Shown here one piece after another: positions 1 through 64,000 of a DNA stretch of 64,000 bases. A program made the translations under genes and the position numbers. The notes beneath the pieces are model-generated. The model searched no databases. It was not told the DNA's origin and worked only from the letters and a program-made list of their open reading frames with translations. Location of the stretch: NCBI GenBank assembly GCA_038998625.1, contig JAWADS010000001.1, positions 9,222-73,221 on the forward strand, written 5' to 3'. How positions within the stretch are numbered: position 1 is the first letter of the stretch; the number at the start of each line of letters is the position of its first letter. This DNA is from Candidatus Aenigmatarchaeota archaeon. Its GTDB lineage: Archaea; Aenigmatarchaeota; Aenigmatarchaeia; CG10238-14; SCSR01.

Positions 1-2
1 TT

Positions 3-1025
3 TTGTTAAAGAATAAAGTGTCTTTAGAAGAAATTGTTGCTGAAATTGAGTTAAAATCGAATTTGTCTAAAGAAGAAATTTTAGATAAAATTAATAAAAA
101 ATACGAGGAACTTTCTGGATTAATTACAAAAGAAGGTGCTGCTTATATAGTTGCTAGGGAGCTTAATGTTGATTTAGCTGTTGAGAAAAAAAGGAGATTG
201 CAAGCGAAAAACATTTTTCCAGGGATGAAAAACATAAATTTTGTCGGTAGAGTTTTCAAGATTTCTCCTATAAATGAATTTTTAAGACAAGGTGGAAGTA
301 AAGGTAAAGTATGCAATCTTTTTATTGGGGACGAAACCGGATTTGTCAAGCTACCATTATGGAATGATCAAGTAAAAATTTTAGAGGATAGGCTAATTCA
401 AGTAGGGGATTTGATTCAAATAACCAATGGAATAGCTAGGGAAAATGTTTATGGTGATTTAGAAATTGTTCTAGGAAGATTTGGTCATATACATGCTATA
501 GAAAATTCCGAAGAATTTCCTTCAGCTGAAGAGCTTAATAACAAGTTTTTTTCCATTCCAAATAAAAGAATTTTTATAAAAGATGTTAAAGAGGGCTATA
601 ATTTAATTATCGGAACTATTGTTCATCTATTCAAAAGCAAGTTTATTTTTGAGGTTTGTTCGATATGTGGTTCGCCTTTATCTAAAAAGAGATGCTCAGT
701 TCATGGCGGTGCGGAGGCAAATCAAGCTTTAATGATTTCAGGAATAATAGACGATGGCACAGAAAACTTAAGATTTGTTTTGTTCAGGGAATTGGCTGAG
801 AAATTGCTGGGATCGAAGGTAACAGAATTTTTGGAAATAGAAGAGGGCAAGCGATATGAATTTGTAAAAGGTAAAATATTAGGAAAGGAAGTAGAATTTC
901 TTGGTAGGGTTAAAAAATCCAATATAACGAATGATTGGGAAATGATAGTTAGCGAGGTAAAAGATTTAAATGCTCTGGAAGAGAGTAAGAAATTAGTTGA
1001 AGAGTTAGAATTAATATTAAGGTGA
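3..1025 (+). CDS. RPA-like single-stranded DNA-binding protein (OB fold plus C4 zinc ribbon); N-terminus may be cut by window edge
   Basis: ORF starts at window edge; OB-fold-like region followed by [18 protein letters not shown] zinc-ribbon motif typical of archaeal RPA; sits just upstream of radA. Confidence 0.55.
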
Positions 1026-1029
1026 CAAT

Positions 1030-1977
1030 TTGGTCAAAAAAGAGATAAAATTGGAAGATATTCCCGGGGTAGGAAGTAAAATTGCTGAGAAATTAAGAAG
1101 TGTTGGCTTTTCTGATCCTATGACTATAGCAGTATCTTCCCCTGCGGACTTGGCTGTTATTGCCGAAATAGGTGAAGGTCAGGCCGCTAAAATAATTGCT
1201 AGTGTTAGGGAAATGTTAGAGATAGGTTTTGAAACCGCTGATAAGGTAATGGAAAGGAGGCAAAAAATAGCGAAAATAACTACGGGTAGTAAAAATTTAG
1301 ATAATCTTTTAGGGGGAGGAGTTGAAACCCAAAGTATAACAGAGGCATATGGTCCTTTTGGTTCAGGAAAAACACAACTAGGTTTCCAACTTTCAGTTAA
1401 TGTTCAACTTCCTCCAGAAAAAGGTGGTTTAGATGGAGCATGTGCTTTTATAGATACAGAAAATACTTTTAGGCCTGAGAGAATAATCCAAATAGCGAAA
1501 AAATTAAAACTAGATCCAGAAAAAGTTTTAAAGAATATTTTTGTCACAAGGGCCTACAATTCTGAGCACCAAATGTTAATAGTCGAAAAACTACATGATT
1601 TGATAAAAGAAAAAAATGTTAGATTAATTGTTATCGACTCCTTAACTTCTCATTTTCGAGCTGACTTTGTGGGAAGAGGTGAGCTAGCTGAAAGGCAACA
1701 AAAACTCAATAAACATTTACATACTCTTCAAAGATTAGCTGATGCATATAATTTAGCAGTATATGTAACAAATCAAGTATTGGCAGACCCTTCAGTTCTT
1801 TTTGGAGATCCCATAAGGGCTGTAGGAGGACATGTTTTGGCCCACATGTCTGGAGTAAGGATTTACCTGAGAAGAGGTAGAGATGGATTAAGAGTTGCTA
1901 GAATGATTGACGCTCCCCATTTAGTAGAAGGAGAATGTGTTTTCAAGATTACTGATGCAGGAATAACTGATGCTTAA
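1030..1977 (+). CDS. radA: DNA repair and recombination protein RadA
   Basis: N-terminal HhH region; Walker [10 protein letters not shown]; Walker B-like [13 protein letters not shown]; full-length similarity to archaeal RadA/Rad51. Confidence 0.9.
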
Positions 1978-2004
1978 ATTATTTTTTACCAATAAAATTC
2001 AGTT

Positions 2005-2640
2005 ATGGAGATAATTTATAGGGGAGCAGAGAGTATAATTTATCTTGATGATTTTGAGGGACAAAGAGTAGTTGTAAAGGAGAGAATAAAGAAGAGTTAT
2101 AGAATAAAACAAATTGATGAAAAGTTAAGAAAGTTAAGAACACGGAAGGAAGCTAAACTTTTAACTGAAGCTAGAAAATGTAATGTTGCTACGCCAAAAA
2201 TTCTTGATGTAGATGAAAAAAATCATAAAATTATTATGGAGTTTATCGATGGAATGAGAATTAAAGAATTTCTAGAAAATTATTCGGAAAAAGATATAAA
2301 AGATATAAAAACAATTTTCGTTGAGATTGGCAAAAGTATAGGTAAACTACATTCAAATAAAATAATTCATGGAGATATCACAACTTCAAACATGATATTA
2401 AGAGATTCAAAAATTTATTTCATTGATTTTGGGTTGGGGGAATTTTCTAATCGAATTGAGGACATGGCTGTTGATTTAAACTTGCTTTATGAAGCCCTAC
2501 GCGCAACTCATTATAAAATTTTAGATTTTGCTTGGCAATTTATAATAAAAGGATATAAGGAAGAATATAAAGATGCAGAAAAGGTTTTGAAACAAATGGA
2601 AGAAATAGAAAAAAGAGCAAGATATATGGAAAGAAGTTAA
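2005..2640 (+). CDS. Bud32/Kae1-associated serine/threonine kinase (KEOPS subunit)
   Basis: About 210 aa; N-terminal RGAESIIY...VVKERIKKSYR and HGDITTSNMI catalytic-loop motif typical of archaeal Bud32. Confidence 0.65.
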   Translation: MEIIYRGAESIIYLDDFEGQRVVVKERIKKSYRIKQIDEKLRKLRTRKEAKLLTEARKCNVATPKILDVDEKNHKIIMEFIDGMRIKEFLENYSEKDIKDIKTIFVEIGKSIGKLHSNKIIHGDITTSNMILRDSKIYFIDFGLGEFSNRIEDMAVDLNLLYEALRATHYKILDFAWQFIIKGYKEEYKDAEKVLKQMEEIEKRARYMERS

Positions 2641-2679
2641 AATTTAAATTAGTTCAATTTCATTTCAATTTGTGGTATT

Positions 2680-2916
2680 ATGAAGGGGATAAAACTTCCA
2701 AGTCTGAAAGGAAAAGATAAATATGAAACATGGGAAAATTACACAATTCTATTTATTCTTGTAGGGGCAGTTATATTATCTTCAGGTATTGGCCTTACCG
2801 CTATTTCTCAAAAAGGAGTACCAGCTATATTGGCAATATTTGGCTCTTTCATAACCTTTATTTCTACTATTGTTTTAATCCTAATATGGTTGGTAAAAAG
2901 TTTTAAGGGTGAGTAG
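2680..2916 (+). CDS. small membrane protein (2 TM), hypothetical
   Basis: 78-aa ORF with two hydrophobic helices; stop directly abuts the rps15 start. Confidence 0.3.
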   Translation: MKGIKLPSLKGKDKYETWENYTILFILVGAVILSSGIGLTAISQKGVPAILAIFGSFITFISTIVLILIWLVKSFKGE

Positions 2917-3378
2917 ATGGCCCGCATGTATTCTAGAAAGCATGGTAGGCATGGTAGTAAGAGACCTCCAATAAAAATTGTGCCAAAGTGGCTTAAAATT
3001 TCAAAAAAAGAAGTGGAGGATTTAGTTGTAAAGCTTGCTAAGGAAAAATATAGCTCTGCAGTTATAGGTCAAATTTTAAGGGATAGATATGGAATACCTG
3101 ATGTGAAAACTATAACAGGCAAATCCATAACACAAATAATGAGGGAAAATAATCTTTATCCAGAATTTCCAGAAGATTTAATGAATTTATTTAAAAAGGC
3201 AGTGAGACTTAAGGAACACTTATCTAGGCATAAAAAAGACAAAACCTCTAAAAAAGGTTTTGAAAATTTGGAGTCTAAGATTCGTAGATTAATTAAATAC
3301 TACACTAGGGAAGGAAAGCTGCCAAAGAATTTTGTCTATGATATAGAGAAAATAAAATTAATGCTTCAAAAGGGATGA
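2917..3378 (+). CDS. rps15: 30S ribosomal protein uS15 (S15P/S13e)
   Basis: MARMYSRKHGRHGSKRPP N-terminus and overall match to archaeal S15P/S13e. Confidence 0.85.
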   Translation: MARMYSRKHGRHGSKRPPIKIVPKWLKISKKEVEDLVVKLAKEKYSSAVIGQILRDRYGIPDVKTITGKSITQIMRENNLYPEFPEDLMNLFKKAVRLKEHLSRHKKDKTSKKGFENLESKIRRLIKYYTREGKLPKNFVYDIEKIKLMLQKG

Positions 3379-3381
3379 ATT

Positions 3382-4758
3382 TTGTTTTTGGATGAGATAT
3401 CAAGATTAGCTAAGATTACAAAATCCATTGTTAGAGAAAAAACTGTTAAGATTTTTTCCCATTATGATGCTGATGGCATAATAAGTGCATCTATTCTTTC
3501 AAAAATGTTTATTAGGGAAGGAATAAATTTTCAATTAAGAATTTTAAAACAATTAACAAAAGAATTTGTTGATGAAATTGTTGTCAATAAAAATGATTTT
3601 TTAATTTTTACTGATTTTGGAAGCGGTCAAATAAATCTATTGAAGAAATTTTTTGATATAACACAAGTTTTAATTATCGACCATCATCAGCCTATTAATT
3701 TTCATCATATAAATTTGTTTCATTTAAACCCTATTTTATTCAATGATGAAGAAGTTCCATCATCAATAATAAGTTATTTATTTGCTAAGTTTTTCGATAA
3801 GAGAAATATAGATTTGGTAGATTTAGCTGTAGTTGGTGCTATAGCTGATGAACATGAAAATGATTTGGAAATGAAAAGTTTTACAAAAAAAGTTTTTGAT
3901 GAGGCTGAAGCTATTGGTAAGCTTTCTATAACAAAGGGTTTAAGATTTTATGGAAGAAATAGACCTATACACAAATCTTTAGCCTTATCTTTCGATCCCT
4001 TTATTCCAGACATTTCTGGTTCTGAATCGCAAGCAGTGCAATTTTTATCAGAGATTAACATTCCCATTTTGAATGGAAGCGAAGTCAGAACTTTGAAAGA
4101 TCTAACACTAGAAGAGCAACAAAGGCTTGCGAGTGCCATAATTTCTGAAAGGATGAAGTTGGAGGAAAACGTGGAAGATATTTTTGGTAATATATATACT
4201 TTGATTGGTAAGCCTGAAGAAATACAAGATGCAAGAGAATTTGGAACTCTAATTAATGCTTGTGGTAGAACAGGAAATTTTTTAGTAGCTTTTAAATTGT
4301 GTTTGGGAGAGTATTCATCTTTAGAAGAGTGTTTTGAGATTCTTGATAAATATAGAAAAATGATTAGTGATGCTTTGAATCTCTTAAAGGAAGAAAAGGA
4401 GATTGTAATAGAAACTGATTATGCTAAGTTTATATTCGGAGAAACAAAAATCCCCGATACTATTATAGGAACTATTACATCCATTATTATCAATTCAAAT
4501 TTATTTGGATTAGAAAAACCTATTTTTGGTTTTGCTGATACAACAAATAATATGGTTAAAGTTTCAGCCAGAGCGCCAAAAATAATGGAAAATTTGAATT
4601 TGGGGAATATTTTAAGAAAAGCTGCACAATATGTTAATGGTGAAGCTGGGGGCCATATAAAAGCAGCAGGGGCCTTAATACCAAAAGAAAATCAAGAAAA
4701 ATTTATTCATATCATTAATACTTTGCTGGGTGAAGCATTTGGTGATAAAAAAGGCTAA
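3382..4758 (+). CDS. DHH-family phosphoesterase, RecJ-like/GAN (Cdc45-like) nuclease
   Basis: HYDADGIISA (DHH motif I), IIDHHQP (DHH motif), C-terminal DHHA1-like GGHIKAAGA. Confidence 0.7.
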   Translation: MFLDEISRLAKITKSIVREKTVKIFSHYDADGIISASILSKMFIREGINFQLRILKQLTKEFVDEIVVNKNDFLIFTDFGSGQINLLKKFFDITQVLIIDHHQPINFHHINLFHLNPILFNDEEVPSSIISYLFAKFFDKRNIDLVDLAVVGAIADEHENDLEMKSFTKKVFDEAEAIGKLSITKGLRFYGRNRPIHKSLALSFDPFIPDISGSESQAVQFLSEINIPILNGSEVRTLKDLTLEEQQRLASAIISERMKLEENVEDIFGNIYTLIGKPEEIQDAREFGTLINACGRTGNFLVAFKLCLGEYSSLEECFEILDKYRKMISDALNLLKEEKEIVIETDYAKFIFGETKIPDTIIGTITSIIINSNLFGLEKPIFGFADTTNNMVKVSARAPKIMENLNLGNILRKAAQYVNGEAGGHIKAAGALIPKENQEKFIHIINTLLGEAFGDKKG

Positions 4759-5296
4759 AGCCAAAGAATGGTTCACAATTATTTCTCCAGATTTTTTTGG
4801 AAGGAAAGAAATAGGCAAAACTCTAAGTTCTGATCCGCAGTTGTTAATAGGGAGGAGGATTAGTGTAAGTGCTGTGGAGCTAACTAATGATATAAACAAG
4901 TATTACATAAAATTAATTTTTAAAATTACTCAAGTAGATGGTAAAACTGCTTTAACAGAATTTGATGGGTCAGAGTGCTTACGAGACTATATTTCTAGAA
5001 TGGTGGTGAGAAGAGTTAGAAGAGTTGATACAATCCAAGACTTAATCACAAAAGATGGAAAAAAAATAAGGGTGAAAGGCATTGCTATTATACCCAGAAG
5101 GGTAAAGAGTAGCATTCAAAGAGCTATAGCTAATAAAATAAAGGAAATGATTTCAAATCTTGTTTCCAACACAACTTTACAAGATTTTGTTTTAAAAATG
5201 TTAAGCGATGAATTTAAAAATAGAGTAATACAAGAAGCAAGGAAAATTTATCCTGTTAGGCATTTCGAATTTAGGAAAATTGAAAGGCTTGGTTAA
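4730..5296 (+). CDS. rps3ae: 30S ribosomal protein eS1 (S3Ae)
   Basis: GTG start; KEWFTIISPDFFG...LIGRR motif characteristic of S3Ae; overlaps previous gene end. Confidence 0.85.
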   Translation: MKHLVIKKAKAKEWFTIISPDFFGRKEIGKTLSSDPQLLIGRRISVSAVELTNDINKYYIKLIFKITQVDGKTALTEFDGSECLRDYISRMVVRRVRRVDTIQDLITKDGKKIRVKGIAIIPRRVKSSIQRAIANKIKEMISNLVSNTTLQDFVLKMLSDEFKNRVIQEARKIYPVRHFEFRKIERLG

Positions 5297-6474
5297 AAAA
5301 TTTTAATGATATAAGGACCAACAATGGAGAATATTAAAAGGCCAACAACTAAAACAGAAACTAAAGAAACTATTAAGTTCTGATGTTTTTTACTAATTTT
5401 CTCAATTATTGATTTAAAAACATGCCCACCATCCAAAGGATAAATGGGTAAAATGTTTATAGTAGCTACAGCAAAACTTAATATCCACATCCAAGTCAAT
5501 AATGGAATTAAAAATTCAAAGAAAAATTTTTCATCCATCTTCACCACAGGCTTCAAAGTAACACCAACATAAGGTCTGGTTATATTGTTATGGCTAATCT
5601 CAATTGGTATTACGCTATAATTTTTTTCATTGACTGTTAGTACGATTTCTTCACCTGCTTTTATTTTTTCCAAATATTTTAAGAGGTAAGTTCCGCTTAG
5701 ATAATCATTATAAGTGACTTTTATTTTCTCCCCATTTATATGGGTTAAAGTTGAGTTGGCTGGAATACCTGCTTTATATGCCGGAGCCGTTTCATTTAAG
5801 CTGGTTATATAAAGTCCATCAGAAACGAAAAAAGGCCAAATAAAATTGGGTATTAGTCCAGTATTAAGAAAGGGTGTAAACAGCAACAAAGAAACTAAGA
5901 AATTGGCAAAACTTCCAGCAACAAAAATTCTTAATTTTTTAATGATTCTTAATTTTTTGACTTGGTTTTCATTTGGTTCCACAAAAGCACCAGGGAATAT
6001 AGCAAGCAAAAAAACTCCAAAAGATTTAATTTTAACTTTTTCAACCCTTGCCATTATTCCATGGAAAATTTCATGGGGTAGCATTATAACTGGAAGAATA
6101 ATTATCCAAATCCAAAATGGCAAGCCTATGAATCCTGGTCCTAAAATTGTAGTTTTAGTTGGTGATGGTAAAACTATTCCGCCCACTGGCCCTACAATTT
6201 CACCAAGAATTATTTTCCTAGAAAATTCAATTAAACTAATTAATCCAATGCTCATTAAAAATATTGCAACAAAAATTCCTAATGTCCCTACAATCTTCCA
6301 AAATTTAGGATATTTAGCTAATTCATCCAAAATTTTTATTCCTTTTTTTGTTTTGCGCATTATTAATAGGTATTTTATTTCTAGGTTTTTCCTGTCTATA
6401 TAAATAATTGCCGCTAAAATTAAAACAAAAATTATCACAGACCATGAATAGATATCAACGCTTTCGAAAGCCAT
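5293..6474 (-). CDS. site-2 protease (M50 zinc metalloprotease, RseP-like) with PDZ-like insert
   Basis: Polytopic membrane protein with HEIFHG (HExxH) in a TM segment and LDGG motif near C-terminus. Confidence 0.7.
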   Translation of the reverse strand: MAFESVDIYSWSVIIFVLILAAIIYIDRKNLEIKYLLIMRKTKKGIKILDELAKYPKFWKIVGTLGIFVAIFLMSIGLISLIEFSRKIILGEIVGPVGGIVLPSPTKTTILGPGFIGLPFWIWIIILPVIMLPHEIFHGIMARVEKVKIKSFGVFLLAIFPGAFVEPNENQVKKLRIIKKLRIFVAGSFANFLVSLLLFTPFLNTGLIPNFIWPFFVSDGLYITSLNETAPAYKAGIPANSTLTHINGEKIKVTYNDYLSGTYLLKYLEKIKAGEEIVLTVNEKNYSVIPIEISHNNITRPYVGVTLKPVVKMDEKFFFEFLIPLLTWMWILSFAVATINILPIYPLDGGHVFKSIIEKISKKHQNLIVSLVSVLVVGLLIFSIVGPYIIKIF

Positions 6475-6578
6475 ACATTAAAATTATTTTTATTTTTTAA
6501 AAATCATGCTCTTTTAATAATTCTAGAATATTGTTAAAAACTATAGTCAGATTCACATAATTTAATGCAACTTGAACT

Positions 6579-7343
6579 TCATTTTTCTACTTCAAAATCT
6601 ATACAAACCTTAAATTTTCTTGGAGCATATGGTAAAACAATATTTTTTTTAATAATTTTAAAATTTTTAATTTTTTTACTAATTTTTTTGATTGTTTCGT
6701 TAAAATCTTCTGAATCAATGGAATAAAAATGAATTATTCCTTTTTCTTTCAAACAATTTAAAGCCGAATCCAAAAATTTTTCGGCTTCTAATGGTAACGG
6801 CATTATTACTCTATCACAAATTTTAAAGAAATCCTTTGCCTTTTCCTTCACATCTCCAAGGACAGGTAAAACTAAATGGGAAATTTTATTTATCCTTATG
6901 TTTTCCTCCATATAATAAAAAGCATCTGGATTTATTTCAATTCCAATAATCTTTTTAACCTTAGGTTGTTTTTTTGCTATTGCTACAGCTTGTGCTCCAA
7001 TTCCTGCAAAAAATAACATAACAATTTCATTTTCTTTGACTTGAGAAGCAATTCTTTGTCTTTCTGTCGCTTCCCTAGGTGAAAAATAAACTTTTTTAGG
7101 ATCTAATCTAAGGAAATAACCATATTCTTTATGAACAACTTCAGTATTTTTTTCACCAGCAATTAATTTCAATTCCCAAAGTCTGTATTCCCCCTTTCTC
7201 TTTGACATTTTTTTCAAAACACTTTTAACATTTTTGTTTTTTGTCATAATTTCTTTAGCTATTTCTTTTTCGTCAACCCCTTCTGGAATTTCAACTATAG
7301 CTACAGCCTTTTCTTTCGAGCCAATTATATCAAAACCAGGCAT
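6579..7343 (-). CDS. class I SAM-dependent tRNA methyltransferase, Trm5/Taw2-like
   Basis: MLFFAGIGAQAV SAM-binding motif and IGIEINPDA; size and layout like archaeal Trm5/Taw2. Confidence 0.55.
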   Translation of the reverse strand: MPGFDIIGSKEKAVAIVEIPEGVDEKEIAKEIMTKNKNVKSVLKKMSKRKGEYRLWELKLIAGEKNTEVVHKEYGYFLRLDPKKVYFSPREATERQRIASQVKENEIVMLFFAGIGAQAVAIAKKQPKVKKIIGIEINPDAFYYMEENIRINKISHLVLPVLGDVKEKAKDFFKICDRVIMPLPLEAEKFLDSALNCLKEKGIIHFYSIDSEDFNETIKKISKKIKNFKIIKKNIVLPYAPRKFKVCIDFEVEK

Positions 7344-7405
7344 GGCATCACCTTACAAGAATTGCAATAATTGTTTTGTCATCATTGTATGATTGAGGTT
7401 TTTCG

Positions 7406-7777
7406 TTAATGAGATACTGTTAATTTTTTTATTTTATTTTCTTCTATTAAAAAGAGGGAGCTATCGCCAATATGCGCCATTTCTAAATTATTATTTTTAA
7501 TATTTACTGCAGTCAAAGTTGTATAACCAATTTTTGGGTTTTTCTTTTTTTCTTCTATAATTTTTATATTGGTTTTTTTAATTGCTTCATGCAAGTTGTT
7601 TTTAAAAAATTTATTAAGATAATTTAAAGATTTGATGGCCGCTTCTCTTCCTCCAGGGGGATTTGATACTCCGTCTGCTACAGCAAACAAATTTTTTCTT
7701 TTATTTATTAAGAAAGCATCTTCATTTTCTTTATGGTCTTTTCCTTTAACTGATTTACCGTAAATTTGAAGTTTCAA
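7406..7777 (-). CDS. PP2C-family protein phosphatase-like, short or truncated
   Basis: AFLINKRKNLFAVADGVSNPPGG matches PP2C motif 1-2 (xxD...FxVxDG); only 123 aa against about 240 aa expected. Confidence 0.4.
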   Translation of the reverse strand: MKLQIYGKSVKGKDHKENEDAFLINKRKNLFAVADGVSNPPGGREAAIKSLNYLNKFFKNNLHEAIKKTNIKIIEEKKKNPKIGYTTLTAVNIKNNNLEMAHIGDSSLFLIEENKIKKLTVSH

Positions 7778-7842
7778 AACAATCCCGGAAATATTTTGTT
7801 AATATTTATTTTTATTTTAAGATTAGGATATCTTAGATAGAT

Positions 7843-8598
7843 ATGTTAACCTTTATTGGTCTTGGCCTTTTCGATGAAAAAGATATTAGTTTGAGGTCTA
7901 TAGAGGAAGCAAAGAAAGCAGATAAAATTTACATCGAGCTTTATACTAGCAAATGGTTTGGTAGTTTAGAAAATTTGGAAAAAATTGTTGGCAAAAAAAT
8001 AATTGTTGCTAAGAGAAGTGATTTGGAAGAAAATTCTGAAAAAATTTTAGAAGAGGCAAAAAAATCAAAAATTATAATATTTGTTTTGGGCGATCCTTTA
8101 GTAGCCACTACCCACTCTTCTTTAATTTTAGAAGCAAGGAAAAGGGGTATAAAAACCAAAATAATTCATAATGCATCAATTATTTCAGCCATAGGTGAAA
8201 CTGGTTTACATTTACAAAAATTTGGTCCTTATGTTACTATTCCTTTTCCTGAAAGGACAAAAGGTAAATTGCCAGAGTCAATCTATGATGTAATTAAAAT
8301 GAATAAAATTAGAGGCTTGCATACCCTTTGTCTTTTAGATATAAATGAAAATAAAGTTATGAACCCAAAGGAAGCTATTAAAATTTTGTTGGATTTAGAA
8401 AATTTGAAAAAAGAAAATTTGATTACCAAAGATTCAAAAATTATAGTTTTATCTAAGGCAGGAAGCGATGACTCAAAAATTGTTTTTAACACAATAAAAA
8501 ACCTTCAAAGAATGGAAATAAATACCCCAGCAGTTTTAATTATTCCAGGAAAATTGCATTTTACTGAAGAAGAATTCCTCTCTTCGTTTAAAATATAA
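7843..8598 (+). CDS. dph5: diphthine synthase (Dph5)
   Basis: MLTFIGLGL N-terminus, tetrapyrrole-methylase fold motifs (VLGDPLVATTH), about 250 aa. Confidence 0.85.
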   Translation: MLTFIGLGLFDEKDISLRSIEEAKKADKIYIELYTSKWFGSLENLEKIVGKKIIVAKRSDLEENSEKILEEAKKSKIIIFVLGDPLVATTHSSLILEARKRGIKTKIIHNASIISAIGETGLHLQKFGPYVTIPFPERTKGKLPESIYDVIKMNKIRGLHTLCLLDINENKVMNPKEAIKILLDLENLKKENLITKDSKIIVLSKAGSDDSKIVFNTIKNLQRMEINTPAVLIIPGKLHFTEEEFLSSFKI

Positions 8599-8600
8599 AT

Positions 8601-9146
8601 TTATTCACTCCTCCTAATAACACTAGCAGCTATAATTATCAGTACAATAAAAATCAAAACGCCAGAAGCTATAACTATAACATCAGCTGGTGTACCTGCT
8701 GGTGTCCCTGGGGCAGGTGGTTTAGCAGGTGGTATAAAAACAGCAGTTAGCAAACCAGAAATAACAAAAAGTGTTATTCCTAAAGCTATCATGGCAAAAA
8801 GAACGCTCCTTGTGGTTAATCTTTCAATCAACAATTTCATTAATTCAGGATAGAATATGCTTGCAAGAATAAAACCCACAACAAAAATAATGACCCAAAT
8901 AGTTGCTTGAGTAAAGAAGGTTGATAGAGGAGTGGCTAAGCTTATACCAGAAATAACAGGAAATCCAAAAATCATAAAGGCTATGGATAGGGCCACTACA
9001 CCATTTACCACAGGCGACTCACCCAAAATTTTCGATTTTCGAAGCAGAGCGTACATTATGGTAGCTGTTATGATAAAAGGAAATAAGAAGTCATAAAATC
9101 CTAAAGAAATTAATTGTCTTACGACAATTTCAAAAGGCGAGGCCAT
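8601..9146 (-). CDS. polytopic membrane protein, paralog family member A (conserved LGFYDFLFPF N-terminal motif, Pro-rich linker)
   Basis: 4-5 TM; N-terminal motif shared with ORFs at 9194, 9732, 10311, 10796 and 12349. Confidence 0.5.
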   Translation of the reverse strand: MASPFEIVVRQLISLGFYDFLFPFIITATIMYALLRKSKILGESPVVNGVVALSIAFMIFGFPVISGISLATPLSTFFTQATIWVIIFVVGFILASIFYPELMKLLIERLTTRSVLFAMIALGITLFVISGLLTAVFIPPAKPPAPGTPAGTPADVIVIASGVLIFIVLIIIAASVIRRSE

Positions 9147-9193
9147 TTTTCTCTAAATTAAATTTGTTGTTCAAAAGATTTAATTAGTTTATA

Positions 9194-9724
9194 TTAAGTT
9201 TTTTCCTTAGGTTCTCTAACAGCATAAAAAATGATCCCGATAAAAAATAATATTACTAGTAAGCCAATAATTTGTTCCATATTTATCGACGGCCATCCTT
9301 CTGTTATACCAAATATAGCTAACCCACCGGATGTTATGAAAAGAATTAAAGCTGCGGCAACACCAAAAACTATCAGAATTGGTTGTAAATATTTAATTGT
9401 TATTTCTTCTTTTTGCTTTGTTGTTATAAGGGAAAGTGTTAAAATCGCGCCGAAAATTAGAATTGTTACTAATATTATGGCAGCCCCCCCGAAAAAGCTA
9501 GAAAAGAATCCAGCTAAAGTTATACCTACAGGGGAAAATATTAAGATGTAAAAAGCTGCAATGAAAGCTATGATGGCGTTAATTCTTTCTGCTTGTGCTG
9601 TTTCACCAAACAACTTTACTTTTTGAAGGATTCCGTAAAATAGGGCAAAGGTTAAGACAAAAGGTAAATACAAATCAAAAAAGCCAAAATTTCTCAAAGT
9701 CTCTATCACACTTTCAAGTACCAT
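9194..9724 (-). CDS. polytopic membrane protein, paralog family member B
   Basis: N-terminus VIETLRNFGFFDLYLPFVLTFALFYGILQKVKLFG parallels neighbours. Confidence 0.5.
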   Translation of the reverse strand: MVLESVIETLRNFGFFDLYLPFVLTFALFYGILQKVKLFGETAQAERINAIIAFIAAFYILIFSPVGITLAGFFSSFFGGAAIILVTILIFGAILTLSLITTKQKEEITIKYLQPILIVFGVAAALILFITSGGLAIFGITEGWPSINMEQIIGLLVILFFIGIIFYAVREPKEKT

Positions 9725-9731
9725 TCAACCA

Positions 9732-10280
9732 CTATTTCTTACCAGGAATTACTATGGCAGCAACTAAAACAACTAACAAAGCTATAGATATTATACCAAT
9801 AATAACATCTTGAGGCAGCTCTAATGATATGCCTTGTGGGAAGAAAGCCGAAGATAAGCCACTGGAGAAAAGAATACCAATTCCACCAAAAACAACAGCT
9901 ACAATTACAACACCAAACAATTTACCTCCTAGTTTTTCGCTAAAGAATTTTCCTACATTTTCAGGCAGAAAAGCTCCAGCTATAATTATGCTAACCGCAA
10001 CTGTTAGAACGGCCACTAAACTTTGGAACATAAAGGCAGCTAATTGCTTTTCTATGCTAACCCCAGCTAAGATAGGATAGCTAAAAACCATAAAAGCAGC
10101 TATCAGGGCTACTATTGCATTTACAGCAACGTTTTGTTCTGGTGGCCCAAAAATTTGAGATTTTCTTAACAAGCCGTAGAAAACAGCTGATGTGAGCATA
10201 AAGGGTAGCAAAAATTGGAAAGCTCCCAAATCTCTTAGTCTAAGTATAACTGTTTCAAGTGGCGATACAAATAATATCAT
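9732..10280 (-). CDS. polytopic membrane protein, paralog family member C
   Basis: N-terminus LRDLGAFQFLLPFMLTSAVFYGLLRKSQIFG parallels neighbours. Confidence 0.5.
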   Translation of the reverse strand: MILFVSPLETVILRLRDLGAFQFLLPFMLTSAVFYGLLRKSQIFGPPEQNVAVNAIVALIAAFMVFSYPILAGVSIEKQLAAFMFQSLVAVLTVAVSIIIAGAFLPENVGKFFSEKLGGKLFGVVIVAVVFGGIGILFSSGLSSAFFPQGISLELPQDVIIGIISIALLVVLVAAIVIPGKK

Positions 10281-10310
10281 AATTAGAATTTGGTAAAAAA
10301 ACGATATAAA

Positions 10311-10772
10311 CTATTTCTCCATTATGGTTTCTAATACTTTTATTTTTTCTTCAAGCTCTTTTTTCTCTTTTAGCAAATTTTCAACTTTTATCTTTTCCTC
10401 TTTTTTTACAGCTTCTTCTAACTCTTCTAATACTTTTGAATACCTTTCTCTCAGCATGTCTAATGTTGGTTTCTTTTCTATAATCTTACTTCTCTTATAC
10501 ACCTGAGCAGAAATACCAAGAATAAATAAGGACAGGAATGCAGTTATAGCAAAAAAAGCTCCTAGCTGAGTTATAAAACCGGCAAAAAATGTAAAAAGGG
10601 CTGTAGATGCAAAAAGTGTAGTAAAAGTTAATGCTAAAAATAGATTTATCCTTCTGTTAAAAATTTTCATTCTTTCAAAAATTCCATATGAAATGAGAAA
10701 AACTATGGCAAAAGGGATAAAAAAATTAAATAAAAAATCCCTGAATTCTAAGCCTAAAATTTCCAAAGCCAT
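10311..10772 (-). CDS. membrane protein, paralog family member D with C-terminal coiled coil
   Basis: N-terminus LGLEFRDFLFNFFIPFAIVFLISYGIFERMKIF; C-terminal EELEEAVKKEEKIK heptads. Confidence 0.45.
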   Translation of the reverse strand: MALEILGLEFRDFLFNFFIPFAIVFLISYGIFERMKIFNRRINLFLALTFTTLFASTALFTFFAGFITQLGAFFAITAFLSLFILGISAQVYKRSKIIEKKPTLDMLRERYSKVLEELEEAVKKEEKIKVENLLKEKKELEEKIKVLETIMEK

Positions 10773-10795
10773 TATTAAAATTTGTTTTTTTTTCT

Positions 10796-11611
10796 TTATT
10801 TTACTTCTTCTCTCAACTCTCCTCTTAACACATCTCTTCTTGCTCTTAGGGCTGCTAAAGTTTCTTGTATCTTAGGTATATCTTCAGGTTTAGCCTCTTT
10901 TAAAGCTCTTTCTAATTTGGCAATCTCACTATTTATCCTTCTCAATTCATCTGTTATCGTCCGCACAATCTCTACTCTACCATATGCAACACTAACACCT
11001 CTATAAGCTAGGAAAAATGCACTAAGAATAAACATTGCAACAAACAAAAGCACAGCATAGAATCCTAAAAAGACAGCAAACATCACATTAATGAATTTTG
11101 CAAATAAACCAAATGGAATTGTAAGAAATGTTACAAGAAAAGCTATTGTTCTAGCAAGGTTTGGAGATGCTGGAAACAAACGCAATTCTTTTAGAAAGGC
11201 ATAAACTAAAATAAAGATTACAGCAAATGGAATTAAAACTAAGTAAATAAATGCCGGCAACCACAACCAATCTCTAGATATGCCTAATATTTCAAAAATA
11301 GTCACCACTATTTCAGGTAATTCGAATCTTCTCCAGTCACTTGGAACATTAAAGGTTATACCTGAAAATGAGGGGAAAAGGAAAACTATAAGTAAAAACA
11401 GGGCAAATAATATCATTCCAATTGGCAATCCTATTTTCGGGCCTTTAATTCCTATAAATAAGAAAAGAATGATTAATACAAAAATTATTATAGTCAGAAG
11501 GGCTATACTTATTTCAAATCCTCCAATATTAATTTCTTGTGCTAAAGCTAATTGGGGCAGCAATAAAATAAAAGTAAAAACTGTTAATAGAAATTTTTTC
11601 ATATACCTCAT
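10796..11611 (-). CDS. signal-peptide membrane protein, paralog family member E with C-terminal coiled coil
   Basis: Signal peptide MKKFLLTVFTFILLLPQLALAQ; internal LGISRDWLWLPAFIYLVLIPF motif; C-terminal charged coiled coil. Confidence 0.45.
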   Translation of the reverse strand: MRYMKKFLLTVFTFILLLPQLALAQEINIGGFEISIALLTIIIFVLIILFLFIGIKGPKIGLPIGMILFALFLLIVFLFPSFSGITFNVPSDWRRFELPEIVVTIFEILGISRDWLWLPAFIYLVLIPFAVIFILVYAFLKELRLFPASPNLARTIAFLVTFLTIPFGLFAKFINVMFAVFLGFYAVLLFVAMFILSAFFLAYRGVSVAYGRVEIVRTITDELRRINSEIAKLERALKEAKPEDIPKIQETLAALRARRDVLRGELREEVK

Positions 11612-11855
11612 AATTTTATTAGTTTTTTAACTTTTTAAATAAATTAAAATTTTAGAAGCAATACCGATAAACTGAAGACTTTAGAGATTTATAGGTAAAA
11701 TAACTTTAAATCCTACATTATTTTTAAGATTAATGCATCAACATGGATATGAAGATAAAATAAAATTGAGCAACATATACTTAAAAGGTCAATGAGACGT
11801 TTTTTTAACGCTAAGCTTAGATTCAGATGAAAGATTAAGATATTGTGAAACCCGA

Positions 11856-12299
11856 ATGCACCCCAGAGACATTTTTAATATTTTATTAATCATTATTAGA
11901 AGAGTAGTAAGTGGAAATGCTATAATACCACCTGTTCGTTTTGGCATAGAAAAAGTGGTATCAAGCAAAACTTCGGAAGATTTAAAAAGTTTACCATCTA
12001 TAGGTAAAACTATGTTAGGGAGGCGTATTTATCCATTTTTCGCAGCATTTAATGCTTTTATAAGAGAGTTATTAAGAGAAGATGAGATTGAAAGGAGATA
12101 CTGGGCAGGATATCATATTTCACAAATCGAAAGATTTAAGGAGGAAGGGAAACAAATGATGAGAGATGCAATCAAAGAATATGAAAATCTGGGAAATTTT
12201 TCAAAGGCATGGTTTTTATATTATAACATGGGTGACTCAGAAAACGCCGATAGGGCTCTTAAACAATATTATCTTAAAAAATATGATATAGAACCTTAA
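11856..12299 (+). CDS. hypothetical protein
   Basis: 147-aa ORF, no recognisable motif. Confidence 0.3.
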   Translation: MHPRDIFNILLIIIRRVVSGNAIIPPVRFGIEKVVSSKTSEDLKSLPSIGKTMLGRRIYPFFAAFNAFIRELLREDEIERRYWAGYHISQIERFKEEGKQMMRDAIKEYENLGNFSKAWFLYYNMGDSENADRALKQYYLKKYDIEP

Positions 12300-12348
12300 A
12301 ACTTCTAGCTTTTAATATTTTAAAAAACAATTTAAAAATTAGAGAAAA

Positions 12349-13170
12349 ATGAATGTTGGGCAGTTTTTTATTTTGGCTCTATTTTTAACTTTTTTAGTTT
12401 TTATTTTACCTGTTATTTTAACCGAGTTCGGGGTTTTGTCGCCTAATATTGTTTCTCTTTTTGAACGAGTTAAAGATATTTTGATTGTTAAAATATTAGG
12501 TTATTCGCCAGAGGCTGCGAGGTTCCCAGATGTGATTTTTACTATAATTCTTCCATTTGGTATAGCTCTAGCTGTTATATTAATTTTCTTAGATTTCATG
12601 CAGAAAAACATCTTTCCTAATGTTTCTCCATCTCTCTTCTTTTTCCTAGGATGGTTTATTTCCTTAATTGCTACAAGATTTTTTGGCCCTATCATATCAG
12701 GTATTTATGCAGGCCTAGGGTTTTATGCAACAGTTGCATTTGGAGCTATATTGATAATAACAATAGCTATAGCATTTAAATTAACTGGTGCTGGCCTGAT
12801 GGGGCTTTTTGTTGCAGGTATAATTGGTGTAATTTTTTCTTTTGGTGGTTTATGGTTTATGGAATATTTAGGATTAACGAAAGTTGGTTTTGGGAATATA
12901 ATTTGGTTAAGTATATTTACAGGTGCTATGGCTGTTGGATTAACATATATGTATGCACGACAAGTGAGAGCTATAGCCCCACAGGTAATAACAGATATAG
13001 ATAGAAGGCTTACTGATTTACACAATGCGTATAATGAACTACTTGCGAAAATAAATCCAGAATTGCCAGCTGAGCAACAGGCGAAATTATATGCTGAACT
13101 GGCAAACTTAAGAACAGAAATAGCTGCATTAGAAGAACAAAAAAGAAAGCTTTTAATTGAAACAGCTTAA
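12349..13170 (+). CDS. membrane protein, paralog family member F with C-terminal coiled coil
   Basis: ILGYSPEAARFPDVIFTIILPFGIALAVILIFLDF motif; C-terminal AEQQAKLYAELANLRTEIAALEEQ. Confidence 0.45.
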   Translation: MNVGQFFILALFLTFLVFILPVILTEFGVLSPNIVSLFERVKDILIVKILGYSPEAARFPDVIFTIILPFGIALAVILIFLDFMQKNIFPNVSPSLFFFLGWFISLIATRFFGPIISGIYAGLGFYATVAFGAILIITIAIAFKLTGAGLMGLFVAGIIGVIFSFGGLWFMEYLGLTKVGFGNIIWLSIFTGAMAVGLTYMYARQVRAIAPQVITDIDRRLTDLHNAYNELLAKINPELPAEQQAKLYAELANLRTEIAALEEQKRKLLIETA

Positions 13171-13802
13171 CCTTCCTTTTTCACTTTTTGTACAACATCA
13201 ACTAAGTTTCTTACACTTTCTATTAAAGCTGGTAAAGTTTCTTTGAAAGCTTTTTCTAAACCCGAAACCCTAGAAGATATATCATTAAAGCCTTGTGTTA
13301 CATCTTCCAATTTTGCCACAACATCCTTTTGTTTAATTAAAGCTAGTCCACTCTGAGATAACTCATTTACTTTTTTAGACAAATTTTCAACTTTTTCTGT
13401 TAATTTAGTGAAGTTCTCATTTATTTTATCAATCTTTTCATTTACTTCATCTATTCTAAATTCAACAATATAATCAATATAGTCTTCTAAGGTGTACTCT
13501 GAGGCAGAAGAAGGTAAAGATGTTTCAGGTATTTCTAAAGGTTTGTTGGATTTTTCTATTTCTTCATAAGTTGGCAACTCTTTTTTTTCTTCCTTTTGTG
13601 GCGGGGATTGAACATTAACTTTTAAAGCTTCGCTCAAAGCTTTATCTATTTCATCTGCAGAAAAGCCTTCCTTTCTTAAGGCATCTATTATTTCAGTTTC
13701 AAAAAATCCCTTAGAAGCCATCTCTTTAACTCTATCAACAGGAACATAGCCTTTACCAATAATTACAGCTGGCTCTTTTTTCTTTAAGAAGGGTATTACC
13801 AT
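13167..13802 (-). CDS. coiled-coil protein, hypothetical (pilus-locus associated)
   Basis: 211 aa, C-terminal two thirds heptad-rich; directly upstream of pilus ATPase locus on the opposite strand. Confidence 0.4.
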   Translation of the reverse strand: MVIPFLKKKEPAVIIGKGYVPVDRVKEMASKGFFETEIIDALRKEGFSADEIDKALSEALKVNVQSPPQKEEKKELPTYEEIEKSNKPLEIPETSLPSSASEYTLEDYIDYIVEFRIDEVNEKIDKINENFTKLTEKVENLSKKVNELSQSGLALIKQKDVVAKLEDVTQGFNDISSRVSGLEKAFKETLPALIESVRNLVDVVQKVKKEG

Positions 13803-13830
13803 AGTTAATAATTTGTTTTTTAAATTTAAA

Positions 13831-14214
13831 TCAAGTCCCTTTTAATAGGATTTTTTCTTCAAGTTCTTTTAATTCCTCTTTAGTAACAAATTTTGATTTT
13901 ACTGGGTTAAACATTTCCACAAATGTTTCTATTACTTTTAACTCAGACTTTGTGGCTGCCTTATCCAAACTTTTCTTTAGTTTTATAACTTCATTTTCAA
14001 ATTGGTCTATCCTTTCCGAAATTTTTTTTATCTGTTCTAAAATTTCTGCTGTATTCTCTTTCATATTATCTCTTAATGCTTTTAAGTTATTGTTAAGAGA
14101 ATCTATGCTTATTTCTATTGTATCTATTCTTTGCTCTAAAGTTTTAATTCTCCTTGAGTCTTCATTCATTCTTCTAACTAGTTCATTTGCTAAAACTTTA
14201 ATATCTTCTACCAC
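13831..14214 (-). CDS. coiled-coil protein, hypothetical
   Basis: 127 aa almost entirely coiled coil. Confidence 0.4.
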   Translation of the reverse strand: MVEDIKVLANELVRRMNEDSRRIKTLEQRIDTIEISIDSLNNNLKALRDNMKENTAEILEQIKKISERIDQFENEVIKLKKSLDKAATKSELKVIETFVEMFNPVKSKFVTKEELKELEEKILLKGT

Positions 14215-14251
14215 AATTAAAGATTTAGTTTTCTATGAATAAATTTTATTT

Positions 14252-16486
14252 ATGCCAGTAGAATATGAAATTGTTGATAAGGTTTTAAAGATAAATGCTC
14301 GAAATTGGGCGATTTCTTCAAGTATTGAGGATTCAGAAGCTGCGATGGCTGTTGTTATTGATAGGCTTATGGAAGCTAAAGATATTGAAAAGATAATAAT
14401 TTCGGATGTTAGAGATAATGAATATGATTACACACAAGTTAAAATTTTAAAAGAAATAGCAGATGCCTATGAAAAGCTTTTAAGTGTTGAAAATATTTTG
14501 AATAAAAATTTTGGTTGTGAACAGCATGCTGCCCAAAGAGTTTCTCAAATAAAATTTTTAATTTTTGAAGTCTTAAGGAAAGACCCTATTCTTGCTTATG
14601 CAAGGGTAAATATGCTAATAACTTTATTATTAAAAAGGATTTTATATCAAAATGAAAAGGAGCAGAGTTGTAGTTATAATTATTTAAATAATGTTTTATA
14701 TCCTATAAAAGAGGCTTTAGAGGCCACAACTTTAATTCAAAGGGTCAGGCCTTATTTAAGATTTTATAGATTTGGTGATAGAACTCTTTACAGAGAGATA
14801 TTTTTCCCCATCGTCAGACCTAGCTTTATGCAAACAAGCTTTAAGATTAAAATTCCCTTTGGCTCAGAGCTTGTTGATAAATATTACATTCTTGACGATA
14901 CATTGGTGCAAGTATTTAAAGTTCCTGGAAACGTTAGATATTTGTATCTAATTATTCCACCAGAATTTAGGCTTTCGGAGGAAGATTATAAAGTTCTTGA
15001 TTTAGCTAGAAAATATTTAGTGGAGCACAAACCTTTAGAAGAAATTACTGAGCCAGAAAAAACTAGAGAAATTTTTATAGCCTATGGAAAAGATTTAATA
15101 AAAAACATAATTAGAGATTTGGGGTTGAAGGTAAGTGAAAAGATTGATACTTTAGCTTCGATATTGGCTAGATATACTGCTGGTTTTGGTGTATTAGAGT
15201 TATTGTTATCAGATGAAAAAGTTCAAGATGTGGTTATTAATTCACCTATAGGTTCTAATCCTATTTATATTTATCATTCAGATTTTGAAGAATGCGAAAC
15301 CAATTTAATCCCTAGTTTGCAAGATGCTGAAAGTTGGGCAACACGTTTTAGATTATATTCTGGTAGACCTTTAGATGAAGCAAATCCTGTTTTAGACACA
15401 GAACTCAATTTACCTTGGGGCAGAGCTAGGGTAGCAGCAATAACAAAGACATTGTCCCCTTATGGTCTAGCTTTTGCTTTTAGAAGGCATAGAGAAAGGC
15501 CATGGACCTTTCCTTTATTTATGAAAGTAAAATATTTTGACCCATTGTTTGCTGGCCTAATGAGCTTTATCATCGACGGCGGAAGGTCTTTATTAATTGC
15601 TGGTGGTCGTAGCTCGGGTAAAACTTCTCTGCTAAACGCTTGTATGCTAGAGATAATGAGAAAGTTCAGAATAATTGTACAAGAAGATACTTTAGAGTTA
15701 AATGTACCTCTAATGATACAACTTGGTTATAATGTACAAAGATTGAAATCTCGCTCTGTAATTACAAAGGTTGAAATAGAGCTACCTCCAGATGAAGCTT
15801 TAAGGACTGCCCTAAGGCTTGGAGATTCTGCTTTAATTGTGGGTGAAGTAAGGTCTTCGGAAAGCGTTGCTTTGTTTGAGGCTATGAGGATCGGTGCCTT
15901 AGCCCATACAGTTGCAGGAACAATACATGGTGAATCAGCTTATGGAGTTTATGATAGGGTTGTTAATGATTTAGGAGTTAAGCCCACAAGTTTTAAGGCA
16001 ATAGATTTAATTGTTTTATCTAATATGTTGCGCTCACCAGATGGATTGCATAGATTCAGAAGGGTTGTTGAGGTTACTGAATTAAGAAAGAAATGGAAAG
16101 AAGATCCTTTAGAAGAGGGAGCTTTTGTTAATTTAATGGAATATTCAGCTAAAGAAGATAGGCTTAAACCAACTGATATTTTAATTTATGGTGAATCAGA
16201 AATTCTAAATGAAATAGCTAAAAGAGTTAGAGAATGGAAAGGAGCTTGGGATTTGGTCTGGGAAAATATTTTACTAAGAGCCAAAATTAAACAGGCTATG
16301 GTTAATTTTGCAGAAAAATTAAATAGACCAGAAATTTTAGAGGCAGATTGGGTTGTAGATAGCAATGAAGTATTTCATTTAATTTCCGATCAAGTTTTAC
16401 AGGAAGTTGGAAGCTTAGATTCAAAGTTGATTTATGAAAGATGGTTAGCTTATTTCAAAGAAAAATTAAAAGCTAGAATTAAATAA
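14252..16486 (+). CDS. type II/IV secretion-system ATPase (FlaI/TadA/PilB family) with roughly 430-aa N-terminal extension
   Basis: Walker A LIAGGRSSGKTS; Asp box IIVQEDTLEL; Walker B/His box LGDSALIVGEVRSSE...LAHTVAGTIHGES. Confidence 0.8.
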   Translation: MPVEYEIVDKVLKINARNWAISSSIEDSEAAMAVVIDRLMEAKDIEKIIISDVRDNEYDYTQVKILKEIADAYEKLLSVENILNKNFGCEQHAAQRVSQIKFLIFEVLRKDPILAYARVNMLITLLLKRILYQNEKEQSCSYNYLNNVLYPIKEALEATTLIQRVRPYLRFYRFGDRTLYREIFFPIVRPSFMQTSFKIKIPFGSELVDKYYILDDTLVQVFKVPGNVRYLYLIIPPEFRLSEEDYKVLDLARKYLVEHKPLEEITEPEKTREIFIAYGKDLIKNIIRDLGLKVSEKIDTLASILARYTAGFGVLELLLSDEKVQDVVINSPIGSNPIYIYHSDFEECETNLIPSLQDAESWATRFRLYSGRPLDEANPVLDTELNLPWGRARVAAITKTLSPYGLAFAFRRHRERPWTFPLFMKVKYFDPLFAGLMSFIIDGGRSLLIAGGRSSGKTSLLNACMLEIMRKFRIIVQEDTLELNVPLMIQLGYNVQRLKSRSVITKVEIELPPDEALRTALRLGDSALIVGEVRSSESVALFEAMRIGALAHTVAGTIHGESAYGVYDRVVNDLGVKPTSFKAIDLIVLSNMLRSPDGLHRFRRVVEVTELRKKWKEDPLEEGAFVNLMEYSAKEDRLKPTDILIYGESEILNEIAKRVREWKGAWDLVWENILLRAKIKQAMVNFAEKLNRPEILEADWVVDSNEVFHLISDQVLQEVGSLDSKLIYERWLAYFKEKLKARIK

Positions 16487-16518
16487 AAATCATTTGATTC
16501 AAATCACAAAATATTTTT

Positions 16519-18468
16519 ATGTATGAGAAAGAAAAGAGTCATTTTAGAAAAGAGAAAAAGATATTAATCTACGAAAAATTGTGCAGTATTTTTAACAATT
16601 TCCCTTCCATTATTCCTAATTATTTTAAAAGGAAATATGATGAAGCAATAATTTTTTCACATATCGATGTTAATTCAAATAGTGCTTTTTGGTTAGGAAT
16701 AACAATACCTATTCTTATATTAGCTATACCTTCCTTGATATTAAGTCTTTTCAATTTATTATCTCCTTCGATTTTTTTGGCCTTTGTCTTTTCGGCAGCT
16801 TATTCTTCATATTATTTCTTAAGCTTTCCTTTGAACTATGCTACTGAATTTAGGTTAAAGGCCACTTCAGAAATGGTTTTATGTGTAAATTATATGGTAA
16901 TAAGTCTGAGAATTTCTCCGAATTTAGAAAATGCTATAAAATTTGCCTCTGAAAATTTAAAGAGTGCATTGGGCTACGATTTGAGAATGGTTTTGTGGAA
17001 TGTCTATACAGGAAAATATTATTCTACCCAAGAAGGTTTTGATCATTTTATTAACAAATGGAAAAGGGAAAACGAAGAATTTGCAGAAGCCTTAACTCTG
17101 TTAAAATCTGCAGTTTTTAAAACTGCTGAAGAAAGGGAAAGGTTTTTATCTAATGCATTAAGAGTGATAATTGACGGATCCAAAACAAGGATTAAAAAAT
17201 ACTCAAGAGAATTAAGGGCTCCAATTGGTGCAGTAAATGCTCTTGGCATATTGCTTCCAGCTTTAGGTCTCGTTTTGATTTCTGTTTTTGCTTTTTTCCT
17301 ACCTTTTAAAATTCCAGCCATTTCTTTTGTTTTAGTTTTTAATTTGATTATACCGGTTATAATTTATTCTTTGTTGAATAACATCCTTTCTAAAAGACCA
17401 TTTTCCTTTCCAGTACCAGATATAACAATTCATCCAAAGTTCAAAAAAGAAAAAACAATTTTGAAAGGAATAATTTCTCTATTACCTTTTATAGCTTTCT
17501 TATCTTATTCTATTCTATCTTTAAGCAGATTACAGAAAGGAGATTTTTTAGGAGAATTAATTTATTCTTTGTTAATAATACTCGGCTTAGCTTTTTCTAT
17601 CATCTTATATGTTTTGTTAATCCATTATCCAAAACTCAAATTAAGGAATGAAATTGAATCTATTGAGTCTGAATTTCCCGATGCTTTATATCAATTGAGC
17701 TTTCAATTAGAAAAAGGATTGCCTATGGAGAGCGCCATTGAATCAATTTTACCTAGAATTAAAACATTACATGTTAAAAATTTCCTTAAAAAAATTAGGG
17801 AAAATATATTAACTTTAGGGCTTACGTTTGAAAGTGCCATTTTCGATAAAAAGTTGGGCGCTATATACTATTTTCCTTCTAAACTTTTAGAAAGTATAAT
17901 GGGCATGGTAGCTAGCATTATGAAAAAAGGTCTAAAAGAAGTATCTAGTTCTATGAGAACTGTATCCAAATATTTATTGGACACTCAAGATGTAATGGAA
18001 AATTTTAGGGATATTTTGAGCGAGTCTGTGGCAGAAATGACCATTCAAAAATATTTACTTTTTCCCATCGTTTCTGCTGTAATAATTGCAATAATTGCGA
18101 TGATATTTCAAGTTTTCTTTATTTTAGGAAATCTGTCAGAAAAATTTATTAAGGGATTAGAAGTGCCTACCGATGTAGGGGAAATAATAAGTGAAGAAAT
18201 AATGTTCGGGTTTTTAAATCTGTCTAATGTTGTGCCTACTTATCAAATTCAGCTGATTGTCGGGTTTTATTTGATTGAGATGATTTTTATTTTATCTTCG
18301 ACTCAAATTATAATTAGCAGAGGAGATGATGTAATATTAAAAAGCGTAGACTTAATGAAGAGTTTAATTGTTGCCATGAGCATTTATTCTTTAGCTTCAA
18401 TCCTATTTTACATAGCTTTTTCTGGTTTAGCTTCTTCTGTCGTCACCAATCTGGGGCAAGTAGGATAG
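16519..18468 (+). CDS. type IV pilus/archaellum assembly platform membrane protein (FlaJ/TadC/PilC-like)
   Basis: 649-aa polytopic membrane protein immediately downstream of secretion ATPase; two TM-bundle regions separated by cytoplasmic domains as in FlaJ. Confidence 0.65.
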   Translation: MYEKEKSHFRKEKKILIYEKLCSIFNNFPSIIPNYFKRKYDEAIIFSHIDVNSNSAFWLGITIPILILAIPSLILSLFNLLSPSIFLAFVFSAAYSSYYFLSFPLNYATEFRLKATSEMVLCVNYMVISLRISPNLENAIKFASENLKSALGYDLRMVLWNVYTGKYYSTQEGFDHFINKWKRENEEFAEALTLLKSAVFKTAEERERFLSNALRVIIDGSKTRIKKYSRELRAPIGAVNALGILLPALGLVLISVFAFFLPFKIPAISFVLVFNLIIPVIIYSLLNNILSKRPFSFPVPDITIHPKFKKEKTILKGIISLLPFIAFLSYSILSLSRLQKGDFLGELIYSLLIILGLAFSIILYVLLIHYPKLKLRNEIESIESEFPDALYQLSFQLEKGLPMESAIESILPRIKTLHVKNFLKKIRENILTLGLTFESAIFDKKLGAIYYFPSKLLESIMGMVASIMKKGLKEVSSSMRTVSKYLLDTQDVMENFRDILSESVAEMTIQKYLLFPIVSAVIIAIIAMIFQVFFILGNLSEKFIKGLEVPTDVGEIISEEIMFGFLNLSNVVPTYQIQLIVGFYLIEMIFILSSTQIIISRGDDVILKSVDLMKSLIVAMSIYSLASILFYIAFSGLASSVVTNLGQVG

Positions 18469-18574
18469 TATGGGCAGCAATTTTATTTCTTATATTAATG
18501 ATTGCATTGTTAGTTCTTTTATACTCCTCTAGCTTAGGAATTATTATGGGTTACTTTAAGCAGAGGTTATTTGG

Positions 18575-18769
18575 ATGACTTTAGCTACTGAACAAATTTT
18601 TTTAGCCATAATTTTCATTTTGGCAATAATTCTTGCAATTATTTTTATTGTTTTAATGAACCCAACTATAAGAATGATGATTTTAGGTTTACCTAAGACC
18701 ATTTGTGAAAAGATAATACCAAGTTTTATTTTAAATGCTCTGAGATTTCTTCATTTAGCTCCATGTTGA
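18575..18769 (+). CDS. small hydrophobic protein, possible minor pilin
   Basis: 64 aa with N-terminal hydrophobic helix; lacks a clear K/R-G class III motif. Confidence 0.25.
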   Translation: MTLATEQIFLAIIFILAIILAIIFIVLMNPTIRMMILGLPKTICEKIIPSFILNALRFLHLAPC

Positions 18770-18806
18770 TTTTACCTTTTTTTATTTCAAAATCAATTAA
18801 TTTAAT

Positions 18807-19472
18807 ATGGCTACAGGTTTATCTTGGTCTGTTTCGCTTATCTTTGCAATTATCATTGGAATATTGATTGTTTTATTAATTTTTGGCGTGGGGAGTGCAC
18901 TAATTCCGGCTATTGCCGATAGAGCTATGAGCTTTGTGTGTAATTTTCCCATCATGGATGTTACTATTTGTAAAGCTTATGCTGAGAAAAGAACTGTGGA
19001 AGTTTGTTTTGAAAAAGAAGGGTGGGGCCAATTACAAGAAGGAATAAGGGAAGAGAGAAAAATAACTTTAACTTTTATTGCTAGACCATTTGAGCTAATT
19101 CCAATTTATAAATGCTCGGAAAGTCATCAAGCCGTTATTAAAGGAGACCCACCAATACTTTCTTGTAATGTATTAATCTCAAATTCTATAAAAAAGCAAT
19201 TTCGTATAGATGTAAAAGTTCCTGTTGAAGTGGTACGCCCCCCACAGACCGATATTCTAATTATTAAACCAAAAGATGACCCAACAATAACAATTTGGAA
19301 AGCTAATGTGAAATATTCAATCGGGGATAGCTCTTGTGGTGTAACTATAGGAGATTCATCCTCACCCGAAAAGCTGACAAAAGGCGAGAGCATTACTTAT
19401 GATGGTTTAAGAGTAACCCTTAAAGATTACGGAATAGGGGGTTTCATTTTTGAATTGTTTTATTCTAAATAA
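18807..19472 (+). CDS. pilin-like protein with class III (type IV prepilin-like) signal peptide
   Basis: MATGLSWSVSLIFAIIIGILIVLLIF N-terminus; Cys-containing extracellular domain. Confidence 0.5.
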   Translation: MATGLSWSVSLIFAIIIGILIVLLIFGVGSALIPAIADRAMSFVCNFPIMDVTICKAYAEKRTVEVCFEKEGWGQLQEGIREERKITLTFIARPFELIPIYKCSESHQAVIKGDPPILSCNVLISNSIKKQFRIDVKVPVEVVRPPQTDILIIKPKDDPTITIWKANVKYSIGDSSCGVTIGDSSSPEKLTKGESITYDGLRVTLKDYGIGGFIFELFYSK

Positions 19473-19509
19473 ATACTTTTAAATAAATGTAAAATCAAAT
19501 TATTATAAA

Positions 19510-19911
19510 ATGGTTTTAAATAAAAAAGGTTTATCAACTTTAACTATTGTAGTAATAGCTCTTATAATTGCAATCATATTAGGTTTTTTAATATTTTCAG
19601 GTTCTGCTTTTCAACTAGGGCGTGGAACGAGTATAGGTGCGGGAATAGGTTGTTCTCAAGTTCTTAGAGCTATGTGTGCAGATTATAAGGAGCAAACTAA
19701 TGGATTATATGATCCCGGAAGATACCCAACAATACTTCAAGCGCATCTAAAGAATATAGAGGATAATTGTAAAAGGGAAGAGGTATATTGTGATCCAAGT
19801 AAGCCAGGTTGTAGAATTAATTTAAATGATGTAGGAAATGTAATAGTATATTGTTGTGGTTCTGTTGGTGGCGACATATCTGTATGTCGGCCTCAAGCGC
19901 CTCCACAATAA
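19510..19911 (+). CDS. archaeal type IV pilin-like protein, Cys-rich
   Basis: MVLNKKGLSTLTIVVIALIIAIILGF matches the class III signal-peptide consensus ([KR]G then hydrophobic); 8 Cys in a 100-aa globular part. Confidence 0.65.
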   Translation: MVLNKKGLSTLTIVVIALIIAIILGFLIFSGSAFQLGRGTSIGAGIGCSQVLRAMCADYKEQTNGLYDPGRYPTILQAHLKNIEDNCKREEVYCDPSKPGCRINLNDVGNVIVYCCGSVGGDISVCRPQAPPQ

Positions 19912-20056
19912 TGAACATGCTATAAGTATAACAGTTCTTCAAGATATTCTGAGATAGATAAAGTATATAGCATATTAGAACTTGTTATTGTAGACCAGAA
20001 TAGCGATCCTTTTTTTAAATTAAAAGCTAAAAATTTGAATAAAATTCTCTATTTTT

Positions 20057-20521
20057 TCACTTTTTTAAAGTTATATTTTCTGTTCTTTCCAATGTTAATA
20101 TATAACCTTTAGCTAAAATTTCTAACTTACAATCCTCTTTTCCAACAAATCTTTTTGTCGAGACATTTAATTCAAAACAATCCCCGGCTATCAAATTCAG
20201 TTTTTCTTTTACTAGGTTTTCATCTATTTTCATTTCTCCTAATTGTTCTATTTTGCATATAAAAGGCATATTACAAGATAACTTTTTTATGGGTCTTATT
20301 CCTGATAGCCAAAAACTAAAGTTACGATAGAAATTCATATCTGAAAGAAAGGCCAACAAACTGTCGTGGGCATCGGTGAATTGCATTTCATTTCTTGTTA
20401 AACCAACAATATGGAATTTCAAAAAGAAAAAATTTAAAATTCCAGATAGTAGTATAGCAATGGAAAAAAGTACTAAGGCAACGGCTAAAGAGATTAAAGA
20501 CAGGCCTTTTTTCACCATCAA
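20057..20521 (-). CDS. archaeal type IV pilin-like protein
   Basis: MMVKKGLSLISLAVALVLFSIAILL class III signal peptide. Confidence 0.6.
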   Translation of the reverse strand: MMVKKGLSLISLAVALVLFSIAILLSGILNFFFLKFHIVGLTRNEMQFTDAHDSLLAFLSDMNFYRNFSFWLSGIRPIKKLSCNMPFICKIEQLGEMKIDENLVKEKLNLIAGDCFELNVSTKRFVGKEDCKLEILAKGYILTLERTENITLKK

Positions 20522-21309
20522 CTCACCTCAAAACTTTGCAAAACTAATCTACCTATTTTGTATCCATCAACTGTAAAATCATAAAGAATTACAGGAAAAG
20601 CATCCATTGAGTAAGTTGATGAGGAGAAAGATTTAGATAGTTCTTTTTCAAAACAAGTTTTTGTTGTGGCCAAGTCAAACACATCTAAGCTTACTCTTTT
20701 TCCTTCTCCCACTTCAATAACAATTCCGATGGGTAGGAATCTGAAGAGAGCTTGAAATAAAACATCTGTAATTCTTATATTTTGGATAGCACATCTAAAA
20801 AAGTTCATAATAGCCCCTTCTGCCAATAAAGCTTCGCCATGACCTCTATAAACCCATTTTTTTCCATCTTCCAAATTTAGTATTGTAAGTAGATGGGCAG
20901 TGTTGGGATATGAATAACTTGCGAATAAGTTATTTTCAGATATTTCATCTAGTTTGGTTATGTTAAAAACCAAATACTCAGAATACTTTTTTGTAATATC
21001 TACATTTGGTTGAATCAAAGAATATTTATTTAATGTCTTAGTGGTATTCTTCACTAAAAACTCCTTTGCTCCGATTAAGGCTTTACCTAAATTTATATTA
21101 TGCCTTCTCGCTTCGTTTTCGGTAATGATGGCATGCAAATTCAAATAACGTGCTATATAAAAGTAATAAATCATAACTGCTAGAAGAATCATTATTAAAA
21201 TTACAATAACATCAAAAAGTTCAGTAGTAGCTTTTTTATTAATCAAAAAATTTTTAACTTTCAAAATTTTATCCCTCTCTAATATCAAATTTTTCTCCGG
21301 CTTTTTCAA
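20518..21309 (-). CDS. membrane-anchored hypothetical protein (pilus locus)
   Basis: N-terminal TM; start overlaps previous gene stop (ATGA). Confidence 0.35.
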   Translation of the reverse strand: MKKPEKNLILERDKILKVKNFLINKKATTELFDVIVILIMILLAVMIYYFYIARYLNLHAIITENEARRHNINLGKALIGAKEFLVKNTTKTLNKYSLIQPNVDITKKYSEYLVFNITKLDEISENNLFASYSYPNTAHLLTILNLEDGKKWVYRGHGEALLAEGAIMNFFRCAIQNIRITDVLFQALFRFLPIGIVIEVGEGKRVSLDVFDLATTKTCFEKELSKSFSSSTYSMDAFPVILYDFTVDGYKIGRLVLQSFEVS

Positions 21310-21676
21310 TTAGGAATGTGCTAACTTTATCTAATTTTTTATCGATTCCGTTAATACCAGCTTTAGCTTTACCAAATTTTACTGTAGCGCGCAAATCTAA
21401 TGGGCCCTCCCTTGTTACAATTTCCACTTTATATATTCTGTCTTTTACTTCAAGATTGTAAACTGCAGGAGTTCCATAAACAATATATACATTACCAGGA
21501 AAAGCGGCGCTAACTGTAACTAATCCAGATAAATCCCTTGCCACGTTTTCTGCAGTATAATGCAAAATAGATAATAAAAAATCGGTAAAAAATTTAGGAA
21601 TAGTTATGATTATTATTGCTCCTAATAAACCCATTAAAGCCATAGTCAAAAGGGTTATCGCAGTTAAACCTTTCAT
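21269..21676 (-). CDS. archaeal type IV pilin-like protein
   Basis: MKGLTAITLLTMALMGLLGAIIIITI class III signal peptide. Confidence 0.55.
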   Translation of the reverse strand: MKGLTAITLLTMALMGLLGAIIIITIPKFFTDFLLSILHYTAENVARDLSGLVTVSAAFPGNVYIVYGTPAVYNLEVKDRIYKVEIVTREGPLDLRATVKFGKAKAGINGIDKKLDKVSTFLIEKAGEKFDIREG

Positions 21677-21704
21677 ATTAATAATTTCATTTTTAGGAAA
21701 TAAA

Positions 21705-21998
21705 TCATCTGACCTTTGCTAAGACTTCACAACTTTCTTTGTTGGGTTCCAAAATTTGTACTTTTTCACATTTTTCTTTCACATTTATCCACCAATTTGG
21801 CTTATTTGCTTCATCAAATAAAAATTTACTCCATTCCTCACAAAAAGTGAAGACATGATTAATACAATCCATTTTGTCTTTTTTCTTTGCTTCTTCTTCA
21901 GCCCAACCTGAAAATGTTATTAAGAGGACTAAAATTAGAATTAAAGTTATTAAAGCGAAAAAAATTATCTTCCAAACTAAACCTTTTTTTGTATTCAT
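21705..21998 (-). CDS. archaeal type IV pilin-like protein, 4 Cys
   Basis: MNTKKGLVWKIIFFALITLILILVLL class III signal peptide. Confidence 0.55.
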   Translation of the reverse strand: MNTKKGLVWKIIFFALITLILILVLLITFSGWAEEEAKKKDKMDCINHVFTFCEEWSKFLFDEANKPNWWINVKEKCEKVQILEPNKESCEVLAKVR

Positions 21999-22009
21999 AT
22001 TTTATATTT

Positions 22010-22372
22010 TCATTTTAAAGAAAAAAACCCTGCTATTTCGTTATAGTTACAATATATGGTTGATGCGCCTTCTATAAGTGTCATTATAAAAACCAGGAAG
22101 ACAATAATGCCATATAAATTGCTCAAAAATAATCCCCCTACTAATGATACCATTGGTCCAAATCTGGAAAATATTAAGATGTCTAGAATAAACAAAGCTA
22201 TTAAAACAATTGTTGGCTGCAAAGCTAAAAAAATTATTTTGATGCCTAACGGTAAAGTCCAACCAAAAAGCCTCAATAAAAAGAAAAATGGACCTTCGCT
22301 GATAAAACATGCTAAAGGCTGTAAATTGTTTAAAAAATAATTAAACTGTGCTAAGACAGACAAATCAACCAT
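22010..22372 (-). CDS. small polytopic membrane protein, hypothetical
   Basis: 120 aa, 3 predicted TM. Confidence 0.3.
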   Translation of the reverse strand: MVDLSVLAQFNYFLNNLQPLACFISEGPFFFLLRLFGWTLPLGIKIIFLALQPTIVLIALFILDILIFSRFGPMVSLVGGLFLSNLYGIIVFLVFIMTLIEGASTIYCNYNEIAGFFSLK

Positions 22373-22970
22373 AGGTTACACTTTCCCATTTTTTTTCAGA
22401 AAATATGTCTAACATTTCTTTTACTTGTTCAGATTGAATTTTATTTTTTAACTCATCGAGCTTTTCATCCAAGTATGGAACAAAAAAAGGTGAAAAATGA
22501 AAAAGAAACATTAAGAAAAGTATCGTAATTAGACTCATGGCTAATCCTTTGCCTATACCCTTTTTCATTCTGTTATTGGTTTCGGAATAAGATGAAATAA
22601 AAATTAAAACAAACATACCAGTTATAAACAAAGGGGCTATTAAAACTAAAAAGTTTGAGACATTAAAAATAAATGCAACAAAATTTTCAGAAAAGCCACC
22701 AACAGTTACCAATAGAGATTTCAATATTATTTCTAAATAGATGCTTATATTAAGGGTAGCGTAATAGGATAAAATAACACTTACTGTTATGTTAATCATT
22801 TTCATCATCTCGAAATTTTTTATATTGAATCCCTGCTTTTCTTCTTCTAATTTTTTTACCTCTACACTTTTTTCTAAAGACTTTTCTAAAAGTTTAGAGA
22901 CTTTTTCTAATTGTTTAGCAATTTTTTCACTGATTGCAGATTTGGCCTTATTTAAAATTGCTTTTACCAC
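22365..22970 (-). CDS. membrane protein with N-terminal coiled coil, hypothetical
   Basis: 201 aa; charged helical N-terminus then 4 TM. Confidence 0.35.
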   Translation of the reverse strand: MVKAILNKAKSAISEKIAKQLEKVSKLLEKSLEKSVEVKKLEEEKQGFNIKNFEMMKMINITVSVILSYYATLNISIYLEIILKSLLVTVGGFSENFVAFIFNVSNFLVLIAPLFITGMFVLIFISSYSETNNRMKKGIGKGLAMSLITILFLMFLFHFSPFFVPYLDEKLDELKNKIQSEQVKEMLDIFSEKKWESVTYG

Positions 22971-23005
22971 AATTCTATTTTATTTTCTAAAAATAAATCT
23001 AATGT

Positions 23006-24865
23006 ATGAAAGGGATTTCTACTTTACTAGTTTTGGCCGCAATTTTTTTATTTGTAAGCTTGCTTATAAATTTTATTTTCTTTCTTAATGTTTTGTCAAG
23101 AGAAGAAAATTTTGTTAGAACAGTAAGGGAAATGTATATCTATCAAGGGATAAATTACATCGAGCAATTTAAGAGGGCTTTTCCTTTTTTAATCGAATAC
23201 TCAATTTATAAGACTCTATCTCATAATGGAGGAGAACTATGTTCTTTCGGCCAAAGCACTTTTATAACTCCTTTAGCAGCCCAAGATTTCTTAAGCAGAA
23301 ATCGCTTACTTACTATTAATAATGTTCCCGCAGGTAGTATTCATACATCCCTCTATTGGGTTTTACTATATTTTGACAATTATCATAATTATTTAAATAA
23401 AATTGCCGAATTAACTTCGATCTTTTCTAGGATTCAACGCATCGTCTTCGATTATACCCCCGGGGTTAAAGTTGATGGTTATGCTGTGGATGATAAAATA
23501 TTAGTAACTTCTGAAAATACAATATCAAAACTTTTGCCAAACAATTTAGGAATTTTAAATGAAACCTTAAATGCTTCTGTCGAATTAATCATGAATTTTA
23601 TTCAACTCCTCGATAGAGCAGACGAAGAATGGTTAAATCAACCAAAATGTAGTGAGAGGGATTCTCTAGTAAAAAGTACAGCTGAGGCCTTTGAATGTAG
23701 CGAGGAAGGATCTTTTACCTACTCTTCATTAGAAGAATGTGAAAATGCTTGCGTATATATGGAACCATCAAGATGCGTTTATATTTTACAGCAAGAAATT
23801 GCTGGTGCTATAGGTGTACCATTAGGTTCAGATGTTAAAAACATTGATAAAGTTAAGGGAAGGTCAGTTGCTATAAGAGAATATACTAATCTAGGTGTCG
23901 AAACAAATTATCTTTTAGGATATTGCGTTGATAGTGGTTGCGATTGTTCTAAAAAAGAGTGTGAAGAGAAGGATGATGAAGGAAATTGTATTGAAGAAAA
24001 GTGTGTAGAATGGACTAAGAAAGTTAAGTGTGAATACAAAAATTGGAGGGCAAGAGCAGGTTTATCTATCACAGAAAAGGATGAAAGGAATTTTTACCCT
24101 GCTTCGAATGATTGGGTGCAATCACAATTTAGTTTTAGTATGGTTTTAGGGCATTTGGATTTAGGAACCAGAACTACATTAGACACTTGTGCTACTAGAA
24201 AAATAATTGAAGCCCAGTTGGAGGAAGAGTGTAAAAAGTCTGGCGGAACTTGGAATCCAGATAAAAAGCAATGTGAAAATTGTCCAGATAGGAAAGTTTT
24301 CTACAAAGGTAAATGTGTAGAAAAATCTATTGTATGTAAAGAGACAGGTGGGACTTACAATCAAGATACAGACACATGTTCATGTCCTGATGATAAATTA
24401 CTTGTTCTAGAAGCTTATTGTATAAATAAAAAAGAAATTTGTGAAAGCGAAGATGAGAATTTGGGTATAGTCAAAGGTAATTACAACCCACAGACAAATG
24501 ATTGCGAATGCCCTCAAGATACTATTGATATGGGTCCTTATTGTTTATCAAAAAAAGCAGCTTGTACTCAAAGCGGTGGAACTTATAATCCAAATAATCC
24601 GAAAAAACCTTGCGAATGCGATGCAAATAAGGGTTTAATTTCTTGGGGGGATGTTTGTGTAAGTAAGAAGGAGGCTTGTGGTTTTAGTGCTCCAGATAAG
24701 GGAATAAAAGCCGGTACATATGATGAAGTTAATAGAGTTTGTGATTGCCCTAATGGAACTAAATACAATGAAGAATTTGGAATTTGTGTAGAAGCAAAAC
24801 TAGTATGTAGTTGTGCAAAAAATGTTGTGACTAACGAAGTAATCTGTAGTTGTTCAGAAGCTTAA
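23006..24865 (+). CDS. secreted cysteine-rich repeat protein (5 repeats of about 42 aa with 4 Cys each)
   Basis: N-terminal TM/signal; C-terminal repeats of pattern C-x12-13-C-x-CP-x10-12-C-x6 (for example CKKSGGTWNPDKKQCENCPD..., CKETGGTYNQDTDTCSCPDD..., CTQSGGTYNPNNPKKPCECDAN...). Confidence 0.6.
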   Translation: MKGISTLLVLAAIFLFVSLLINFIFFLNVLSREENFVRTVREMYIYQGINYIEQFKRAFPFLIEYSIYKTLSHNGGELCSFGQSTFITPLAAQDFLSRNRLLTINNVPAGSIHTSLYWVLLYFDNYHNYLNKIAELTSIFSRIQRIVFDYTPGVKVDGYAVDDKILVTSENTISKLLPNNLGILNETLNASVELIMNFIQLLDRADEEWLNQPKCSERDSLVKSTAEAFECSEEGSFTYSSLEECENACVYMEPSRCVYILQQEIAGAIGVPLGSDVKNIDKVKGRSVAIREYTNLGVETNYLLGYCVDSGCDCSKKECEEKDDEGNCIEEKCVEWTKKVKCEYKNWRARAGLSITEKDERNFYPASNDWVQSQFSFSMVLGHLDLGTRTTLDTCATRKIIEAQLEEECKKSGGTWNPDKKQCENCPDRKVFYKGKCVEKSIVCKETGGTYNQDTDTCSCPDDKLLVLEAYCINKKEICESEDENLGIVKGNYNPQTNDCECPQDTIDMGPYCLSKKAACTQSGGTYNPNNPKKPCECDANKGLISWGDVCVSKKEACGFSAPDKGIKAGTYDEVNRVCDCPNGTKYNEEFGICVEAKLVCSCAKNVVTNEVICSCSEA

Positions 24866-24898
24866 TACGTATATTTTTAAAAAACCAAATTTTAAATA

Positions 24899-25276
24899 AT
24901 GAATTGGGAGGAATTATATAAAAAATATTCAAAGCCAAAAAAGAAAAAAATATTTCCTATTTTATTAGTTATAGTCTTTTCGACTCTATTTTTTCTCTTC
25001 ATATTATATTATTTTTCTTTACCAGAATTTATAGAGCCACAGGCTGAAATTGTAAGTGATGTAATAACTCTACCTTCTATAAAGGGCGAGCATTGCACAA
25101 TATATATAACTGGTCCAAATAATATAATAAAATTATTTTCGGAATATGATTGTAGCGAATATCAAATTTTTAGGTTTGAGATTTTAGATCTTTTTTCGGA
25201 TATTAAAGGTAGGTATAAGTTAGTTGTTGTTTCTGATTCAGGAAATAATTTGACGAAAAACTTTTTGGTGGTATAA
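24899..25276 (+). CDS. single-pass membrane protein, hypothetical
   Basis: 125 aa, N-terminal TM; stop overlaps start of giant gene (TAATG). Confidence 0.35.
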   Translation: MNWEELYKKYSKPKKKKIFPILLVIVFSTLFFLFILYYFSLPEFIEPQAEIVSDVITLPSIKGEHCTIYITGPNNIIKLFSEYDCSEYQIFRFEILDLFSDIKGRYKLVVVSDSGNNLTKNFLVV

Positions 25277-28200
25277 TGAAAAAAAGTATTTCAATTTTTT
25301 TAATTATAACTTATTTGCTCTCCATTATTAAAGTACCAATAGCTGTCACGCAGAGTACAGATAATTTTAGTGATGAAGATGTAAAGAAAATTTTAAGCAA
25401 AGGAGCAATATTTTGTGTAAAAGATGCTGTAGAGGTATCTAAAGATGTTTATAAAGTTGTATGTTTAATCTCTCCTAAAAATTTAACCAAAGTAAAATTT
25501 GAATTTGGGCCCGCATTTAGTTTTGGAAGAATGGAGTTTCTAGGTTATGAAGCCACAGATAAGATTGAGTTTGTGAGCAAATTTAAGAACTTTCTGGAGT
25601 TTGAAGTATTTCCCACTTCTAGAGTAGGATTTACTATAAATATAAAAGCAAATTTCAGGCCCAATTTCAAAGTAACTTCCACTCTACCTGCTTATTACTT
25701 TAATGATTTGAAAGAACTTTTTGATGCTATAGATTCTATTCATTCTATAGAAGCATTGGAAGTTTTAAAATCTAGTTGTGAGGTGGCGTTTGAGAAAGAA
25801 TGTGTTTTAGAACATTTTATTACTAATTCCAGTGCTCCGGCGAAATATATAAATTTAACTAGTGATGAGTTAAGCAAATTGGTAGCTTTAGGAGAATTTT
25901 CCAAAAAGATAGATGGTGCTGATGTAAAATTTGTGCTTAGTTTTGAAAATAATGAAGTAAAAGTTTATGATAAGGAAAATTATGTCGGAAACTTTTATTT
26001 GCATTCAGCTTTTGTTCCCGTTAAAGCGCCAAGCCTCCCTGAAACGAATTTAACATCTTTAGAAACGATTAAAGAAGTTACCTTATTTTTCTTGAATTAT
26101 GAATTGAAAATAAATGGAACTGACGTTTATATAACAGAGTACGAAGATTTAGATTTGTTGGCAGATGAAATATTTTCTGGCAAACTATTTCCAATTACAG
26201 GTTCTTTTATTGCCACAGAAATTTTTAATAAGATAAAAGAAGAGTTGCTAATTAAACAAAGTAAACAAAGAGATTTAGCAGAAAAAATACATACTTTTGA
26301 AAAATTCGCTACCGACTATAATGTAAATATATTTAAACGCATAATGATTGCTATCTTAAACGAGATAAATAATAATATAGAATTAGGTGAAATAGAGGAA
26401 GCTAGTCAGCGTATAACAAAATTGAAAAATGCAGTTGGGGAATTTTCAAAAAATGCAGTTGGGGAATTTAAAGATTATTTCCAAGATTTAGAGAAAGAAC
26501 TAACTAAAATAGAAGAAACCATTAAAACAGATTTTAAAAGTGCACTAGATTATGTAAGAAATTTAAAAGAAAAAATAACTTCTGAAACAATTAATGATTT
26601 CCTTCAAGTTGCAAAGTCGAAAGGAGTAGATATATCTAAAAAATTTACAGAGAAAGATGGTAGGAGAGCACCAAAAGTTGTAAATGTTGTAAGAACAAGC
26701 GTAACAGAATTACCACCATCTATAAAAGATAAAATCACGTCACCTATATTCGTTCCTAAAGGACAACCTGATTTAAAAGATATGAAAAAATTCTTTAAAG
26801 AGCTCGCTTTTAGGGATTATATTGACCAAGGCATTTATTTGTTCTGGGGTGATTACTCAAAGGTCCCTAGAGAATATTTACAAGTATATGTTTCTGTAGC
26901 TAAGGAAGATTATCAAAAGGCTTTGAAGTTTATACAATTTGAACTGAAAAGAAATAATATACCTCATTTAATGGTTAAGCCAGAGCTTTATGATGAAGTT
27001 AAGAATGGAAAATATGTGATAATTCTTTTACGTAATAATGACGATTTGAGAGTGGTAAGGACCATAGAAGATATCTTATATAATCTAAATATTAGACCTG
27101 GGCCCAAGCCTTTAATAAAGGGAATATCTTTAGATAAGTATATAATAAGTAAATATACTTTTGGCGCGTGGGAAAACAATTTTGGTGGAGAAAAAAAGAT
27201 TAAACCAATTCTTGCATATAATTCTGATACTGGGAAGTTGGAAACTATATCTCCAGAGACACCTTTGCTTCCAAAAGTTGTTACACAATCTGATTTATTG
27301 AATAAAAATTTCAAAGAGGGAGATGTGATTGCTTATTTTGCTCCTCATGGTGATGCTAGAATATATTTAATGGGGGAAATAAAATCCTTTGACGCAAGTA
27401 AAAAAAGAGTTCTCGTTTCAAATATTTTTGGTTCAGAATTTGAGATCCCAATAAATTGGGTATCAAATACACCAAACATTCATATCTTTTACGATAAACA
27501 TAAGCAAATCGAAATACGACAATTATCAGAAAAACTATGGAGGAATTCTCTATCAAAAAATCTCGCCTCTAAATTAAGCATATCGGATGTTGAGCTTTTG
27601 TTAAAGAATGGATTTTACCTTAAAGGTGATTTAGTTTATTACCTTTCTGAAGATAAAAGAATTTATAGCTTACCTCTCGATGATTTTCTAAAATCTCCCT
27701 CAATTGAAGATATTTTTTGGGATACATATAAGAATCATTTAATAGTTATTCCTAATTCCCTAAGCGAAAAATATCCTGCGAGACTTAAAGGTCTTGCTAT
27801 AACTAAATCTGTTTATAATGATATAACTTCTTGGATTAATAACATCCAGCCCGGTCAACAGAAAGGTTTAGTTGCTTTCCTTACAATGAATGAAAAAGGA
27901 GTGATAGACAAAGTTTGGTTAAAGGGCATAACTGATCCTGTTTATGAAGGAGTGACTCTTGGTTCTATCCAAGATTTCCATAAGTATATATTAGCAAAAT
28001 ATTTGAACCCATTAGAGTTTGGTCTACATGGAAAACTATTGGCATATTTCGTACCAGAAGGCTTCTTACCAGATTTAACCTTAGGGCAACTTTTAGCGTC
28101 TTTTGAGTATGATAAAAAGGATGTTTTTCATTTATTGCTTATTTCAAGAGAATTAGGTGAAGTAAAATTTAATTTTTACAGAATTGATTTTTCCAAGTTA

Positions 28201-31200
28201 TCGAAGGATGATATTCAATGGCTAAAATACATAGCGAATGAATATCGAAGGAGAACTGGAACAGAATTAGCTTTATCTACAATAAGTGAGCAATTGGAGG
28301 CGCACCCAGATTTAAAAGCATATTTTGAAAAACATTCTAATTTCCACAAGATTGGTACACAAAATATTGAAATGGTTCATAAAATTGATGAAACAAAAGC
28401 TTTCAAAATTGCACTACTTAATGGTGAACAAGCCATAGGTGGTTTGGAGAGATCTCTAAAAAATCTTAAAAAAATGATATTTTTTGGCAATGAGTTAGAT
28501 CTTCAAACTGGTTTTACATATAGATATTCTTTTAGATACGCTTCTAATATATATACAGAAATACGCAGAAGAGTGGATCTATGGGACAGTATTTTAGATA
28601 ATCTGTTAAAAAGCGGTGAGATATCCCAAGAAATTTACAATTCTTATAAAAACATAATAAATAAAGTTTACGAAATAGGATTAACCATTGAGCCAGGGAA
28701 GCCTATAAAGGATACTTTGAAAAAAATTGATGAAGCTTTAAAGTCAATAAAGAATGAAAAGAAGACATTATTTAAATTATTATCCTATCAATCTAAAAAA
28801 TTATCCATAGAGCCCAACACTGGGTTTAGTGAGGTCGCTAAAAATATAGAACCTACTAAATTACCTGAAAATATTGAAGAGTCCATAGAGAATTCTGCAA
28901 TCGCTAAAGTAGCAAAAGAAGAAGCTGAAAAGGGCATAAAAGAAATTCCAAGTCAAGAAGAAATTCTACAAAAAATTGAAAGGGAACAAGAAAGATTAAT
29001 ATCAGAAACACCAAGAACGAGTTTTGAGCCTACTGCTCAAAAAATTGGTAAAGTAGATGAATTAACTTCCAAGATTGATAATTATATCCTATCTAGTAAA
29101 ATAGCAGATTCGTTAACAACAGAAAATATTAGAAAATTGTTGGATGGAAAAGTAGTTTTTGTTGATGATAATTATTTGCTTGTATTATCTCCAAAAGGTC
29201 AATTAACTTTAGTTCATTTTCCTGATAAAACGTTTTTATATTCTTCCGATGGAACTAAGGCTGTTATAAAAATGAGATCCACACCCTACCTAACACCAGA
29301 CGATTTAGATGAATTAATAAAAAAGAACATACCTATGGTTTATCCGAAATATAAGCTTCCCGATGAAGTTCTTGTAATAGGAATTGTGGATGGAAGGCCT
29401 GTTGAAAAACTTTATGATTTGAGAGAATTCAAAAAGTTTGTTGAAAATGAGGGAACGCCTTCAGCAAAAATATCAAGAGAATTTAGAGAAAAATTTAACT
29501 CTTATTTAGATTCTATTCGTGGAACAGAAGAAGAAGTTGTAAAAGCGTTAGATAAATTTTTCAATATGAAAGGGTTGCCGGAAAAATCTGATTTAACTAT
29601 TGCGGCAGGCCCGGCAGTAAAAGTAAAACCCAAATTACTCAACATCGATGAAGATTATCTTCAATTCAGGTTAGGAATTTCTATTATTAATGCCGAGACG
29701 GCACAAAACGTACTTTCACCAATATATGCTATAAGGGACGATTTAGAAACTAATTTTAAGTTAATGGGAATAAAGACCCCTGATGACATAGCAGATGGTA
29801 TGACAATAAAAATAAAAGGAAGAGATTATGTTTTACGTAAATTACCTAATAACCAAATTTCTATCGAGCTTGCAGTTTTTCGTGAGGGTGATCCATCCCT
29901 TTTAGAATTCCAAAAAGTGGGCACATTTTATCTTGTTGATGGTGAAGTTAAAGATGCGTATTCATGGAATAGAGCGGTGGCTTCTACGTTCAAAGATGTA
30001 AAGGCTTCTCAAGACCTCAGGGATGGCAGATATATTCTGAATACAAATAATTACAAAATTGAAAAAATGGATTATGGCTCAGTAGTGTTTGAAAATAATA
30101 GGCCAGCTATTTTTAGTATTGTAGGGGCAAATAGGGAAACCATGTATGTACCTATTTCTATTGATAGATCGCAATTTTTGCAAAAAACTTTCTCAGAAAT
30201 CGGAACTGCTGGGATAGGAAAAGAATATGCATTCGGTTCAGACAATGGAGATGTCTATAGATTTACCAAAAGACATTGGGAACCCGATTTAAAATGGGAA
30301 ATGGAAGTTAATGGAAAACCGGCTGGATTTTTGACGGATGAAGGATTAAAAACAAAAATAAGAGAATTAGTGGGTTCTGGTTATAATCCATTAATTCCCG
30401 CTTATAGGTTTAGTCCAATCGATGTTGAAAAAGAAATAAGAGGACTTTCAGAGCCTTATTATTCTAAAACTTTCTCAAATGGTCAAGAAGCTTTCAGACT
30501 TAGAAATGTTGATGGTCGCATTATATTAGAGACAGGGGGGATGCAACCAAGAACAATAACTGTTGAAGAGGCTCGGTCACTTCTAGCAACATCTAAAAGA
30601 GTAGAGATATTAAGCACAGATGGTGCTAATTTAATATCCCAAACATCTTTTTGGAAACAAATATCAAGGCCAGTAGGAATATTAACAAAAGATTTTTATC
30701 CTTTAGTTGGTCCGGCTGATTTTATTGCTTTTGGCGCTATAGCAGCATTTTCTCTTTATAGTATAACTGAAAATAGGGAAGAAATGAATAGGAGAATTGT
30801 TTATAATACGGTTGAAAATTTTGCGGTCGAGCCTCTATTAGTTACAACAATTGCAAGGGGTTTAGGTCTGAGAGCAGCTTTCAGTGGCGCAAGGGCTGCT
30901 GTTGCGGGCGTAGGTGGCGCAATTACTCTAGGAATTTTAACGGCTGTAGTTGCTGCAGAAATGGTTGCAGAAGATACAATAGAAGAATATCTAAGAGGTA
31001 ATAGGTTAAATGATATGGGTATACCTATACCTAATGATTTGGGGTCAGCTTTAGGTAGAGTTTTTGGAGGATATTGGGACTTTTTAATAAATTCAAATAG
31101 TGAGCAAACTCTAGAGAGTAGCAGTATGTTTAATACAGTAGCTACATCCATTTATAAAGACTTATCTAATCAAGCATTAAAAAACTTTCAAAATTATATA

Positions 31201-32682
31201 GATTCAAAGATTGGTAATAAAAATAATGAAATCCTTAAGGGAATACAAAAAATCATAGAACTTCACGGCACAGGTCCTAAAGGAAACTATGTAGACATAA
31301 TCGATGGTACGGAATATGTGTGGTTTATGGAAGAAGGTAAGTTTGAAGTTAAGTATACAAATGAAGCCGGGAATAAAGTTACAATAACCTATAGAATAAC
31401 TGATGCGGGTATTGTACCTACTGAATATAAGGAAGAAGGTAAAGTGGGCTTTGATGCTCTCGGTTGCTTAACACGTCCCTTAGGTTTAGGTGGGAATTGT
31501 TGTTTAAATCTAGCTGGGTGTGATGTAGGAATAATAGAAGAAAGGAAGATTAGTTTCTCTGATTTACAACATGAGGCTTTCAATAGGGCCGATGATTTAA
31601 TTGTTGATAGAGTAGAAGGAGATTTAAATAGATTGACTGCCTTTACAAAACCCGATGAAATTCTTAATGAAGCTCAAAGAATAGCCGATAAACTAAATTC
31701 AGATCCAAATTTTGTTCAATATTATGGTAGGCCCATCACAGCTTCAGAAGTTATTGAACTTGCAAAACCAAAAATTAAAAAAGATGCTGAAACAGAATGC
31801 CTACAAGCATTTGCTGGAGATATTTATGGTTTCTCTTCACAAGAAGCTTATGATAAATGCGTTGAAGATACATATAAGAAAAAAGTTCAGGCATTCGAAG
31901 AAAGTCATAATCAGATAGGATTTAAAGATTGTTCACAAGCTGGTGGAACATGTATGCCACCTATACATGCTGTGGAACGTGGTTGCGAGAGGTTTTACTT
32001 TTATTGCGATAGTTCACGAATGTGTTGCAAATCCCAAGTAAGTACACCGCAAGAGCCTAAAGGTCAAGAGACAATCAATACTTACGAGGCATGTGAAGGC
32101 TTACGTAACCAGGGACTAGATTCAGGTTGCTATCTTGGCAAATGCGGTCAAGGTTACATTTCAGCAGGCTATTGCGATAAGGCAAATGACGTTTATTGTT
32201 GTGTTAAGGCAGAAGGGACTGGCCAAATCAACACTTACGAGGCATGTGAAGGCTTACGTAATCAAGGACTAGATTCAGGTTGCCATCTTGAAAAATGTAT
32301 TCAAGGTTACACTTCAGTAGGTTATTGTGATCAGGCAAATAGCGTTCATTGTTGTGTTAAAACAGAAGATTGTACTTCAAAGGAATTGAAAAAAGAATGT
32401 ATTAGTGATAAAAAACTAAGGATTACTGGTTATGTTTGTCCTTCTGGCTATGGTAGTGATATAAATTGTCTGAAATGTGTGGAGGGTTCTGCGGAGATAG
32501 AATGTAAAATGGGATGCAGCACCAAAACTAACAACTGTGTTGAAGAAAATTTTGTACCCATAGGAAATTATATTTGCCCAAAAGACGCTTGCAGTAAAAG
32601 CGGTGAATTTTGGACTTGTGATTTGGGTAGATGTGAGGCTCTACAAGGCAGCAGTGCACCTACTGCACCTACAAGTGAATAA
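25276..32682 (+). CDS. giant secreted/surface protein (2468 aa) with C-proximal hydrophobic segments and C-terminal Cys-rich modules
   Basis: Uninterrupted 7.4-kb ORF; signal peptide MKKSISIFLIITYLLSIIKVPIAV; hydrophobic stretches at residues about 1805-1900; C-terminal 400 aa with more than 40 Cys including a duplicated 51-aa 6-Cys module. Confidence 0.8.
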   Translation: MKKSISIFLIITYLLSIIKVPIAVTQSTDNFSDEDVKKILSKGAIFCVKDAVEVSKDVYKVVCLISPKNLTKVKFEFGPAFSFGRMEFLGYEATDKIEFVSKFKNFLEFEVFPTSRVGFTINIKANFRPNFKVTSTLPAYYFNDLKELFDAIDSIHSIEALEVLKSSCEVAFEKECVLEHFITNSSAPAKYINLTSDELSKLVALGEFSKKIDGADVKFVLSFENNEVKVYDKENYVGNFYLHSAFVPVKAPSLPETNLTSLETIKEVTLFFLNYELKINGTDVYITEYEDLDLLADEIFSGKLFPITGSFIATEIFNKIKEELLIKQSKQRDLAEKIHTFEKFATDYNVNIFKRIMIAILNEINNNIELGEIEEASQRITKLKNAVGEFSKNAVGEFKDYFQDLEKELTKIEETIKTDFKSALDYVRNLKEKITSETINDFLQVAKSKGVDISKKFTEKDGRRAPKVVNVVRTSVTELPPSIKDKITSPIFVPKGQPDLKDMKKFFKELAFRDYIDQGIYLFWGDYSKVPREYLQVYVSVAKEDYQKALKFIQFELKRNNIPHLMVKPELYDEVKNGKYVIILLRNNDDLRVVRTIEDILYNLNIRPGPKPLIKGISLDKYIISKYTFGAWENNFGGEKKIKPILAYNSDTGKLETISPETPLLPKVVTQSDLLNKNFKEGDVIAYFAPHGDARIYLMGEIKSFDASKKRVLVSNIFGSEFEIPINWVSNTPNIHIFYDKHKQIEIRQLSEKLWRNSLSKNLASKLSISDVELLLKNGFYLKGDLVYYLSEDKRIYSLPLDDFLKSPSIEDIFWDTYKNHLIVIPNSLSEKYPARLKGLAITKSVYNDITSWINNIQPGQQKGLVAFLTMNEKGVIDKVWLKGITDPVYEGVTLGSIQDFHKYILAKYLNPLEFGLHGKLLAYFVPEGFLPDLTLGQLLASFEYDKKDVFHLLLISRELGEVKFNFYRIDFSKLSKDDIQWLKYIANEYRRRTGTELALSTISEQLEAHPDLKAYFEKHSNFHKIGTQNIEMVHKIDETKAFKIALLNGEQAIGGLERSLKNLKKMIFFGNELDLQTGFTYRYSFRYASNIYTEIRRRVDLWDSILDNLLKSGEISQEIYNSYKNIINKVYEIGLTIEPGKPIKDTLKKIDEALKSIKNEKKTLFKLLSYQSKKLSIEPNTGFSEVAKNIEPTKLPENIEESIENSAIAKVAKEEAEKGIKEIPSQEEILQKIEREQERLISETPRTSFEPTAQKIGKVDELTSKIDNYILSSKIADSLTTENIRKLLDGKVVFVDDNYLLVLSPKGQLTLVHFPDKTFLYSSDGTKAVIKMRSTPYLTPDDLDELIKKNIPMVYPKYKLPDEVLVIGIVDGRPVEKLYDLREFKKFVENEGTPSAKISREFREKFNSYLDSIRGTEEEVVKALDKFFNMKGLPEKSDLTIAAGPAVKVKPKLLNIDEDYLQFRLGISIINAETAQNVLSPIYAIRDDLETNFKLMGIKTPDDIADGMTIKIKGRDYVLRKLPNNQISIELAVFREGDPSLLEFQKVGTFYLVDGEVKDAYSWNRAVASTFKDVKASQDLRDGRYILNTNNYKIEKMDYGSVVFENNRPAIFSIVGANRETMYVPISIDRSQFLQKTFSEIGTAGIGKEYAFGSDNGDVYRFTKRHWEPDLKWEMEVNGKPAGFLTDEGLKTKIRELVGSGYNPLIPAYRFSPIDVEKEIRGLSEPYYSKTFSNGQEAFRLRNVDGRIILETGGMQPRTITVEEARSLLATSKRVEILSTDGANLISQTSFWKQISRPVGILTKDFYPLVGPADFIAFGAIAAFSLYSITENREEMNRRIVYNTVENFAVEPLLVTTIARGLGLRAAFSGARAAVAGVGGAITLGILTAVVAAEMVAEDTIEEYLRGNRLNDMGIPIPNDLGSALGRVFGGYWDFLINSNSEQTLESSSMFNTVATSIYKDLSNQALKNFQNYIDSKIGNKNNEILKGIQKIIELHGTGPKGNYVDIIDGTEYVWFMEEGKFEVKYTNEAGNKVTITYRITDAGIVPTEYKEEGKVGFDALGCLTRPLGLGGNCCLNLAGCDVGIIEERKISFSDLQHEAFNRADDLIVDRVEGDLNRLTAFTKPDEILNEAQRIADKLNSDPNFVQYYGRPITASEVIELAKPKIKKDAETECLQAFAGDIYGFSSQEAYDKCVEDTYKKKVQAFEESHNQIGFKDCSQAGGTCMPPIHAVERGCERFYFYCDSSRMCCKSQVSTPQEPKGQETINTYEACEGLRNQGLDSGCYLGKCGQGYISAGYCDKANDVYCCVKAEGTGQINTYEACEGLRNQGLDSGCHLEKCIQGYTSVGYCDQANSVHCCVKTEDCTSKELKKECISDKKLRITGYVCPSGYGSDINCLKCVEGSAEIECKMGCSTKTNNCVEENFVPIGNYICPKDACSKSGEFWTCDLGRCEALQGSSAPTAPTSE
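26425..26472 (+). repeat. 24-nt tandem duplication (encodes KNAVGEFS twice) inside giant gene
   Basis: aaaaatgcagttggggaattt occurs twice with 24-nt period. Confidence 0.7.
32074..32379 (+). repeat. 153-nt tandem duplication (about 90 percent identity) encoding a 51-aa 6-Cys module
   Basis: atcaaTacttacgaggcatgtgaaggcttacgtaaCcagggactagattcaggttgcTatcttg... repeated starting 32074 and 32227. Confidence 0.85.
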
Positions 32683-32714
32683 AGCTGTTAAATCTTTAAT
32701 TACTAATATTATTT

Positions 32715-33569
32715 ATGGAAAAAGGTCAAGCAGGTTTAATAATTATTGCCGTAGTTGTTGTATTGGCCATAATAATTTTTATGTTTTCTTCATCTGGCCC
32801 TACCACAACCTTTCCTACTGGTGGTATAGGTGGTAAAGGAAGTGCTTTGAATATAGAGCAATTAAGGTTTAAACCTGAAGTCTTTTCAGGAGAAAGTATT
32901 GTTATCGAAGTAAAAATAAAGAATAGGGGTATATATGATGCTAAAAATGTTGTATTAAATCTTTTAGGCCTAACCGATGAATGGAAAATAGATGGCGAAC
33001 CATTAACATCAAATCATCCTAAAAGAACAGTGAGTTTTCCAACGCTTCTAGGAGATCCAAAGCTAAATGGTGAAGAACAAATAGCTATTTGGCAATTAAC
33101 AGTTCCAAATAAAGTAACTACCCTTACATATCCATTCACCATAAAACTTAATTATGATTATAAAAGTAGATACGAGGCATTGGTTAGAACAGTTTCCCCA
33201 ACTTTTAGAGAAAAGGGAAGGCTTCTAGATCAAAAGATTACTCCTGGACCCATAGTGGTTAGTCTCAAATCAGATGAGTGGCGCGTCATCGGAACTTTTA
33301 CAAGTGTTGAATTAACTATTACTAATTCTGGAGGCGGAGAGGTAGTGGACAGAGTTATTACTTTAAAAAACCTTAAAAATATAGAATGTCCGCAAACTAC
33401 ATTAACTTTTAGCACAAAAGATTCACAAATAGAAAAAGAAATAACAACAACATGTAAAATTCTTACAGGTTCGGTCCAAGAATTTAATGATATTGAAGTA
33501 AGTTTTGATTTAGAATATAGATATTCAATAAAACAAGATAAAAGCATAAAAGTTAAACCTTTAGCTTAA
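32715..33569 (+). CDS. secreted pilin-like protein with class III signal peptide
   Basis: MEKGQAGLIIIAVVVVLAIIIF matches archaeal prepilin motif (KG then Q/A); 260-aa beta-rich extracellular part with 2 Cys near C-terminus. Confidence 0.5.
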   Translation: MEKGQAGLIIIAVVVVLAIIIFMFSSSGPTTTFPTGGIGGKGSALNIEQLRFKPEVFSGESIVIEVKIKNRGIYDAKNVVLNLLGLTDEWKIDGEPLTSNHPKRTVSFPTLLGDPKLNGEEQIAIWQLTVPNKVTTLTYPFTIKLNYDYKSRYEALVRTVSPTFREKGRLLDQKITPGPIVVSLKSDEWRVIGTFTSVELTITNSGGGEVVDRVITLKNLKNIECPQTTLTFSTKDSQIEKEITTTCKILTGSVQEFNDIEVSFDLEYRYSIKQDKSIKVKPLA

Positions 33570-33660
33570 GATACAAATCTTTTTAAATCTTACTAAACTA
33601 TTTTACAATAATTCATCTATTCATCTTAAGCTACATCTATTCAAAACAATAAAAATAAGC

Positions 33661-33668
33661 AGGAGGTG
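33661..33668 (+). promoter_or_regulatory. Shine-Dalgarno-like site for albA
   Basis: AGGAGGTG located 9 nt upstream of the ATG at 33677. Confidence 0.5.
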
Positions 33669-33676
33669 TAACAAAA

Positions 33677-33958
33677 ATGGCAGAAATGCAACAAGACAAT
33701 GTTATTCTAATCGGTAGAAAAAGCCCCATGAGTTATGTACTAGCTGTAATAACTCAATTCACTAATGGTGCTTCTGAAGTTTTAATAAAAGCTAGAGGGC
33801 GAGCCATATCAAGGGCTGTTGATGTAGCTGAGATTGTAAGAAGAAGATTCTTACAAGATGTAAAAGTTAGTGACATAAAAATTGATACAGAAGAAAGGGA
33901 AGTTCCTGATAGGGGGAAGCTAAACGTATCAACAATTACAATAAAGTTAAGTAAGTGA
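33677..33958 (+). CDS. albA: DNA/RNA-binding protein Alba
   Basis: [28 protein letters not shown]...[22 protein letters not shown] matches Alba family across full length. Confidence 0.85.
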
Positions 33959-33994
33959 TATTTTCTTCTTCCCCCTTTCTTTATTTTATTAGAG

Positions 33995-35539
33995 TTATCT
34001 ATCTAAAATGAAAGTTTTTTTGTGGAGAGGCTCTTCTCTAACCACGTGAATTAATATTTCCCTTCTTTCCCCCACACCAAAGCAGTGCTCTTCCTCTAAA
34101 ATTTTTCTTACTCTTTCCAATTTTCTACTTTTCTCTGAAAATACAGTAAAAATTATATCACCCTTTTTCACAAAATCACCAACTTTTTTTCTTAATAAAA
34201 TTCCAGATCCTTTATCTTTTGGTGCTCCTGCAGCTCTAGCAACTTCAACTAAAGCATTGTTATCTAACCAAAGGACAAAACCATTTCTATCTGTTCTCAT
34301 ATCAAGCCCATAGCTACCTATTTCAATATCCTCAGGCCTTATGTGACTATCGCCACCTTGCCAAGAAATAATTTCCCTCAGCTTTTTTTCAGCCTCACCT
34401 GATTTTAAAATTTCTAGGGCAGTTCTTCTATCTCCTTTGTTAGTCATTTTTAACAAAATTCCAGCCAAATCAACAGCTTTATCAATTACATCAGGAACAT
34501 TTTTTCTTCTCATTAAAATTTCCAATGCTTCTCTCGCTTCTAAAGCTGGCCCTATGGCATAGCCCAAAGGTTCTTCTCCATATGTTACAGCACATTCTGT
34601 TTTTATTCCAAGTCTTTTCCCCAATTCAATAAAATCTTTAGCTAAAAGATTAGCATCTCCAATAGTTTTAACTTTCGATCCCCTTCCAGTAGGTATATCT
34701 ATAACTAAAAAATTTGATCCCACAGCCTTTTTTTTACTCATGATGGAAGGAAGCAAAAGTGGATCTATAGATAAAGGATGTTCAATTTGAATGAAAATAT
34801 CATCAGCAGGCGCCAAATGTAATGCGCCACCCCATACTATACAACCATTGCATTTATTAACAACATTTCTCATTTCTTCTATCTCCAATTCTACATTCAT
34901 TAAAACACTAGCTCTATCTGCAGTTCCAGCCGCACTTGTTATGGCTCGAGAAGAAGTTTTTGGTATGGTTAAGCCAGCAGCAGCTATTATGGGAACAAGT
35001 AATAAGGTTGTCTTATCTCCTGGTAATCCTCCCACAGAATGTTTATCAACTATAGAATTTTTTGTTTCAAGTTCAAGTTTTTTTCCAGTTTCTATCATTG
35101 CCAAGGTTAAGTTAATGGTTTCGTCTAAACTCAAACCAAAATCATTCAAAGCAGTAACGAAGGATGCAATCTCTAACTCGCTTAAATTACCCTCCACAAC
35201 ATCTCTAACAATTTGAAATATTTCCTCTCGAGATAATGTTCTTCCTTTAAGTTTATTTTTTATGTATTGCAAAGATTTAGGGAATTTTGCTGGTTCAACT
35301 TCTACTTCTTCATTTTCTCTTACTTCTAGAACACTTTGAACTTCTTCATAAATTCCAATAAAATTTTTTGGAACAACTCTTTTAGCAATATTTACTATTG
35401 CCGTAATGGTTTTTTTCTTAGTTTGTATTTTTATTCTACTCCCACTTCTTATTCCTAATTCTTCTGCATCTTCAAAGTTAATGATTGCGATAGGTTTGCC
35501 CCCAGACTCTAAGCCGAGAATTTTTATTTTTAGCTTCAT
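33995..35539 (-). CDS. AMP phosphorylase (thymidine phosphorylase family, DeoA-like with N-terminal extension)
   Basis: DKHSVGGLPGDKTTLLLVPIIAAAGLTIPKTSSRAITSAAGTADR matches pyrimidine-nucleoside phosphorylase core; about 514 aa with extra N-terminal domain as in archaeal AMPpase. Confidence 0.7.
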   Translation of the reverse strand: MKLKIKILGLESGGKPIAIINFEDAEELGIRSGSRIKIQTKKKTITAIVNIAKRVVPKNFIGIYEEVQSVLEVRENEEVEVEPAKFPKSLQYIKNKLKGRTLSREEIFQIVRDVVEGNLSELEIASFVTALNDFGLSLDETINLTLAMIETGKKLELETKNSIVDKHSVGGLPGDKTTLLLVPIIAAAGLTIPKTSSRAITSAAGTADRASVLMNVELEIEEMRNVVNKCNGCIVWGGALHLAPADDIFIQIEHPLSIDPLLLPSIMSKKKAVGSNFLVIDIPTGRGSKVKTIGDANLLAKDFIELGKRLGIKTECAVTYGEEPLGYAIGPALEAREALEILMRRKNVPDVIDKAVDLAGILLKMTNKGDRRTALEILKSGEAEKKLREIISWQGGDSHIRPEDIEIGSYGLDMRTDRNGFVLWLDNNALVEVARAAGAPKDKGSGILLRKKVGDFVKKGDIIFTVFSEKSRKLERVRKILEEEHCFGVGERREILIHVVREEPLHKKTFILDR

Positions 35540-35542
35540 CCT

Positions 35543-35818
35543 TCATCTCACCACACAAGATTTCTTTATATCATCATAACTACACTGCATATTCGGTTTT
35601 GGAGATAAAACTTGAGGACAAACAACAAAAACTTTATCGCAATCCATTTTTTGCGAATAATTTCTTAAATCAACACACTCCCAATAAGCTCCTGCCGTTT
35701 CTGGGCAACAGTTTGTTATAACCCATTCACATCTTGGCATTTCTTTAAGACCTTTCAAATACATATTTATTAAAATTCCTATAACAGCTAAAATAAAAAT
35801 TATTGTTATAAACTTCAT
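35543..35818 (-). CDS. small secreted Cys-rich protein (10 Cys in 91 aa)
   Basis: Signal peptide MKFITIIFILAVIGILINMYL; CEWVITNCCPETAGAYWECVD...; start/stop overlap the flanking genes. Confidence 0.4.
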   Translation of the reverse strand: MKFITIIFILAVIGILINMYLKGLKEMPRCEWVITNCCPETAGAYWECVDLRNYSQKMDCDKVFVVCPQVLSPKPNMQCSYDDIKKSCVVR

Positions 35819-36666
35819 CCCTCTCCCTTAATCATTTTAATAATTTGTTCTGGTGTTTTAATTCCTTCGTCTGTTATTATTCTTGTTACAAACTTCCAAG
35901 GCACAATATCAAAAGCAGGATTTCTAATTTTAACTCCAGTTAATTTTCCAGGATGCAAAAGTCTATGATAAACTTCTTCTGGTGGCCTTTCTTCTATTAC
36001 TAGTTTTTCCCTTCTGTCAAGCTTTAATTTATTTCCCACCACATAAAATTTTTTTCCAAAATTTTTAGCAGCTAGAGCTAAATTTAGCGTCCCAATCTTA
36101 TTCACAAAACCTTCTTTCCTCATAGCATCTGTGCCCACAATAACCATGTCAACTTCTTTCATGAAAAAACCTACTGCATTATCTGTTATCAAAGTTATAG
36201 GAATTTTTTCCCTTGCCATTTCTTTTACTGTTTTAATACCTTGTTGTAAAGGTTCTGTTTCTGTTGCTATGACTGAAATTTTTTTCCCTATTTTGTTGGC
36301 GTATTTTATTACCGCTAAAGCTTCCCCCGAATGGCAATGGGTCATGATTTTTGCTTCCCTTGGAATTACTTTTTGACCAATTTTTTCAATTTTTTTTGTT
36401 GAATTTTCCAGTTGTTTTATTAGTTTGTCTATTGTTGACATTTTTTTATTTTTTTTAATAATTTCCAGGCAGTTGTGCAAAACTACAGCCGTTGGGCGGG
36501 CCCTTTCTAAAATCATAGCTGCAACTTCAAACTTTAATCCAAATCCATTTTTCTTACAGAAATCTTTCAAAAATTTTAATGAATATAAAGCAATTTCCCT
36601 AGCCCCTTGAATTTTTAATTTTTTCAAATTTTTCTCTACTGTTTCTAAATTTTTCATATATTCCAA
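35815..36666 (-). CDS. ribose-1,5-bisphosphate isomerase (e2b2/eIF-2B-like family)
   Basis: IMTHCHSGEAL and GTDAMRKEGFVNKIGT motifs of the eIF-2B alpha/beta/delta-like isomerase family; adjacent to AMP phosphorylase. Confidence 0.55.
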   Translation of the reverse strand: MEYMKNLETVEKNLKKLKIQGAREIALYSLKFLKDFCKKNGFGLKFEVAAMILERARPTAVVLHNCLEIIKKNKKMSTIDKLIKQLENSTKKIEKIGQKVIPREAKIMTHCHSGEALAVIKYANKIGKKISVIATETEPLQQGIKTVKEMAREKIPITLITDNAVGFFMKEVDMVIVGTDAMRKEGFVNKIGTLNLALAAKNFGKKFYVVGNKLKLDRREKLVIEERPPEEVYHRLLHPGKLTGVKIRNPAFDIVPWKFVTRIITDEGIKTPEQIIKMIKGEG

Positions 36667-36696
36667 TTATTTTTACAGAAAATTAAACATAAGCCA

Positions 36697-37329
36697 TTAT
36701 TTCAAATATTTCAAGAACCAATCCTTTGCTAACTTTGCTACTTCTTCCAAGGCTCCAGGCTCTTCAAATAAATGAGTGGCTTTTGGTACTATAACTAATT
36801 TCTTTTCAGCTTTAATTTTATCATAAGCTTCTTTATTGAGTTCTATAACCGCCTCATCATATTCACCCACAATTAAAAGGACGGGCGCTTTAACCTTTGG
36901 TAAATAGTTTTTTGCAAGATCTGGTCTACCACCACGCGAAACTATTGCAAAAACAGAAGGAATTTTTGTAGAAGCTTGTAATGCAGCAGCCGCCCCAGTA
37001 CTAGCGCCAAAATAACCAATTCTTAAGTTTTTAGTTTCTGGATTTGTTAGAACCCATTTAGTAGCAGCAATAAGACGCTCAGCTAATAAATCTATATTAA
37101 ATCTATTTTCGTATAAAGCATCTTCCTCTTTCGTTAGCAAATCAAAAAGAAGAGTTCCAATATCGGCTTCTTGTAAAACTCTTGCTACAAAAGTGTTTCT
37201 TGGGCTGAACCTATCACTTCCACTTCCATGGGCAAATAGCACTATACTTTTTGCTTTTGCTGGTAAATTTAATATACCTTCCAGCTTAATATCGTCAGTG
37301 AAAATTTTTATTGTTTTATCAATTCCCAT
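36697..37329 (-). CDS. dienelactone hydrolase-family alpha/beta hydrolase
   Basis: HGSGSDRFSPRN and GASTGAAAAL nucleophile elbow; about 210 aa. Confidence 0.6.
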   Translation of the reverse strand: MGIDKTIKIFTDDIKLEGILNLPAKAKSIVLFAHGSGSDRFSPRNTFVARVLQEADIGTLLFDLLTKEEDALYENRFNIDLLAERLIAATKWVLTNPETKNLRIGYFGASTGAAAALQASTKIPSVFAIVSRGGRPDLAKNYLPKVKAPVLLIVGEYDEAVIELNKEAYDKIKAEKKLVIVPKATHLFEEPGALEEVAKLAKDWFLKYLK

Positions 37330-37954
37330 AATATTTTTTAAGTATATTAATTACTTCTTCATCTTCAACCTGTCTGAAATCGACATAAAACTCTCCTATA
37401 GCCCCCATAAAGATTGGTTTTTCAACAACAATAACTTCATCAACAATTTTTTCTAATTCGTTAACTGTATCTCTGGGAGCTACAGGAACTGCAACAATTA
37501 TCTTTTTTGGATTTTGTTTTTTTAGAAATTGGATTGCTGCTTTCATTGTAGCTCCTGTTGCAATACCATCATCAACTAATATCAAAGTTTTATTTTTAAA
37601 AGAAGGATATTTTTTTCTTTTTCTATATTTTTTTAATCTCCTTTCAATTTCTTGCAATTCTTTTTTCATTTCTTTTTTTATGTAATTTTCGCTTACTCCT
37701 AAATCTTTAACTAAATTCTCATCTATATACAAACTACCATCCTGAGCAACAGCTCCTATAGCCAGTTCAGGGTTACCAGGAGCACCAATTTTCCTTGGAA
37801 CTATTATATCTAAATTTGCATTAAGATTTTTAGCAATTTCATCAGCAACAACAACTCCTCCTCTAGGAATAGCTAATATAATTGGGTTTTCATTCTTGAA
37901 TTTTGTTAAGATTTCTGCTAGCCTTTTACCAGCTTCTGTTCTATCTCTAAACAT
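37319..37954 (-). CDS. phosphoribosyltransferase (type I PRTase fold)
   Basis: ILVDDGIATGATMKAA PRPP-binding motif; often paired with a DLH-family hydrolase. Confidence 0.65.
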   Translation of the reverse strand: MFRDRTEAGKRLAEILTKFKNENPIILAIPRGGVVVADEIAKNLNANLDIIVPRKIGAPGNPELAIGAVAQDGSLYIDENLVKDLGVSENYIKKEMKKELQEIERRLKKYRKRKKYPSFKNKTLILVDDGIATGATMKAAIQFLKKQNPKKIIVAVPVAPRDTVNELEKIVDEVIVVEKPIFMGAIGEFYVDFRQVEDEEVINILKKYYGN

Positions 37955-38014
37955 TCTAATTAGAAGTTAAAATTAACTATTTAAATCAAAATCTTTTCTG
38001 AAATTTCAAATTAA

Positions 38015-38134
38015 TGGGGTCGGAGGGATTCGAACCCTCGTTAACCGGTTGCTTCTTACTTCTCATAGCTCCATATACTGGAGCCGGTTTTCTAATCATG
38101 GAAGATGTCTTAGACCTAGCTAGACCACGACCCC
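38015..38134 (-). tRNA. tRNA-Trp(CCA) with two predicted introns (about 17 nt after position 26; about 28 nt in anticodon loop)
   Basis: Minus-strand read: GGGGTCG-TG-GTCT-AGCTAGGTCTA-AGAC-A-[tcttccatgattagaaa]-ACCGG-CTCCA[gtatatggagctatgagaagtaagaagc]AA-CCGGT-TAAC-GAGGG-TTCGAAT-CCCTC-CGACCCC-A; perfect acceptor and T arms. Confidence 0.6.
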
Positions 38135-38235
38135 AGCCACCAGTGGGATTCGAACCCACAACCCCCTGATAACTTTCTGTCATTTTTCCAGTTATCAGGT
38201 ACAAGTCAGGTGCTCTACCGTTGAGCTATGGTGGC
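38135..38235 (-). tRNA. tRNA-Thr(UGU) with about 29-nt canonical-position (37/38) intron
   Basis: GCCACCA-TA-GCTC-AACGGTA-GAGC-A-CCTGA-CTTGTA[cctgataactggaaaaatgacagaaagtt]A-TCAGG-GGGTT-GTGGG-TTCGAAT-CCCAC-TGGTGGC-T; directly abuts tRNA-Trp. Confidence 0.7.
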
Positions 38236-38317
38236 ATAAAATAAATATATTTTTTCAAATATAGAAAATTTATAAAATAAAAGTTTTTTGTTTTATGAAT
38301 TTTTTAGGTAAAATAAT

Positions 38318-39259
38318 TTAGTCTAGGAAATCTTCTTCTTCAATCTTTTTTGGTAGGTATTTTTCTGTCATATATTTCAATCCTTTACCAGAGAGGGATT
38401 CCAATTCTGCTTTTATTTTTCTCTGAATCAAAAGTTTTAACTCTTTTTGCCATTCTGGACTTTTAAACCATTCATAATTTAGCATCTCTTGCGCCCTTTT
38501 AATATCAACTTCTTCAGCTTTAATGGTCCACTCCTTTAAGTCGAATTTATCTATATCTGAAATTGTTAATCCTAGGAATTTTGCCTTGGGCGTTCCCAAT
38601 TTTTCTGAAATATGGCTAAGGGATATGGAGCCGTGCTTAACAACAGAATAGATATACCATCCCCAACTATCGGCATCAGTAAATACATAAACAGGGAGGT
38701 TAAATTCTTGAGATAATCTTTGAATTAATCTTCTTGCTCCTCTTGATGCCTGACCTTGCAGTCCAAGCAAAATGCATTTATGTTTTCTCCAAAATTTATC
38801 TTCATTTAATCTTTCCCAAGCCGCTACTTTTTCCACAACCAACAAATAATCTGCATTCATTTTTTTGAATTTTATGTCTTCTACATTCGAGGGAATGCTC
38901 CATCCTCCAGAGCCTAATTTAGACCAATCAATTATGTCACCCATATCTTCAATAACAACATTACCCACAACTCTTCCTCTAACATCAGCATTAAGATGTA
39001 ATTGTTCCCTTAGAATGTCTAAGGAAACTTCCAAATCTACAACAATGGGATCACTTTCATTTTGTTCATTAAAGGTATTTTCATTGGAGTTGGGTAGTGT
39101 TTTCTTTAATGCATAGAACATGTCCCTTAGGCTTGTGTGTAAGTTTTGTTCTATAAGTTCTTTTGTAAAGGCGGCTACCAATAAAGTTTGCATAAATTTT
39201 TTGGCATGCGCTATGTTGAAGAAATATCTTTTTGCAGTTTTATTTCCTAAAGTTAACAT
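38318..39259 (-). CDS. top6A: DNA topoisomerase VI subunit A (Spo11-like)
   Basis: Catalytic-Tyr motif SLRDMFYAL; Toprim LLVVEKVAAWERL...LLGLQGQASRGARRLIQRL...PVYVFTDADSWGWYIY. Confidence 0.8.
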   Translation of the reverse strand: MLTLGNKTAKRYFFNIAHAKKFMQTLLVAAFTKELIEQNLHTSLRDMFYALKKTLPNSNENTFNEQNESDPIVVDLEVSLDILREQLHLNADVRGRVVGNVVIEDMGDIIDWSKLGSGGWSIPSNVEDIKFKKMNADYLLVVEKVAAWERLNEDKFWRKHKCILLGLQGQASRGARRLIQRLSQEFNLPVYVFTDADSWGWYIYSVVKHGSISLSHISEKLGTPKAKFLGLTISDIDKFDLKEWTIKAEEVDIKRAQEMLNYEWFKSPEWQKELKLLIQRKIKAELESLSGKGLKYMTEKYLPKKIEEEDFLD

Positions 39260-39365
39260 CCCAGTTTTTGCATCGTATATTATATTAGATAAAGTCCTTA
39301 GGGGTATGTCTAAATTTGGATTATCTCCTTTTTCTATATCTTGTAAAATTTTTTCTCCTAATTTT

Positions 39366-40937
39366 CTAAGTTTTTCCTTCGCCTCCTTCAGATTCTCCCA
39401 CCTCAGTTTTCTTTTTGATATATTCTTCTAACTTTTTCTTTATTAACTCTTTATCCCCCTTCGTTAGTTTTGATAAACTTTCCGCAACTTCTGGTATGTA
39501 TCGAGCGAATAGTTCTCGTCTTAATTGTCTTTCCCTTAACTTAACTTTATGCCTTATATATGTGGCCAATTTTCGTCCCGCTTCTTGCAACGCTAGTTTC
39601 ATTTCTTTTAAAATTTCAGGATAGCTTGCGATGGCTTGTTTTCCTTCTGATGTATAAGGTACCCAAACAGATGCAAAGTGGATTAAAATAACAAGCGGAC
39701 CAATAGGTAATTGTCCAGAGGGCTGGCTAAAACCATAACGCCTCCAATCCACTTCAGTTACAGCTTCTGTAGCTACACAATCTTTAGCATGATAAAGAAG
39801 AGGAACTTTATTAGCATATCTTATTATTTTTACCGGTTCTTCTGGAGATAAGTTGCCTCCATACGCTAAACCAACTTCCACAATGAATGGAAATCCGCTG
39901 TAAACGCTGGGAGGTCTGCTAACCGCAACAAAATGCTCAGCCTCAACCTCTTTTTTTAGTCCTTCGATTATCAAATCTTCGCCTAAAGGTGATAATACAT
40001 CGGTGGGCGGAGCAACTAATTTTACCATTTGCATTGCTTTATGCAACCTTTCTAATTCGTCTAAACTTAATTCTTGTGGTTTTCTGCTATATGGAACCCT
40101 TGCTAATTTACAAATTTGTTGTGCAGATTTTTTTCCAACTCTTGAAAAATCTTTTGTTAAAAAGCTAATCAAATTTCTTGCTTTAGTAGAGTATGCCATT
40201 CTTCGTAAAACTCCCAATTGAACTCCATAAGGATGTGGTTTAATTTCTTTTGGTCTAGTTGGAATTTCATTGGTAACTCTCTCAAATGTTATTTTTCCAG
40301 TAGGTCCATGATAAATGATTCTTGCATAGGGATTAGCTATTGCAGTTTGTTTTAAATATTCTAGAATAGATTGCTTTCCTTCTACATATCTTCCTTCCAC
40401 TTCTAATTCTATCTTTATTCCGTGCCATTTTTCCGGATTCCTTTCAATTTTATGTGCTAGAATGTGAGGAGAGTTTTTTGTTACATCAATCATTAAATCA
40501 AAGATATGAATATCTTTCCCTGTAGACGAAATAATTTTAACAGGCTTTCCAGTTGTTAGTTGCGAATATAAGACTGCTCCAGATATTCCAATTCCTTGGG
40601 TCCCTCTACTTTGTCTCAATTTATGAAATTTCGTTCCATATAACAATTTTCCAAAAGCCAAAGGAATTTTTTCCGGCACTATCCCTGGGCCATTATCTTC
40701 CACAACTACTTTAAATCTATCTATACCAGTTTCTTTTATACTTACTTTAATTTCAGGCAACATGTTTACTTCATTGGCCGCGTCTAAAGAATTATCCACC
40801 GCCTCCTTTACTACAGTAATTAAAGCCTTAGTGGGATTTTCATATCCTAAAAGATGTCTATTCTTTTCAAAAAATTCTGCCACGCTAATTTCTCTAAATT
40901 CTTCTGCTAATTGTTCTGCTGTTACTTTTTCATCCAT
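39366..40937 (-). CDS. top6B: DNA topoisomerase VI subunit B (GHKL ATPase)
   Basis: Bergerat fold motifs VKEAVDNSLDA, EDNGPGI, GTQGIGISGA; about 523 aa; upstream of top6A in same orientation. Confidence 0.85.
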   Translation of the reverse strand: MDEKVTAEQLAEEFREISVAEFFEKNRHLLGYENPTKALITVVKEAVDNSLDAANEVNMLPEIKVSIKETGIDRFKVVVEDNGPGIVPEKIPLAFGKLLYGTKFHKLRQSRGTQGIGISGAVLYSQLTTGKPVKIISSTGKDIHIFDLMIDVTKNSPHILAHKIERNPEKWHGIKIELEVEGRYVEGKQSILEYLKQTAIANPYARIIYHGPTGKITFERVTNEIPTRPKEIKPHPYGVQLGVLRRMAYSTKARNLISFLTKDFSRVGKKSAQQICKLARVPYSRKPQELSLDELERLHKAMQMVKLVAPPTDVLSPLGEDLIIEGLKKEVEAEHFVAVSRPPSVYSGFPFIVEVGLAYGGNLSPEEPVKIIRYANKVPLLYHAKDCVATEAVTEVDWRRYGFSQPSGQLPIGPLVILIHFASVWVPYTSEGKQAIASYPEILKEMKLALQEAGRKLATYIRHKVKLRERQLRRELFARYIPEVAESLSKLTKGDKELIKKKLEEYIKKKTEVGESEGGEGKT

Positions 40938-41444
40938 TTAACTCCCCCTTTGTCTTTCCAAAAAATTATAAACAGTTCCGTGCTTCTTGCCTTCTAAAAG
41001 CATTTCTACAGCTTTCTTTGCTTTTTCTAAATCATTCCATTTTCCAATAATACTTATTGTTTTTCCATAAATTACTATCTTTACATTACAAATCCTTTCT
41101 ATCATTTTTTTAATCTTCCCTTCCCTTCCTATAACTCTACCCTTCAAAACAATTTGCCTTTTCCTTGATTTACCCGCATATTCCTTTACTTCTATTGTTT
41201 CAAAGAAATAATCTTCATCTAGAAGGGTTAAAGCATCTTCAAAACTGAAACCTCTTCCAAAAGCCTTTAATACATTTTTAACTCTTAAAAGCATTAATGG
41301 ATCTTCGCATTTTATACCAATTTCTTCGTTTAAATTTAATTCTGCATTACAAAATTTTTTCAATCTTTCTACCCAACTTTTATTTTTCTTCAGAAGTTTA
41401 ATCCTTTCTTCCGGTATTGCTAAATATTCTATCATTTCAACCAT
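40938..41444 (-). CDS. KH-domain RNA-binding protein (archaeal Dim2/Pno1-like)
   Basis: About 168 aa with two KH-like segments (GKSRKRQIVLKGRVIGREGKIKKMIE). Confidence 0.5.
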   Translation of the reverse strand: MVEMIEYLAIPEERIKLLKKNKSWVERLKKFCNAELNLNEEIGIKCEDPLMLLRVKNVLKAFGRGFSFEDALTLLDEDYFFETIEVKEYAGKSRKRQIVLKGRVIGREGKIKKMIERICNVKIVIYGKTISIIGKWNDLEKAKKAVEMLLEGKKHGTVYNFLERQRGS

Positions 41445-42181
41445 TTTTTAAACCAGAGGGCTGATATTTCAAAAGCATAATTTTTATGTTCAGGATTGGA
41501 AAGGCTGTGATCTGCATCACTAATAACTTCTAATTTTTTTGGTTTATTGGCTTCTTGGTGGGCTTTTTCTGATTGTTTAGGATTAACTATCGCATCTTTA
41601 GAACTCACTATGAATAAAATCGGACAATTTATTTTTTTTATAGCGCTAATTACATCAATATTAATTATTTCCTCAAAAAATTTTTCACTAATTGGAATTC
41701 TTCTGTTGTCTTTAGTTAAATAATTCACATAACCTTTCCTTTCCATTTCTCTTAGTTTTTCATGGTCAAAAAATTTTAAAAAAACTTCTTTCGGAAAAAT
41801 TAAAGGATTGATTACTGTAATACAATTAATTTTTTCATTAAAACTTAAAATGGCTATTGTTCCCCCTAAGCTGATTCCAAACAATCCTATTTTTTCATAA
41901 CCTTCAGTTTTAACTACTTCTATTGCTCTTTTCATATCTTCAACTTCTTGTGATATAGTAATATCTAAACTGCTGCCTTCGCTTTCACCATGGCCAACAA
42001 AATCAAACCTAAAAGTTGCAATATCATGAAAAGAAAAAATCTCAGCACCTTTTTTAAAATAATCTTTGTTTCCCAAAAATCCATGGGCAAATATTACACA
42101 TGATTTATTTTTATTAGCTCTGTTTAAAATTCCAACTCTTTTGTTTTTACCTGAGTAAAAAATGATTTTTTCTTCAGGCAT
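41432..42181 (-). CDS. alpha/beta-fold hydrolase
   Basis: HGFLGNKDYF and GISLGG nucleophile elbow, C-terminal His (DHSL). Confidence 0.55.
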   Translation of the reverse strand: MPEEKIIFYSGKNKRVGILNRANKNKSCVIFAHGFLGNKDYFKKGAEIFSFHDIATFRFDFVGHGESEGSSLDITISQEVEDMKRAIEVVKTEGYEKIGLFGISLGGTIAILSFNEKINCITVINPLIFPKEVFLKFFDHEKLREMERKGYVNYLTKDNRRIPISEKFFEEIINIDVISAIKKINCPILFIVSSKDAIVNPKQSEKAHQEANKPKKLEVISDADHSLSNPEHKNYAFEISALWFKKWLK

Positions 42182-42223
42182 TTTTCACCTCTAATTTTAT
42201 TTCTAATTTTATTTTTTAGAAAT

Positions 42224-42547
42224 TTATTCAATGGAGATACTTTTTATGTAATTTTTTCTTTTTAACCAATTTGCTTGGGTAGGAGTATATTTAAAAATCA
42301 CATCCCCCCTTTCCTTACTTTGAACCTTCCATGGCTCTACTAAAACTAAATCCCCAACTTTAATCCAAATTTTTTTCCTCAATTTTCCAGGAATTCTTAC
42401 AATTCTAGTATTACCATCATCACAAATTACTTTCAATTTGTCCCCTCCTAGCATTTGCTCTACTACCCCCAAAACTTCATTTTGTTTGGGAATTCTAATT
42501 CTGGCTATTTCCAATTCTTCTTGGGTCAATTCTTGCTTTTTCGCCAT
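42224..42547 (-). CDS. translation initiation factor aIF-1A
   Basis: EVLGVVEQMLGGDKLKVICDDGNTRIVRIPGKLRKKIWIKVGDLVLVEPW matches the eIF-1A S1-like OB domain. Confidence 0.85.
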   Translation of the reverse strand: MAKKQELTQEELEIARIRIPKQNEVLGVVEQMLGGDKLKVICDDGNTRIVRIPGKLRKKIWIKVGDLVLVEPWKVQSKERGDVIFKYTPTQANWLKRKNYIKSISIE

Positions 42548-42623
42548 CCCATCACTTTATTTAGTATTTTACACCATTAATTAAATTTTAAATACATATC
42601 TTTCTGTTTTTAATGAAGATAAT

Positions 42624-43310
42624 ATGCGTTATGTAGCTTTAGTCCCAGCTTTTAATGAAGAAGAGAATATAGAGAAAGTGATTAAACTTCTAAAAAATTT
42701 GTTCTATATGGATGTTGTTGTAGTGGATGATGGCTCTAAGGATAGAACAGCCGAAATAGCAAGGAAAAGTGGTGCAATTGTTTTAAAACATAAAATAAAT
42801 AAAGGTAAGGGCGAAGCCTTGAGGACTGGTTTAAATTATATTTTAAAGAAACATAATGCCAATTATGTTGTTTTAATTGATGCTGATATGCAATATCATC
42901 CTAAAGAATCTGTAAAGTTGTTGAAATTATTGGAAAAAAACGATGCAGACATTGTTATGGGATATCGAAATTGGAAGAGCATACCTTACTTTAGACATAG
43001 GCTGGGCAATTTCTTCTGGCGATCACTTTTTAATTTATTATTTGGGACAAAGTTTAAAGATACAAATTGCGGCTTTATGGCTATGAATAGGATAGCTATA
43101 AAAAAGATTAAAAACAATATTCATGGGGGCTATATCATAGAAAATTCTATTTTAGCATCTGCTCTAAAAAATAAATTAAAAGTAATGCAAGTTCCAGTAA
43201 GTGTGAAGTATAAAAAGAAAAGTGGTATAAGAAGAGGAATTAGGATATTTCTAGGGGTTTCAACTTTTATATTGTGGGAAGGTTTAAAATATAGATTAGG
43301 CATTAATTGA
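42624..43310 (+). CDS. family 2 glycosyltransferase (dolichol-phosphate sugar transferase-like)
   Basis: VPAFNEEENI, VVVDDGSKDRT, LIDADMQY (DxD) motifs. Confidence 0.7.
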   Translation: MRYVALVPAFNEEENIEKVIKLLKNLFYMDVVVVDDGSKDRTAEIARKSGAIVLKHKINKGKGEALRTGLNYILKKHNANYVVLIDADMQYHPKESVKLLKLLEKNDADIVMGYRNWKSIPYFRHRLGNFFWRSLFNLLFGTKFKDTNCGFMAMNRIAIKKIKNNIHGGYIIENSILASALKNKLKVMQVPVSVKYKKKSGIRRGIRIFLGVSTFILWEGLKYRLGIN

Positions 43311-43377
43311 ACAAAAACTAATTTTTTAAATGGATTGATTAATTTAATAAATTTCAAAGTAGATTTAGAATAATTTA

Positions 43378-43481
43378 GGGACGGTAGCTCAACCCGGGAG
43401 AGCAACTAAAGCTCTAAACCGCCTGAAGAGCGGTGCGTTGTGGGTTCAAAAGGCTCTTGCCTGAAATTCCCACCCGTCCCA
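43378..43481 (+). tRNA. tRNA-Phe(GAA) with two predicted non-canonical introns (13 nt after position 26; 17 nt in T-loop)
   Basis: GGGACGG-TA-GCTC-AACCCGGGA-GAGC-A-[actaaagctctaa]-ACCGC-CTGAAGA-GCGGT-GCGTT-GTGGG-TTCAAA[aggctcttgcctgaaat]T-CCCAC-CCGTCCC-A. Confidence 0.6.
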
Positions 43482-43500
43482 TATAATTAGAGAGATAAAC

Positions 43501-44067
43501 ATGGTAGAAAAAGTTTGGGAAGGAGAATTAATTGAAAATAGAGTAATAATTTGGGATAGTCAAGCTGTTAATCTTTATGATGATTCTGGTTATGGTAAGC
43601 CCTTACCAGAGGACAAACCTGATAGAGTCGAATTAGATTTGGTGGAAGCCGCTTACTTATTAGAAAAAGGTAAGTTAAAAGTTTTTTTAAAGGAGGATAA
43701 GAAGAAAAGATATCTTAACTTTAATGAATTAATGGAAATAGGAGCAAAAAATATAAATCAGTTTCACCCTCAATTTATAGTTTTTCGCGACTTAAGAGAA
43801 AGAGGATATCTTGTTAAAACTGGTTATAAATTCGGTGCGCATTTTCGTGTTTATGATAGAGGAGTTAAATTGAAAAGAGGTCCAAAAGCTCCTCATGAAC
43901 ATACTAAATGGGTAGTGCATGCAGTACCAGAAGAGGCTGCCTTTTCATTACCTGAAATGTCTAGAGCAGTTAGATTAGCACACAATATAAGAGCGACATT
44001 TTTATGGGCAGTTGTGGATAAAGAGTCAGATGTCACTTATTATCAAATAACTCGTGTCACACCTTAA
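43501..44067 (+). CDS. endA: tRNA-splicing endonuclease EndA
   Basis: LVEAAYLLEKGKLKV; catalytic region GYKFGAHFRVYDRG...HEHTKWVVHAV...RLAHNIRATFLWAVVD closely parallels archaeal EndA (Tyr/His/Lys triad). Confidence 0.8.
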   Translation: MVEKVWEGELIENRVIIWDSQAVNLYDDSGYGKPLPEDKPDRVELDLVEAAYLLEKGKLKVFLKEDKKKRYLNFNELMEIGAKNINQFHPQFIVFRDLRERGYLVKTGYKFGAHFRVYDRGVKLKRGPKAPHEHTKWVVHAVPEEAAFSLPEMSRAVRLAHNIRATFLWAVVDKESDVTYYQITRVTP

Positions 44068-44123
44068 TCTCAATAGCCATTGATTAAGCATATAATTTAA
44101 TTTTAAGGAAAGATGGTGATGAA

Positions 44124-44324
44124 ATGGGAAGAATAAAAACTTCTTTTATTAAAAATTTGGGGGAAGAACTATACCAAAAGTATTCTGATAAGTTTTCTGA
44201 AGATTTTGAAAAAAATAAGGTAATTCTCAAAGAACTTATTGACATGAAATCAAAGAAATTGAGGAATATTTTAGCTGGTTATATAACTAATCTTAAGAAA
44301 AGAGAAAAATTACAACCATCCTAA
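44124..44324 (+). CDS. rps17e: 30S ribosomal protein eS17 (S17e)
   Basis: MGRIKTSFIKNLGEELYQKYSDKFSEDFEKNK matches S17e N-terminus; 66 aa. Confidence 0.8.
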   Translation: MGRIKTSFIKNLGEELYQKYSDKFSEDFEKNKVILKELIDMKSKKLRNILAGYITNLKKREKLQPS

Positions 44325-44365
44325 AGGTTTAATGTTTTAAAACATAAGTAAATTTTAAGAGGAAG

Positions 44366-45493
44366 ATGCTAAAAAAAGCTCAAGCAAGAATAGATGAATT
44401 TGCTTTTGTTCTTCTTGCAGGTGTTATATTAATTGTTATTTTAATGGTTGCTTGGACGACTCCAACTTCTGCTATTCCTTTAGTCGAGCCCAATTCCATC
44501 TCTTTAACTATAGGCTTAGGTACAACTAAAAGTGCTGTGTTAAATATAACTGGAATGCCTTCTACAAATGTTACATTATCAGCTTTTGGTAACATTGCGA
44601 AATTCACAAGATTCAGTAAAAATAATTTTGATGTCTTTGGCTCCGAGTTAGTTACGGTAATTTTCTCTATACCACCCAATGTTGCTACAGGCCTTTATAC
44701 AGGAAAGATAATCGTGAATTCTTCAGCTGGCTCAGCAAATATTCCTGTAGAAATAAATGTAGTTAATATAACAGCTCAACCCCTTTCAGTAAAGGCTATT
44801 CCTCTAGGGGATTTCTCTATAGTTGGGCCTAGCAAAACATTAGATTACAAAGAGAATCTCTATGTGGAGAGAAGCTATTTCTCAGAGCGCATATCGATAA
44901 TTTCTGGTGGCTTCTTAGCTGAAGAAGAGCTTGCGGCTTTAACAGGCGCAACTCTACAACTTTTCATATCTGAAACTAATGGATTAAGTAATTTAATTGT
45001 GGAAGTAAATGGAAAGGAAGTTTTCAAAGCAAAAGTTGACATGGGCTTAATAAACATACCCATAGATCCAAGTATTATTGGTGAGAAAAATGTCATTAAA
45101 ATAAGGGCAGATCTTCCAGGATGGCTATTTTGGACTTCTGCATATTACAGAATTGAGTCAGCTAAATTCTATGTAACTTTAAAAGGAATATTTTCCAAAG
45201 AATTTATTTTTTCCCTTTCTCCAATGGAGGCGACAAATTTTGATAGATTGCAAATCCAATTTATAGTTTTGAAATATTCTTCCCCTCTACCAGAATTATT
45301 TATAGAGGTGAACAATCAGCCTATATATGCTCAATCACCACCTTTGGCTTTATTTAATGCAACCTTCACAAAAGATTTATATGGCAATGGCTTGATGATG
45401 TTGCCTGGCAATAACACATTAAGATTTTTCTTCAGAAGGCCAGGAATTTATGATGTTGGCAATGCTTTGCTATTGTTCTTTTATAGAGGATAA
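44366..45493 (+). CDS. secreted/membrane-anchored hypothetical protein (beta-rich)
   Basis: N-terminal TM/signal FAFVLLAGVILIVILMVAWT; 375 aa, no recognisable enzymatic motif. Confidence 0.4.
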   Translation: MLKKAQARIDEFAFVLLAGVILIVILMVAWTTPTSAIPLVEPNSISLTIGLGTTKSAVLNITGMPSTNVTLSAFGNIAKFTRFSKNNFDVFGSELVTVIFSIPPNVATGLYTGKIIVNSSAGSANIPVEINVVNITAQPLSVKAIPLGDFSIVGPSKTLDYKENLYVERSYFSERISIISGGFLAEEELAALTGATLQLFISETNGLSNLIVEVNGKEVFKAKVDMGLINIPIDPSIIGEKNVIKIRADLPGWLFWTSAYYRIESAKFYVTLKGIFSKEFIFSLSPMEATNFDRLQIQFIVLKYSSPLPELFIEVNNQPIYAQSPPLALFNATFTKDLYGNGLMMLPGNNTLRFFFRRPGIYDVGNALLLFFYRG

Positions 45494-45498
45494 GCAAA

Positions 45499-45581
45499 TG
45501 GGCCTGTCCGGAATCGAACCGGAGTTTCGACCGTGTGAGGGTTTAACGCTTCGTCGCGTCCTACCACTAGACTACAGGCCC
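45499..45581 (-). tRNA. tRNA-Val(CAC) with predicted 12-nt intron inside the anticodon stem
   Basis: GGGCCTG-TA-GTCT-AGTGGTA-GGAC-G-CGAC[gaagcgttaaac]C-CTCACAC-GGTCG-AAAC-TCCGG-TTCGATT-CCGGA-CAGGCCC-A; removing 12 nt gives a perfect 5-bp anticodon stem. Confidence 0.65.
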
Positions 45582-45920
45582 TTAACTAATTATTGAGCCT
45601 TGGAAATCATATTTTTTAGTGAAAATTTGATTGAATTCTTCCCCAAGTTTTTGATCTAAATTTTCTAAAATTTTTTGGATCATTTCAAAGAAATCATATC
45701 TACAAAGGAACAAGTCCTCTGATTTCACTTTCGCTTTGATTATTCCAAATATTTCGATTTGATTTTTCTTCTTAAGCCAAGTAGCTAAGGAGGAAAAGAA
45801 TTTTTGTACTTCTTCTTTTTTAATAATTCGATTAATGGGCCAACCACAAATAGCACAATATTTACCATAATAAGAATCAGATTCATCTTCAGAATCTCTG
45901 CATTCCAAACAAACTTCCAA
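45582..45920 (-). CDS. small zinc-ribbon protein, hypothetical
   Basis: TTG start; CLEC...CAIC CxxC pairs; the in-frame upstream region with another CDVC pair has no canonical start. Confidence 0.35.
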   Translation of the reverse strand: MEVCLECRDSEDESDSYYGKYCAICGWPINRIIKKEEVQKFFSSLATWLKKKNQIEIFGIIKAKVKSEDLFLCRYDFFEMIQKILENLDQKLGEEFNQIFTKKYDFQGSIIS

Positions 45921-46181
45921 ACCATTAAAATTTTTAGAATCCTCTACAACATCTCCACATACGTCACAAATTTCTAATGTAGAAGTATTGTTTTCTTTGA
46001 AAATATTTTCAGAGTATTTCCATATGACATCAAGGATTTGGGGTTAGTTTTCCCCTCCAGATGCCGATAAATTTGTGTAAGAGAAATTAATGTTCTTGAA
46101 CTTATCGCACCTGGAGGTTCTCATGATAATAATTTTAAAACTGTTAATTTTTAAAAGCTTTTCTATACTTCTTTATCTAAT

Positions 46182-47465
46182 TTAAAAATCTTTAAGAGAT
46201 TTCTGAGTTCGTAATTTTTTTTCTTTCAGTATGATATTTTCATTAAAAACTGGCTTACCATACAACCCATCTGATCCAGCGATGTATTTAACTTTCCCTT
46301 CTCTAACTTTTATAATTGCGTCTGCAATTTTTTCATTCGTAACTTTTAACAATTCTTCCTTAGCAACATTTAATAAAACATTGAATTCATTACCAAATTT
46401 TTCAATGATTTTATTATACTCATGTAAAACTTTTTTTGAATAAAATTCTTCACCCAAGATAAAGGAAATTATTTCATATAAAGGCAACAATGTTTTGTAA
46501 GGAATGGCATCTTTAGGTATAAAACCTTCTGGCCTATCTGCTAATTCTTCAACCCTTTGCAATACTCCTACAGTAAGTTTTCTCTTACATTTTGGGCAAG
46601 TGTTATTAAACTTTTGTGCTTCTCTAGGATGTAAACTTATTCCGCAACTTCTATGGCCAGTGAAATGATATTTTCCATAATTTGGGTCTGTTTCAATAGT
46701 ATACAAAAATTTTTTTCTATCTTTATTTTTTATCGCATTATAAATTTCCTTGTAGCTTAATTCTTCTAGCTCTAAAACATTCGCCTCCCTTCCCAATCGC
46801 CAAGGATTAGCTGAATGAGAATCAGAATTGGACATTAAAGTTACTTTATCTAAACTACTTAATCTCCAATTCATAGCTGGATCACTGGACAAACCAGTTT
46901 CTAATGCAAAAATATTTTTTATTTGATCTTGATAGCATTCTTCTAAAGAATCGAATCCTGATTTTGAGCCGAAAACAGAAAACCATGGAGTCCATGCATG
47001 GCTCGGCAAAATTATAATATCTCTAGAAATGCTCATTAAAATCTCCACTAACTCAGGAGAAGTTAATCCATTAAAGGTAGGTCTGCCATCTAACTCTAAA
47101 TTGCTTTTTTTTGATAAAACGTCAATGATTTGCTCTGCCGTTTCGATATTTGGTACATAAAATAAATGATGAACTTTTCTGATTTTTTTATCTTGCTCAT
47201 AAACAGTATTTACCTCACCAGTTATCATCCAAAAAATTTTGTATTTATAAATTCCGCTATCGCCTATAGGTTTCAATTTTTCTTTTAACTCCTTTAACCA
47301 TTTTGGATGTGTGCAATCGCCACTACCCAATAAATTTAGACCTTTAACTATAGCGCCATTAGCTAGAGTATCTATGGAAATATTTTTACTCGTGGCACGT
47401 GAATATTTTGAATGGATTTGTAGATCTGCAATTATTTTCATCACAACCAACTTTTGAATTTCCAA
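46182..47465 (-). CDS. endonuclease Q (EndoQ; PHP-like domain plus zinc finger)
   Basis: DLQIHSKYSRATS, LNLLGSGDCTHPKWLKELKE, VHHLFYVP, SNSDSHSANPWRLGRE, CPKCKRK closely parallel Thermococcales EndoQ. Confidence 0.8.
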   Translation of the reverse strand: MEIQKLVVMKIIADLQIHSKYSRATSKNISIDTLANGAIVKGLNLLGSGDCTHPKWLKELKEKLKPIGDSGIYKYKIFWMITGEVNTVYEQDKKIRKVHHLFYVPNIETAEQIIDVLSKKSNLELDGRPTFNGLTSPELVEILMSISRDIIILPSHAWTPWFSVFGSKSGFDSLEECYQDQIKNIFALETGLSSDPAMNWRLSSLDKVTLMSNSDSHSANPWRLGREANVLELEELSYKEIYNAIKNKDRKKFLYTIETDPNYGKYHFTGHRSCGISLHPREAQKFNNTCPKCKRKLTVGVLQRVEELADRPEGFIPKDAIPYKTLLPLYEIISFILGEEFYSKKVLHEYNKIIEKFGNEFNVLLNVAKEELLKVTNEKIADAIIKVREGKVKYIAGSDGLYGKPVFNENIILKEKKLRTQKSLKDF

Positions 47466-47863
47466 TGGGAGTGCATTTTTATTATCATCAAATCAGATAA
47501 AAAATCTAAAATAAGATGGGCCAGCATAGACAAAAGAAAAATTGCTATAAAAGTATTGATAAGATTTGCGATGGGCAATGATATTAAAATTATCAGAATT
47601 GTTAAAAAATTGTGGAAAGGCAAAAAAGTTTTTCTATATCTATCTGCTTTCATAACTTCTTTTATGAATTTCCAAAAACCGAGATTCTTATACAATTTTC
47701 TCATGGTGAAATGATCGATATCCGGGAATAGACATCCAGCAACAACAACTAAAATCAAAGTTTGAAAATCTATTTTTGGTAAATAGTAATGAATTAAGCG
47801 AATCATTAAAATTGGCAATACGATATGGGAAATATTGTGAAGCATTATTTTTATGTTTACCAT
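47441..47863 (-). CDS. membrane-bound metal-dependent hydrolase-like protein (DUF457/YdjM-like)
   Basis: 140 aa, 3-4 TM, FPDIDHF motif. Confidence 0.4.
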   Translation of the reverse strand: MVNIKIMLHNISHIVLPILMIRLIHYYLPKIDFQTLILVVVAGCLFPDIDHFTMRKLYKNLGFWKFIKEVMKADRYRKTFLPFHNFLTILIILISLPIANLINTFIAIFLLSMLAHLILDFLSDLMIIKMHSHWKFKSWL

Positions 47864-47879
47864 ATTTTTTCATTTCATT

Positions 47880-48461
47880 TTATAAAAAATAAGGTAGCAA
47901 CAATAAAAATGCAATCAAAATCATTAAAAACCATAACCATGGTTTCCATGCCACAATCTTACTTCCATCCAAGGGCGGAACAGGTAGCAGATTAAAAAAA
48001 GCTAACCAAGAGTTTATTAAACTCAAAAAATCAGCATAAGTTAAGGGTATTAATGTGAAAAGCAATGCAAAAGCAATGTTAACAGCTGGACCTGCAGCAG
48101 AAATTATTCCGGATTCTTTTAAAGTTAATCTTACTGCTCTATAGCCCCATCTTCCGAATCTGAAAGGAAAAATTACAACAGCACCTGGGGCAGCAAATTT
48201 AAATCTACCAAAAGTTATGATGGCCGTTAATAAACCTAAAACTAAGCCAAAAGGCCATACTTTAAATTGAGCATGGCATCCAAATTTTTTTGCTGTAAAT
48301 TTATGGGCCAATTCATGAAAAAGAAAACCTATTATTACAGCTATAAGATAAAGCAAAATTAAATCTACCCTTGAAAAAGCATGAGGATAAGAAAAAATAA
48401 TAGTTAGAGCAATAAGGGCAACGATAATATCTCTTATTTCATTTTTTTCAAAAATTTTCAT
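47880..48461 (-). CDS. M50-family intramembrane zinc metalloprotease
   Basis: FLFHELAHKF HExxH in TM helix; LDGSKI second motif. Confidence 0.6.
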   Translation of the reverse strand: MKIFEKNEIRDIIVALIALTIIFSYPHAFSRVDLILLYLIAVIIGFLFHELAHKFTAKKFGCHAQFKVWPFGLVLGLLTAIITFGRFKFAAPGAVVIFPFRFGRWGYRAVRLTLKESGIISAAGPAVNIAFALLFTLIPLTYADFLSLINSWLAFFNLLPVPPLDGSKIVAWKPWLWFLMILIAFLLLLPYFL

Positions 48462-48470
48462 ATTATTCCT

Positions 48471-49232
48471 TTATGTCAAAAAATATTTTAATGCTTCTTC
48501 AATATTTCCAACTTCTCTGATTTCTATTCCAGAAACTTCAGAAACCACCACTCTTTCTGGAACATATTCTATTCTGCAGTATGTAAATCTACCAATTCTT
48601 TTACAATCTTCTACAGGCTTATAATTGGTTTGCATTCCTTGTCCAGAAGGTACTAAAAATAGTTTTGCACCTATTTGTTTAGCAGCATTGGACTTTGCAA
48701 TTATTCCACCCACTGGTCCTATAGTGCCATCAAGATTAATAGTTCCTGTTATCATAACACTTTGATTAACACTTTTGTTCTGAATGGCAGCAATGGTTGC
48801 TATAGTCAATGCAGCTCCTGCTGAAGGTCCTTCTATAATGGTGGCTTCTGTTTCCACTGAATATATTAAATCAATTTTAGAAAGATCTGCTTTCGTAAGA
48901 TTTTGAGCCACATCTTTAGCTATTCTTATAGATTGTTGTGTATCTATCCAGAATAAAATTTGATTAATGTCTACAAGAACCCTTCCTTCCCCAGGCAAAA
49001 CTTCTACACTTAACTTAACTGGCACTCCATTTCCTTGATTATCTATTGCCGGTACAAAAAGACTTACTTTATTTTTTGTTATGTTAGTTATTTCAAAAGT
49101 TTTGTTAGCACTAATGAGCTGAGTGCCGATATTTTGATTGGATAAAATATTTACTAATTCTAGTCTAACGATGGATAAAATTATTAAGGAAATTAAAATT
49201 AGTGAAAAAGAAATAACGTTAATTTTTTTCAT
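48471..49232 (-). CDS. membrane-anchored Lon-like S16 peptidase-domain protein
   Basis: N-terminal TM; IEGPSAGAALTIATIAAI...ITGTINLDGTIGPVGGIIAK matches Lon proteolytic domain (Ser-Lys dyad). Confidence 0.6.
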   Translation of the reverse strand: MKKINVISFSLILISLIILSIVRLELVNILSNQNIGTQLISANKTFEITNITKNKVSLFVPAIDNQGNGVPVKLSVEVLPGEGRVLVDINQILFWIDTQQSIRIAKDVAQNLTKADLSKIDLIYSVETEATIIEGPSAGAALTIATIAAIQNKSVNQSVMITGTINLDGTIGPVGGIIAKSNAAKQIGAKLFLVPSGQGMQTNYKPVEDCKRIGRFTYCRIEYVPERVVVSEVSGIEIREVGNIEEALKYFLT

Positions 49233-49280
49233 ACGTATTTTAATCCTTTCTTCTCTATTTAAATTTTTTCATTAATTTTT

Positions 49281-49566
49281 TTAATAAAGAGAGCGGGAGT
49301 GCGCCCTTGGTTGTTACATATCTATAAACTATTTAACCCAAATCCCCTTCTCAGCTCAGTGACTTTCAAGCACCACACTAACTAGCTTATGGCTGCTTGG
49401 TTCCCCACCTGACCAGGTTCGCTAGTTAGTTGGCCCTGAAAGGCTGAGCCTCTTAGTTAGAGATTTGGAATAGCCTATAGATATGTACCGCCCAAAGGCT
49501 TCGACTCGGCCATCAGGACCATTTGCCGATGTAGGCGAGGCCCAGCCGCCCAGGTCTAACTCCCGC
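49281..49566 (-). ncRNA. signal recognition particle RNA (7S/SRP RNA)
   Basis: Minus strand contains CCTGGTCAGGTGGGGAACCAAGCAGCCATAAGC, matching the universally conserved SRP helix-8 motif (compare E. coli 4.5S CCAGGUCAGGUCCGGAAGGAAGCAGCC); 5' GCGGGAG pairs with 3' CTCCCGC; about 286 nt and GC-rich relative to surroundings. Confidence 0.7.
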
Positions 49567-49599
49567 AAAAGAAAATATACTTTCAACCAACTTAAATGT

Positions 49600-50754
49600 T
49601 TAACTTTTAAGAACTTTTTCAATTCTATTCATAGCTTCTTCAATCTTTTCATAGGCAGTAGCATAGCTTAACCTAACAAAACCCTCCCCATATTTTCCAA
49701 ATTCTGTCCCTGCCACAATGATAACCTTTGCTTTTTCAAAAATGAAATCTACAAATTTTTTCGACCTCATATTAAATGCTTCAATATTTGGAAAAACATA
49801 AAATGCGCCCTTCGGCATATTGAAGCGCACCCCTGGAATTTCTGATAATCTTTTACAAATCATTTTTCTTCTTCTATCATACTCCTTCCTCATTTTTTCT
49901 ACATAATTTCTGCATTTTTTTAAAGCTTCAACTGCAGCTAATTGATAAGCTGTGGGGGCAGATATAGTTGTTGCTAGTTTAAATTCCTTCATCTCCTTTA
50001 TAATTTCCTTTTTTGCTACAGCATAGCCCACTCTAAATCCACACATGGCATAAGATTTAGAGAAAGTTTGTGTGGTAATGGCATAATCAAACATTCCATT
50101 CAAACTAGCTAAGCTAATATGTTTTGTATTTTCATAAGTCAGTTTTTCATATGCTTCATCAACTAAAACAAAAATATCCTTATCCACCACAATATCAGCA
50201 ATTTCTTCCAAAGTTTTCTTGTTAAGCACATTACCAGTAGGATTAGAGGGAGTATTTATTATTAAAAGTTTTGTTTTTTTAGAAATCAGTTTTTTTAGCT
50301 CTTCACAATTAACTTCAAAACCATCTTCTTCCCTCAACTTTAAATCAACGGGAATTCCGCCTAGCATTTCCACTACTGGCCTATATGCTAAATAACCTGG
50401 ATTAGGAATTATTACTTCTTCTTTTGGATTTACTAAAGTTAAAACAGAAAGTAAAATAGCTTCTTTTGATCCCGTTGTTATAATAATTTCGTCAGGTGTA
50501 GCATCAATTTTATTTTCTTTTTTTAATTTTTCAGAGATGGCTTCCCGCAATTCTTTTTTGCCTTGTAGTGGAGCATAATGGGTAAATCCTTTTTTCAAAA
50601 ATTTATTAGCAGCATCCACAACAACTTTTGGGGCTGGAAAATCTGGCTCTCCAGCTCCTAGAGAAATTATATCCTTTCTTTGTTCCATTATTCTCAAGCT
50701 TTCTTCAATTTTACTAGGGCCCACAACTTTTGTTCTAAAAGCTAGTTCAGGCAT
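49600..50754 (-). CDS. PLP-dependent aminotransferase class I/II (aspartate aminotransferase-like)
   Basis: SFSKSYAMCGFRVGY (PLP Lys motif), NPSNPTG, about 384 aa. Confidence 0.75.
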   Translation of the reverse strand: MPELAFRTKVVGPSKIEESLRIMEQRKDIISLGAGEPDFPAPKVVVDAANKFLKKGFTHYAPLQGKKELREAISEKLKKENKIDATPDEIIITTGSKEAILLSVLTLVNPKEEVIIPNPGYLAYRPVVEMLGGIPVDLKLREEDGFEVNCEELKKLISKKTKLLIINTPSNPTGNVLNKKTLEEIADIVVDKDIFVLVDEAYEKLTYENTKHISLASLNGMFDYAITTQTFSKSYAMCGFRVGYAVAKKEIIKEMKEFKLATTISAPTAYQLAAVEALKKCRNYVEKMRKEYDRRRKMICKRLSEIPGVRFNMPKGAFYVFPNIEAFNMRSKKFVDFIFEKAKVIIVAGTEFGKYGEGFVRLSYATAYEKIEEAMNRIEKVLKS

Positions 50755-50789
50755 AATTATTATTTTTTCTTTTCTTTCAATAATAGATT

Positions 50790-52160
50790 ATGAGCTTAGA
50801 ATATTTTTTTAATCCGCAAACAGTGGCAATAATAGGAGCTAGCCATAAGCCAGGAAAAATTGGTTATACAATTCTCGATAATTTTGTAAATGGTGGTTTT
50901 CAAGGCAAAGTTTATCCTGTAAATCCCAACACAGAGCCAATATTAAATTTAAAAGTTTACCCTTCCATTAAAAAGGTTCCCGATTATATTGATTTGGCGG
51001 TAATTGCTGTAAAAGCTGAAATTGTTCCGAAAGTTTTGAAAGAATGCGTGGAGAAAAAAGTAAAGGCTGTAGTAATAATTTCCAGCGGATTTTCTGAGAT
51101 TGGCGAAAAGGGAAAGAAATTGGAAGAAAAATTAAGAAAAATTATAAAAAATAAATCGATTAGGGTAATTGGTCCAAATGTTATTGGTGTTTATGATTCT
51201 TCCACAAAAACAGACACCTTATTTTTATCAAGGGAAAAATTGAAAAGGCCAAAGGAAGGAGGTCTTTCTTTTATATCACAATCAGGAGCAGTAGGATCTA
51301 CAATTTTAGACATCCTTGCAAAAGAAAATATGGGTATAGCTAAGTTTATTTCTTATGGCAATGCTATTGATGTAAACGAAGCTGATTTAATTGAATATCT
51401 TGCTAAAGATGAAAAAACAAAAGTTATCGCAGTTTATTTAGAAGGAATAAAAGCAGATGGTAAAAAATTTATGGAGGTTGTAAGGAAGGCTAACAAAGTA
51501 AAACCAATAATCTTTTTGAAATCTGGAAAAAGTTTTCGAGGAATTAAGGCTGCAGCTAGCCATACTGGTGTCTTGGCAGGAAGTGCAAGAATTTTTTCTG
51601 CAGCCCTAAGGCAAGTTAGAGCTTTGGAAGCAAAGGAGTGGGAAGAATTTTTTGATGCTTGCAAGGTTTTGAATTCTCAACCATTACCTAAAGGCAAGGA
51701 AGTGATTATCATAACAAATGGTGGAGGTTTCGGGGTTTTAGCTACGGATGAGGCAGAAAAATTAGGTTTAGAATTGAAAGATCTATCTAAAAATTTAAAG
51801 GAAAAATTGAAAAAAAATTTTCCTGAATATGTAAGTTTTAGCAACCCATTAGATTTAACAGGTGATACCACAACAGAAAGATATAAAATTGCCTTAGAAA
51901 ACTGCCTGAAGGAATTTGATGGAGCTATTGTAATAATTTTATTTCAAGTTCCAACTTTGGATGAAAGCATTGTTGATGTTGTGGCTGAAATGCAAAAATT
52001 CAAAAAACCAATAGTTTGCTGTACTGCTGGTGGCAAATACACTGAAAAAATGATGGAAAGATTAGAAGAGAAAGGTCTGCCAGTTTTTAGTTCTCCAGAA
52101 AGAGCAGTAAGAAGTTATAATTTTTTAGTAAGGAGATTTTTACAAACCAAAAAACGATAA
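50790..52160 (+). CDS. acetyl-CoA synthetase (ADP-forming) alpha subunit / CoA-binding domain protein
   Basis: N-terminal CoA-binding VAIIGAS...GYTI; AASHTGVLAGS phosphohistidine loop; about 456 aa. Confidence 0.7.
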   Translation: MSLEYFFNPQTVAIIGASHKPGKIGYTILDNFVNGGFQGKVYPVNPNTEPILNLKVYPSIKKVPDYIDLAVIAVKAEIVPKVLKECVEKKVKAVVIISSGFSEIGEKGKKLEEKLRKIIKNKSIRVIGPNVIGVYDSSTKTDTLFLSREKLKRPKEGGLSFISQSGAVGSTILDILAKENMGIAKFISYGNAIDVNEADLIEYLAKDEKTKVIAVYLEGIKADGKKFMEVVRKANKVKPIIFLKSGKSFRGIKAAASHTGVLAGSARIFSAALRQVRALEAKEWEEFFDACKVLNSQPLPKGKEVIIITNGGGFGVLATDEAEKLGLELKDLSKNLKEKLKKNFPEYVSFSNPLDLTGDTTTERYKIALENCLKEFDGAIVIILFQVPTLDESIVDVVAEMQKFKKPIVCCTAGGKYTEKMMERLEEKGLPVFSSPERAVRSYNFLVRRFLQTKKR

Positions 52161-52212
52161 GCTTTATATACTTTTATTTTTCATTAGTATAGAAATATAG
52201 GTGAACGATAAA

Positions 52213-52320
52213 ATGGCAAGACAATACGAAGATGAGGAAGAGTCGGAAGAGTCTGAAGAATCTGAGGAGGAAGAGTGGGAAGAAGAAACTTCTGAAAGTT
52301 TCGACGAAGATTGGGAATAA
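52213..52320 (+). CDS. putative 35-aa highly acidic micro-protein
   Basis: ATG preceded by aGGTGAacgataaa; encodes MARQYEDEEESEESEESEEEEWEEETSESFDEDWE; not in ORF track (under 60 aa). Confidence 0.25.
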   Translation: MARQYEDEEESEESEESEEEEWEEETSESFDEDWE

Positions 52321-52515
52321 ATTTTTTGTATTTTTTTCTTTTTTAATTTTTCGGTAATTTTCTTTTTTGCGATAGATTATTTTTTACACAACAATAATTC
52401 TTGATGGCTTTTTTAGTACTTATATATGTAGTCATTATTTGATGGCGACATTTATAAGGAATACCATAATGGTTTTAAAACCTTACATCTAACTTTATTT
52501 TAGGTGATATAGAAA

Positions 52516-52803
52516 ATGGCAGTATTTGGAGGTTTAGTTGACCTCGGTGTTGCCATTCTATTGGTTGCAGCTTTAGCAGAATACTTTAAGTTTAGAGGTA
52601 AGGCAGACAAAGGATTTTCTTGGTTGGCTGTATCAGGAGTTTTCTTCGTCTTTGCAGGAACCTTCGGAACAGCAACCACATTAGGTTCATATATAGGATC
52701 TGCTGCTTGGGGAGGACTAGGGCAACTCTTTGAGGTCTTGGGTTGGTTGTTCGCACTAGTAGGAACAATATTTGTTGCCTATCAAACCCTAGTGGAGAGA
52801 TAG
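52516..52803 (+). CDS. small membrane protein (3 TM), hypothetical
   Basis: 95 aa; Gly/Ala-rich TM helices. Confidence 0.35.
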   Translation: MAVFGGLVDLGVAILLVAALAEYFKFRGKADKGFSWLAVSGVFFVFAGTFGTATTLGSYIGSAAWGGLGQLFEVLGWLFALVGTIFVAYQTLVER

Positions 52804-52919
52804 GCCAAATTTGATTTTTCCCTTTTTCCCCCTTTTTCTTTATTCTGGTTTCTATACAACACAATAATTTCATTGAAAGCTGAATTGTTTAAATTGTCAA
52901 AAAACAAATTAATAATCAA

Positions 52920-53855
52920 ATGAATAATCGAATGCCTTTGATTATTGGAGTCCTTTCAGGTAAGGGTGGAGTGGGGAAAACTACTTTGGTATCAAATTTA
53001 GGCGCATCCTTGGCAAAAGATTTTAACAAAAAAATTATTGTTGTTGACGGAAATATTTCCGCTTCACATCTAGGTTTGCATTTAAATCTTTATGAAGATT
53101 TTAAATTTACTTTAAAAGATGTTTTAGATGGAAAAGCTCCTGTTCAACATGCAATTTATATTCATCCAAATACAGGCTTAAGGGTTTTGACGGCCCCTCT
53201 AAAAGGAGAAAATGTTAAATTAGAAAAAATTGGTAGAGTTTTGAATCAGTTGAAGAATGATTATAATCTTATTCTTGTGGATACTGCTCCTGGATTGGGT
53301 AGAGAAGTTTTAACAGTGGCAAGACATTTGGATGGCGGCATTATAGTGACAACTCCAGATTTTCCAGCAGTAAGTGATGCTTTAAGAACTATAAAAATTT
53401 TAAAGAAAATTGGTGTAGATATTCTTGGAATAATTTTAAACAGAGTTAATGAAGAGAAATATGAATTAACAGAAAGCGAAGTGGAATCAACTTGTGAATA
53501 TCCTTGCGCATTGGTTATTCCCGAAGATAAAAATGTACCTGCATCTATAGCAAAAGGAATACCATTAGTCATAGAAAAACCTAATTCTAATGCTTCTATA
53601 GCAATAAAAAAATTGGCAGCAGCCCTAATGGGAGTGGAATATCAACCAAAGAATTTTTTATACAGAGTGAAGAGATTTTTTGGTTTAGTTGACATGCAAA
53701 TACCAAAGATTGTATTACCTGCCCCAAAGAAAGTTAAGTACAAAGCAATAGGGAAAAAAGAAAAAATGAGAGAGGAATTAAGAAAAGATATAAAGGAAGA
53801 ATTGAAAAAAGAATTAATTAGAAGATTGAGAGAAAAAATGGCAGAGAAGGAATGA
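52920..53855 (+). CDS. MinD/ParA-family P-loop ATPase with Lys/Glu-rich C-terminal tail
   Basis: Deviant Walker A GVLSGKGGVGKTT; LILVDTAPGL Walker B; 311 aa. Confidence 0.75.
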   Translation: MNNRMPLIIGVLSGKGGVGKTTLVSNLGASLAKDFNKKIIVVDGNISASHLGLHLNLYEDFKFTLKDVLDGKAPVQHAIYIHPNTGLRVLTAPLKGENVKLEKIGRVLNQLKNDYNLILVDTAPGLGREVLTVARHLDGGIIVTTPDFPAVSDALRTIKILKKIGVDILGIILNRVNEEKYELTESEVESTCEYPCALVIPEDKNVPASIAKGIPLVIEKPNSNASIAIKKLAAALMGVEYQPKNFLYRVKRFFGLVDMQIPKIVLPAPKKVKYKAIGKKEKMREELRKDIKEELKKELIRRLREKMAEKE

Positions 53856-54226
53856 AGATGATGCCAAAAACTGAAAATCTTTTGGATAAGCTAGCGGATG
53901 AGATAGCAGAATTAGCTACTAATTCTGAAAAAATAGAAAGAGTTATGAAGATTTTAGAAGAGCAAGATGCCATAGAAAAGAGAAATTCAAATGATATAAT
54001 TAATTTAAAAGAAAAAATTTCAATTCTTGAAGGCAAGCTTAACAAATTCCTAGAGGATTTTAAGATTTCTGTTGTGGAAGCTGAAAGAGAAATTACAGAA
54101 AGACATGAAAAAATCTTAAATGATATGGATAAGCAAATTGTTCGATTGCAGAGTCAGATAGAAGATTTGCGCACAGCAATTATAAGAATTAGCAATGAAG
54201 TAAAAAATCTGAAAGAAAGATTATAG
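53852..54226 (+). CDS. coiled-coil protein, hypothetical (overlaps the MinD-like gene stop)
   Basis: 124 aa, continuous heptads. Confidence 0.35.
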   Translation: MKMMPKTENLLDKLADEIAELATNSEKIERVMKILEEQDAIEKRNSNDIINLKEKISILEGKLNKFLEDFKISVVEAEREITERHEKILNDMDKQIVRLQSQIEDLRTAIIRISNEVKNLKERL

Positions 54227-54241
54227 ATTTATTTTGATTAT

Positions 54242-55009
54242 TCAAGAAATATATCTTAAAATCTTCAAGTAATTTTTTGTTAACCTATCTTTTAGGGCAC
54301 CTAACTTCTTTTTAATTATTTTATCTTTTGAATAACGAATTCCGTAGTTGAAAATTTTTATCCATTGTCTAGGATTTCGTACTAATTTACTTTTCAAAAG
54401 TCCTCCACCTCTTGGTAAAATTGGTATCGAAATTTCTCCTACTTTTAAGCCATGCTCAAGCGCCTTAAGGTTCATTTCTGTTTCTATGAGAAAGTCATTC
54501 GACTTTAGTTTCAACATCCTAAAACTATTTTTTCTTATTGCTCTAAAACCTGCGAGTGGATCTCCTTTTACATTAAAGCCAAGAATTTTAAAGAAACCTT
54601 TCATAAAAGGCATATATATAGAAAATATAAACTTGTACTTCCTATCCGAGTGTTTATTTTTCAAGTTTCTGGAAGCTAAAACTAAGTCATATTTTTCAAG
54701 CTTATCAATAAGTTTAGGAATATACTCAGGAGGATCCGTTCCATCACCATCCAAGAATATTAATTTATCACCTCTTGCAAATTTTGCACCTATTTTCATA
54801 GCATACCCTTTCCCTCTTTTCTTGATTTTTATGACCCTCGCTCCTAATCTTTTGGCAATAATAGGCGTCATATCTTTGGAAGAATCTACAACTATTATTT
54901 CGGAATTCTTTTTAATCTTATTCGGAATAGAACAAAGAACTTTTGCTATAGATTCCTCTTCGTTACATGTTGGAATAATTATAGATATAGGAATTTTTAC
55001 TCTATTCAT
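54242..55009 (-). CDS. family 2 glycosyltransferase
   Basis: IIIPTCNEEESI, VVDSSKD, FLDGDGTD (DxD) motifs. Confidence 0.7.
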   Translation of the reverse strand: MNRVKIPISIIIPTCNEEESIAKVLCSIPNKIKKNSEIIVVDSSKDMTPIIAKRLGARVIKIKKRGKGYAMKIGAKFARGDKLIFLDGDGTDPPEYIPKLIDKLEKYDLVLASRNLKNKHSDRKYKFIFSIYMPFMKGFFKILGFNVKGDPLAGFRAIRKNSFRMLKLKSNDFLIETEMNLKALEHGLKVGEISIPILPRGGGLLKSKLVRNPRQWIKIFNYGIRYSKDKIIKKKLGALKDRLTKNYLKILRYIS

Positions 55010-55122
55010 GATTTTTATTTAAATTGAGATAATAAAAAATTTGAAGGAAACTCTTTATCTTTTTACATATTTTTCATTTTGATACAAATTTCCATACTAT
55101 ATTGTTTAAAAATTTACATCAA

Positions 55123-55266
55123 TGCAGGGGGTGGGATTTGAACCCACGAAGGCACTAAGCCACGAGGTTTCTTATCTTCATCCTATCAGAGCTCAAGTAA
55201 ACCTCTATCTTGAGCTTCGCGCAACTTTAAAATCTCGCGCCATTGACCAGGCTAGGCGACCCCTGC
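55123..55266 (-). tRNA. tRNA-Leu(CAA) with about 58 nt of intron sequence (probably two introns flanking the anticodon loop)
   Basis: GCAGGGG-TC-GCC-TAGCCTGGTCAAT-GGC (Leu-type D arm)...CTCAAGA anticodon loop...TGGCTTAGTGCCTTC long variable arm-GTGGG-TTCAAAT-CCCAC-CCCCTGC-A; 144 nt against about 86 expected. Confidence 0.55.
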
Positions 55267-55314
55267 ATGCAATAGTAGAACACTTTAATAAATATTTTTT
55301 TCATTTAAAAAGTC

Positions 55315-55932
55315 TTATTCCTCAACAACTCCCAGGCCAGATCTAAGTTGTTCTATCTGACTTTTGAGGTCTGCTAGTGTGGCTTCTATGCTGGCTACTT
55401 CTTCCATATGGGGAAGTAATTCTTCTCTAAAGCCGCTAGGTCTTAGCAACTCAGAATCCAAATCCAAAATTTTTTGCTCAATTTTCTCTAAAGATTCTTG
55501 CACTAACTTTGAATTTTCTTCTCTAAGTTTATCTAATTCATTTAAAACAGCTAGGCTGTTTTTTAAAAGAACAATAGAAGTTTTCAATTGGGCCAAATGG
55601 TTTAAAATCTGTTTATATCTATCCAATTTAACAAAAAGAGGTGCAGTTAAAACTTTTTCATGTTTCTCTTTTTCTATTTTTTCTCTATGTACTAGAGGCT
55701 GAGTTTTTGTTTCTACTTTTGTTTCTACTTTTAGTGGAACTTTAACTTCTATTGAGGGTTCTTCCCCAGAAACTTCTTGTTGCTTGACCTCTAATTGTTT
55801 TTGCGGTTCTGATTTTATAGGCTCTGTTTTTTGCTCATTTTGTAATTTCATTATTTCTTCAATGGTAGGCAGCTTAATGTTTTCTTCTACCGGAGGAGCC
55901 GAAGTCTCTTTTTTCTTCCTTCCAAATATCAT
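55315..55932 (-). CDS. coiled-coil protein, hypothetical
   Basis: 205 aa; N-terminal low-complexity KE-rich region then heptads. Confidence 0.35.
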   Translation of the reverse strand: MIFGRKKKETSAPPVEENIKLPTIEEIMKLQNEQKTEPIKSEPQKQLEVKQQEVSGEEPSIEVKVPLKVETKVETKTQPLVHREKIEKEKHEKVLTAPLFVKLDRYKQILNHLAQLKTSIVLLKNSLAVLNELDKLREENSKLVQESLEKIEQKILDLDSELLRPSGFREELLPHMEEVASIEATLADLKSQIEQLRSGLGVVEE

Positions 55933-56008
55933 TGGTATCCTTAATTTCTTATTTCATTTTTTTAGATATAAGTTTTTGTTTTTACTTTCAACGATAAAAA
56001 TTTTGAAA

Positions 56009-56094
56009 TGCGCCAGCCGGGATTTGAACCCGGGCCCTAAGCTTGGCAAGCTTCCACAACTTTTTATGTCCTAACCAGGCTAGACTACTGGCGC
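56009..56094 (-). tRNA. tRNA-Gly(GCC) with predicted 12-nt intron in the 5' half of the anticodon stem
   Basis: GCGCCAG-TA-GTCT-AGCCTGGTTA-GGAC-A-TA[aaaagttgtgga]AGC-TTGCCAA-GCTTA-GGGC-CCGGG-TTCAAAT-CCCGG-CTGGCGC-A. Confidence 0.6.
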
Positions 56095-56105
56095 TCACCA
56101 AATTA

Positions 56106-56399
56106 TCAACCAAATATATTACCAAATCCAATATTAGCTTTATTCTCTTCTTCTTTAATTTTTCTTATTACTTTATTCTCTTCTTCTTTATTTAGAGGTT
56201 TAGATAAATCTTTAGTCGAATCTATAGCTCTTTTACACTGCTCTTCTGTCCCAGAAATATAACAGTAATGACCTTCTTTGTTTAGCAGAGTTTTAGCATC
56301 TTTAAAAATTATGCTTGCCCTTGATACAATATCATCTTTAAGTAAGATTTCCCTAACTTTTTGCAGATTTTTATTATCAATTAAAAGTACTATTTCCAT
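56106..56399 (-). CDS. hypothetical protein
   Basis: 97-aa ORF. Confidence 0.3.
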   Translation of the reverse strand: MEIVLLIDNKNLQKVREILLKDDIVSRASIIFKDAKTLLNKEGHYCYISGTEEQCKRAIDSTKDLSKPLNKEEENKVIRKIKEEENKANIGFGNIFG

Positions 56400-56813
56400 A
56401 AAATTTTCTCCTTAATTACTATTTATCACTATTTTGTTATAAAAAGCTTTAAGTTTTCGTAAGATTTAAAAGGCTTATTTTTCAAATAAGAATTTAAGAC
56501 CAAACATGTTAACAAAAATAATAGGGTTGTATTTAATATTTGATGGGATAGTAAGCTGGCTGATATATAAAAGGCAGAAAATACTAATATTGGGCAAAAA
56601 GATTGTATCACTTTATCCCTTTAGCAAACATCATAAGATAAGAAACAAGGGAATAGTTAAAACAGTAAAACAAGATTTAAACGAGCACCTACCTAGATTC
56701 TTTAGAGTAATACTAGGCTTTACTTTGGTAGTTACACCTCTACCAATATAATATCCTGAATTCTTGTTTCCAGTGAGAGGTTTGCCTTTTTCTTCTATTT
56801 TTTAATTTTCAAA

Positions 56814-56899
56814 AGCCCCGAGTGGGATTTGAACCCACGACCCAGTGCTTACGAGGCACTTAAGCTTAAATTTGCTCTACCAGACTGAGCTATCGGGGC
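56814..56899 (-). tRNA. tRNA-Thr(CGU) with predicted 12-nt intron between D arm and anticodon stem
   Basis: GCCCCGA-TA-GCTC-AGTCTGGTA-GAGC-A-[aatttaagctta]-AGTGC-CTCGTAA-GCACT-GGGTC-GTGGG-TTCAAAT-CCCAC-TCGGGGC-T. Confidence 0.6.
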
Positions 56900-56972
56900 G
56901 AAGAGTTGTGCACATGAAATTATAATATCTTTCGAAGCGATATTTATTTATAGCCATATTTTTGGTGATCTT

Positions 56973-58007
56973 TTGAAGAAAAGCAGAAAGAGGGAATTAC
57001 AAGAAGGAATGTTTTGGGAAAAGGAAAAAAATGGAATAAGATGTTACATTTGTGCGAGAAAGTGCTTTATCGCCAAAGATAAGAGAGGATATTGTTTAGT
57101 AAGGAAAAACATTAATAATAAATTATTTGTTTTGAATTATGGCAAAATTGTTTATTCAGCTCCAGAGCCCATGGAAAAGCTGCCACAATTTCATTTTTAT
57201 CCAGGAAAGCTCACTTTTTCTATAGCATCGCCTGGAAGTAATTTTGCCTATCAGCCCAACGAAATTCTTCAAATTTTCAAGGATAAAGATCAGGAAGAAG
57301 TGAAGGGTGAAGATTGGACCCCAGAAAAAGTTGTGAAAAAAGCTGAGACGAGCAAATGCGTAGCCATAAGCTATACGGCCACAGAGCCTGCAATGTATTA
57401 TGAATTTATGTTTAAAGTAGCTAGGGCAGCTTATAGAAGCAATATAAAAAACATTATTGTTACCAATGGTTTTATGACCCTGGAGGCGATTAAAAAAATT
57501 GTTAAATTCTTAAATGCCGCTACAGTTAACATTTACGCTTCGGCTGATGAGCAGTTTTATTCAAACTACATGCAAGTAAAAAAACTCGACCCAATTTTTG
57601 ATGTTTTAAAGCAAATGAAAAAACATAGGGTGCACATAGAAATTGCCAATTGGATATTTCCTCAAATAGGAGATAGCATAGAAAATTGTAGAAAATTAGC
57701 TCAATGGATATCTTCTGAACTAGATTCTGATGTGCCCATGCATATTATGAGATTTTATCCTGATCATAAATTCTCAGAATTGCCTGCCACGCCAGCAGCT
57801 ACTTTAGAAAAATGCATAGAAGAAGCGAGAAAGACTGGATTAAGGCATGTATATATAGGCAATGTTCCTGGACATATGGATGAAAATACCTACTGCTATA
57901 ATTGCAGAAATCTTTTAATAGAAAGAAAAGGGTTTCAAGTAAAAAAGATTAATCTCGCTAAAGAGAGATGTCCATATTGTGGAGTAAGAATTAACATTGA
58001 GGTTTAA
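56973..58007 (+). CDS. AmmeMemoRadiSam-type radical SAM homolog with degenerate (Cys-less) cluster motif
   Basis: N-terminal IRCYICARKCFIAKDKRGYCLVRKN and C-terminal CYNCRNLL...CPYCG match AMMECR1-associated radical SAM enzymes, but the expected CxxxCxxC site reads SPGSNFAYQPN. Confidence 0.5.
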   Translation: MKKSRKRELQEGMFWEKEKNGIRCYICARKCFIAKDKRGYCLVRKNINNKLFVLNYGKIVYSAPEPMEKLPQFHFYPGKLTFSIASPGSNFAYQPNEILQIFKDKDQEEVKGEDWTPEKVVKKAETSKCVAISYTATEPAMYYEFMFKVARAAYRSNIKNIIVTNGFMTLEAIKKIVKFLNAATVNIYASADEQFYSNYMQVKKLDPIFDVLKQMKKHRVHIEIANWIFPQIGDSIENCRKLAQWISSELDSDVPMHIMRFYPDHKFSELPATPAATLEKCIEEARKTGLRHVYIGNVPGHMDENTYCYNCRNLLIERKGFQVKKINLAKERCPYCGVRINIEV

Positions 58008-58032
58008 AAAACTTTAAGAACAATGTGAAGAT

Positions 58033-58464
58033 ATGCTGACCAAAGAGGAAATAGAAGAAAAGTTGGAAAAGGGTTGGATAAAATCTAGGCTATGGTTTGA
58101 AGTTATGTCTACTGATAAAACTCTTACAGAAAAAACTTTGAAAGAGCATATAGAGAAACTGAAAAAGGAAAAATTTACTATTGTGATAAATGAAAGGTAT
58201 GAAAAGGTAGAAGAGGTTGAAAAGCCTAGGCAAAATTTGGAAAAGGCTTATTCTCAAGCTGTAGAAGTAGAAATTTTAACAAAAGATATTGAAACATTAC
58301 TTTTTGATGTTATATTTTTTGCTCCTAGTGCAGTGGAAATTTTAGAACCAAAAGAGTTAAAAGTCGGAATAGATACATTGCAAACAATAATGAACTCTGT
58401 AGCAGACATTTTACATAGATTTGCTTCTGTGGGTGGTGGTATAATAATTTCAACAAAAAAGTAA
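58033..58464 (+). CDS. hypothetical protein
   Basis: 143-aa ORF, charged helical N-terminus. Confidence 0.3.
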   Translation: MLTKEEIEEKLEKGWIKSRLWFEVMSTDKTLTEKTLKEHIEKLKKEKFTIVINERYEKVEEVEKPRQNLEKAYSQAVEVEILTKDIETLLFDVIFFAPSAVEILEPKELKVGIDTLQTIMNSVADILHRFASVGGGIIISTKK

Positions 58465-58502
58465 AGATTTAATTAAAATTTTCCTGTCTTTTCAAAATTT
58501 AC

Positions 58503-58671
58503 TACCACTTTTAGGAGTTCTAAATCTATATAAATTTTTCTATTTTTTCCTAGTTTTATTTATAAAGATTTTGTACCACTTTTAGGAGTTCCAACTCCTA
58601 AGAGTTGTATTTCCAATGCTTTTTAAAGCCTTTATATAGATTGCGAACCACCAATGGTGGTTCTAAATCTA
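58503..58671. promoter_or_regulatory. cluster of repeated and palindromic motifs (candidate operator sites)
   Basis: taccacttttaggagttc at 58503 and 58574; palindromes ggagttccaactcc (58585-58598) and gaaccaccaatggtggttc (58645-58663); ttctaaatcta repeated at 58518 and 58661. Confidence 0.45.
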
Positions 58672-58709
58672 GATAAAGGGGAAAATTTTTCAAAAAAGTT
58701 TACAAAGAA

Positions 58710-58760
58710 GGACCTCGCGCCTATATTCTTTGTTTTATATCTCGCGCGAGGTGGACCGCC
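58710..58760. other. GC-rich inverted repeat/hairpin in AT-rich intergenic DNA
   Basis: ggacCTCGCGCctatattctttgttttatatctcGCGCGAGgtggacc: 8-9-bp GC stem with about 24-nt AT-rich loop. Confidence 0.4.
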
Positions 58761-58814
58761 CAGTGGAGCGAACCAATAAAAAAATTAAAAACCTTAAAAA
58801 ATTAATTAGAAAAT

Positions 58815-59720
58815 GTGAAACAATTTACAACCTTTTCAGTATTATTACTCTTTATTTTTCTTTTGTTTAGCCCTTTAACTTTGGCCCAAATTCAATTTTA
58901 TAGTGCAGATAATGCTTTAAGCAAAGAAGGAAAAACTTTTGTGAAAAAAATAATAACTTTTTACTTCCCTGAAAAAACCTTTGAATTTTCTATTTTTGGA
59001 AAAATTGAAAATTTTCAAGCAAGTAGCAATGCTGGCCCAGTGAGTTGTGAAGTGAAATCAGAAGCTGTAAGTATAGTTAAATGTTTTATGAATTTAACAC
59101 CAGAAAAAAGGACTTTAGAGCTGAGCTATGAAACTTTTGATTTTGTTAAAAAAATAGATAAAAAATTTTATTTTAATGGGGATTTTAGTATTTATAAAAA
59201 TATAACTTCAGCATATTTTGCTGTTAGGCTTCCTGAAGGTGCGGCCATAAGCTCAGATCTTGCAATTAGCTCAATACTCCCAGAAAATTATCAAACAGTT
59301 AGTGATGGTAGAAGAATAATTGTTCAATGGAATATGAATAACATTTCGAGTGCTCAATCATTGAAGTTACAAGTAATATATGAAGAAGTAACCTCAACTA
59401 TTGTTGGTTTAACTCTTCAGCAATTACTTTTAGCGAGTGTATTAGCAGCGGCAGGCACAGGTTTATTTTTGTATAAAAGAATAAAAAAACCTAAGGAAGT
59501 AATCCTTTCAGTTTTAGATGAAAATGAAAGAAAAGTTATTGAGATATTAAGCGCTGCTGGTGGTGAATTAAACCAAAAAAGGATAGTTCAAGAAACAAAT
59601 CTTTCTAAAGCAAAAGTTAGCAGGCTAATAAAAAGCCTTTCTCAGAGGGGTTTAATAGAGGTTCAAAGGACGGGCAGAACAAATAAGATAAAATTGGTAA
59701 AAACTAAATTTATGGAATGA
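58815..59720 (+). CDS. membrane-tethered transcriptional regulator (extracellular domain, one TM, C-terminal winged HTH)
   Basis: Signal peptide; TM LLLASVLAAAGTGLFLY; C-terminal ERKVIEILSAAGGELNQKRIVQETNLSKAKVSRLIKSLSQRGLIEVQRTGR wHTH (MarR/TrmB-like). Confidence 0.55.
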   Translation: MKQFTTFSVLLLFIFLLFSPLTLAQIQFYSADNALSKEGKTFVKKIITFYFPEKTFEFSIFGKIENFQASSNAGPVSCEVKSEAVSIVKCFMNLTPEKRTLELSYETFDFVKKIDKKFYFNGDFSIYKNITSAYFAVRLPEGAAISSDLAISSILPENYQTVSDGRRIIVQWNMNNISSAQSLKLQVIYEEVTSTIVGLTLQQLLLASVLAAAGTGLFLYKRIKKPKEVILSVLDENERKVIEILSAAGGELNQKRIVQETNLSKAKVSRLIKSLSQRGLIEVQRTGRTNKIKLVKTKFME

Positions 59721-59975
59721 AAAAGAAAAAATAAGTCTTTTTTTAAAAAAATTGACTTAAAATTTCCGTAGAAACAATTATCTCGTTAATTTTATATATT
59801 AGAAACAATTAAAAGAATTATTTTATAATCTGTTTTTAACTAAGAAATTGTTTCAAGAAATTTTTATATACATTATAAATCAAAATTAACTTTAAGAAAT
59901 CCCAAGCGCTGTAGACTATAGAATCGAGATGATATAGTTTACAGTGAAGAAAAAATTAGAAGGTGAAATGGAAAA

Positions 59976-62237
59976 ATGCAAATTAAGAAATGGGTTGCCA
60001 CGGGTTTATCAGCCTTAATGGCTGGAGCAACCTTGGCAGGAGCTGTTTTAGCCGCACCACTAAGTAACTACCCTGCTTTCTTTGGTGGGGAAGTTCCTTA
60101 TGTGGTGATTGGCGCCACTGCAGCTTCTAGTGATGTAGTAGGAGCAGTAGACATAATGGCTAGCTTGGCAGGTGTTTCTGTTGTAGAGAAAACCGTGCCA
60201 GGCGTGCCCACTACTCAAGTTTTGGGAATCGAAAGAAAGGTAGTGATCCCAACTACTAACGCAGGTTCAGTTATAGCATCAACTACTCCAAATGCAAATC
60301 AATTTCCAATTCCACTAAAGACATATCACTTTAGTGGATTGTTACAAGGACAATTTAGCTATAAAGGGACAAGCTATAACTATCATGAAGAAGTTAATTT
60401 TGGTACAACAAATCCAATCCTAACTCATAGCTTAACAACCTACGTAAATGGAACACTAAAAATGAAAGTAGATACTAATGCAGTAGAATACCGTTATGTA
60501 TTTGATAACACAATACCGGCATCTGATTTCAACTTCCAAACAGCCAATACAACAAGCTATCAAAATCCAGTGTCAGTTAAGGTAGCTGGTAAAGATTTCT
60601 TAATAGTAGCAGTACCATCCTCAAGCTCCTTTGTTGCTCTAACAGGAACTGTAGGATGGGTAACTGCTGGTTCAACAACAGGCTTAACAGTCGGTGATTT
60701 GACAGCATTAGTAGATGCTGTATATCAGAACACTCAAGCATCAATAAGAATAGTTGACAAAGACGGCAATCTAGTTGCTAATTTGGGTGTAGTGGGAACA
60801 GATGCAAGAAGTTTTACATTTGGAGGCAAGACTTACAAAATTAAAGTATTAAATACCGCACTATCTACTAAAGAATCAGTTGCTGATAGTGCGCAATTAG
60901 TATTCGGGGAAGGAGATGTAGAAAAAACTTACGACGGAAGTGATACAGCAGTAATAGCAGATTGGGGTCCTCAGTGGAAGATTTCTGGAAATTTCCCTAC
61001 AGCAGGTCAAATTCAAGCTGGCAATTACATAAAAGTAGTTTATAGTCCAGCAACTCTAGATGAGGCCCAAAAGTATTATGAGGCTGGATCTAAGTTCTTG
61101 GGTCCAGGCGGTTACTTTGAGTTAAGCTATGCTGGCCTTACTCCAGATAAATTTGCTAAAGTTACTATAGCTCCGGTGTCAGGCAAAACAGTATACAATT
61201 CAACAGCAGCTTCAGGATATTCAACTTGGAGCGGCTTAAATGGACTAGAGTTTTCAACAGATGTTGGTGGCACTATAGTATATGGCGGAGTAGGATATGA
61301 TAAAACATATCTTCTCTTTAATGCATCAGATTCAGCAAGTCTCTTTAATGGTACTTTCTATTGGTTAGGTTACTTCGATAAAAACACTAATAGAATAGTA
61401 AATTTAACAGCGCCAGAAAAAATAAATGACACCACCTATAGAACATTCAAATTTGATTTGTCATATGGTGGGAGCGCAGCAGTAACATACAGTGTATGGG
61501 GTGAATTTGATGGATCAACTTTGTTAAACAATTTGACAATAAATACAACAGGAGCACCAGAGGAAGTTGTTCTTGCATATAGAAATAGAACAGCTTCTTC
61601 AACCACAGCATCTCCAGAGTTAGTGTTGGGACCTACAGCAGCCAAGTCAGAATCTAATGATGTCAGAGCAACGGTAGAAGGTAGTCTTAGTGATATATCT
61701 CTTCAAGAAAAGGATGTATTAACTGACAATGGAGTAATAGTATACACAGTAAAAGGAAATGCAGATGCAGATAAGGCCGTAGTAGGAATACCTCCAGAAA
61801 CAGTTTATGGTTTAGTACAGTTTGGTAAAGTAGTTGCAACAACAGGTGCCGGTCAGACTTACAAGGAATTTGTCCCAGTTACTGCCGCTGTGGCTAAGCT
61901 AGATAGCGAGCTTACAACTGCTGCTGATAGAGGAGCAAAGCATCTAATCCTGGTTGGAGGTCCTTGTGTAAATACCCTAGTTGCTGATTTGGCAACTGCG
62001 GGTAAGTTCCCATACACATGTGCCACCTGGCCAGGAAGAGACTTTGGTATGATTAAAGTAATAGACGATGCCTTTGCAACTGGTAAGATAGCGGTAGTTG
62101 TGGCTGGAACAAGGGCAGCTGATACAAGATTGGCAGCTTCTGTGTTACAGCAATATGCAACAAGACTAGCTGGTGTGGCAGCCAGTACAGTAGAAGTAAC
62201 TGGTACAACTGCAGCTCCTGTAGTAACTCCAGTATAA
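59976..62237 (+). CDS. secreted surface protein, S-layer candidate
   Basis: Signal peptide MQIKKWVATGLSALMAGATLAGAVLA; 753 aa rich in T/S/G/A/V with many N-x-T/S sequons; SD-like AGGTGA 9 nt upstream; codon usage more GC-rich than neighbours. Confidence 0.5.
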   Translation: MQIKKWVATGLSALMAGATLAGAVLAAPLSNYPAFFGGEVPYVVIGATAASSDVVGAVDIMASLAGVSVVEKTVPGVPTTQVLGIERKVVIPTTNAGSVIASTTPNANQFPIPLKTYHFSGLLQGQFSYKGTSYNYHEEVNFGTTNPILTHSLTTYVNGTLKMKVDTNAVEYRYVFDNTIPASDFNFQTANTTSYQNPVSVKVAGKDFLIVAVPSSSSFVALTGTVGWVTAGSTTGLTVGDLTALVDAVYQNTQASIRIVDKDGNLVANLGVVGTDARSFTFGGKTYKIKVLNTALSTKESVADSAQLVFGEGDVEKTYDGSDTAVIADWGPQWKISGNFPTAGQIQAGNYIKVVYSPATLDEAQKYYEAGSKFLGPGGYFELSYAGLTPDKFAKVTIAPVSGKTVYNSTAASGYSTWSGLNGLEFSTDVGGTIVYGGVGYDKTYLLFNASDSASLFNGTFYWLGYFDKNTNRIVNLTAPEKINDTTYRTFKFDLSYGGSAAVTYSVWGEFDGSTLLNNLTINTTGAPEEVVLAYRNRTASSTTASPELVLGPTAAKSESNDVRATVEGSLSDISLQEKDVLTDNGVIVYTVKGNADADKAVVGIPPETVYGLVQFGKVVATTGAGQTYKEFVPVTAAVAKLDSELTTAADRGAKHLILVGGPCVNTLVADLATAGKFPYTCATWPGRDFGMIKVIDDAFATGKIAVVVAGTRAADTRLAASVLQQYATRLAGVAASTVEVTGTTAAPVVTPV

Positions 62238-62338
62238 AATTAGCTCCAGTCTATATAGGCTGAATTTGCCGACTTTTTTATTTTCTTTGTTTTTTGAATT
62301 AATTGTTTCTTGAGTAGAATTTTTAGGAAAGTCTAAAT

Positions 62339-62890
62339 ATGGTTTTGAGAATAAAAATTACAAGGGAGCAAATAATTGGATTTACTTCTTTACTACTTTT
62401 GTTTTTAGTGGGAATTTATCTTTATCTAAACTTTTATCCTGTAAGAACGGTAGTGATTGATGGTACACCCATAACTTTTAGGCAAAATATTAAGGAAGCA
62501 AAAAATGTTTTAGTTTTCCCCAATGAAGATGAAATATTCAATAAACTTTTCAATACAGCAGTAATTAACATAACCTTTGTTTTTAAAGATGCTGGGGAAA
62601 GGGAAAATCCTTATTATATTTTACAAGAAGTAGAGATAATAAATAAACTGACTTTTGCATACGCTAGACTTAATAGAAAAGTTAATTTTAACGCTATGCC
62701 CATCGAAACCTATGAAAATCTTAGAGGCACAATTTACAATCCCATTATAGCTTTAATTCATCCTATTTATGCCAATGAAACTTTTGTTATGGTAAAGGAT
62801 AATGTGATTTTTATTTCTGGTAAAAACTATAAAGATTTTGATTTAGCGACAATAAGATTCTTATCTATTGCTTTAAATATAAAAATTTGA
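62339..62890 (+). CDS. single-pass membrane protein, hypothetical
   Basis: 183-aa ORF with N-terminal TM. Confidence 0.3.
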   Translation: MVLRIKITREQIIGFTSLLLLFLVGIYLYLNFYPVRTVVIDGTPITFRQNIKEAKNVLVFPNEDEIFNKLFNTAVINITFVFKDAGERENPYYILQEVEIINKLTFAYARLNRKVNFNAMPIETYENLRGTIYNPIIALIHPIYANETFVMVKDNVIFISGKNYKDFDLATIRFLSIALNIKI

Positions 62891-62915
62891 TATTTGAAAA
62901 ATAAAGTAGGGTTTT

Positions 62916-64000
62916 ATGTATTGGATTGATGCAATATTGCTCGCAGCATTGTTTCTAATTTGTTATACCATGACATTTCATTTAATTCTTTGGTTTGAAA
63001 ATCGAAACCATTTGTATAAAAGAGGTTATAAAAAACAAAAATTGCCTGACTTAAGTTTAATCATTCCTGCTTACAATGAATCTAATGGAATTTTGAATAC
63101 CTTAAAGAGATTGCTAAAGGTTAATTATCCAAGAAATAAGCTAGAGGTTTTAGTTATCGATGATGGAAGTGAAGATAATACTTATCAAATAGCAAAGGAT
63201 TTTTCTAAAAGACATAAATTCATTAAAGTTTTCAGGAAAAGGCATTCTGGTAAAGCAGCCAGCATAAATTTTGGAATTCTTAAAGCTAAGAATGAATTTG
63301 TTGGTGTTATGGATGCTGATAGCCATTTAACTCCTAATGCTTTGCTGAATTGTATGAAATATTTTAATTCTGATGATGTTGCTGCAGTCACAACTAGAAT
63401 TTTAGTAAAACAAAAGAAAACCCTTTTAGAAAAATGGCAAGATATAGAATTCAAAATAATTGCTTTGGCTAGAAAAATTAAGGAAAGTTTAAATCTTATT
63501 GATGTAACTCCAGGGCCTTTGAGTATTTACAGGAAAAAAGCTTTAATTAAGGTCGGAATGTTTGACGAAAAAAATCTCTTGGAAGATATGGAAATAGCAT
63601 GGCGCCTTTTAAAATATGGTTATAAAATAAATATGGCCTATGATGCTAAAGTCTACACTTTTTACCCTGGAAAATTTTTGGCATGGTTAAAACAAAGAAC
63701 AAGATGGCATATTGGGTGGCTTCAGATAATAACAAAATACCTTAATTCTATATTTAAAGATCATCCTGTCGGAACTTTTCTTTTACCTGTTGCATTGTTA
63801 AGCGTAGCTTTTCAGGCAATAGTAACGGGAATAATTATTTATTTGTTTTTAACTTGGTTAATAACCATGATTTATTATATTCATAACTCTTTAGTACTAA
63901 AAATAATGCCACAGATTTTCTATTTTGATTTTCAACCAAACATTTTTACTTTTTACGGAATTTTGTTCTCTATTTTGGGTATCTATTTTTCATTAGTTAT
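62916..64000 (+). CDS. family 2 glycosyltransferase with QxxRW motif (processive-type, cellulose/chitin-synthase-like), truncated by window end
   Basis: ATG at 62916; IIPAYNES, VIDDGSED, MDADS, QRTRWHIGW motifs followed by TM helices; ORF runs to window end and is absent from ORF track. Confidence 0.65.
   Translation, partial: MYWIDAILLAALFLICYTMTFHLILWFENRNHLYKRGYKKQKLPDLSLIIPAYNESNGILNTLKRLLKVNYPRNKLEVLVIDDGSEDNTYQIAKDFSKRHKFIKVFRKRHSGKAASINFGILKAKNEFVGVMDADSHLTPNALLNCMKYFNSDDVAAVTTRILVKQKKTLLEKWQDIEFKIIALARKIKESLNLIDVTPGPLSIYRKKALIKVGMFDEKNLLEDMEIAWRLLKYGYKINMAYDAKVYTFYPGKFLAWLKQRTRWHIGWLQIITKYLNSIFKDHPVGTFLLPVALLSVAFQAIVTGIIIYLFLTWLITMIYYIHNSLVLKIMPQIFYFDFQPNIFTFYGILFSILGIYFSLV

Follow-up and report, generated by a model that had tools for sequence, protein, structure and literature searches.

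A 64 kb stretch of archaeal DNA (hereafter the window) carries, beside a pilus locus, six neighbouring genes for membrane proteins with a common N-terminal motif, and the question that this arrangement raises is whether their products are parts of the pilus machine, components of the cell surface, or proteins whose position beside the pilus genes has no functional meaning. A sequence-only reading of the window had interpreted them as a lineage-specific expansion with a surface role. In the present analysis the novelty of the family and its linkage to pilus genes were both borne out, while the lineage-specific expansion and the surface role were not.

The six genes and the adjacent pilus locus

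Genes A (8601–9146; 181 aa), B (9194–9724; 176 aa), C (9732–10280; 182 aa), D (10311–10772; 153 aa) and E (10796–11611; 271 aa as an ORF, or 268 aa from the start placed 9 nt later by gene callers) are encoded on the minus strand and F (12349–13170; 273 aa) on the plus strand, A, B and C being of the A-, B- and C-type, respectively. Gene F was inserted, in inverted orientation, together with a 147-aa ORF (11856–12299, plus strand) which has no match to the family and is itself matched only in the nearest relative (locus L008) and on two contigs of the window's own organism. The strands, gene order and common motif reported earlier agree with coordinates, blastp, hhalign and an alignment of 348 sequences, the N-terminal signature common to all six taking the form G-[FY]-x-F-x-L-P-F...Y-G-L-L-x-K-x-x-I-F-G.

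Against a seven-sequence database, blastp linked A with C (E = 4e-26), B with C (3e-16) and A with B (3e-8), as well as D with E (1e-9), B with D (8e-5) and E with F (3e-3). Profile-profile comparison by hhalign, employing class alignments drawn from 80+ relatives, gave 99.7–100% for A-B, A-C and B-C, 99.7% for D-E and 98.3–98.4% for D-F and E-F; between the two groups, A/B/C reached 96.6–98.3% versus D and 94.8–95.9% versus E. F is the weakest member (A/B/C versus F below 1%) and is joined to the family only via D and E. As negative controls, the C-type profile scored 0.3% versus the platform protein of the pilus locus and 0.5% versus another membrane protein of the window, and D/E/F scored 8–39% versus two pure coiled-coil neighbours. 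Among six-frame ORFs of at least 50 aa in the window, the class HMMs matched only the six genes, besides weak coiled-coil cross-hits. The similarity is far above chance and the family is genuine, but the notion of a six-member set of equivalent paralogs has to be amended, as there are two subfamilies, A/B/C and D/E/F, with a common N-terminal core.

Two soluble proteins are encoded next to the family on the minus strand: cc211 (13167–13802), whose conserved N-terminal module of ~40 aa, a double G-[FY]-S-x-x-E-I, is joined by a linker rich in Pro and Glu to a coiled coil at the C-terminus, and the small coiled-coil protein cc127 (13831–14214). The start codon of the latter gene lies 37 bp from that of a divergent plus-strand gene (14252–16486) encoding a FlaI/GspE2/CpaF-type secretion ATPase of 744 aa (Pfam T2SSE, 2e-15; FlaI, 2e-35, which is below the family cut-off; PDB 2OAP, 6e-26; FlaI 4II7, 2.5e-16), with ~200 additional N-terminal and ~100 additional C-terminal residues compared to its solved relatives. 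A polytopic platform protein of 649 aa (16519–18468, plus strand) occupies the FlaJ/TadC position; it has no Pfam match, and an orthologue matches T2SSF weakly. Clustered downstream (18807–24865) are at least six genes whose products have class III (prepilin-type) N-termini, located on the plus (18807–19472, 19510–19911 and 23006–24865) and minus strands (20057–20521, 21269–21676 and 21705–21998), and similar genes are also found 3' of the platform gene in relatives. By its T2SSE ATPase and these downstream genes the locus is a real pilus locus, and the class III genes likely encode its filament subunits. The pilins and giant downstream proteins are adhesin-like candidates, unlike the six-gene family.

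Architecture and predicted orientation of an unnamed membrane protein family

No convincing match for the family was obtained in Pfam, NCBIfam, PDB sequences or PDB folds, in keeping with the earlier failure to recognise a named family, and no transporter family was matched by sequence or fold. C has a counterpart of 100% identity among NCBI hypothetical proteins, from a MAG of Candidatus Aenigmatarchaeota, and, employed alone as query, gave 296 matches, nearly all of ~180 aa; for E, only four close homologues were found in a word-indexed search. A profile search of public data retrieved 1,220 representatives of clusters at 50% identity at E<=1e-3 (288 at E<=1e-10), the best 150 of which were inspected. 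The family is an undescribed and unnamed one of small, almost wholly membrane-embedded proteins.

The only Pfam entry to come near it is DUF350 (YjfL/UPF0719), which matched 14 of 87 relatives weakly (best E = 4e-6), exceeded its cut-off in two of these 87, by ~1 bit, and has been assigned by JGI to a few relatives. These matches, together with small polytopic proteins bearing conserved polar and Gly/Pro positions in their membrane helices, would fit an independent membrane function, as a channel, small transporter or factor in envelope homeostasis, encoded beside pilus genes only through inherited gene order. The DUF350 alignments, however, are in inconsistent registers (residues 25–139 versus profile positions 20–132 in one protein, 75–179 versus 4–98 in another), all six window proteins stay below the cut-off, and transporter families are unmatched; for these reasons and those of synteny discussed below, we regard such a function as unlikely. 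DUF350 proteins such as E. coli YjfL resemble the family in being small, polytopic and functionally uncharacterised, so that membership would in any case explain nothing.

A, B and C have five predicted membrane helices each. In D, E and F the family membrane core is fused to a predicted cytoplasmic coiled coil, and these proteins end, as had been noticed before, in charged helical tails (61–71 aa, 30–56% charged). The AlphaFold2 model of C contains helices at residues 7–17, 20–41, 51–72, 76–104, 109–146 and 157–181, and that of D (pLDDT 82) at 2–35, 40–61, 65–123 and 127–152, with an N-terminal core of three membrane helices of which the third runs on into a cytoplasmic helical hairpin; helix packing in the models is uncertain (pTM 0.47–0.48). 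E begins with a Sec-type signal peptide (LALAQ|E), which is followed by two additional membrane helices, the core common to the family and the C-terminal coiled coil, while F, the most divergent member, starts with a signal-anchor helix and continues with the core, further membrane helices and the coiled coil.

Since a Sec-type signal peptide (AxA|Q) precedes the N-terminal helix in approximately 17 of the 348 members, with E likewise starting with one and F with a signal anchor, and the net charge of the loops alternates (N-tail -0.53, loop 1 +1.71, loop 2 -0.43, loop 4 -1.18, C-tail +0.70), we infer an extracellular N-terminus, with the coiled coils of D, E and F in the cytoplasm. The C-terminus would likewise be inside and the conserved Y-G-L-L-x-K-x-x-I-F-G loop cytoplasmic, while the short conserved N-terminal helix, which is significantly amphipathic in B only, would be located on the outer face of the membrane.

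This orientation bears on the possibility that the proteins are non-canonical pilins or pseudopilins, which would be cleaved behind the invariant Gly19 and then incorporated into the filament. The genes do sit in a pilus locus and, as in archaeal type IV pilins and archaellins, a conserved Gly precedes a hydrophobic N-terminal helix (here of ~20 aa); the residue at +3 is often acidic or an amide (G-F-F-D/E/Q-F-x-L-P-F). Yet there is no basic leader, positions -2 and -1 of the would-be cleavage site being devoid of basic residues; four more membrane helices follow, making five in all, in place of an extracellular globular domain; and canonical class III pilins are encoded downstream. Furthermore, prepilin peptidases (PibD/FlaK-type) cleave on the cytoplasmic face, whereas the Sec signal peptides of several members put the would-be leader outside the cell, an orientation opposite to that of pilins. 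With the N-terminus outside and the coiled coils inside, the pilin reading is therefore largely excluded and hardly credible, and the original judgement that the motif is no class III pilin signal holds.

The same topology speaks to the suggestion of surface-structure or host-interaction components diversified in this lineage. Loci of the main sample contain between 2 and 8 family copies, and one rearranged locus has nine; the Pro-rich linker noted in one member, now placed as the PPAKPPAPGTPAGTPAD segment of A between membrane helices 4 and 5 (by alignment to the C model), should lie on the extracellular side by prediction; a Peptidase_S74 domain of the tail-fibre type is fused to one relative (P0241); and a Laminin_G_3 surface protein is encoded 3' of the family cluster in one related locus (L058). 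Against this, little of the protein is predicted to be outside the cell, namely a 17-aa N-terminal tail and loops of 7–12 aa, and both the coiled coils and the S74 fusion are on the predicted cytoplasmic side. The core pair, moreover, is conserved and not diversifying: C-type orthologues across the phylum sample are 44–76% identical to the window protein, and signature residues are 80–98% invariant among 348 distinct A/B/C-type sequences (C numbering: G19 98%, P26 85%, F27 82%, Y35 84%, L38 95%, K/R40 98%, G45 87%, N54 82%). The proteins are thus poor candidates for surface or host-interaction components, a role that we consider distinctly improbable. Nor is the family a lineage-specific expansion, as the A-type and C-type pair is kept throughout the phylum sample and the family amounts to at least 1,220 clusters; only the B/D/E/F add-ons differ in number.

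A module conserved in relatives

Across 80 species-level loci the gene order is platform <- ATPase <- | -> cc127 -> cc211 -> (0–4 D/E-type) -> A-type -> C-type (-> B-type). Of the 57 loci with enough upstream DNA for the test, 55 have the ATPase gene. Both cc127 and cc211 are invariant components of the module. The A-type, one of two core members, is present in every locus; the C-type is the most conserved core member, and the B-type is an optional third ~180-aa member (0–3 copies in relatives). In all 80 adjacent pairs the A-type gene is directly 5' of the C-type gene, the two abutting or overlapping (median gap 0 bp; <=60 bp in 80/80), and the other median gaps are 31 bp from cc211 to A and 40 bp from cc127 to cc211. 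The main sample belongs to the Aenigmatarchaeota, and some other DPANN archaea also encode the module.

In the main clade, synteny is just as strong for Dph5 and TYW2 as for the module, so neighbourhood alone can mislead, which lends weight to the independent membrane function considered above. Seven loci (L089–L095, of which L091 and L092 carry the label Nanoarchaeota, all such labels being the submitters' own) have a different gene order, in which the family genes converge on the cc genes, and flanks unrelated to the main arrangement (e.g. Cdc6/FEN1, GatCAB/AspRS/translin and ERCC4/helicase/PRC). Each keeps 3–9 family genes together with a gene resembling cc211 and another resembling cc127; the ATPase is found in six of the seven, L091 ending before its position, and a platform-sized gene in L089, L090, L093, L094 and L095. 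Because these loci keep the same set amid unrelated flanks, the linkage is more than inherited synteny: the module survives moves into at least five unrelated neighbourhoods where Dph5 and TYW2 are lost, and its spacing with the cc genes is operon-like, which argues further against an independent function. The linkage to pilus genes in relatives, proposed as a check on the original reading, was accordingly found in the main and the rearranged loci, and the search for a characterised transporter or housekeeping homologue, proposed likewise, found none.

Two related loci (L058 and L082) have a family cluster whose best matches make it a B-A-C trio, and the 7.7–9 kb upstream of it contain neither ATPase nor cc genes; the family genes can therefore be separated from the motor. 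This is in line with an independent function, and also with a separate coiled-coil/membrane system, for example for membrane remodelling, cell division or cell-cell bridging, in which cc127, cc211 and the family would merely have a divergent control region in common with the motor. The cc127, cc211, A-type and C-type genes indeed form a co-directional unit of their own, divergent from the ATPase gene, and cytoskeletal or remodelling systems typically combine coiled-coil with membrane proteins. However, cc127 and cc211 remain divergent from and adjacent to the ATPase gene where the family genes have switched strand, and scans of Pfam, NCBIfam and PDB revealed nothing resembling CdvA, ESCRT or any other division protein; there would appear to be little likelihood of a separate system. 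The A/C-type pair, cc127, cc211, the long FlaI/GspE2-type ATPase and the ~650–710-aa platform protein are shown to be a recurring module which survives genome rearrangement.

Proposed role beside the pilus motor

Since the family genes are almost always found next to those of a type IV pilus motor and accompanied by genes for two coiled-coil proteins, the members are more likely built-in machine parts than surface adhesins. The gene context somewhat favours a role for them in a DPANN type IV pilus-like machine, as accessory or scaffold subunits embedded in the membrane. A-type and C-type subunits may form a membrane hetero-oligomer around or beside the platform protein, the conserved Asn and Gly/Pro positions in the membrane helices being suited to tight helix packing. 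Together with the coiled coils that the optional D/E/F-type members carry, the proteins cc127 and cc211 would form a cytoplasmic scaffold coupling this membrane part to the ATPase, perhaps via the extra terminal regions of the latter, and the whole complex may anchor, position or regulate the motor. Such a role would be analogous, without homology, to that of the ArlX ring of crenarchaeal archaella or of GspL/M or PilM/N/O in bacterial systems.

In ArlX the only membrane helix is N-terminal. D, E and F resemble ArlX in combining a membrane anchor with a cytoplasmic coiled coil in the context of a FlaI-type ATPase and FlaJ-type platform; they differ in having three to seven membrane helices, the conserved core and an outside N-terminus, and a coiled coil is absent from the core A/C-type members. 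Between ArlX and the family no relationship was detected in either sequence or fold. FlaX/ArlX is a membrane-anchored ring scaffold which binds FlaI and FlaH (PMC5019145). No FlaH-type (KaiC-like) Pfam match is recorded among the genes annotated around the locus.

GspL/GspM of type II secretion and PilN/PilO of type IVa pili are bacterial pairs of paralogous inner-membrane proteins, with one membrane crossing and a periplasmic ferredoxin-like domain in each protein, and are thought to form heteromers which couple the cytoplasmic motor to the envelope. Pfam, PDB sequence and fold searches detected no homology between them and the family, whose A/C-type members differ in having five membrane helices and almost no soluble domain. 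The likeness would lie in the arrangement, as the A-type and C-type likewise constitute a tandem paralogous membrane pair beside an assembly ATPase and platform protein.

Two subfamilies of a membrane protein family

An ORF was recovered at exactly each of the six positions where an earlier sequence-only reading had placed a family of paralogous membrane proteins, namely A (8601-9146, minus strand, 181 aa), B (9194-9724, minus, 176 aa), C (9732-10280, minus, 182 aa), D (10311-10772, minus, 153 aa), E (10796-11611, minus, 271 aa) and F (12349-13170, plus, 273 aa). In this low-GC archaeon (about 31%) E-D-C-B-A form a tight co-directional array with intergenic gaps of 7-47 bp, and F is inverted and accompanied by an unrelated ORF of 147 aa. 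A hypothetical protein from a Candidatus Aenigmatarchaeota MAG matches C at 100% identity.

Pairwise blastp chained A, B, C, D and E, the E-F link being weak. When class alignments of orthologues from more than 80 related loci were compared by hhalign, A, B and C were found to be homologous over their full length (99.7-100%), as were D and E to each other (99.7%), with F joining the latter two at 98.3-98.4% and the N-terminal 45-70 residues common to A/B/C and to D and E (94.8-98.3%). Direct recognition between F and A/B/C was not obtained in this comparison (<1%), and controls consisting of other membrane and coiled-coil proteins of the window scored 0.3-39%. Class HMMs run against all six-frame ORFs of the window matched only the six genes. 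The motif previously noted by eye proved to be the family signature, with conservation across 348 distinct A/B/C-type sequences of 98% at G19, 85% at P26, 82% at F27, 84% at Y35, 95% at L38, 98% at K/R40, 87% at G45 and 82% at N54. At the level of sequence comparison the family similarity is real, and it divides into two subfamilies. A/B/C-type proteins comprise approximately 180 aa with five predicted membrane helices; for C, the AlphaFold2 model reached a pLDDT of 80 and a pTM of 0.48, at which (pTM <0.5) helix packing is uncertain. In D/E/F-type proteins this core is joined to a charged helical hairpin at the C-terminus; they have three to seven membrane helices plus a coiled coil, and in the model of D (pLDDT 82, helix packing likewise uncertain) membrane helix 3 extends to residue 123.

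Pfam and NCBIfam scans of A-F and their neighbours returned nothing above cut-offs, only low-complexity membrane and coiled-coil noise, while a profile search of PDB sequences gave a single spurious match (E = 0.25) and fold searches with the AlphaFold2 models generic helical matches only. Derivation from the pilus platform protein (16519-18468, plus) was rejected, as hhalign of the family profile against it gave 0.3% and T2SSF had no Pfam match in A-F; kinship with another local membrane protein was rejected on hhalign also. Membership of DUF350 (PF03994, UPF0719/YjfL; gathering cut-off 26 bits, whole-protein score) was set aside: none of the six window proteins matched it in Pfam, and among 87 relatives 14 did so at E<=0.01, with marginal scores of which two passed the cut-off by about 1 bit (27.1-27.3 bits) in alignments of different registers. 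These matches are treated as compositional resemblance and not homology. Within the literature searched, on the type IV pilus census, Aenigmarchaeota genomics and DPANN cryo-ET, no description of the family was found; a 2016 census of type IV pilus systems in archaea (PMC4858521) names neither DPANN nor Aenigmarchaeota in its text, and the systems it covers include nothing comparable to the gene set described here.

A search with C yielded 296 homologues, almost all of approximately 180 aa and from Aenigmatarchaeota wherever the source was named. At E<=1e-3 the family profile matched the representatives of 1,220 clusters formed at 50% identity (288 at E<=1e-10), and the best 150 of these 1,220 matches included 46 A-like, 61 B-like and 41 C-like proteins. 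Scanning species-representative genomes produced 80 loci, essentially all from Aenigmatarchaeota MAGs, and relatives labelled Nanoarchaeota were reached through P0273, a divergent member; taxonomic labels are the submitters' own. Only four proteins were retrieved with E, since a word-index prefilter limits the reach of that search.

Membrane orientation and the pilin question

In approximately 17 of the 348 A/B/C-type proteins a Sec signal peptide (AxA|Q) directly precedes the conserved N-terminal helix, E bears a signal peptide and two extra membrane helices ahead of that helix, and F has a signal anchor. Mean net charges alternate along the chain (N-tail -0.53, loop 1 +1.71, loop 2 -0.43, loop 4 -1.18, C-tail +0.70). 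Taken together, the signal peptides and alternating charges would place the N-terminal helix outside the cell, and on this sequence-derived topology the Y-G-L-L-x-K-x-x-I-F-G loop, the C-terminus and the coiled coils of D, E and F would be cytoplasmic. Amphipathicity of the N-terminal helix was not significant except in B.

Prepilin-type processing by PibD/FlaK-type peptidases takes place at the cytoplasmic face and would consequently be excluded by an external N-terminus. The residues before G19 are L/F/I at -1 and D/E/N/S at -2, and the leader is a helix of 15-19 aa, not the basic leader ending in [KR]-[GA] before a hydrophobic helix that characterises class III pilins. Nor do A-F have the pilin architecture of one N-terminal membrane helix with an extracellular globular domain behind it, and the signal peptides (in about 17 of 348 proteins and in E) and loop charges argue against a cytoplasmic leader. 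The original remark that the motif is not a class III pilin signal therefore holds for leader, helix number and orientation alike; pilin identity was rejected on topology and architecture, which also render the notion of non-canonical pilins extremely improbable.

The same reading had suggested a surface or host-interaction role for these proteins. Since the topology proposed here would leave very little exposed surface, we regard such a role for A-F as quite unlikely. One relative, P0241, at the B position of locus L088 (10001-10954), has a signal peptide, a coiled coil and, at its C-terminus, a Peptidase_S74 domain, which in phage tail fibres serves as a self-cleaving chaperone; on the proposed topology the S74 domain would, unexpectedly, be cytoplasmic.

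The pilus locus and conserved gene order

The neighbouring ATPase (14252-16486, plus) matches T2SSE, its nearest solved relatives being Archaeoglobus fulgidus GspE2, Sulfolobus acidocaldarius FlaI and CpaF, and it has approximately 200 extra N-terminal and 100 extra C-terminal residues. Class III N-termini are encoded by at least six genes following the platform gene, both in the window and in relatives. With this ATPase and these genes, the locus is a genuine type IV pilus-like one. An ATPase orthologue of 1,260 aa, the same protein in two assemblies (L003, 4548-8330; L004, 2126-5908), carries an intein with Intein_splicing and LAGLIDADG_3 domains.

Downstream of the pilin genes lies a 2,468-aa protein (25276-32682, plus) that lacks a Pfam match and ends in a duplicated Cys-rich module of approximately 45 aa (INTYEACEGLRNQGLDSGC...CCVK); as a candidate for adhesion or host interaction it ranks above the A-F family. 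Two further large proteins (23006-24865 and 32715-33569, both plus) have class III-like N-termini (MKG|IS..., MEKGQAG...) and may be tip or minor pilins, the class III-like protein of 619 aa containing repeated Cys-rich 'GGTYNP..C.CP' modules.

Between the family and the ATPase are genes for two soluble coiled-coil proteins, cc211 (13167-13802, minus) and cc127 (13831-14214, minus). Residues ~18-60 of cc211 hold a strongly conserved helical module with the doubled pattern 'G-[FY]-S-x-x-E-I-[ID]-x-x-L', which is kept in divergent loci labelled Nanoarchaeota (L092, 4823-5527; L093, 12152-12772); a cc211 profile retrieved only coiled-coil noise from PDB and Pfam, where the N-terminal module was without a match. 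In L088 a MazE/PIN toxin-antitoxin pair (6998-7662) sits between the cc127 and cc211 orthologues.

ORFs were called in all fetched loci and classified by phmmer and HMMs. The main gene order is invariant: the ATPase and platform genes run in one direction, and in the other follow cc127, cc211, zero to four D/E-type genes (sometimes inverted), an A-type, a C-type and sometimes a B-type gene, after which come Dph5 in opposite and TYW2 in the same orientation. Such loci contain two to eight family genes, and in 28 of them the A+C pair alone directly follows cc211. The genes are spaced as in an operon, with median gaps of 0 bp between A and C, 31 bp between cc211 and A and 40 bp between cc127 and cc211, and A-type precedes C-type in all 80 adjacent pairs, each with a gap of 60 bp or less. 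The linkage to a pilus ATPase, proposed from the window, was borne out in relatives, being present in 55 of the 57 loci with sufficient upstream DNA. The remaining two, L058 and L082, belong to related genomes; there the family cluster (7172-9297 and 8422-10368, respectively; by best match a B-A-C trio) lies away from any ATPase or cc genes, with DUF72, TrmB and SecY upstream, and in L058 it is followed by a Laminin_G_3/DUF2341 surface protein of 806 aa.

Dph5 and TYW2 are equally syntenic in the main clade, so that neighbourhood alone is weak evidence, and the genes might have an independent membrane function and lie beside the motor by inherited synteny. The decisive point for linkage is provided by seven loci (L089-L095) of other order and with unrelated flanks, in which family genes converge on the cc genes and which each retain three to nine family genes together with a cc211-like and a cc127-like gene. 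A T2SSE ATPase is present in six of the seven, the sequence of L091 stopping short of the ATPase position, and a platform-sized gene (~700-754 aa) occurs in L089, L090, L093, L094 and L095. As the module is kept through these rearrangements, we consider independent function unlikely.

A possible role at the motor

A-F belong to a large new family with a conserved A+C core pair, recurring as part of a six-part module with a pilus-type motor. In bacteria, the GspL/M and PilN/O pairs anchor, align or regulate the motor, and the A-type/C-type genes resemble them in that two paralogues are kept in tandem next to the assembly ATPase. They differ in that A-F are polytopic proteins made up entirely of helices and lacking a soluble domain, whereas GspL/M and PilN/O are single-pass proteins with a periplasmic ferredoxin-like domain. 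ArlX (FlaX) of crenarchaeal archaella is described as a ring-forming scaffold to which FlaI and FlaH bind (PMC5019145); D, E and F similarly combine a membrane anchor with a predicted cytoplasmic coiled coil and are linked to ATPase and platform genes, while A, B and C, unlike ArlX, have no coiled coil. Since no defining structural feature of either family is found in A-F, we describe the proteins as possibly working like these systems and not as members of them.

Based on MAG sequences and gene context, it is somewhat probable that an A/C hetero-oligomer and a coiled-coil scaffold anchor, align or regulate the pilus motor. A-type and C-type subunits would assemble in the membrane next to the platform protein, a cytoplasmic scaffold reaching the ATPase would be built from cc127, cc211 and the coiled coils fused to the cores of D, E and F, and the resulting complex would act on the motor. 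That the genes constitute a separate coiled-coil/membrane system merely sharing regulation with the motor appears distinctly improbable. A bolder version of the motor-anchoring proposal, which we hold to be very unlikely, is that the A/C hetero-oligomer and a cage of cc127, cc211 and D/E/F tails form a new ion-conducting or force-transmitting, stator-like module for dynamic DPANN pilus function. Here the near-invariant, membrane-embedded Asn54 and Gly/Pro hinges would be coupled to the cytoplasmic cage, and the function served could be rotation, retraction or, while the cell attaches to its host, the gating of a conduit between the two; we know of no archaeal type IV pilus accessory protein with such a dynamic role.

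Attachment to host cells is how DPANN archaea live, and among the few surface systems they have kept is a type IV pilus-like machine. What is described here is a new set of accessories to this known kind of machine. The module has at least six components, and four of these are without known relatives (the two coiled-coil proteins and the tandem membrane-protein pair, whose family spans at least 1,220 clusters). Should these be true machine subunits, they would represent the first candidate for a complex that anchors or aligns an archaeal pilus other than the archaellum, supply named candidates for motor-proximal densities in cryo-ET and offer a sequence signature by which to recognise the system in metagenomes; even with another function, the family is large and well defined and merits a curated entry.

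Elsewhere in the window, 201 bp are absent at 7406-7777 (minus, junction ~7408/7410) relative to L001 (12504-13133), a contig of another assembly that is otherwise 99.9% identical, and a PP2C/SpoIIE-like phosphatase of 209 aa in L001 is only a 123-aa ORF in the window; either the strains differ at this point or one assembly is in error. ARAGORN reported two tRNAs only, one with an odd AAA anticodon. Rfam identified six in the window (coordinates noted include 38015-38235 and 55123-55266, minus), three of them oversized (120, 101 and 144 nt) and presumably containing introns.

What the first reader, a model, noticed from the sequence alone, without database searches (positions are those of the whole stretch)
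13167..21998. Type-IV-pilus-like assembly locus with at least six class-III-signal pilin genes, several cysteine-rich
A FlaI/TadA-family ATPase (14252-16486) and a FlaJ/TadC-like platform (16519-18468) are followed by pilin-like genes at 18807, 19510, 20057(-), 21269(-) and 21705(-). Their N-termini carry a K/R-G-hydrophobic motif typical of archaeal prepilins (KKGLS, KGLTA, TGLS). Several pilins carry 4-8 cysteines in small globular domains, which is unusual for archaeal pilins and suggests disulfide-stabilised extracellular tips. No archaellum-specific genes (flaB, flaH, flaC/D/E) are visible, so this looks like an adhesive pilus rather than a motility structure. Two coiled-coil genes (13167-14214) flank it.
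Basis: partly seen in the sequence, partly recalled or inferred. Interest (0 to 1): 0.65.

Follow-up and report, generated by a model that had tools for sequence, protein, structure and literature searches.

The report
Aenigmatarchaeal type IV pilus locus
This is a real type-IV-pilus-type assembly gene cluster of a tiny DPANN archaeon (Aenigmatarchaeota), conserved across that phylum, whose fast-evolving, cysteine-paired pilin-like proteins are the likeliest tools for sticking to surfaces or host cells; it is a new variant of a known kind of machine, not a new kind.

Summary
All ORFs are at the stated coordinates. The 744-aa protein is a FlaI/GspE/TadA-superfamily ATPase with intact catalytic motifs. 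The 649-aa protein is a very divergent GspF/PilC/TadC-type platform, shown through relatives and a predicted structure, not by its own Pfam scan. It is followed by class-III-signal proteins at 19510, 20057, 20518, 21269 and 21705, with degenerate versions at 18575 and 18807. More lie outside the stated range: 23006 (619 aa, 38 Cys) and probably 32715.

The window is from a Candidatus Aenigmatarchaeota MAG. In 80 related loci the core (two coiled-coil genes, divergent ATPase, platform, ordered pilin cassette) recurs. Class-III N-termini are 18-fold enriched downstream of the ATPase. Their exported parts hold 3.9% Cys against 1.05% elsewhere, with even Cys counts 160:7, a strong disulfide signature.

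19510 and 21705 belong to an unannotated small-pilin family with four invariant Cys. It is predicted all-alpha (pLDDT 89) and has no solved structural relative.

It is not an archaellum. No prepilin peptidase is in the window. Cys-rich archaeal T4P components and dark-matter DPANN pilins were already reported, so novelty is moderate: a new variant of a known kind.

The parts
13167..13802 (-). cc1: 211-aa cytoplasmic protein. It has a small conserved N-terminal helical domain (GFSE..IDxLRKEGFS..EID), a variable linker and a C-terminal coiled coil. Conserved accessory candidate.
   Evidence: Found in 67 of about 76 related loci, typically 400-600 bp upstream of the ATPase on the opposite strand. 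Alignment A3 shows invariant G32, F33, E35, L42, R43, G46. Pfam and PDB return only coiled-coil noise. 169 clusters (50% identity) at E<=1e-10, all with the same architecture and no fusions.
13831..14214 (-). cc2: 127-aa coiled-coil cytoplasmic protein, transcribed divergently from the ATPase across a 37-bp spacer. Conserved accessory candidate.
   Evidence: Found in 73 related loci, 12-114 bp from the ATPase start, including loci labelled Nanoarchaeota or Micrarchaeota where other synteny is lost. No specific family.
14252..16486 (+). Assembly ATPase of the GspE/FlaI/TadA superfamily, 744 aa, with an extra N-terminal region of about 200 aa of unknown fold.
   Evidence: PF00437 2.2e-15. NCBIfam FlaI 122 bits and TadA-family 116 bits, both far below cutoff. 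PDB 2oap 6e-26, 4ii7 2.5e-16, CpaF 1e-15, with alignment starting at residue ~203. Walker A GGRSSGKTS, Asp box QEDTLE, Walker B LIVGEVR and His box GTIHG are read from the sequence. N-terminal residues 1-202 have no PDB sequence match. More than 100 clusters at 62-76% identity, almost all Aenigmatarchaeota.
16519..18468 (+). Polytopic membrane platform, 649 aa. A highly divergent GspF/PilC/TadC/FlaJ-type protein.
18575..18769 (+). 64-aa member of a conserved small pilin-like family (TM helix, amphipathic helix, C-terminal Cys pair). In this lineage the K/R-G cleavage motif is degenerate (MTLA|TEQIF).
   Evidence: Iterative HMM search finds the family in 31 loci, always just after the platform. 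Most members start MKG|, KKG| or RKG|.
18807..19472 (+). 221-aa, 6-Cys pilin-like protein (MATG|LSW). It is the positional equivalent of the large Cys-rich class-III protein that follows the small one in related loci.
   Evidence: The orthologue in L002 starts MNFRRG|LSS and has 12 Cys. Positional equivalents are 232-1065 aa with 8-67 Cys. No Pfam hit.
19510..19911 (+). 133-aa, 8-Cys small pilin (KKG|LSTL) of the four-invariant-Cys family. Candidate major or shaft subunit.
   Evidence: Strict class-III motif. Aligns with the family on all four invariant Cys columns and has four extra Cys.
20057..20521 (-). About 152-aa, 4-Cys pilin-like protein (KKG|LSLI). Last gene of the inverted four-gene minor-pilin block.
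   Evidence: Strict motif. Orthologues are in the same cassette position in L012 and L016.
20518..21309 (-). 242-263-aa, 2-Cys pilin-like protein. The likely start is at 21246, giving MINKKA|TTELF.
   Evidence: Alternative start found by script. Orthologues with K-G/A motifs in L012, L014, L016, L021, L065 and L070; the L077 orthologue showed no motif.
21269..21676 (-). 135-aa, Cys-free pilin-like protein (MKG|LTAI) with a conserved motif A..VA.DL.GL..S.A.P....I.Y after the helix.
   Evidence: Strict motif. Family found in 20 loci, always after the 21705-type gene.
21705..21998 (-). 97-aa, 4-Cys small pilin (KKG|LVWK). Member of the four-invariant-Cys family (C-x7-C ... C-x9-14-C). Predicted all-alpha.
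   Evidence: A4: invariant C45, C53, C77, C90. 264 database relatives, all 'hypothetical' with no Pfam domain. AF2 pLDDT 89.1 with helices 5-57, 70-79 and 87-96. No PDB structural match (best E 6.3).
22010..22970 (-). Two lineage-specific membrane proteins (120 aa with 3 TM; 201 aa with an N-terminal coiled coil plus 3 TM), co-directional with and upstream of the minor-pilin block. Their role is unknown.
   Evidence: ORFs and TM counts. No homologues in the 80 loci. Only a sub-threshold T4SS_pilin hit, E 0.0049.
23006..24865 (+). 619-aa class-III protein (MKG|ISTL) with 38 Cys and a run of ~40-aa Cys-rich repeats at the C-terminus (five by my reading; motif C..GGTYN..CxCP..C..C). Candidate tip adhesin.
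   Evidence: Strict motif. Cys positions and repeats. Weak homologues (E 4e-6 to 6e-4) in three loci (L012, L014, L025); in L012 the homologue ends the cassette. No Pfam hit.
24899..33569 (+). Co-directional downstream genes, possibly part of the same surface module: a 125-aa TM protein, a 2468-aa Sec-signal giant protein with a Cys-rich C-terminus, and a 284-aa protein starting MEKG|QAGL.
   Evidence: Gene spacing of -1 to 33 bp. No Pfam hits. 40 Cys, 36 of them after residue 2064. 153-bp tandem duplication at 32073-32368. No homologues in related loci, so the link is positional only.
8601..13170 (.). Six related polytopic membrane proteins: m1c 8601-9146(-), m1b 9194-9724(-), m1a 9732-10280(-), m2 10311-10772(-), m3 10796-11611(-), m4 12349-13170(+). 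The last three have C-terminal cytoplasmic coiled coils. Possible accessory membrane components. The span also includes the unrelated ORF 11856-12299(+).
   Evidence: Paralogy by blastp. The m1 family occurs in 46 loci and stays within 1-7 kb of the ATPase, even where its orientation is flipped. No Pfam family. The link is weaker than for cc1/cc2, because housekeeping synteny (dph5, trm5) is also conserved in many of these genomes.

Best explanation
The region encodes a type-IV-pilus-type (type IV filament) assembly system of a Candidatus Aenigmatarchaeota (DPANN) archaeon.

Proposed mechanism:
1. Pilin-like precursors with short basic leaders ending in K/R-G/A are inserted into the membrane. 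A PibD/FlaK-type prepilin peptidase encoded elsewhere cuts them after the G/A (inferred; the enzyme is not in the window).
2. The hexameric FlaI/GspE-type ATPase (14252-16486) docks on the cytoplasmic domains of the GspF/PilC-like platform (16519-18468). It uses ATP to lift pilins out of the membrane into a helical filament held together by their long hydrophobic N-terminal helices. This is inferred from the established mechanism of the families named.
3. The ordered, phylum-conserved cassette suggests division of labour. Small four-Cys all-alpha pilins (19510, 21705) would be shaft or priming subunits. A block of four minor pilins (21705, 21269, 20518, 20057) would form an initiation or tip complex. 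Large Cys-rich class-III proteins (18807, 23006) would be displayed adhesins.
4. Exported domains are stabilised by disulfides (near-universal even Cys counts).
5. The coiled-coil proteins cc1 and cc2, and perhaps the coiled-coil-tailed membrane paralogues upstream, are proposed cytoplasmic or membrane scaffold or regulatory partners of the N-terminally extended ATPase.
6. The most likely biological role is attachment to surfaces or to a host cell, as in other episymbionts.

Shown here: homology of the ATPase and platform, class-III motifs, conservation of the cassette, the Cys pattern, and absence of archaellum genes. Inferred: processing, filament formation, roles of individual pilins, roles of cc1/cc2, and adhesion.
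For: Organism: a 100% identical ATPase in an NCBI Aenigmatarchaeota MAG on a 622-kb contig; archaeal SRP RNA and housekeeping genes in the window.

ATPase. Catalytic motifs are intact.

Class-III N-termini: KG|LS, KG|LT and KG|IS match experimentally supported archaeal sites (KAIS, RALS, KGQV; PMC4371748). They cluster after the ATPase: 179/493 against 25/836, p=4e-60.

Conserved gene order over the related loci that extend >=7 kb past the ATPase (39 examined): platform, small 2-Cys pilin, large Cys-rich class-III protein, 4-Cys small pilins, then 21269-type, 20518-type, 20057-type and a large Cys-rich class-III protein.

Disulfide signature: Cys is 3.9% against 1.05% (Mann-Whitney p=4e-43). 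Even:odd Cys counts are 160:7, against 146:100 in upstream non-class-III ORFs (Fisher p=4e-19). All window pilin-like proteins have even counts.

Four invariant Cys in the small-pilin family. The AF2 model places two of them in the C-terminal part of the long N-terminal helix and one in each of two short helices.

cc2 and cc1 stay adjacent to the ATPase in nearly all loci, including distant ones.

Literature: T4P loci with unrecognisable 'dark matter' pilins in DPANN (PMC6393860); FlaI/FlaJ homologues in most Aenigmarchaeota MAGs (PMC8407114); T4P needed for episymbiosis in CPR Saccharibacteria (PMC9894109, title seen).
Against: - No prepilin peptidase (Peptidase_A24) is encoded in the 64-kb window. 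The polytopic candidates are M50 proteases or YdjM.
- Two locus members (18575, 18807) lack the basic residue at -2 and might not be processed.
- The platform gives no direct Pfam hit.
- No pilin hits any curated pilin or archaellin family, so 'pilin' rests on N-terminal features, context and one predicted structure.
- The predicted head of the small pilin is all-alpha, unlike the beta-rich heads of archaeal pilins solved so far (my own knowledge).
- No filament, adhesion or expression data exist.
- Part of the neighbourhood conservation could reflect general synteny in these small genomes: dph5, trm5 and M50 are also often conserved upstream.
Confidence: 0.75

Rival explanations
1. A pseudopilus or surface-display system, analogous in logic to the Sulfolobus bindosome or a type II secretion pseudopilus. 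The ATPase and platform would assemble only a short stalk whose job is to anchor or export the large Cys-rich class-III proteins (221-1065 aa) and perhaps the giant 2468-aa protein, rather than to build a long adhesive pilus.
For: Large class-III proteins with 8-67 Cys are a constant part of the cassette. The window has two (18807, 23006), followed by a giant secreted protein. The small pilins are tiny (about 55-70 exported residues). Class-III signals on non-pilin surface proteins are established for the bindosome (PMC4858521 and PMC4371748).
Against: NCBIfam BasE scores 43.6 bits against a cutoff of 1000. No substrate-binding-protein domains are found. Multi-copy small pilins with highly conserved N-terminal helices (the VAIPYIIAL type, up to 3-4 copies per locus) are typical of major filament subunits. 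The giant protein has no homologues in related loci.
Confidence: 0.15
2. An archaellum (motility) locus, as suggested by database labels such as 'flagellar protein FlaI' or 'archaellum biosynthesis ATPase' and by the report of FlaG/FlaI/FlaJ in Aenigmarchaeota.
For: JGI names for homologues. The best NCBIfam model is FlaI. Li et al. 2021 list FlaG, FlaI and FlaJ in most Aenigmarchaeota MAGs.
Against: The FlaI equivalog scores 122 bits against a cutoff of 550, and the TadA family scores nearly the same at 116. The best solved relative is afGspE, not FlaI. No FlaH or KaiC-like gene was found; the only RecA-fold protein is RadA, Rad51 1.8e-93. No archaellin (PF01917), FlaF/G or FlaC/D/E hit on any locus protein at E<=1. 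According to PMC4858521, every archaellum has seven components, FlaH and archaellins among them.
Confidence: 0.03
3. A DNA-uptake or cell-cell exchange pilus (competence-type or Ups-like), rather than an adhesion organelle.
For: T4P serve DNA uptake in CPR bacteria and aggregation or DNA exchange in Sulfolobales (PMC6744442, PMC11823120). DPANN genomes depend on external nucleotides (own knowledge).
Against: No ComEC-, Ced- or DNA-binding components were found among the locus proteins scanned. ComGA scores 42 bits against a cutoff of 300. There is no positive evidence.
Confidence: 0.05

Closest known systems
Archaeal adhesive type IV pili (Aap and Ups of Sulfolobales; PilA pili of Haloferax; Epd pili of Methanococcus)
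   Same: The same three-part logic: a FlaI/GspE-type ATPase, a TadC/FlaJ/PilC-type platform and class-III-signal pilins encoded next to them. K/R-G/A cleavage motifs are followed by a hydrophobic helix.
   Different: The ATPase is about 200 aa longer at the N-terminus and reaches no curated equivalog threshold. The platform is too divergent for a direct Pfam hit. The pilins hit no known pilin family. The small ones are predicted all-alpha with four invariant Cys. The locus carries 8-9 pilin-like genes in a fixed order, plus two conserved coiled-coil proteins.
Thermoproteales T4P systems of ATPase subclade 4E (Makarova, Koonin and Albers 2016, PMC4858521)
   Same: Nearly all components carry multiple conserved cysteines expected to form disulfides. 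They have many small minor pilins plus large signal-peptide proteins proposed as adhesins, and they evolve very fast.
   Different: Different phylum (DPANN against TACK). No sequence relationship of the pilins was tested or seen. The coiled-coil pair and the N-terminal ATPase extension are not described for 4E.
Subclade 4F systems of Halobacteria, methanomicrobia and nanoarchaea (PMC4858521)
   Same: ATPases often have an extra, variable N-terminal domain. An intracellular coiled-coil protein (arCOG07564) is encoded in the halobacterial loci. [quoted passage not shown]
   Different: Membership of the window ATPase in subclade 4F was not tested (no reference sequences available). The 4F N-terminal domain is described as cysteine-rich, but the window's 744-aa ATPase has only 4 Cys. 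cc1 and cc2 gave only sub-threshold hits to the coiled-coil family DUF7310.
Bacterial T4P/T2SS minor-pilin priming complexes with a large tip adhesin (FimU-PilVWX-PilY1; GspHIJK)
   Same: A fixed-order block of about four small pilin-like genes, followed by a large protein, is encoded with the machinery. This is an analogy based on established knowledge of those systems.
   Different: No sequence or structural homology is shown. The roles are inferred from gene order and size only.
Type IV pili of CPR/Patescibacteria episymbionts
   Same: An ultra-small, host-dependent lineage keeps a T4P system despite genome reduction. Disulfide chemistry is linked to pilins in CPR (PMC6744442). T4P trigger episymbiosis in Saccharibacteria (PMC9894109).
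   Different: Bacterial PilB/PilC/PilT machinery and bacterial prepilins. No thiol-disulfide oxidoreductase or VKOR was looked for or found in this window.

Membership tests
Type IV filament / archaeal type IV pilus system | Secretion ATPase of the GspE/FlaI/TadA (PF00437) family with Walker A, Asp box, Walker B and His box | tested here: met
   PF00437 2.2e-15. PDB 2oap 6e-26, 4ii7 2.5e-16, CpaF 1e-15. Motifs GGRSSGKTS, QEDTLE, LIVGEVR and GTIHG are read from the sequence.
Type IV filament / archaeal type IV pilus system | Polytopic platform protein with GspF/PilC/TadC (PF00482) cytoplasmic domains, encoded next to the ATPase | tested here: met
Type IV filament / archaeal type IV pilus system | Subunits with class III signal peptides: a short basic leader, G/A at -1, then a hydrophobic helix of about 20 residues | tested here: met
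   A rule-based scan (pattern recalled from FlaFind, not the program itself) gives strict matches at 19510, 20057, 21269 and 23006. Near matches are at 21705 and 20518. 18575 and 18807 qualify by orthology only. Enrichment p=4e-60.
Type IV filament / archaeal type IV pilus system | Prepilin peptidase of the A24 family (PibD/FlaK/EppA) in the genome | not testable with these tools
   None in the 64-kb window. No GxGD polytopic protein was found, and the candidates are M50 proteases or YdjM. The rest of the 622-kb contig could not be read.
Type IV filament / archaeal type IV pilus system | Assembly of an extracellular filament | not testable with these tools
   No imaging or proteomic data. The organism is uncultured.
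Archaellum | FlaI orthologue (NCBIfam NF058587 equivalog threshold) | tested here: not met
   122.4 bits against a cutoff of 550. The TadA-family model scores almost the same, 115.7.
Archaellum | FlaH (KaiC-like), archaellins (PF01917), FlaF/FlaG and FlaC/D/E or FlaX in the locus | tested here: not met
   No such Pfam or NCBIfam hit on any locus protein at E<=1. The only weak FlaC_arch hits (E 0.0056 for the window cc1; 8e-4 for one relative) sit among dozens of generic coiled-coil hits. The only RecA-fold gene in the window is RadA.
Sulfolobus-type bindosome (Bas) | BasE-type ATPase and class-III substrate-binding proteins | tested here: not met
   BasE model scores 43.6 bits against a cutoff of 1000. 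No solute-binding domains in the class-III proteins.
Bacterial Tad/Flp pilus | TadA/CpaF equivalog, separate TadB and TadC, Flp pilin | tested here: not met
   TIGR03819 scores 115.7 bits against a cutoff of 373. There is a single 649-aa platform gene. No Flp family hit.
Makarova 2016 ATPase subclade 4F (or any named archaeal T4P clade) | Phylogenetic placement of the ATPase within the clade | not tested
Only shared traits are noted (an N-terminal extension and a neighbouring coiled-coil gene), taken from PMC4858521.

The most novel reading that the evidence does not exclude
The locus is the type specimen of a distinct, phylum-wide DPANN branch of type IV filament machines with three features:
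1. Its shaft is built from minimal all-alpha pilins. Two short C-terminal helices are stapled to the N-terminal helix by two invariant disulfides. This pilin head architecture has no solved relative.
2. Its motor uses new accessory parts: an N-terminal ATPase domain of about 200 aa, the cc1/cc2 coiled-coil pair, and coiled-coil-tailed membrane paralogues. These would play the scaffold role that FlaX or PilMNO play elsewhere.
3. It displays hypervariable, disulfide-knotted giant adhesins that determine host specificity of Aenigmatarchaeota.
Probability: 0.3. Interest if true: 0.65.

Novelty: new variant of a known kind. Interest (0 to 1): 0.42.

Why it matters
Aenigmatarchaeota have no cultured representative that I know of, and how they attach to hosts or surfaces is unknown. 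This locus is one of the few multi-gene systems conserved across the phylum. The cytoplasmic ATPase is strongly conserved (62-76% identity), the platform much less (37-40%), and the surface proteins evolve very fast (<25%). That is the pattern expected for a machine whose exposed parts track hosts or escape defences.

The analysis gives names and testable roles to about ten 'hypothetical' genes per genome. It defines an unannotated four-cysteine pilin family (264 database relatives, no Pfam). It also gives a simple sequence signature, even Cys counts after a class-III helix, for finding exported disulfide-bonded proteins in DPANN genomes.

It corrects 'archaellum/FlaI' labels attached to homologues of this ATPase in public databases. 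It does not overturn anything known about type IV pili.

Tried and rejected
- Direct Pfam and NCBIfam scans of the platform and all pilin-like proteins gave nothing usable. The platform had to be identified through relatives and structure.
- cc1 and cc2: Pfam scans of 34-36 family members each, and a profile search of PDB for cc1, gave only generic coiled-coil matches (LXG, DUF7310, FlaC_arch, GCN4, viral spikes). I reject any family assignment for them.
- A full-library search with cc1, looking for informative domain fusions, found 169 relatives at E<=1e-10. All have the same architecture.
- The ATPase N-terminal 202 residues have no PDB sequence match.
- Foldseek with the small-pilin model against PDB gave no significant match. 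The top hit was the disulfide-stapled CHCH protein Coa6 at E 6.3, which I do not treat as evidence.
- Global Foldseek hits of the platform model to BetP and similar transporters have TM about 0.1 and are noise.
- phmmer and iterated HMM searches for 19510, 20057, 23006, 32715, 22010, 22365, 24899 and the giant protein in the 80 loci found few or no homologues. These are lineage-specific or too divergent.
- The sigma-70 promoter and intrinsic-terminator scan is uninformative for an archaeon: 64 found against 55 expected.
- The search for a prepilin peptidase in the window was negative.
- Cys-Cys distances in the AF2 model could not be measured because model coordinates are not exposed.

Full report
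**Where the window comes from**

The window is AT-rich (about 31% GC). It carries an archaeal SRP RNA and tRNAs. Its housekeeping genes are typically archaeal: RadA, ribosomal protein S3Ae, RecJ/GAN-like DHH phosphoesterase, topoisomerase VI A and B, aIF-2B family and an S-layer protein.

The 744-aa ATPase is 100% identical to an NCBI protein from a Candidatus Aenigmatarchaeota MAG, on a 622-kb contig. This is therefore a chromosomal region of a DPANN archaeon.

**Checking the observation**

So do the quoted N-terminal motifs and cysteine counts.

I wrote a rule-based scan using the FlaFind-type pattern [KRDE][GA][ALIFQMVED][ILMVTAS]x3, which I recalled from memory, followed by a hydrophobic stretch. 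Results in the window:
- Strict matches only at 19510, 20057, 21269 and 23006.
- Near matches at 21705 (KKG|LVWK), and at 20518 if it starts at 21246 (MINKKA|TTELF).
- Looser matches at 32715 (MEKG|QAGL) and 44366.

These sites resemble experimentally supported archaeal processing sites such as KAIS, RALS and KGQV (PMC4371748).

18807 (MATG|LSW) and the 64-aa ORF 18575 (MTLA|TEQIF) lack the basic residue. Their orthologues in related genomes have canonical motifs, for example MNFRRG|LSS, MKG| and KKG|.

The claim of 'at least six' pilin-like genes is therefore right.

**The two machinery proteins**

*ATPase.* It matches PF00437 (2.2e-15). Among solved structures it matches A. fulgidus GspE (2oap, 6e-26), S. 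acidocaldarius FlaI (4ii7, 2.5e-16) and Caulobacter CpaF (1e-15). Walker A, Asp box, Walker B and His box are intact.

Alignment to the solved homologues begins at about residue 203. The protein therefore has an extra N-terminal region of about 200 aa, which has no sequence match in PDB.

It reaches no curated NCBIfam equivalog threshold:

| NCBIfam model | Score (bits) | Cutoff (bits) |
|---|---|---|
| FlaI | 122 | 550 |
| TadA family | 116 | 373 |
| BasE | 44 | 1000 |

*Platform.* The 649-aa protein has nine predicted TM segments and no Pfam or NCBIfam hit of its own. Two lines of evidence identify it:
- 11 of 32 relatives hit PF00482 T2SSF, best 6.7e-9.

I accept it as a very divergent GspF/PilC/TadC-type platform.

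**Comparative genomics**

A scan of one genome per species returned 80 loci encoding relatives of the ATPase. Almost all are labelled Aenigmatarchaeota. A few are labelled Nanoarchaeota, Micrarchaeota or Woesearchaeota. ORF calling plus phmmer and iterated HMM searches show a conserved architecture.

*Upstream and core:*
- cc2 lies 12-114 bp upstream of the ATPase on the opposite strand in 73 loci.
- cc1 follows cc2 in 67 loci.
- The platform follows the ATPase in 58 loci, sometimes with one to three small pilin genes in between.

*The pilin cassette, in order:*
1. A small 2-4-Cys class-III protein (the 18575 family, 31 loci).
2. A large Cys-rich class-III protein (232-1065 aa, 8-67 Cys; the position of 18807).
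3. One to four small 4-10-Cys pilins with a highly conserved helix (the 'VAIPYIIAL' type).
4. A 21705-type 4-Cys pilin.
5. A Cys-free 21269-type protein (20 loci).
6. A 20518-type protein.
7. A 20057-type protein.
8. A large Cys-rich class-III protein (the position of 23006).

In the window the four-gene block 21705 to 20057 is inverted relative to loci such as L012, L016 and L021. In L014 the whole cassette is inverted.

Sequence identity to the window's proteins falls from 62-76% for the ATPase, to 37-40% for the platform, to under 25% for the pilins.

**Cysteines**

Across the loci:
- Class-III-like N-termini occur in 179 of 493 ORFs downstream of the ATPase, against 25 of 836 upstream (Fisher p=4e-60).
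- Their exported parts contain 3.9% Cys, against 1.05% in other ORFs (medians 4.2% and 0.54%; p=4e-43).
- Among class-III proteins with at least two Cys, 160 have an even number and 7 an odd number. The control set of upstream non-class-III ORFs gives 146:100 (Fisher p=4e-19).

In the window every pilin-like protein has an even count: 2, 6, 8, 4, 2, 0, 4 and 38. This is strong indirect evidence that the cysteines are all paired in disulfides.

An alignment of 21705, 19510 and 22 relatives shows four invariant Cys with the spacing C-x7-C ... C-x9-14-C. A profile search found 264 relatives, all annotated 'hypothetical' and without any Pfam domain.

AF2 on 21705 with 88 relatives gives a confident model (pLDDT 89.1). 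It has a 53-residue N-terminal helix (5-57) and two short helices (70-79, 87-96). Cys45 and Cys53 lie in the C-terminal part of the long helix, and Cys77 and Cys90 in the two short helices. The geometry is consistent with two disulfide staples, but I could not measure distances.

Foldseek finds no solved relative (best E 6.3). The head is thus predicted to be all-alpha, unlike the beta-rich heads of the archaeal pilins solved to date (own knowledge).

23006 carries a C-terminal run of ~40-aa Cys-rich repeats (five by my reading).

**What it is not**

No locus protein hits archaellin, FlaF/G, FlaH or FlaC/D/E families. The FlaI equivalog test fails. The only RecA-fold protein in the window is RadA.

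According to Makarova et al. 2016, every archaellum has seven components, including FlaH and archaellins. The archaellum reading is therefore rejected, even though 'FlaI' and 'archaellum biosynthesis ATPase' labels are attached to homologues and Li et al. 2021 listed FlaG/FlaI/FlaJ in Aenigmarchaeota.

Bindosome and bacterial Tad membership tests also fail.

**Mechanism proposed**

*Shown:* the parts list of a type IV filament machine, a conserved ordered pilin cassette and a disulfide signature.

*Inferred from the established mechanism of these families:*
- Prepilins are cut after G/A by an A24 peptidase encoded elsewhere.
- The ATPase hexamer, docked on the platform's cytoplasmic domains, drives subunit extraction and polymerisation through the N-terminal helices.
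- The multi-copy small 4-Cys pilins are shaft candidates.
- The fixed four-gene block plus a large Cys-rich protein resembles, by analogy only, bacterial minor-pilin priming complexes with a tip adhesin.

cc1 and cc2 are cytoplasmic (no TM, no Cys) and are the most constant neighbours of the ATPase, even where other synteny is lost. I propose they are scaffold or regulatory partners, perhaps of the extra N-terminal ATPase domain. They have no detectable family beyond coiled-coil noise.

The six paralogous polytopic membrane proteins upstream (8601-13170) include three with cytoplasmic coiled-coil tails. They may belong to the system too. That link is weaker, because neighbouring housekeeping genes are also syntenic in many of these genomes.

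Adhesion to surfaces or hosts is the most likely role, by analogy with archaeal Aap/Ups/PilA pili and with CPR episymbionts.

**Comparison with the literature and novelty**

Prior work already covers much of the concept:
- Makarova, Koonin and Albers 2016 documented the great diversity of archaeal T4P loci. This includes Thermoproteales systems in which almost all components carry conserved cysteines. It also includes subclade 4F, with N-terminally extended ATPases, a coiled-coil protein, and nanoarchaeal members whose pilins could not be found.
- Makarova et al. 2019 showed DPANN T4P loci whose 'dark matter' neighbours are predicted pilins.
- Jarett et al. 2018 found high nonsynonymous diversity in a Nanoarchaeota FlaJ/TadC homologue.

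My searches of the held library found no description of several points. These are the Aenigmatarchaeota-wide conserved cassette, the four-invariant-Cys all-alpha pilin family, the even-Cys signature, and the cc1/cc2 pair.

I therefore rate this a new variant of a known kind, of moderate interest.

**Limits**

- No prepilin peptidase is in the window.
- There is no ATPase phylogeny.
- There is no access to model coordinates.
- All functional statements about individual pilins, cc1/cc2 and adhesion are inference.

Noticed in passing
window 8601-13170: Six related small polytopic membrane proteins in a row: three ~180-aa 5-TM paralogues, and three more-distant relatives that each end in a cytoplasmic coiled coil. 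There is no Pfam family. The m1 family stays next to cc1 and the ATPase in most related loci, even when its orientation is flipped.
   Followed up: partly
window 25276-32682: A giant 2468-aa protein with a Sec-type signal and no Pfam hit. It has 40 Cys, nearly all in the last 400 residues. A 153-bp x1.9 tandem duplication (32073-32368, 86% identity) encodes a 51-aa six-Cys module. No homologue was found in the 80 related loci.
   Followed up: partly
window 14215-14251 and 22971-23005: Two very short (37 and 35 bp), AT-rich divergent intergenic spacers separate head-to-head genes (cc2 and the ATPase; 22365 and 23006). This implies tightly packed or shared bidirectional archaeal promoters and probably leaderless transcripts.
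   Followed up: no
proteins P0064, P0111, P0113 (homologues of window 14252-16486): Some orthologues of the ATPase are about 1250 aa and carry intein and homing-endonuclease domains (PF14528, PF14890). The ATPase gene is therefore an intein target in part of the phylum.
   Followed up: no
window 38015-38235 and 55123-55266: Rfam reports six tRNA genes, but ARAGORN finds only two. Several Rfam hits span 101-144 nt, which suggests intron-containing or otherwise atypical tRNA genes.
   Followed up: no
window 21705-21998 (protein P0178): The identical 97-aa protein is filed in NCBI under 'Candidatus Pacearchaeota archaeon'. The identical ATPase and platform are filed under Aenigmatarchaeota. All three list a longest carrying contig of 622,054 bp. 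This looks like an inconsistent taxonomic label between MAG submissions.
   Followed up: no
window 32715-33569 and 44366-45493: Two further proteins have class-III-like N-termini with Gln at +1 (MEKG|QAGL, MLKKA|QARIDEF), as in substrates of the EppA-type peptidase of methanogens. Neither has a Pfam hit.
   Followed up: partly
window 20057-21998 compared with L012, L016, L021, L014: The four-gene minor-pilin block is inverted in the window relative to most related loci. In L014 the whole cassette is inverted. The cassette order is kept while its orientation changes.
   Followed up: yes
window 35543-35818: A small 91-aa membrane-anchored protein with 8 Cys (including CC and C-x-x-x-x-C-C patterns) and no Pfam hit. 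It lies between an AMP-phosphorylase-like gene and an aIF-2B-family gene. It may be another exported disulfide-rich protein.
   Followed up: no
window 52920-54226: A MinD/ParA-type P-loop ATPase (PF10609/PF01656) is followed by a small coiled-coil ORF, about 30 kb from the pilus locus. MinD/FleN-type regulators accompany some archaeal T4P loci according to PMC4858521, but no link was tested here.
   Followed up: no

Follow-up and report, generated by a model that had tools for sequence, protein, structure and literature searches.

On balance, the gene described here appears to encode a type IV pilin-like protein of modular build that belongs to the pilus of a DPANN archaeon, probably at its tip, where it would present a disulfide-stapled, EGF-like rod for adhesion. 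It lies in a 64,000-nucleotide window (the whole stretch of DNA that was analysed) and, from an ATG start, encodes 619 amino acids, its stop codon being included in the coordinates of Table 1. An initial annotation of the window had proposed this reading frame and five four-cysteine repeats within it, and the translated ORF and the Cys pattern confirm both. The Cys-rich product almost certainly lies outside the cytoplasm, and its 38 Cys residues (6.1%) are unevenly spread, with one in residues 1-200, 13 in residues 201-400 and 24 in residues 401-619. A search of 5.8e9 clusters returned only the protein itself and P0002, its only close homologue (54-59% identical). No Pfam or NCBIfam family reached its threshold for the whole protein, its three regions, single units or all 26 units, and no significant PDB sequence match was obtained for the protein, the unit profile, the N-terminal domain profile or the presumed platform protein encoded upstream. 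The earlier view that no family could be assigned is thus upheld in Pfam, NCBIfam and PDB sequences for the whole protein, and in Pfam and NCBIfam for each region and unit.

Table 1. Features of the gene and its locus, in positions of the window; a slash marks a putative cleavage site
Feature	Position	Strand	Basis
Type IV filament assembly ATPase, 744 aa	14252..16486	+	Pfam T2SSE E 2.2e-15, above cut-off
Polytopic membrane protein, 649 aa, ~10 TM segments, presumed platform	16519..18468	+	topology, position
Six small pilin-like genes with class III-type N-termini	18807-19472, 19510-19911; 20057-20521, 20518-21309, 21269-21676, 21705-21998	+ (first two); - (last four)	N-termini
Whole gene: putative modular pilin-like protein, 619 aa	23006..24865	+	ORF list; MKGIST... 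N-terminus also in P0002
Class III (type IV pilin-like) signal, aa 1-31	23006..23098	+	motif and hydrophobic helix
Conserved N-terminal domain, aa 32 to about 160	23099..23485	+	profile matches, BLASTP
Acidic middle region, aa 161-408, 13 conserved Cys	23486..24229	+	alignment with P0002
Repeat 1, aa 409-443: CKKSGGTWNPDKKQCENCPDRKVFYKGKCVEKSIV	24230..24334	+	Cys pattern, HMM, AF2 (pLDDT 83-90)
Repeat 2, aa 444-478: CKETGGTYNQDTDTCSCPDDKLLVLEAYCINKKEI	24335..24439	+	Cys pattern, HMM, AF2
Repeat 3, aa 479-519, 7-residue insert in first loop: CESEDENLGIVKGNYNPQTNDCECPQDTIDMGPYCLSKKAA	24440..24562	+	Cys pattern, HMM, AF2
Repeat 4, aa 520-557: CTQSGGTYNPNNPKKPCECDANKGLISWGDVCVSKKEA	24563..24676	+	Cys pattern, HMM, AF2
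Repeat 5, aa 558-600: CGFSAPDKGIKAGTYDEVNRVCDCPNGTKYNEEFGICVEAKLV	24677..24805	+	Cys pattern, HMM, AF2
CSC-x10-CSC beta-hairpin cap (predicted), aa 601-619	24806..24862	+	kept in P0002; AF2 strands
Three downstream genes: 125-aa membrane protein, 2468-aa giant surface protein, 284-aa pilin-like protein (MEKGQ/A...; 32715)	24899..33569	+	ORF list

The protein begins MKG/ISTLLVL..., a leader of M-K-G with a putative cleavage site after G3, followed by a hydrophobic helix of 27-28 residues. A class III signal has a short basic leader ending in [KR]-[GA] and then at least 20 hydrophobic residues; the FlaFind-type rule reportedly reads [KR][GA][ALIFQMVED][ILMVTAS] (Szabo et al., 2007), and K2-G3-I4-S5 with its 27 hydrophobic residues agrees with it. 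The same K-G/hydrophobic start recurs in six neighbouring ORFs (including those at 19510, 20057, 21269, 21705 and 32715) and in nine consecutive genes of locus L002, and a class III-type N-terminus is kept in the homologues P0002, P0004, P0006 and P0007. AF2 models residues 1-31 as a helix (pLDDT 64-79); the predicted helix runs over residues 2-72, but with pLDDT <50 over residues 32-123. A Sec-type cleavable signal peptide was rejected, as its hydrophobic core would be shorter than the ~27 residues seen here. The description of the protein as secreted therefore stands as far as its extracytoplasmic location goes, but the N-terminus is a 27-residue class III-type segment and not a Sec signal peptide. 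The leader of only three residues is very short, which counts against a pilin, and neither Pfam nor NCBIfam returned a pilin model (e.g., PF07963 N_methyl or the archaeal pilin families), with matches up to E 10 considered.

As the initial annotation had it, the gene lies between a pilus locus and a giant 2468-aa ORF, as borne out by the ORF list and family matches. The assembly ATPase gave partial NCBIfam matches to FlaI (E 2e-35) and TadA (E 3e-33) and is 60% identical to the ATPase of L002. The polytopic protein encoded after it is 38% identical to the product of the gene after the ATPase in L002; since it matched no family in Pfam (T2SSF included) or NCBIfam and nothing in PDB, its presumed platform role is read from its position. 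Both genes lie ~4.5-8.8 kb upstream of the target gene, and L002 has the same ATPase-platform arrangement. One of the six small pilin-like genes gave a weak N_methyl match, and L002 and L005 contain orthologs of three of them in unchanged order. An S-layer protein gene and an archaeal SRP RNA are also present in the window. The SRP RNA, together with an NCBI entry that assigns the same protein to a 'Candidatus Pacearchaeota archaeon', marks the source as a small, symbiotic-type archaeon of the DPANN group.

The N-terminal domain connects the gene with other such loci. HMMER over 1.84e9 representatives returned six proteins at E <=1e-3, namely the protein itself and five weak matches, and the profile matches to the N-terminal domain in that set were P0004, P0006 and P0007, with E values of 2.7e-5 to 2.6e-4. 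Searches with the unit profile and with the repeat-region profile returned nothing, but one of them missed even the query protein, and neither is taken as a sign of absence. The domain is marked by the motif N28..R32-x-E34..R38..E42..E53..K56..G76, and BLASTP aligned the target with L006 (38% over 86 aa, E 1e-10) and with L002 (31% over 118 aa, E 5e-8). P0006, P0007 and P0004 come from three other DPANN contigs, each lying within a pilus locus that has exactly one copy of the domain homologue. In L002 and L005, the homologue directly closes a colinear run of pilin-like genes downstream of a T2SSE/FlaI-like ATPase, overlapping the preceding gene by 4 bp in L005, and in L006 it is preceded by homologues of window genes 22365-22970 and of the Cys-rich module of the giant protein. 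Judged by these sequence relations, the target is a member of a gene family that DPANN pilus loci carry in single copy. The three homologues are only 304-395 aa long and carry no repeat array recognizable by the repeat HMM, whereas the window protein and P0002 alone have added a Cys-rich middle region and repeats. The full architecture is found in two sequences only among the databases searched. No relatives were found in GTDB genome contigs, JGI metagenome contigs, IMG/VR viral contigs or INPHARED phages. By sequence, the domain has no PDB relative, and AF2 models it with low confidence (pLDDT <50).

The same neighborhood could also be read, though we consider it unlikely, as that of a membrane-anchored surface protein whose signal anchor stays uncleaved and which never enters a filament, its Cys-rich stalk passing through the S-layer, possibly together with the downstream giant protein. 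The protein has one N-terminal TM segment and no other anchor, and its gene is divergent from the small pilin genes of the window rather than in one operon with them. It is co-oriented and tightly spaced with the 125-, 2468- and 284-aa genes (successive gaps of 33, -1 and 32 nt), and L001 keeps this gene order with products of 733, 130, 2328 and 282 aa; a scan for bacterial-type promoters and terminators, which says little about an archaeon, found no terminator-like site between the target and the downstream genes. Among the window membrane proteins that were scanned, none was recognized as a prepilin peptidase (Peptidase_A24), and in bacteria the repeat is carried by simple membrane-anchored proteins, P0003 and P0005. 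However, the surrounding pilin-like genes have exactly the same K-G/hydrophobic motif, four DPANN lineages carry the N-terminal domain family in their pilus loci as a fixed component present once per locus, and the L005 homologue is translationally coupled to pilin-like genes, all of which argues against an uncleaved anchor.

Conservation as a single copy at the end of the gene run in L002 and L005 would also suit an assembly or anchoring part of the pilus machine, i.e., a bitopic protein comparable to archaellum FlaF/FlaG or bacterial PilN/PilO/GspL-M, with an external domain touching the S-layer or the filament base. The best NCBIfam match of the ATPase is FlaI, upstream coiled-coil genes gave weak FlaC-type matches, and the conserved charged motif that immediately follows the TM segment points to a role at an interface. 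Yet a lineage-specific extension of ~450 residues with variable, adhesion-type repeats would be unusual in a core factor, the range of homologue sizes (304-733 aa) is consistent with an exposed, fast-evolving part, and models of FlaF/FlaG or PilO showed no sequence similarity to the protein. We regard an assembly factor as distinctly improbable and retain the pilin-like protein as the preferred reading.

The repeat array occupies residues 409-600, with five units of the pattern C-x13-20-C-x1-2-C-x10-12-C-x6 starting at residues 409, 444, 479, 520 and 558. The initial annotation had placed repeats of ~42 aa with a first spacer of x12-13 in the C-terminal half; they in fact occupy its final third, their periods being 35, 35, 41, 38 and 43 aa (mean 38), and the first spacer is wider. 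From the first unit to the fifth, the recurring motif reads SGGTWNP, TGGTYNQ, KGNYNP, SGGTYNP and AGTYDE, and 4 of the 5 units have 'CP' after C-x-C. A CSC-x10-CSC tail (residues 601-616) follows the fifth unit. Between the window protein and P0002, all 38 Cys residues are invariant, compared with 56% identity at other aligned sites; the chance of such full conservation is 0.563^38 = 3e-10. The five units can be matched one by one to orthologous units of P0002, with unit-specific insertions shared (including the 7-residue insert of repeat 3), and P0002 carries an extra insert in its middle region with two more four-Cys units. The repeats are thus more than a chance arrangement. No DNA-level tandem repeat was found, which indicates that the array is old. 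The middle region itself, with its 13 conserved Cys, is limited to these two proteins and matched no family in Pfam or NCBIfam; AF2 confidence is low there except for a long beta-hairpin at residues 305-344.

The unit also occurs in bacteria. P0003 (ENA metagenome) and P0005 (JGI metagenome), unannotated surface proteins matched by the repeat-unit HMM with E values of 3e-15 and 9e-19, carry 8-9 tandem copies of the same unit, C-x2-SGG-x-W-x~6-C-x-C-x~10-C-x6, and their gene neighbors are bacterial (CarD; Rrf2/IscS/NifU). Unlike the window protein, they combine a Sec or lipoprotein-type signal peptide with a C-terminal TM anchor and lack a pilin-like N-terminus. When an HMM was built from the repeats of P0003 and P0005 only, the target was its sole match among 560 six-frame ORFs of the window (E 6e-6), and its five above-noise domains coincided with the five units, exactly in register for the first four; this test is partly circular because both proteins were originally found through the window's own profile. 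The repeat HMM found no further copies elsewhere in the window, the Cys-rich C-terminus of the giant protein included. The idea that the Cys-rich regions of the target and the giant protein are the same module was rejected, given the lack of HMM copies and a blank BLASTP comparison of the two.

For residues 392-619, AF2 gave a confident model (mean pLDDT 86, pTM 0.61) in which each unit is predicted to form a hairpin, the C-x-C, a second hairpin and a short helix. The tail is modeled as two strands (residues 599-605 and 612-618, pLDDT 66-77) that would allow cross-strand disulfides in a CSC/CSC cap. A fold search with the full-length model returned noise only (flavivirus E and MCM at E >0.3). 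A match to EGF-like or TNFR-like families had been named at the outset as what would overturn the repeat's unassigned status. The closest relatives by sequence profile and fold are indeed tandem EGF-like arrays, every score lying below significance: EGF-type families make up 10 of the 19 sub-threshold Pfam families matched, led by EGF_MSP1_1 (E 0.0013) and EGF_3 (E 0.0042), and neither the whole protein nor its regions nor the 26 single units reached the gathering threshold of an EGF-clan family. EGF-like domains have six Cys per unit of ~35-40 aa, paired 1-3, 2-4 and 5-6, whereas all five units here have four. The PROSITE EGF_2 signature, C-x-C-x(2)-[GP]-[FYW]-x(4,8)-C, has no counterpart in the window protein or P0002 but occurs in three units of the bacterial P0003. 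The units further differ from six-Cys EGF/cbEGF arrays (fibrillin cbEGF, Notch EGF, Plasmodium Pvs25, MIC6 EGF2) in having no Ca-binding consensus residues and in being joined by a short predicted helix. A TNFR-like assignment was rejected, as TNFR modules of ~40 aa have six Cys; the scores obtained were RANK_CRD_2 E 0.048 (one unit), TNFRSF21 E 1.3 and TNFR2 E 1.0 in Foldseek.

Four invariant Cys per unit might instead bind metal, in a zinc-ribbon-like or Fe-S manner, making the C-terminal region a metal-binding or redox module, although we hold this to be very improbable. Sporadic sub-threshold matches to ADK_lid (E 0.013; 15.8 bits against a cut-off of 26.6), LRV_FeS (E 0.034) and Znf_XAF1_N (E 0.049) would fit such a module, and a likely anoxic habitat disfavors disulfides. 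However, the C-x13-20-C-x-C-x10-12-C spacing lacks paired CxxC knuckles, and a zinc-ribbon or zinc-knuckle assignment, for which two CxxC or CxxH knuckles are expected, was rejected for this reason. Moreover, the units almost certainly lie outside the cytoplasm, the predicted double hairpins and profile similarities favor EGF-type disulfide modules, and the CSC/CSC tail hairpin suits cross-strand disulfides. One may speculate, though this is rather unlikely, that the repeat is an undescribed prokaryotic 'mini-EGF' (a double hairpin retaining two of three disulfides), common to DPANN archaea and a few bacteria and grafted onto a DPANN-specific pilin-like carrier, so that the pilus tip shows an EGF-like rod for host recognition. 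If true, an EGF-type adhesion module would be seen on an archaeal pilus for the first time, providing a concrete molecular handle on DPANN-host attachment.

In the preferred reading, that of a pilin-like protein, the class III signal would insert the protein into the membrane, and a prepilin peptidase would probably remove M-K-G. The hydrophobic helix and the N-terminal domain could then dock the protein to pilin-like subunits assembled by the T2SSE/FlaI-like ATPase and the platform. Because the filament body could hardly accommodate an external part of ~590 residues, the protein may sit at the pilus tip or be present at low copy number, by analogy with GspK, CofB/TcpB and PilB of S. sanguinis. 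The external part is predicted to end in a rigid rod of five EGF-like four-Cys units and the CSC/CSC hairpin cap, each unit probably stapled by disulfides C1-C2 and C3-C4, i.e., the EGF pattern minus one disulfide, which are assumed to form outside the cell of a probable anaerobe. The rod would lift a ligand-binding surface off the cell and past the S-layer, so that the archaeon could attach to a host cell or to a surface.

Members of the Pacearchaeota have not been cultivated, and the means by which DPANN archaea recognize hosts or surfaces and stay attached to them are, to our knowledge, largely unknown. As a plausible candidate for host or surface attachment, the gene offers a specific, testable case in which an N-terminal carrier is conserved across DPANN lineages and the exposed end appears to have been rebuilt from small disulfide-type repeats. 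Modular type IV pilins have been described, including S. sanguinis PilB/PilC, CofB/TcpB and the T2SS protein GspK (PMC8179133). They are alike in having a class III signal and an N-terminal carrier followed by bulky grafted modules, in being encoded with minor pilins and an assembly ATPase, and in an expected tip display and adhesion role (PMC8179133). Some of the grafted modules are repeat arrays of no known function, such as the 12 repeats of a pilin from CPR Falkowbacteria (PMC8179133). By comparison, the window system is archaeal (DPANN), its N-terminal module lacks the pilin signature IPR012902/PF07963 and is modeled at pLDDT <50, and a grafted four-Cys, EGF-like array is absent from the known architectures (PMC8179133). 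Archaeal type IV pilus loci also encode large signal-peptide proteins termed 'minor pilin or adhesin', as well as Cys-rich components (Makarova et al., 2016; PMC4858521). These resemble the window protein, by description only, in being large and extracytoplasmic with conserved Cys proposed to form disulfides, but they were described for Thermoproteales and other cultured lineages, and that census contains no DPANN loci ('DPANN' has 0 occurrences; PMC4858521).

The analysis also defines two unannotated sequence families that can be converted into profile models, namely the N-terminal domain of DPANN pilus loci and the C-x2-SGG-x-W...C-x-C four-Cys unit shared by archaea and bacteria. Finally, the public NCBI model of the same protein, P0001, is missing 35 residues, the hydrophobic N-terminus among them. 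Its annotation starts 35 codons late and thus hides the pilin-like signal, an error that would mask such pilin-like proteins in other MAGs too.

The target gene, which adjoins the pilus locus, encodes a protein with 38 Cys residues (6.1%), distributed as 1, 13 and 24 over aa 1-200, 201-400 and 401-619; among the other window ORFs of 110 aa or longer, most have 0-5. The five four-Cys repeats of the initial annotation were confirmed, and its recurring GGTYNP motif is real, appearing in the units as SGGTWNP, TGGTYNQ, KGNYNP, SGGTYNP and AGTYDE. The units (n = 5) follow the formula C-x13-20-C-x1-2-C-x10-12-C-x6 and are succeeded by a C-terminal CSC-x10-CSC tail. Their period is 35-43 aa, shorter than the approximately 42 aa first given, and the array takes up only the final third of the protein, not its C-terminal half. 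No tandem repeat was found in the gene at the DNA level (TRF). An HMM made solely from the repeats of two bacterial proteins retrieved the target as the sole match among 560 six-frame ORFs (E 6e-6); the five domains that rose above noise fall on the five units, the first four of them exactly in register.

The only close homologue, P0002 (733 aa), keeps 38/38 of these Cys at an identity of 54% by BLASTP or 59% in the alignment; at the rate seen for non-Cys aligned sites (56%), the chance of full Cys conservation is 0.563^38 = 3e-10. The repeats are a non-chance pattern. P0002 also holds a separate ortholog of each unit, with matching unit-specific insertions; thus, the five-unit array is older than the split between the two organisms. 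The middle region of P0002 is extended by an insert about 115 aa long (aa about 150-265), which brings in 14 extra Cys and two additional four-Cys units, e.g., CLQSGGIWDESTQKCRCG, so this small family has acquired the module at a second position.

Proteins with the full architecture are extremely rare. A search of 5.8e9 clusters returned the target protein itself and P0002, and nothing else, and no relatives were found in GTDB species genomes, JGI metagenome contigs, IMG/VR or phage genomes. Exhaustive HMMER against 1.84e9 representatives added five weak matches in two classes, discussed below.

In the public NCBI model of the identical protein (P0001, 584 aa, labelled 'Candidatus Pacearchaeota archaeon'), the start is placed 35 codons after the ATG, which leaves out the hydrophobic class III-type N-terminus. 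In the window sequence (region 23006-23110) the codon at that start is TTT; therefore, the start chosen for the deposited model is non-canonical there. The longer ORF is favoured because P0002 begins with the same MKGIST. For archaeal class III (type IV pilin) signals, the FlaFind rule calls for [KR]-G ahead of a hydrophobic stretch, and the target N-terminus, M-K-G-I-S-T and then about 27 hydrophobic residues, fits this rule. A Sec signal peptide does not fit, as the hydrophobic core is too long. Other class III-type N-termini in the window are listed in the table.

Features of the window and of related loci
Feature	Position	Strand	Details
Paralogous membrane proteins (four, tandem)	8601-10772	-	about 150-180 aa
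Coiled-coil genes (two)	13167-14214	-	211, 127 aa
ATPase	14252-16486		
ORF with class III-type N-terminus	start 19510		KKG|LS
Pilin-like block	20057-21998	-	97, 135, 263, 154 aa
ORF with class III-type N-terminus	start 20057		KKG|LS
ORF with class III-type N-terminus	start 21269		MKG|LT
ORF with class III-type N-terminus	start 21705		KKG|LV
ORF divergent from target	22365-22970		35 bp from target
Target ORF (ORF listing)	23006..24865	+	619 aa, ATG start
Target repeat units 1-5	aa 409, 444, 479, 520, 558		periods 35, 35, 41, 38, 43
Giant ORF	25276-32682	+	2468 aa
ORF closing the target's run	32715-33569	+	284 aa; KGQ|A (full: MEKGQ|AGLIII...)
tRNA genes	38015-38235, 55123-55266, 56009-56094		
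ORF with another class III-type N-terminus	44366-45493	+	MLKKAQ|ARIDEF...
S-layer gene	59976-62237	+	753 aa
P0002 gene	L001 23-2224		733 aa
Gene like the membrane paralogues	L002 246-761		
Colinear pilin-like block	L002 7918-9988		98, 206, 225, 138 aa
Colinear pilin-like block	L005 188-2072		96, 142, 228, 159 aa
Membrane protein upstream of P0004	L006 2522-3358		278 aa

Upstream of the target lie an ATPase of the T2SSE family (Pfam E 2e-15), with partial matches to FlaI (E 2e-35) and TadA (E 3e-33), and a 649-aa protein of about 10 TM segments. Opposite in orientation to the small pilin genes, the target heads a same-strand run of four tightly spaced genes (619, 125, 2468 and 284 aa) that is kept in L001, the contig encoding P0002, where the counterpart of the last gene is 65% identical. 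Divergent from the ATPase are two coiled-coil genes, also kept in the DPANN loci L002 and L006, whose products gave weak matches only, to many coiled-coil families including FlaC_arch. The giant protein of the run has a Sec-type signal, a TM segment near aa 1874-1892 and 40 Cys, 36 of them in aa 2064-2453. Its six-Cys units (about 50 aa each, aa about 2260-2365) match the C-terminus of an L006 membrane protein (36% identity, E 2e-16), encoded directly upstream of the N-domain homologue P0004 in an Aenigmatarchaeota pilus locus. This six-Cys module is a second Cys-rich family tied to these loci, distinct from the four-Cys repeat. One rival to a pilin-like reading takes the target as an uncleaved signal-anchored surface protein and partner of the giant protein.

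The first class of weak matches, P0004 (Aenigmatarchaeota), P0006 and P0007, covers aa 1 to about 160 only, here called the N-domain. These proteins (304-395 aa) have in common with the target the K-G start, the hydrophobic helix and the motif N..R-x-E...R...E...E..K. L002, a 319-kb contig encoding P0006, shows synteny with the window that takes in AMP phosphorylase (67% identity), the ATPase (60%), the membrane protein (38%), three pilin-like genes and two coiled-coil genes. Nine consecutive genes there have a K-G|hydrophobic start, and P0006 closes this series. In L005 the same gene run is closed by P0007, which overlaps it by 4 bp. Unlike the inverted arrangement of the window, the target's homologue in L002 and L005 follows the pilin-like block on the same strand. 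In L006, P0004 is preceded by a homologue of the ORF divergent from the target and by the membrane protein with the giant protein's Cys-rich module. As each locus yielded exactly one match to the N-domain profile, in a pilus-locus context, the target is the window's representative of a conserved pilus-locus family kept at a single copy. A rival identity for such a protein is a component that assembles or anchors the pilus machine, like FlaF/FlaG or PilO. Compared with the shorter homologues, the target and P0002 have added about 450 residues, comprising an acidic Cys-rich middle and the repeat array.

The second class comprises two bacterial metagenome proteins, P0003 and P0005, each with 8-9 copies of the unit (consensus C-x2-SGG-x-W-x6-C-x-C-x2-G-x7-C-x6) flanked by a signal peptide and a C-terminal TM segment. 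Their contigs carry bacterial neighbours (CarD and Rrf2/IscS/NifU); thus, the unit is present in both domains, on surface proteins. In the full-length AlphaFold2 model, the repeats reached pLDDT 80-90 and aa 32-400 mostly fell below 50; aa 392-619 alone gave a mean pLDDT of 86 and pTM of 0.61. Each unit is modelled as a beta-hairpin, C-x-C, a second beta-hairpin and a short linking helix, with the CSC/CSC tail as a final hairpin.

The initial annotation would have been refuted by a match to a known repeat family, for which it gave EGF-like and TNFR-like repeats as examples; for EGF the outcome is grey. Foldseek with the repeat model gave no match at E <=1e-3, the top ranks, none significant, being megalin, Notch-1 EGF20-24, Pvs25, fibrillin cbEGF and NELL1. 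The best PDB-sequence match of the unit profile, likewise not significant, was fibrillin cbEGF (E 0.026), aligning C..G.W...C.C.P.G.....C against CINTDGSYRCECPFGYILAGNEC. With hhalign, the profile scored 18.4 (41% probability, not significant) against 11 EGF domains; the maximum over 30 column shuffles was 11.9. Single units matched no Pfam family at threshold, and 10/19 of the families matched below it were EGF-type. The PROSITE-type EGF signature is absent from the target protein and present in three P0003 units. We read the modelled unit as EGF-like in shape and motif, and it is possibly an EGF derivative minus one disulfide. However, six Cys define an EGF domain, and the unit, with four and a sub-threshold score, is not filed as one. 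A TNFR-like or zinc-ribbon identity is rejected more clearly. By analogy with EGF C2-C4 and C5-C6, disulfides would link C1-C2 and C3-C4 in each unit; in a rival reading, the units bind metal and are not disulfide-bonded.

The best-supported model is that of a modular pilin-like protein. The class III signal, presumably cleaved by a peptidase, and the conserved N-terminal carrier would dock the target to other pilin-like subunits, which the ATPase and a presumed platform protein would assemble into a filament. The bulky external part may allow it only at the tip or in few copies, in line with proposals for PilB, CofB/TcpB and GspK (PMC8179133), and the five-unit rod and cap could offer a ligand a binding surface past the S-layer. 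The S-layer protein encoded in the window matches Pfam S_layer_C (E 1e-18) and bears a signal peptide. Large 'minor pilin or adhesin' proteins with conserved Cys have been noted in archaeal T4P loci, in a census that does not mention DPANN (PMC4858521). We judge the target to be a probable modular pilin-type adhesin of a DPANN archaeon with an unannotated four-Cys EGF-like repeat. The earlier reading, extracellular and unassignable to a family, was right as far as it went and missed the pilin-like character. The target thus offers a concrete attachment candidate in DPANN archaea and, although its own family is very small, two families worth modelling, the N-domain and the four-Cys unit.

Elsewhere in the window (GC about 31%), the S-layer gene sits in the only GC-rich patch (0.40 vs about 0.31). 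The four tandem polytopic membrane proteins share similar N-termini, e.g., MASPFEIVVRQLISLGFYDFLFPF, and matched no Pfam family; next to the pilus locus of L002 lies a gene whose N-terminus and length resemble theirs. The window is archaeal: it carries an archaeal SRP RNA, and the six tRNA genes that Rfam identified include several with a length of 100-144 nt, presumably interrupted by introns. ARAGORN in bacterial mode reported two tRNAs only, one of which was assigned the odd anticodon 'Phe (aaa)'.
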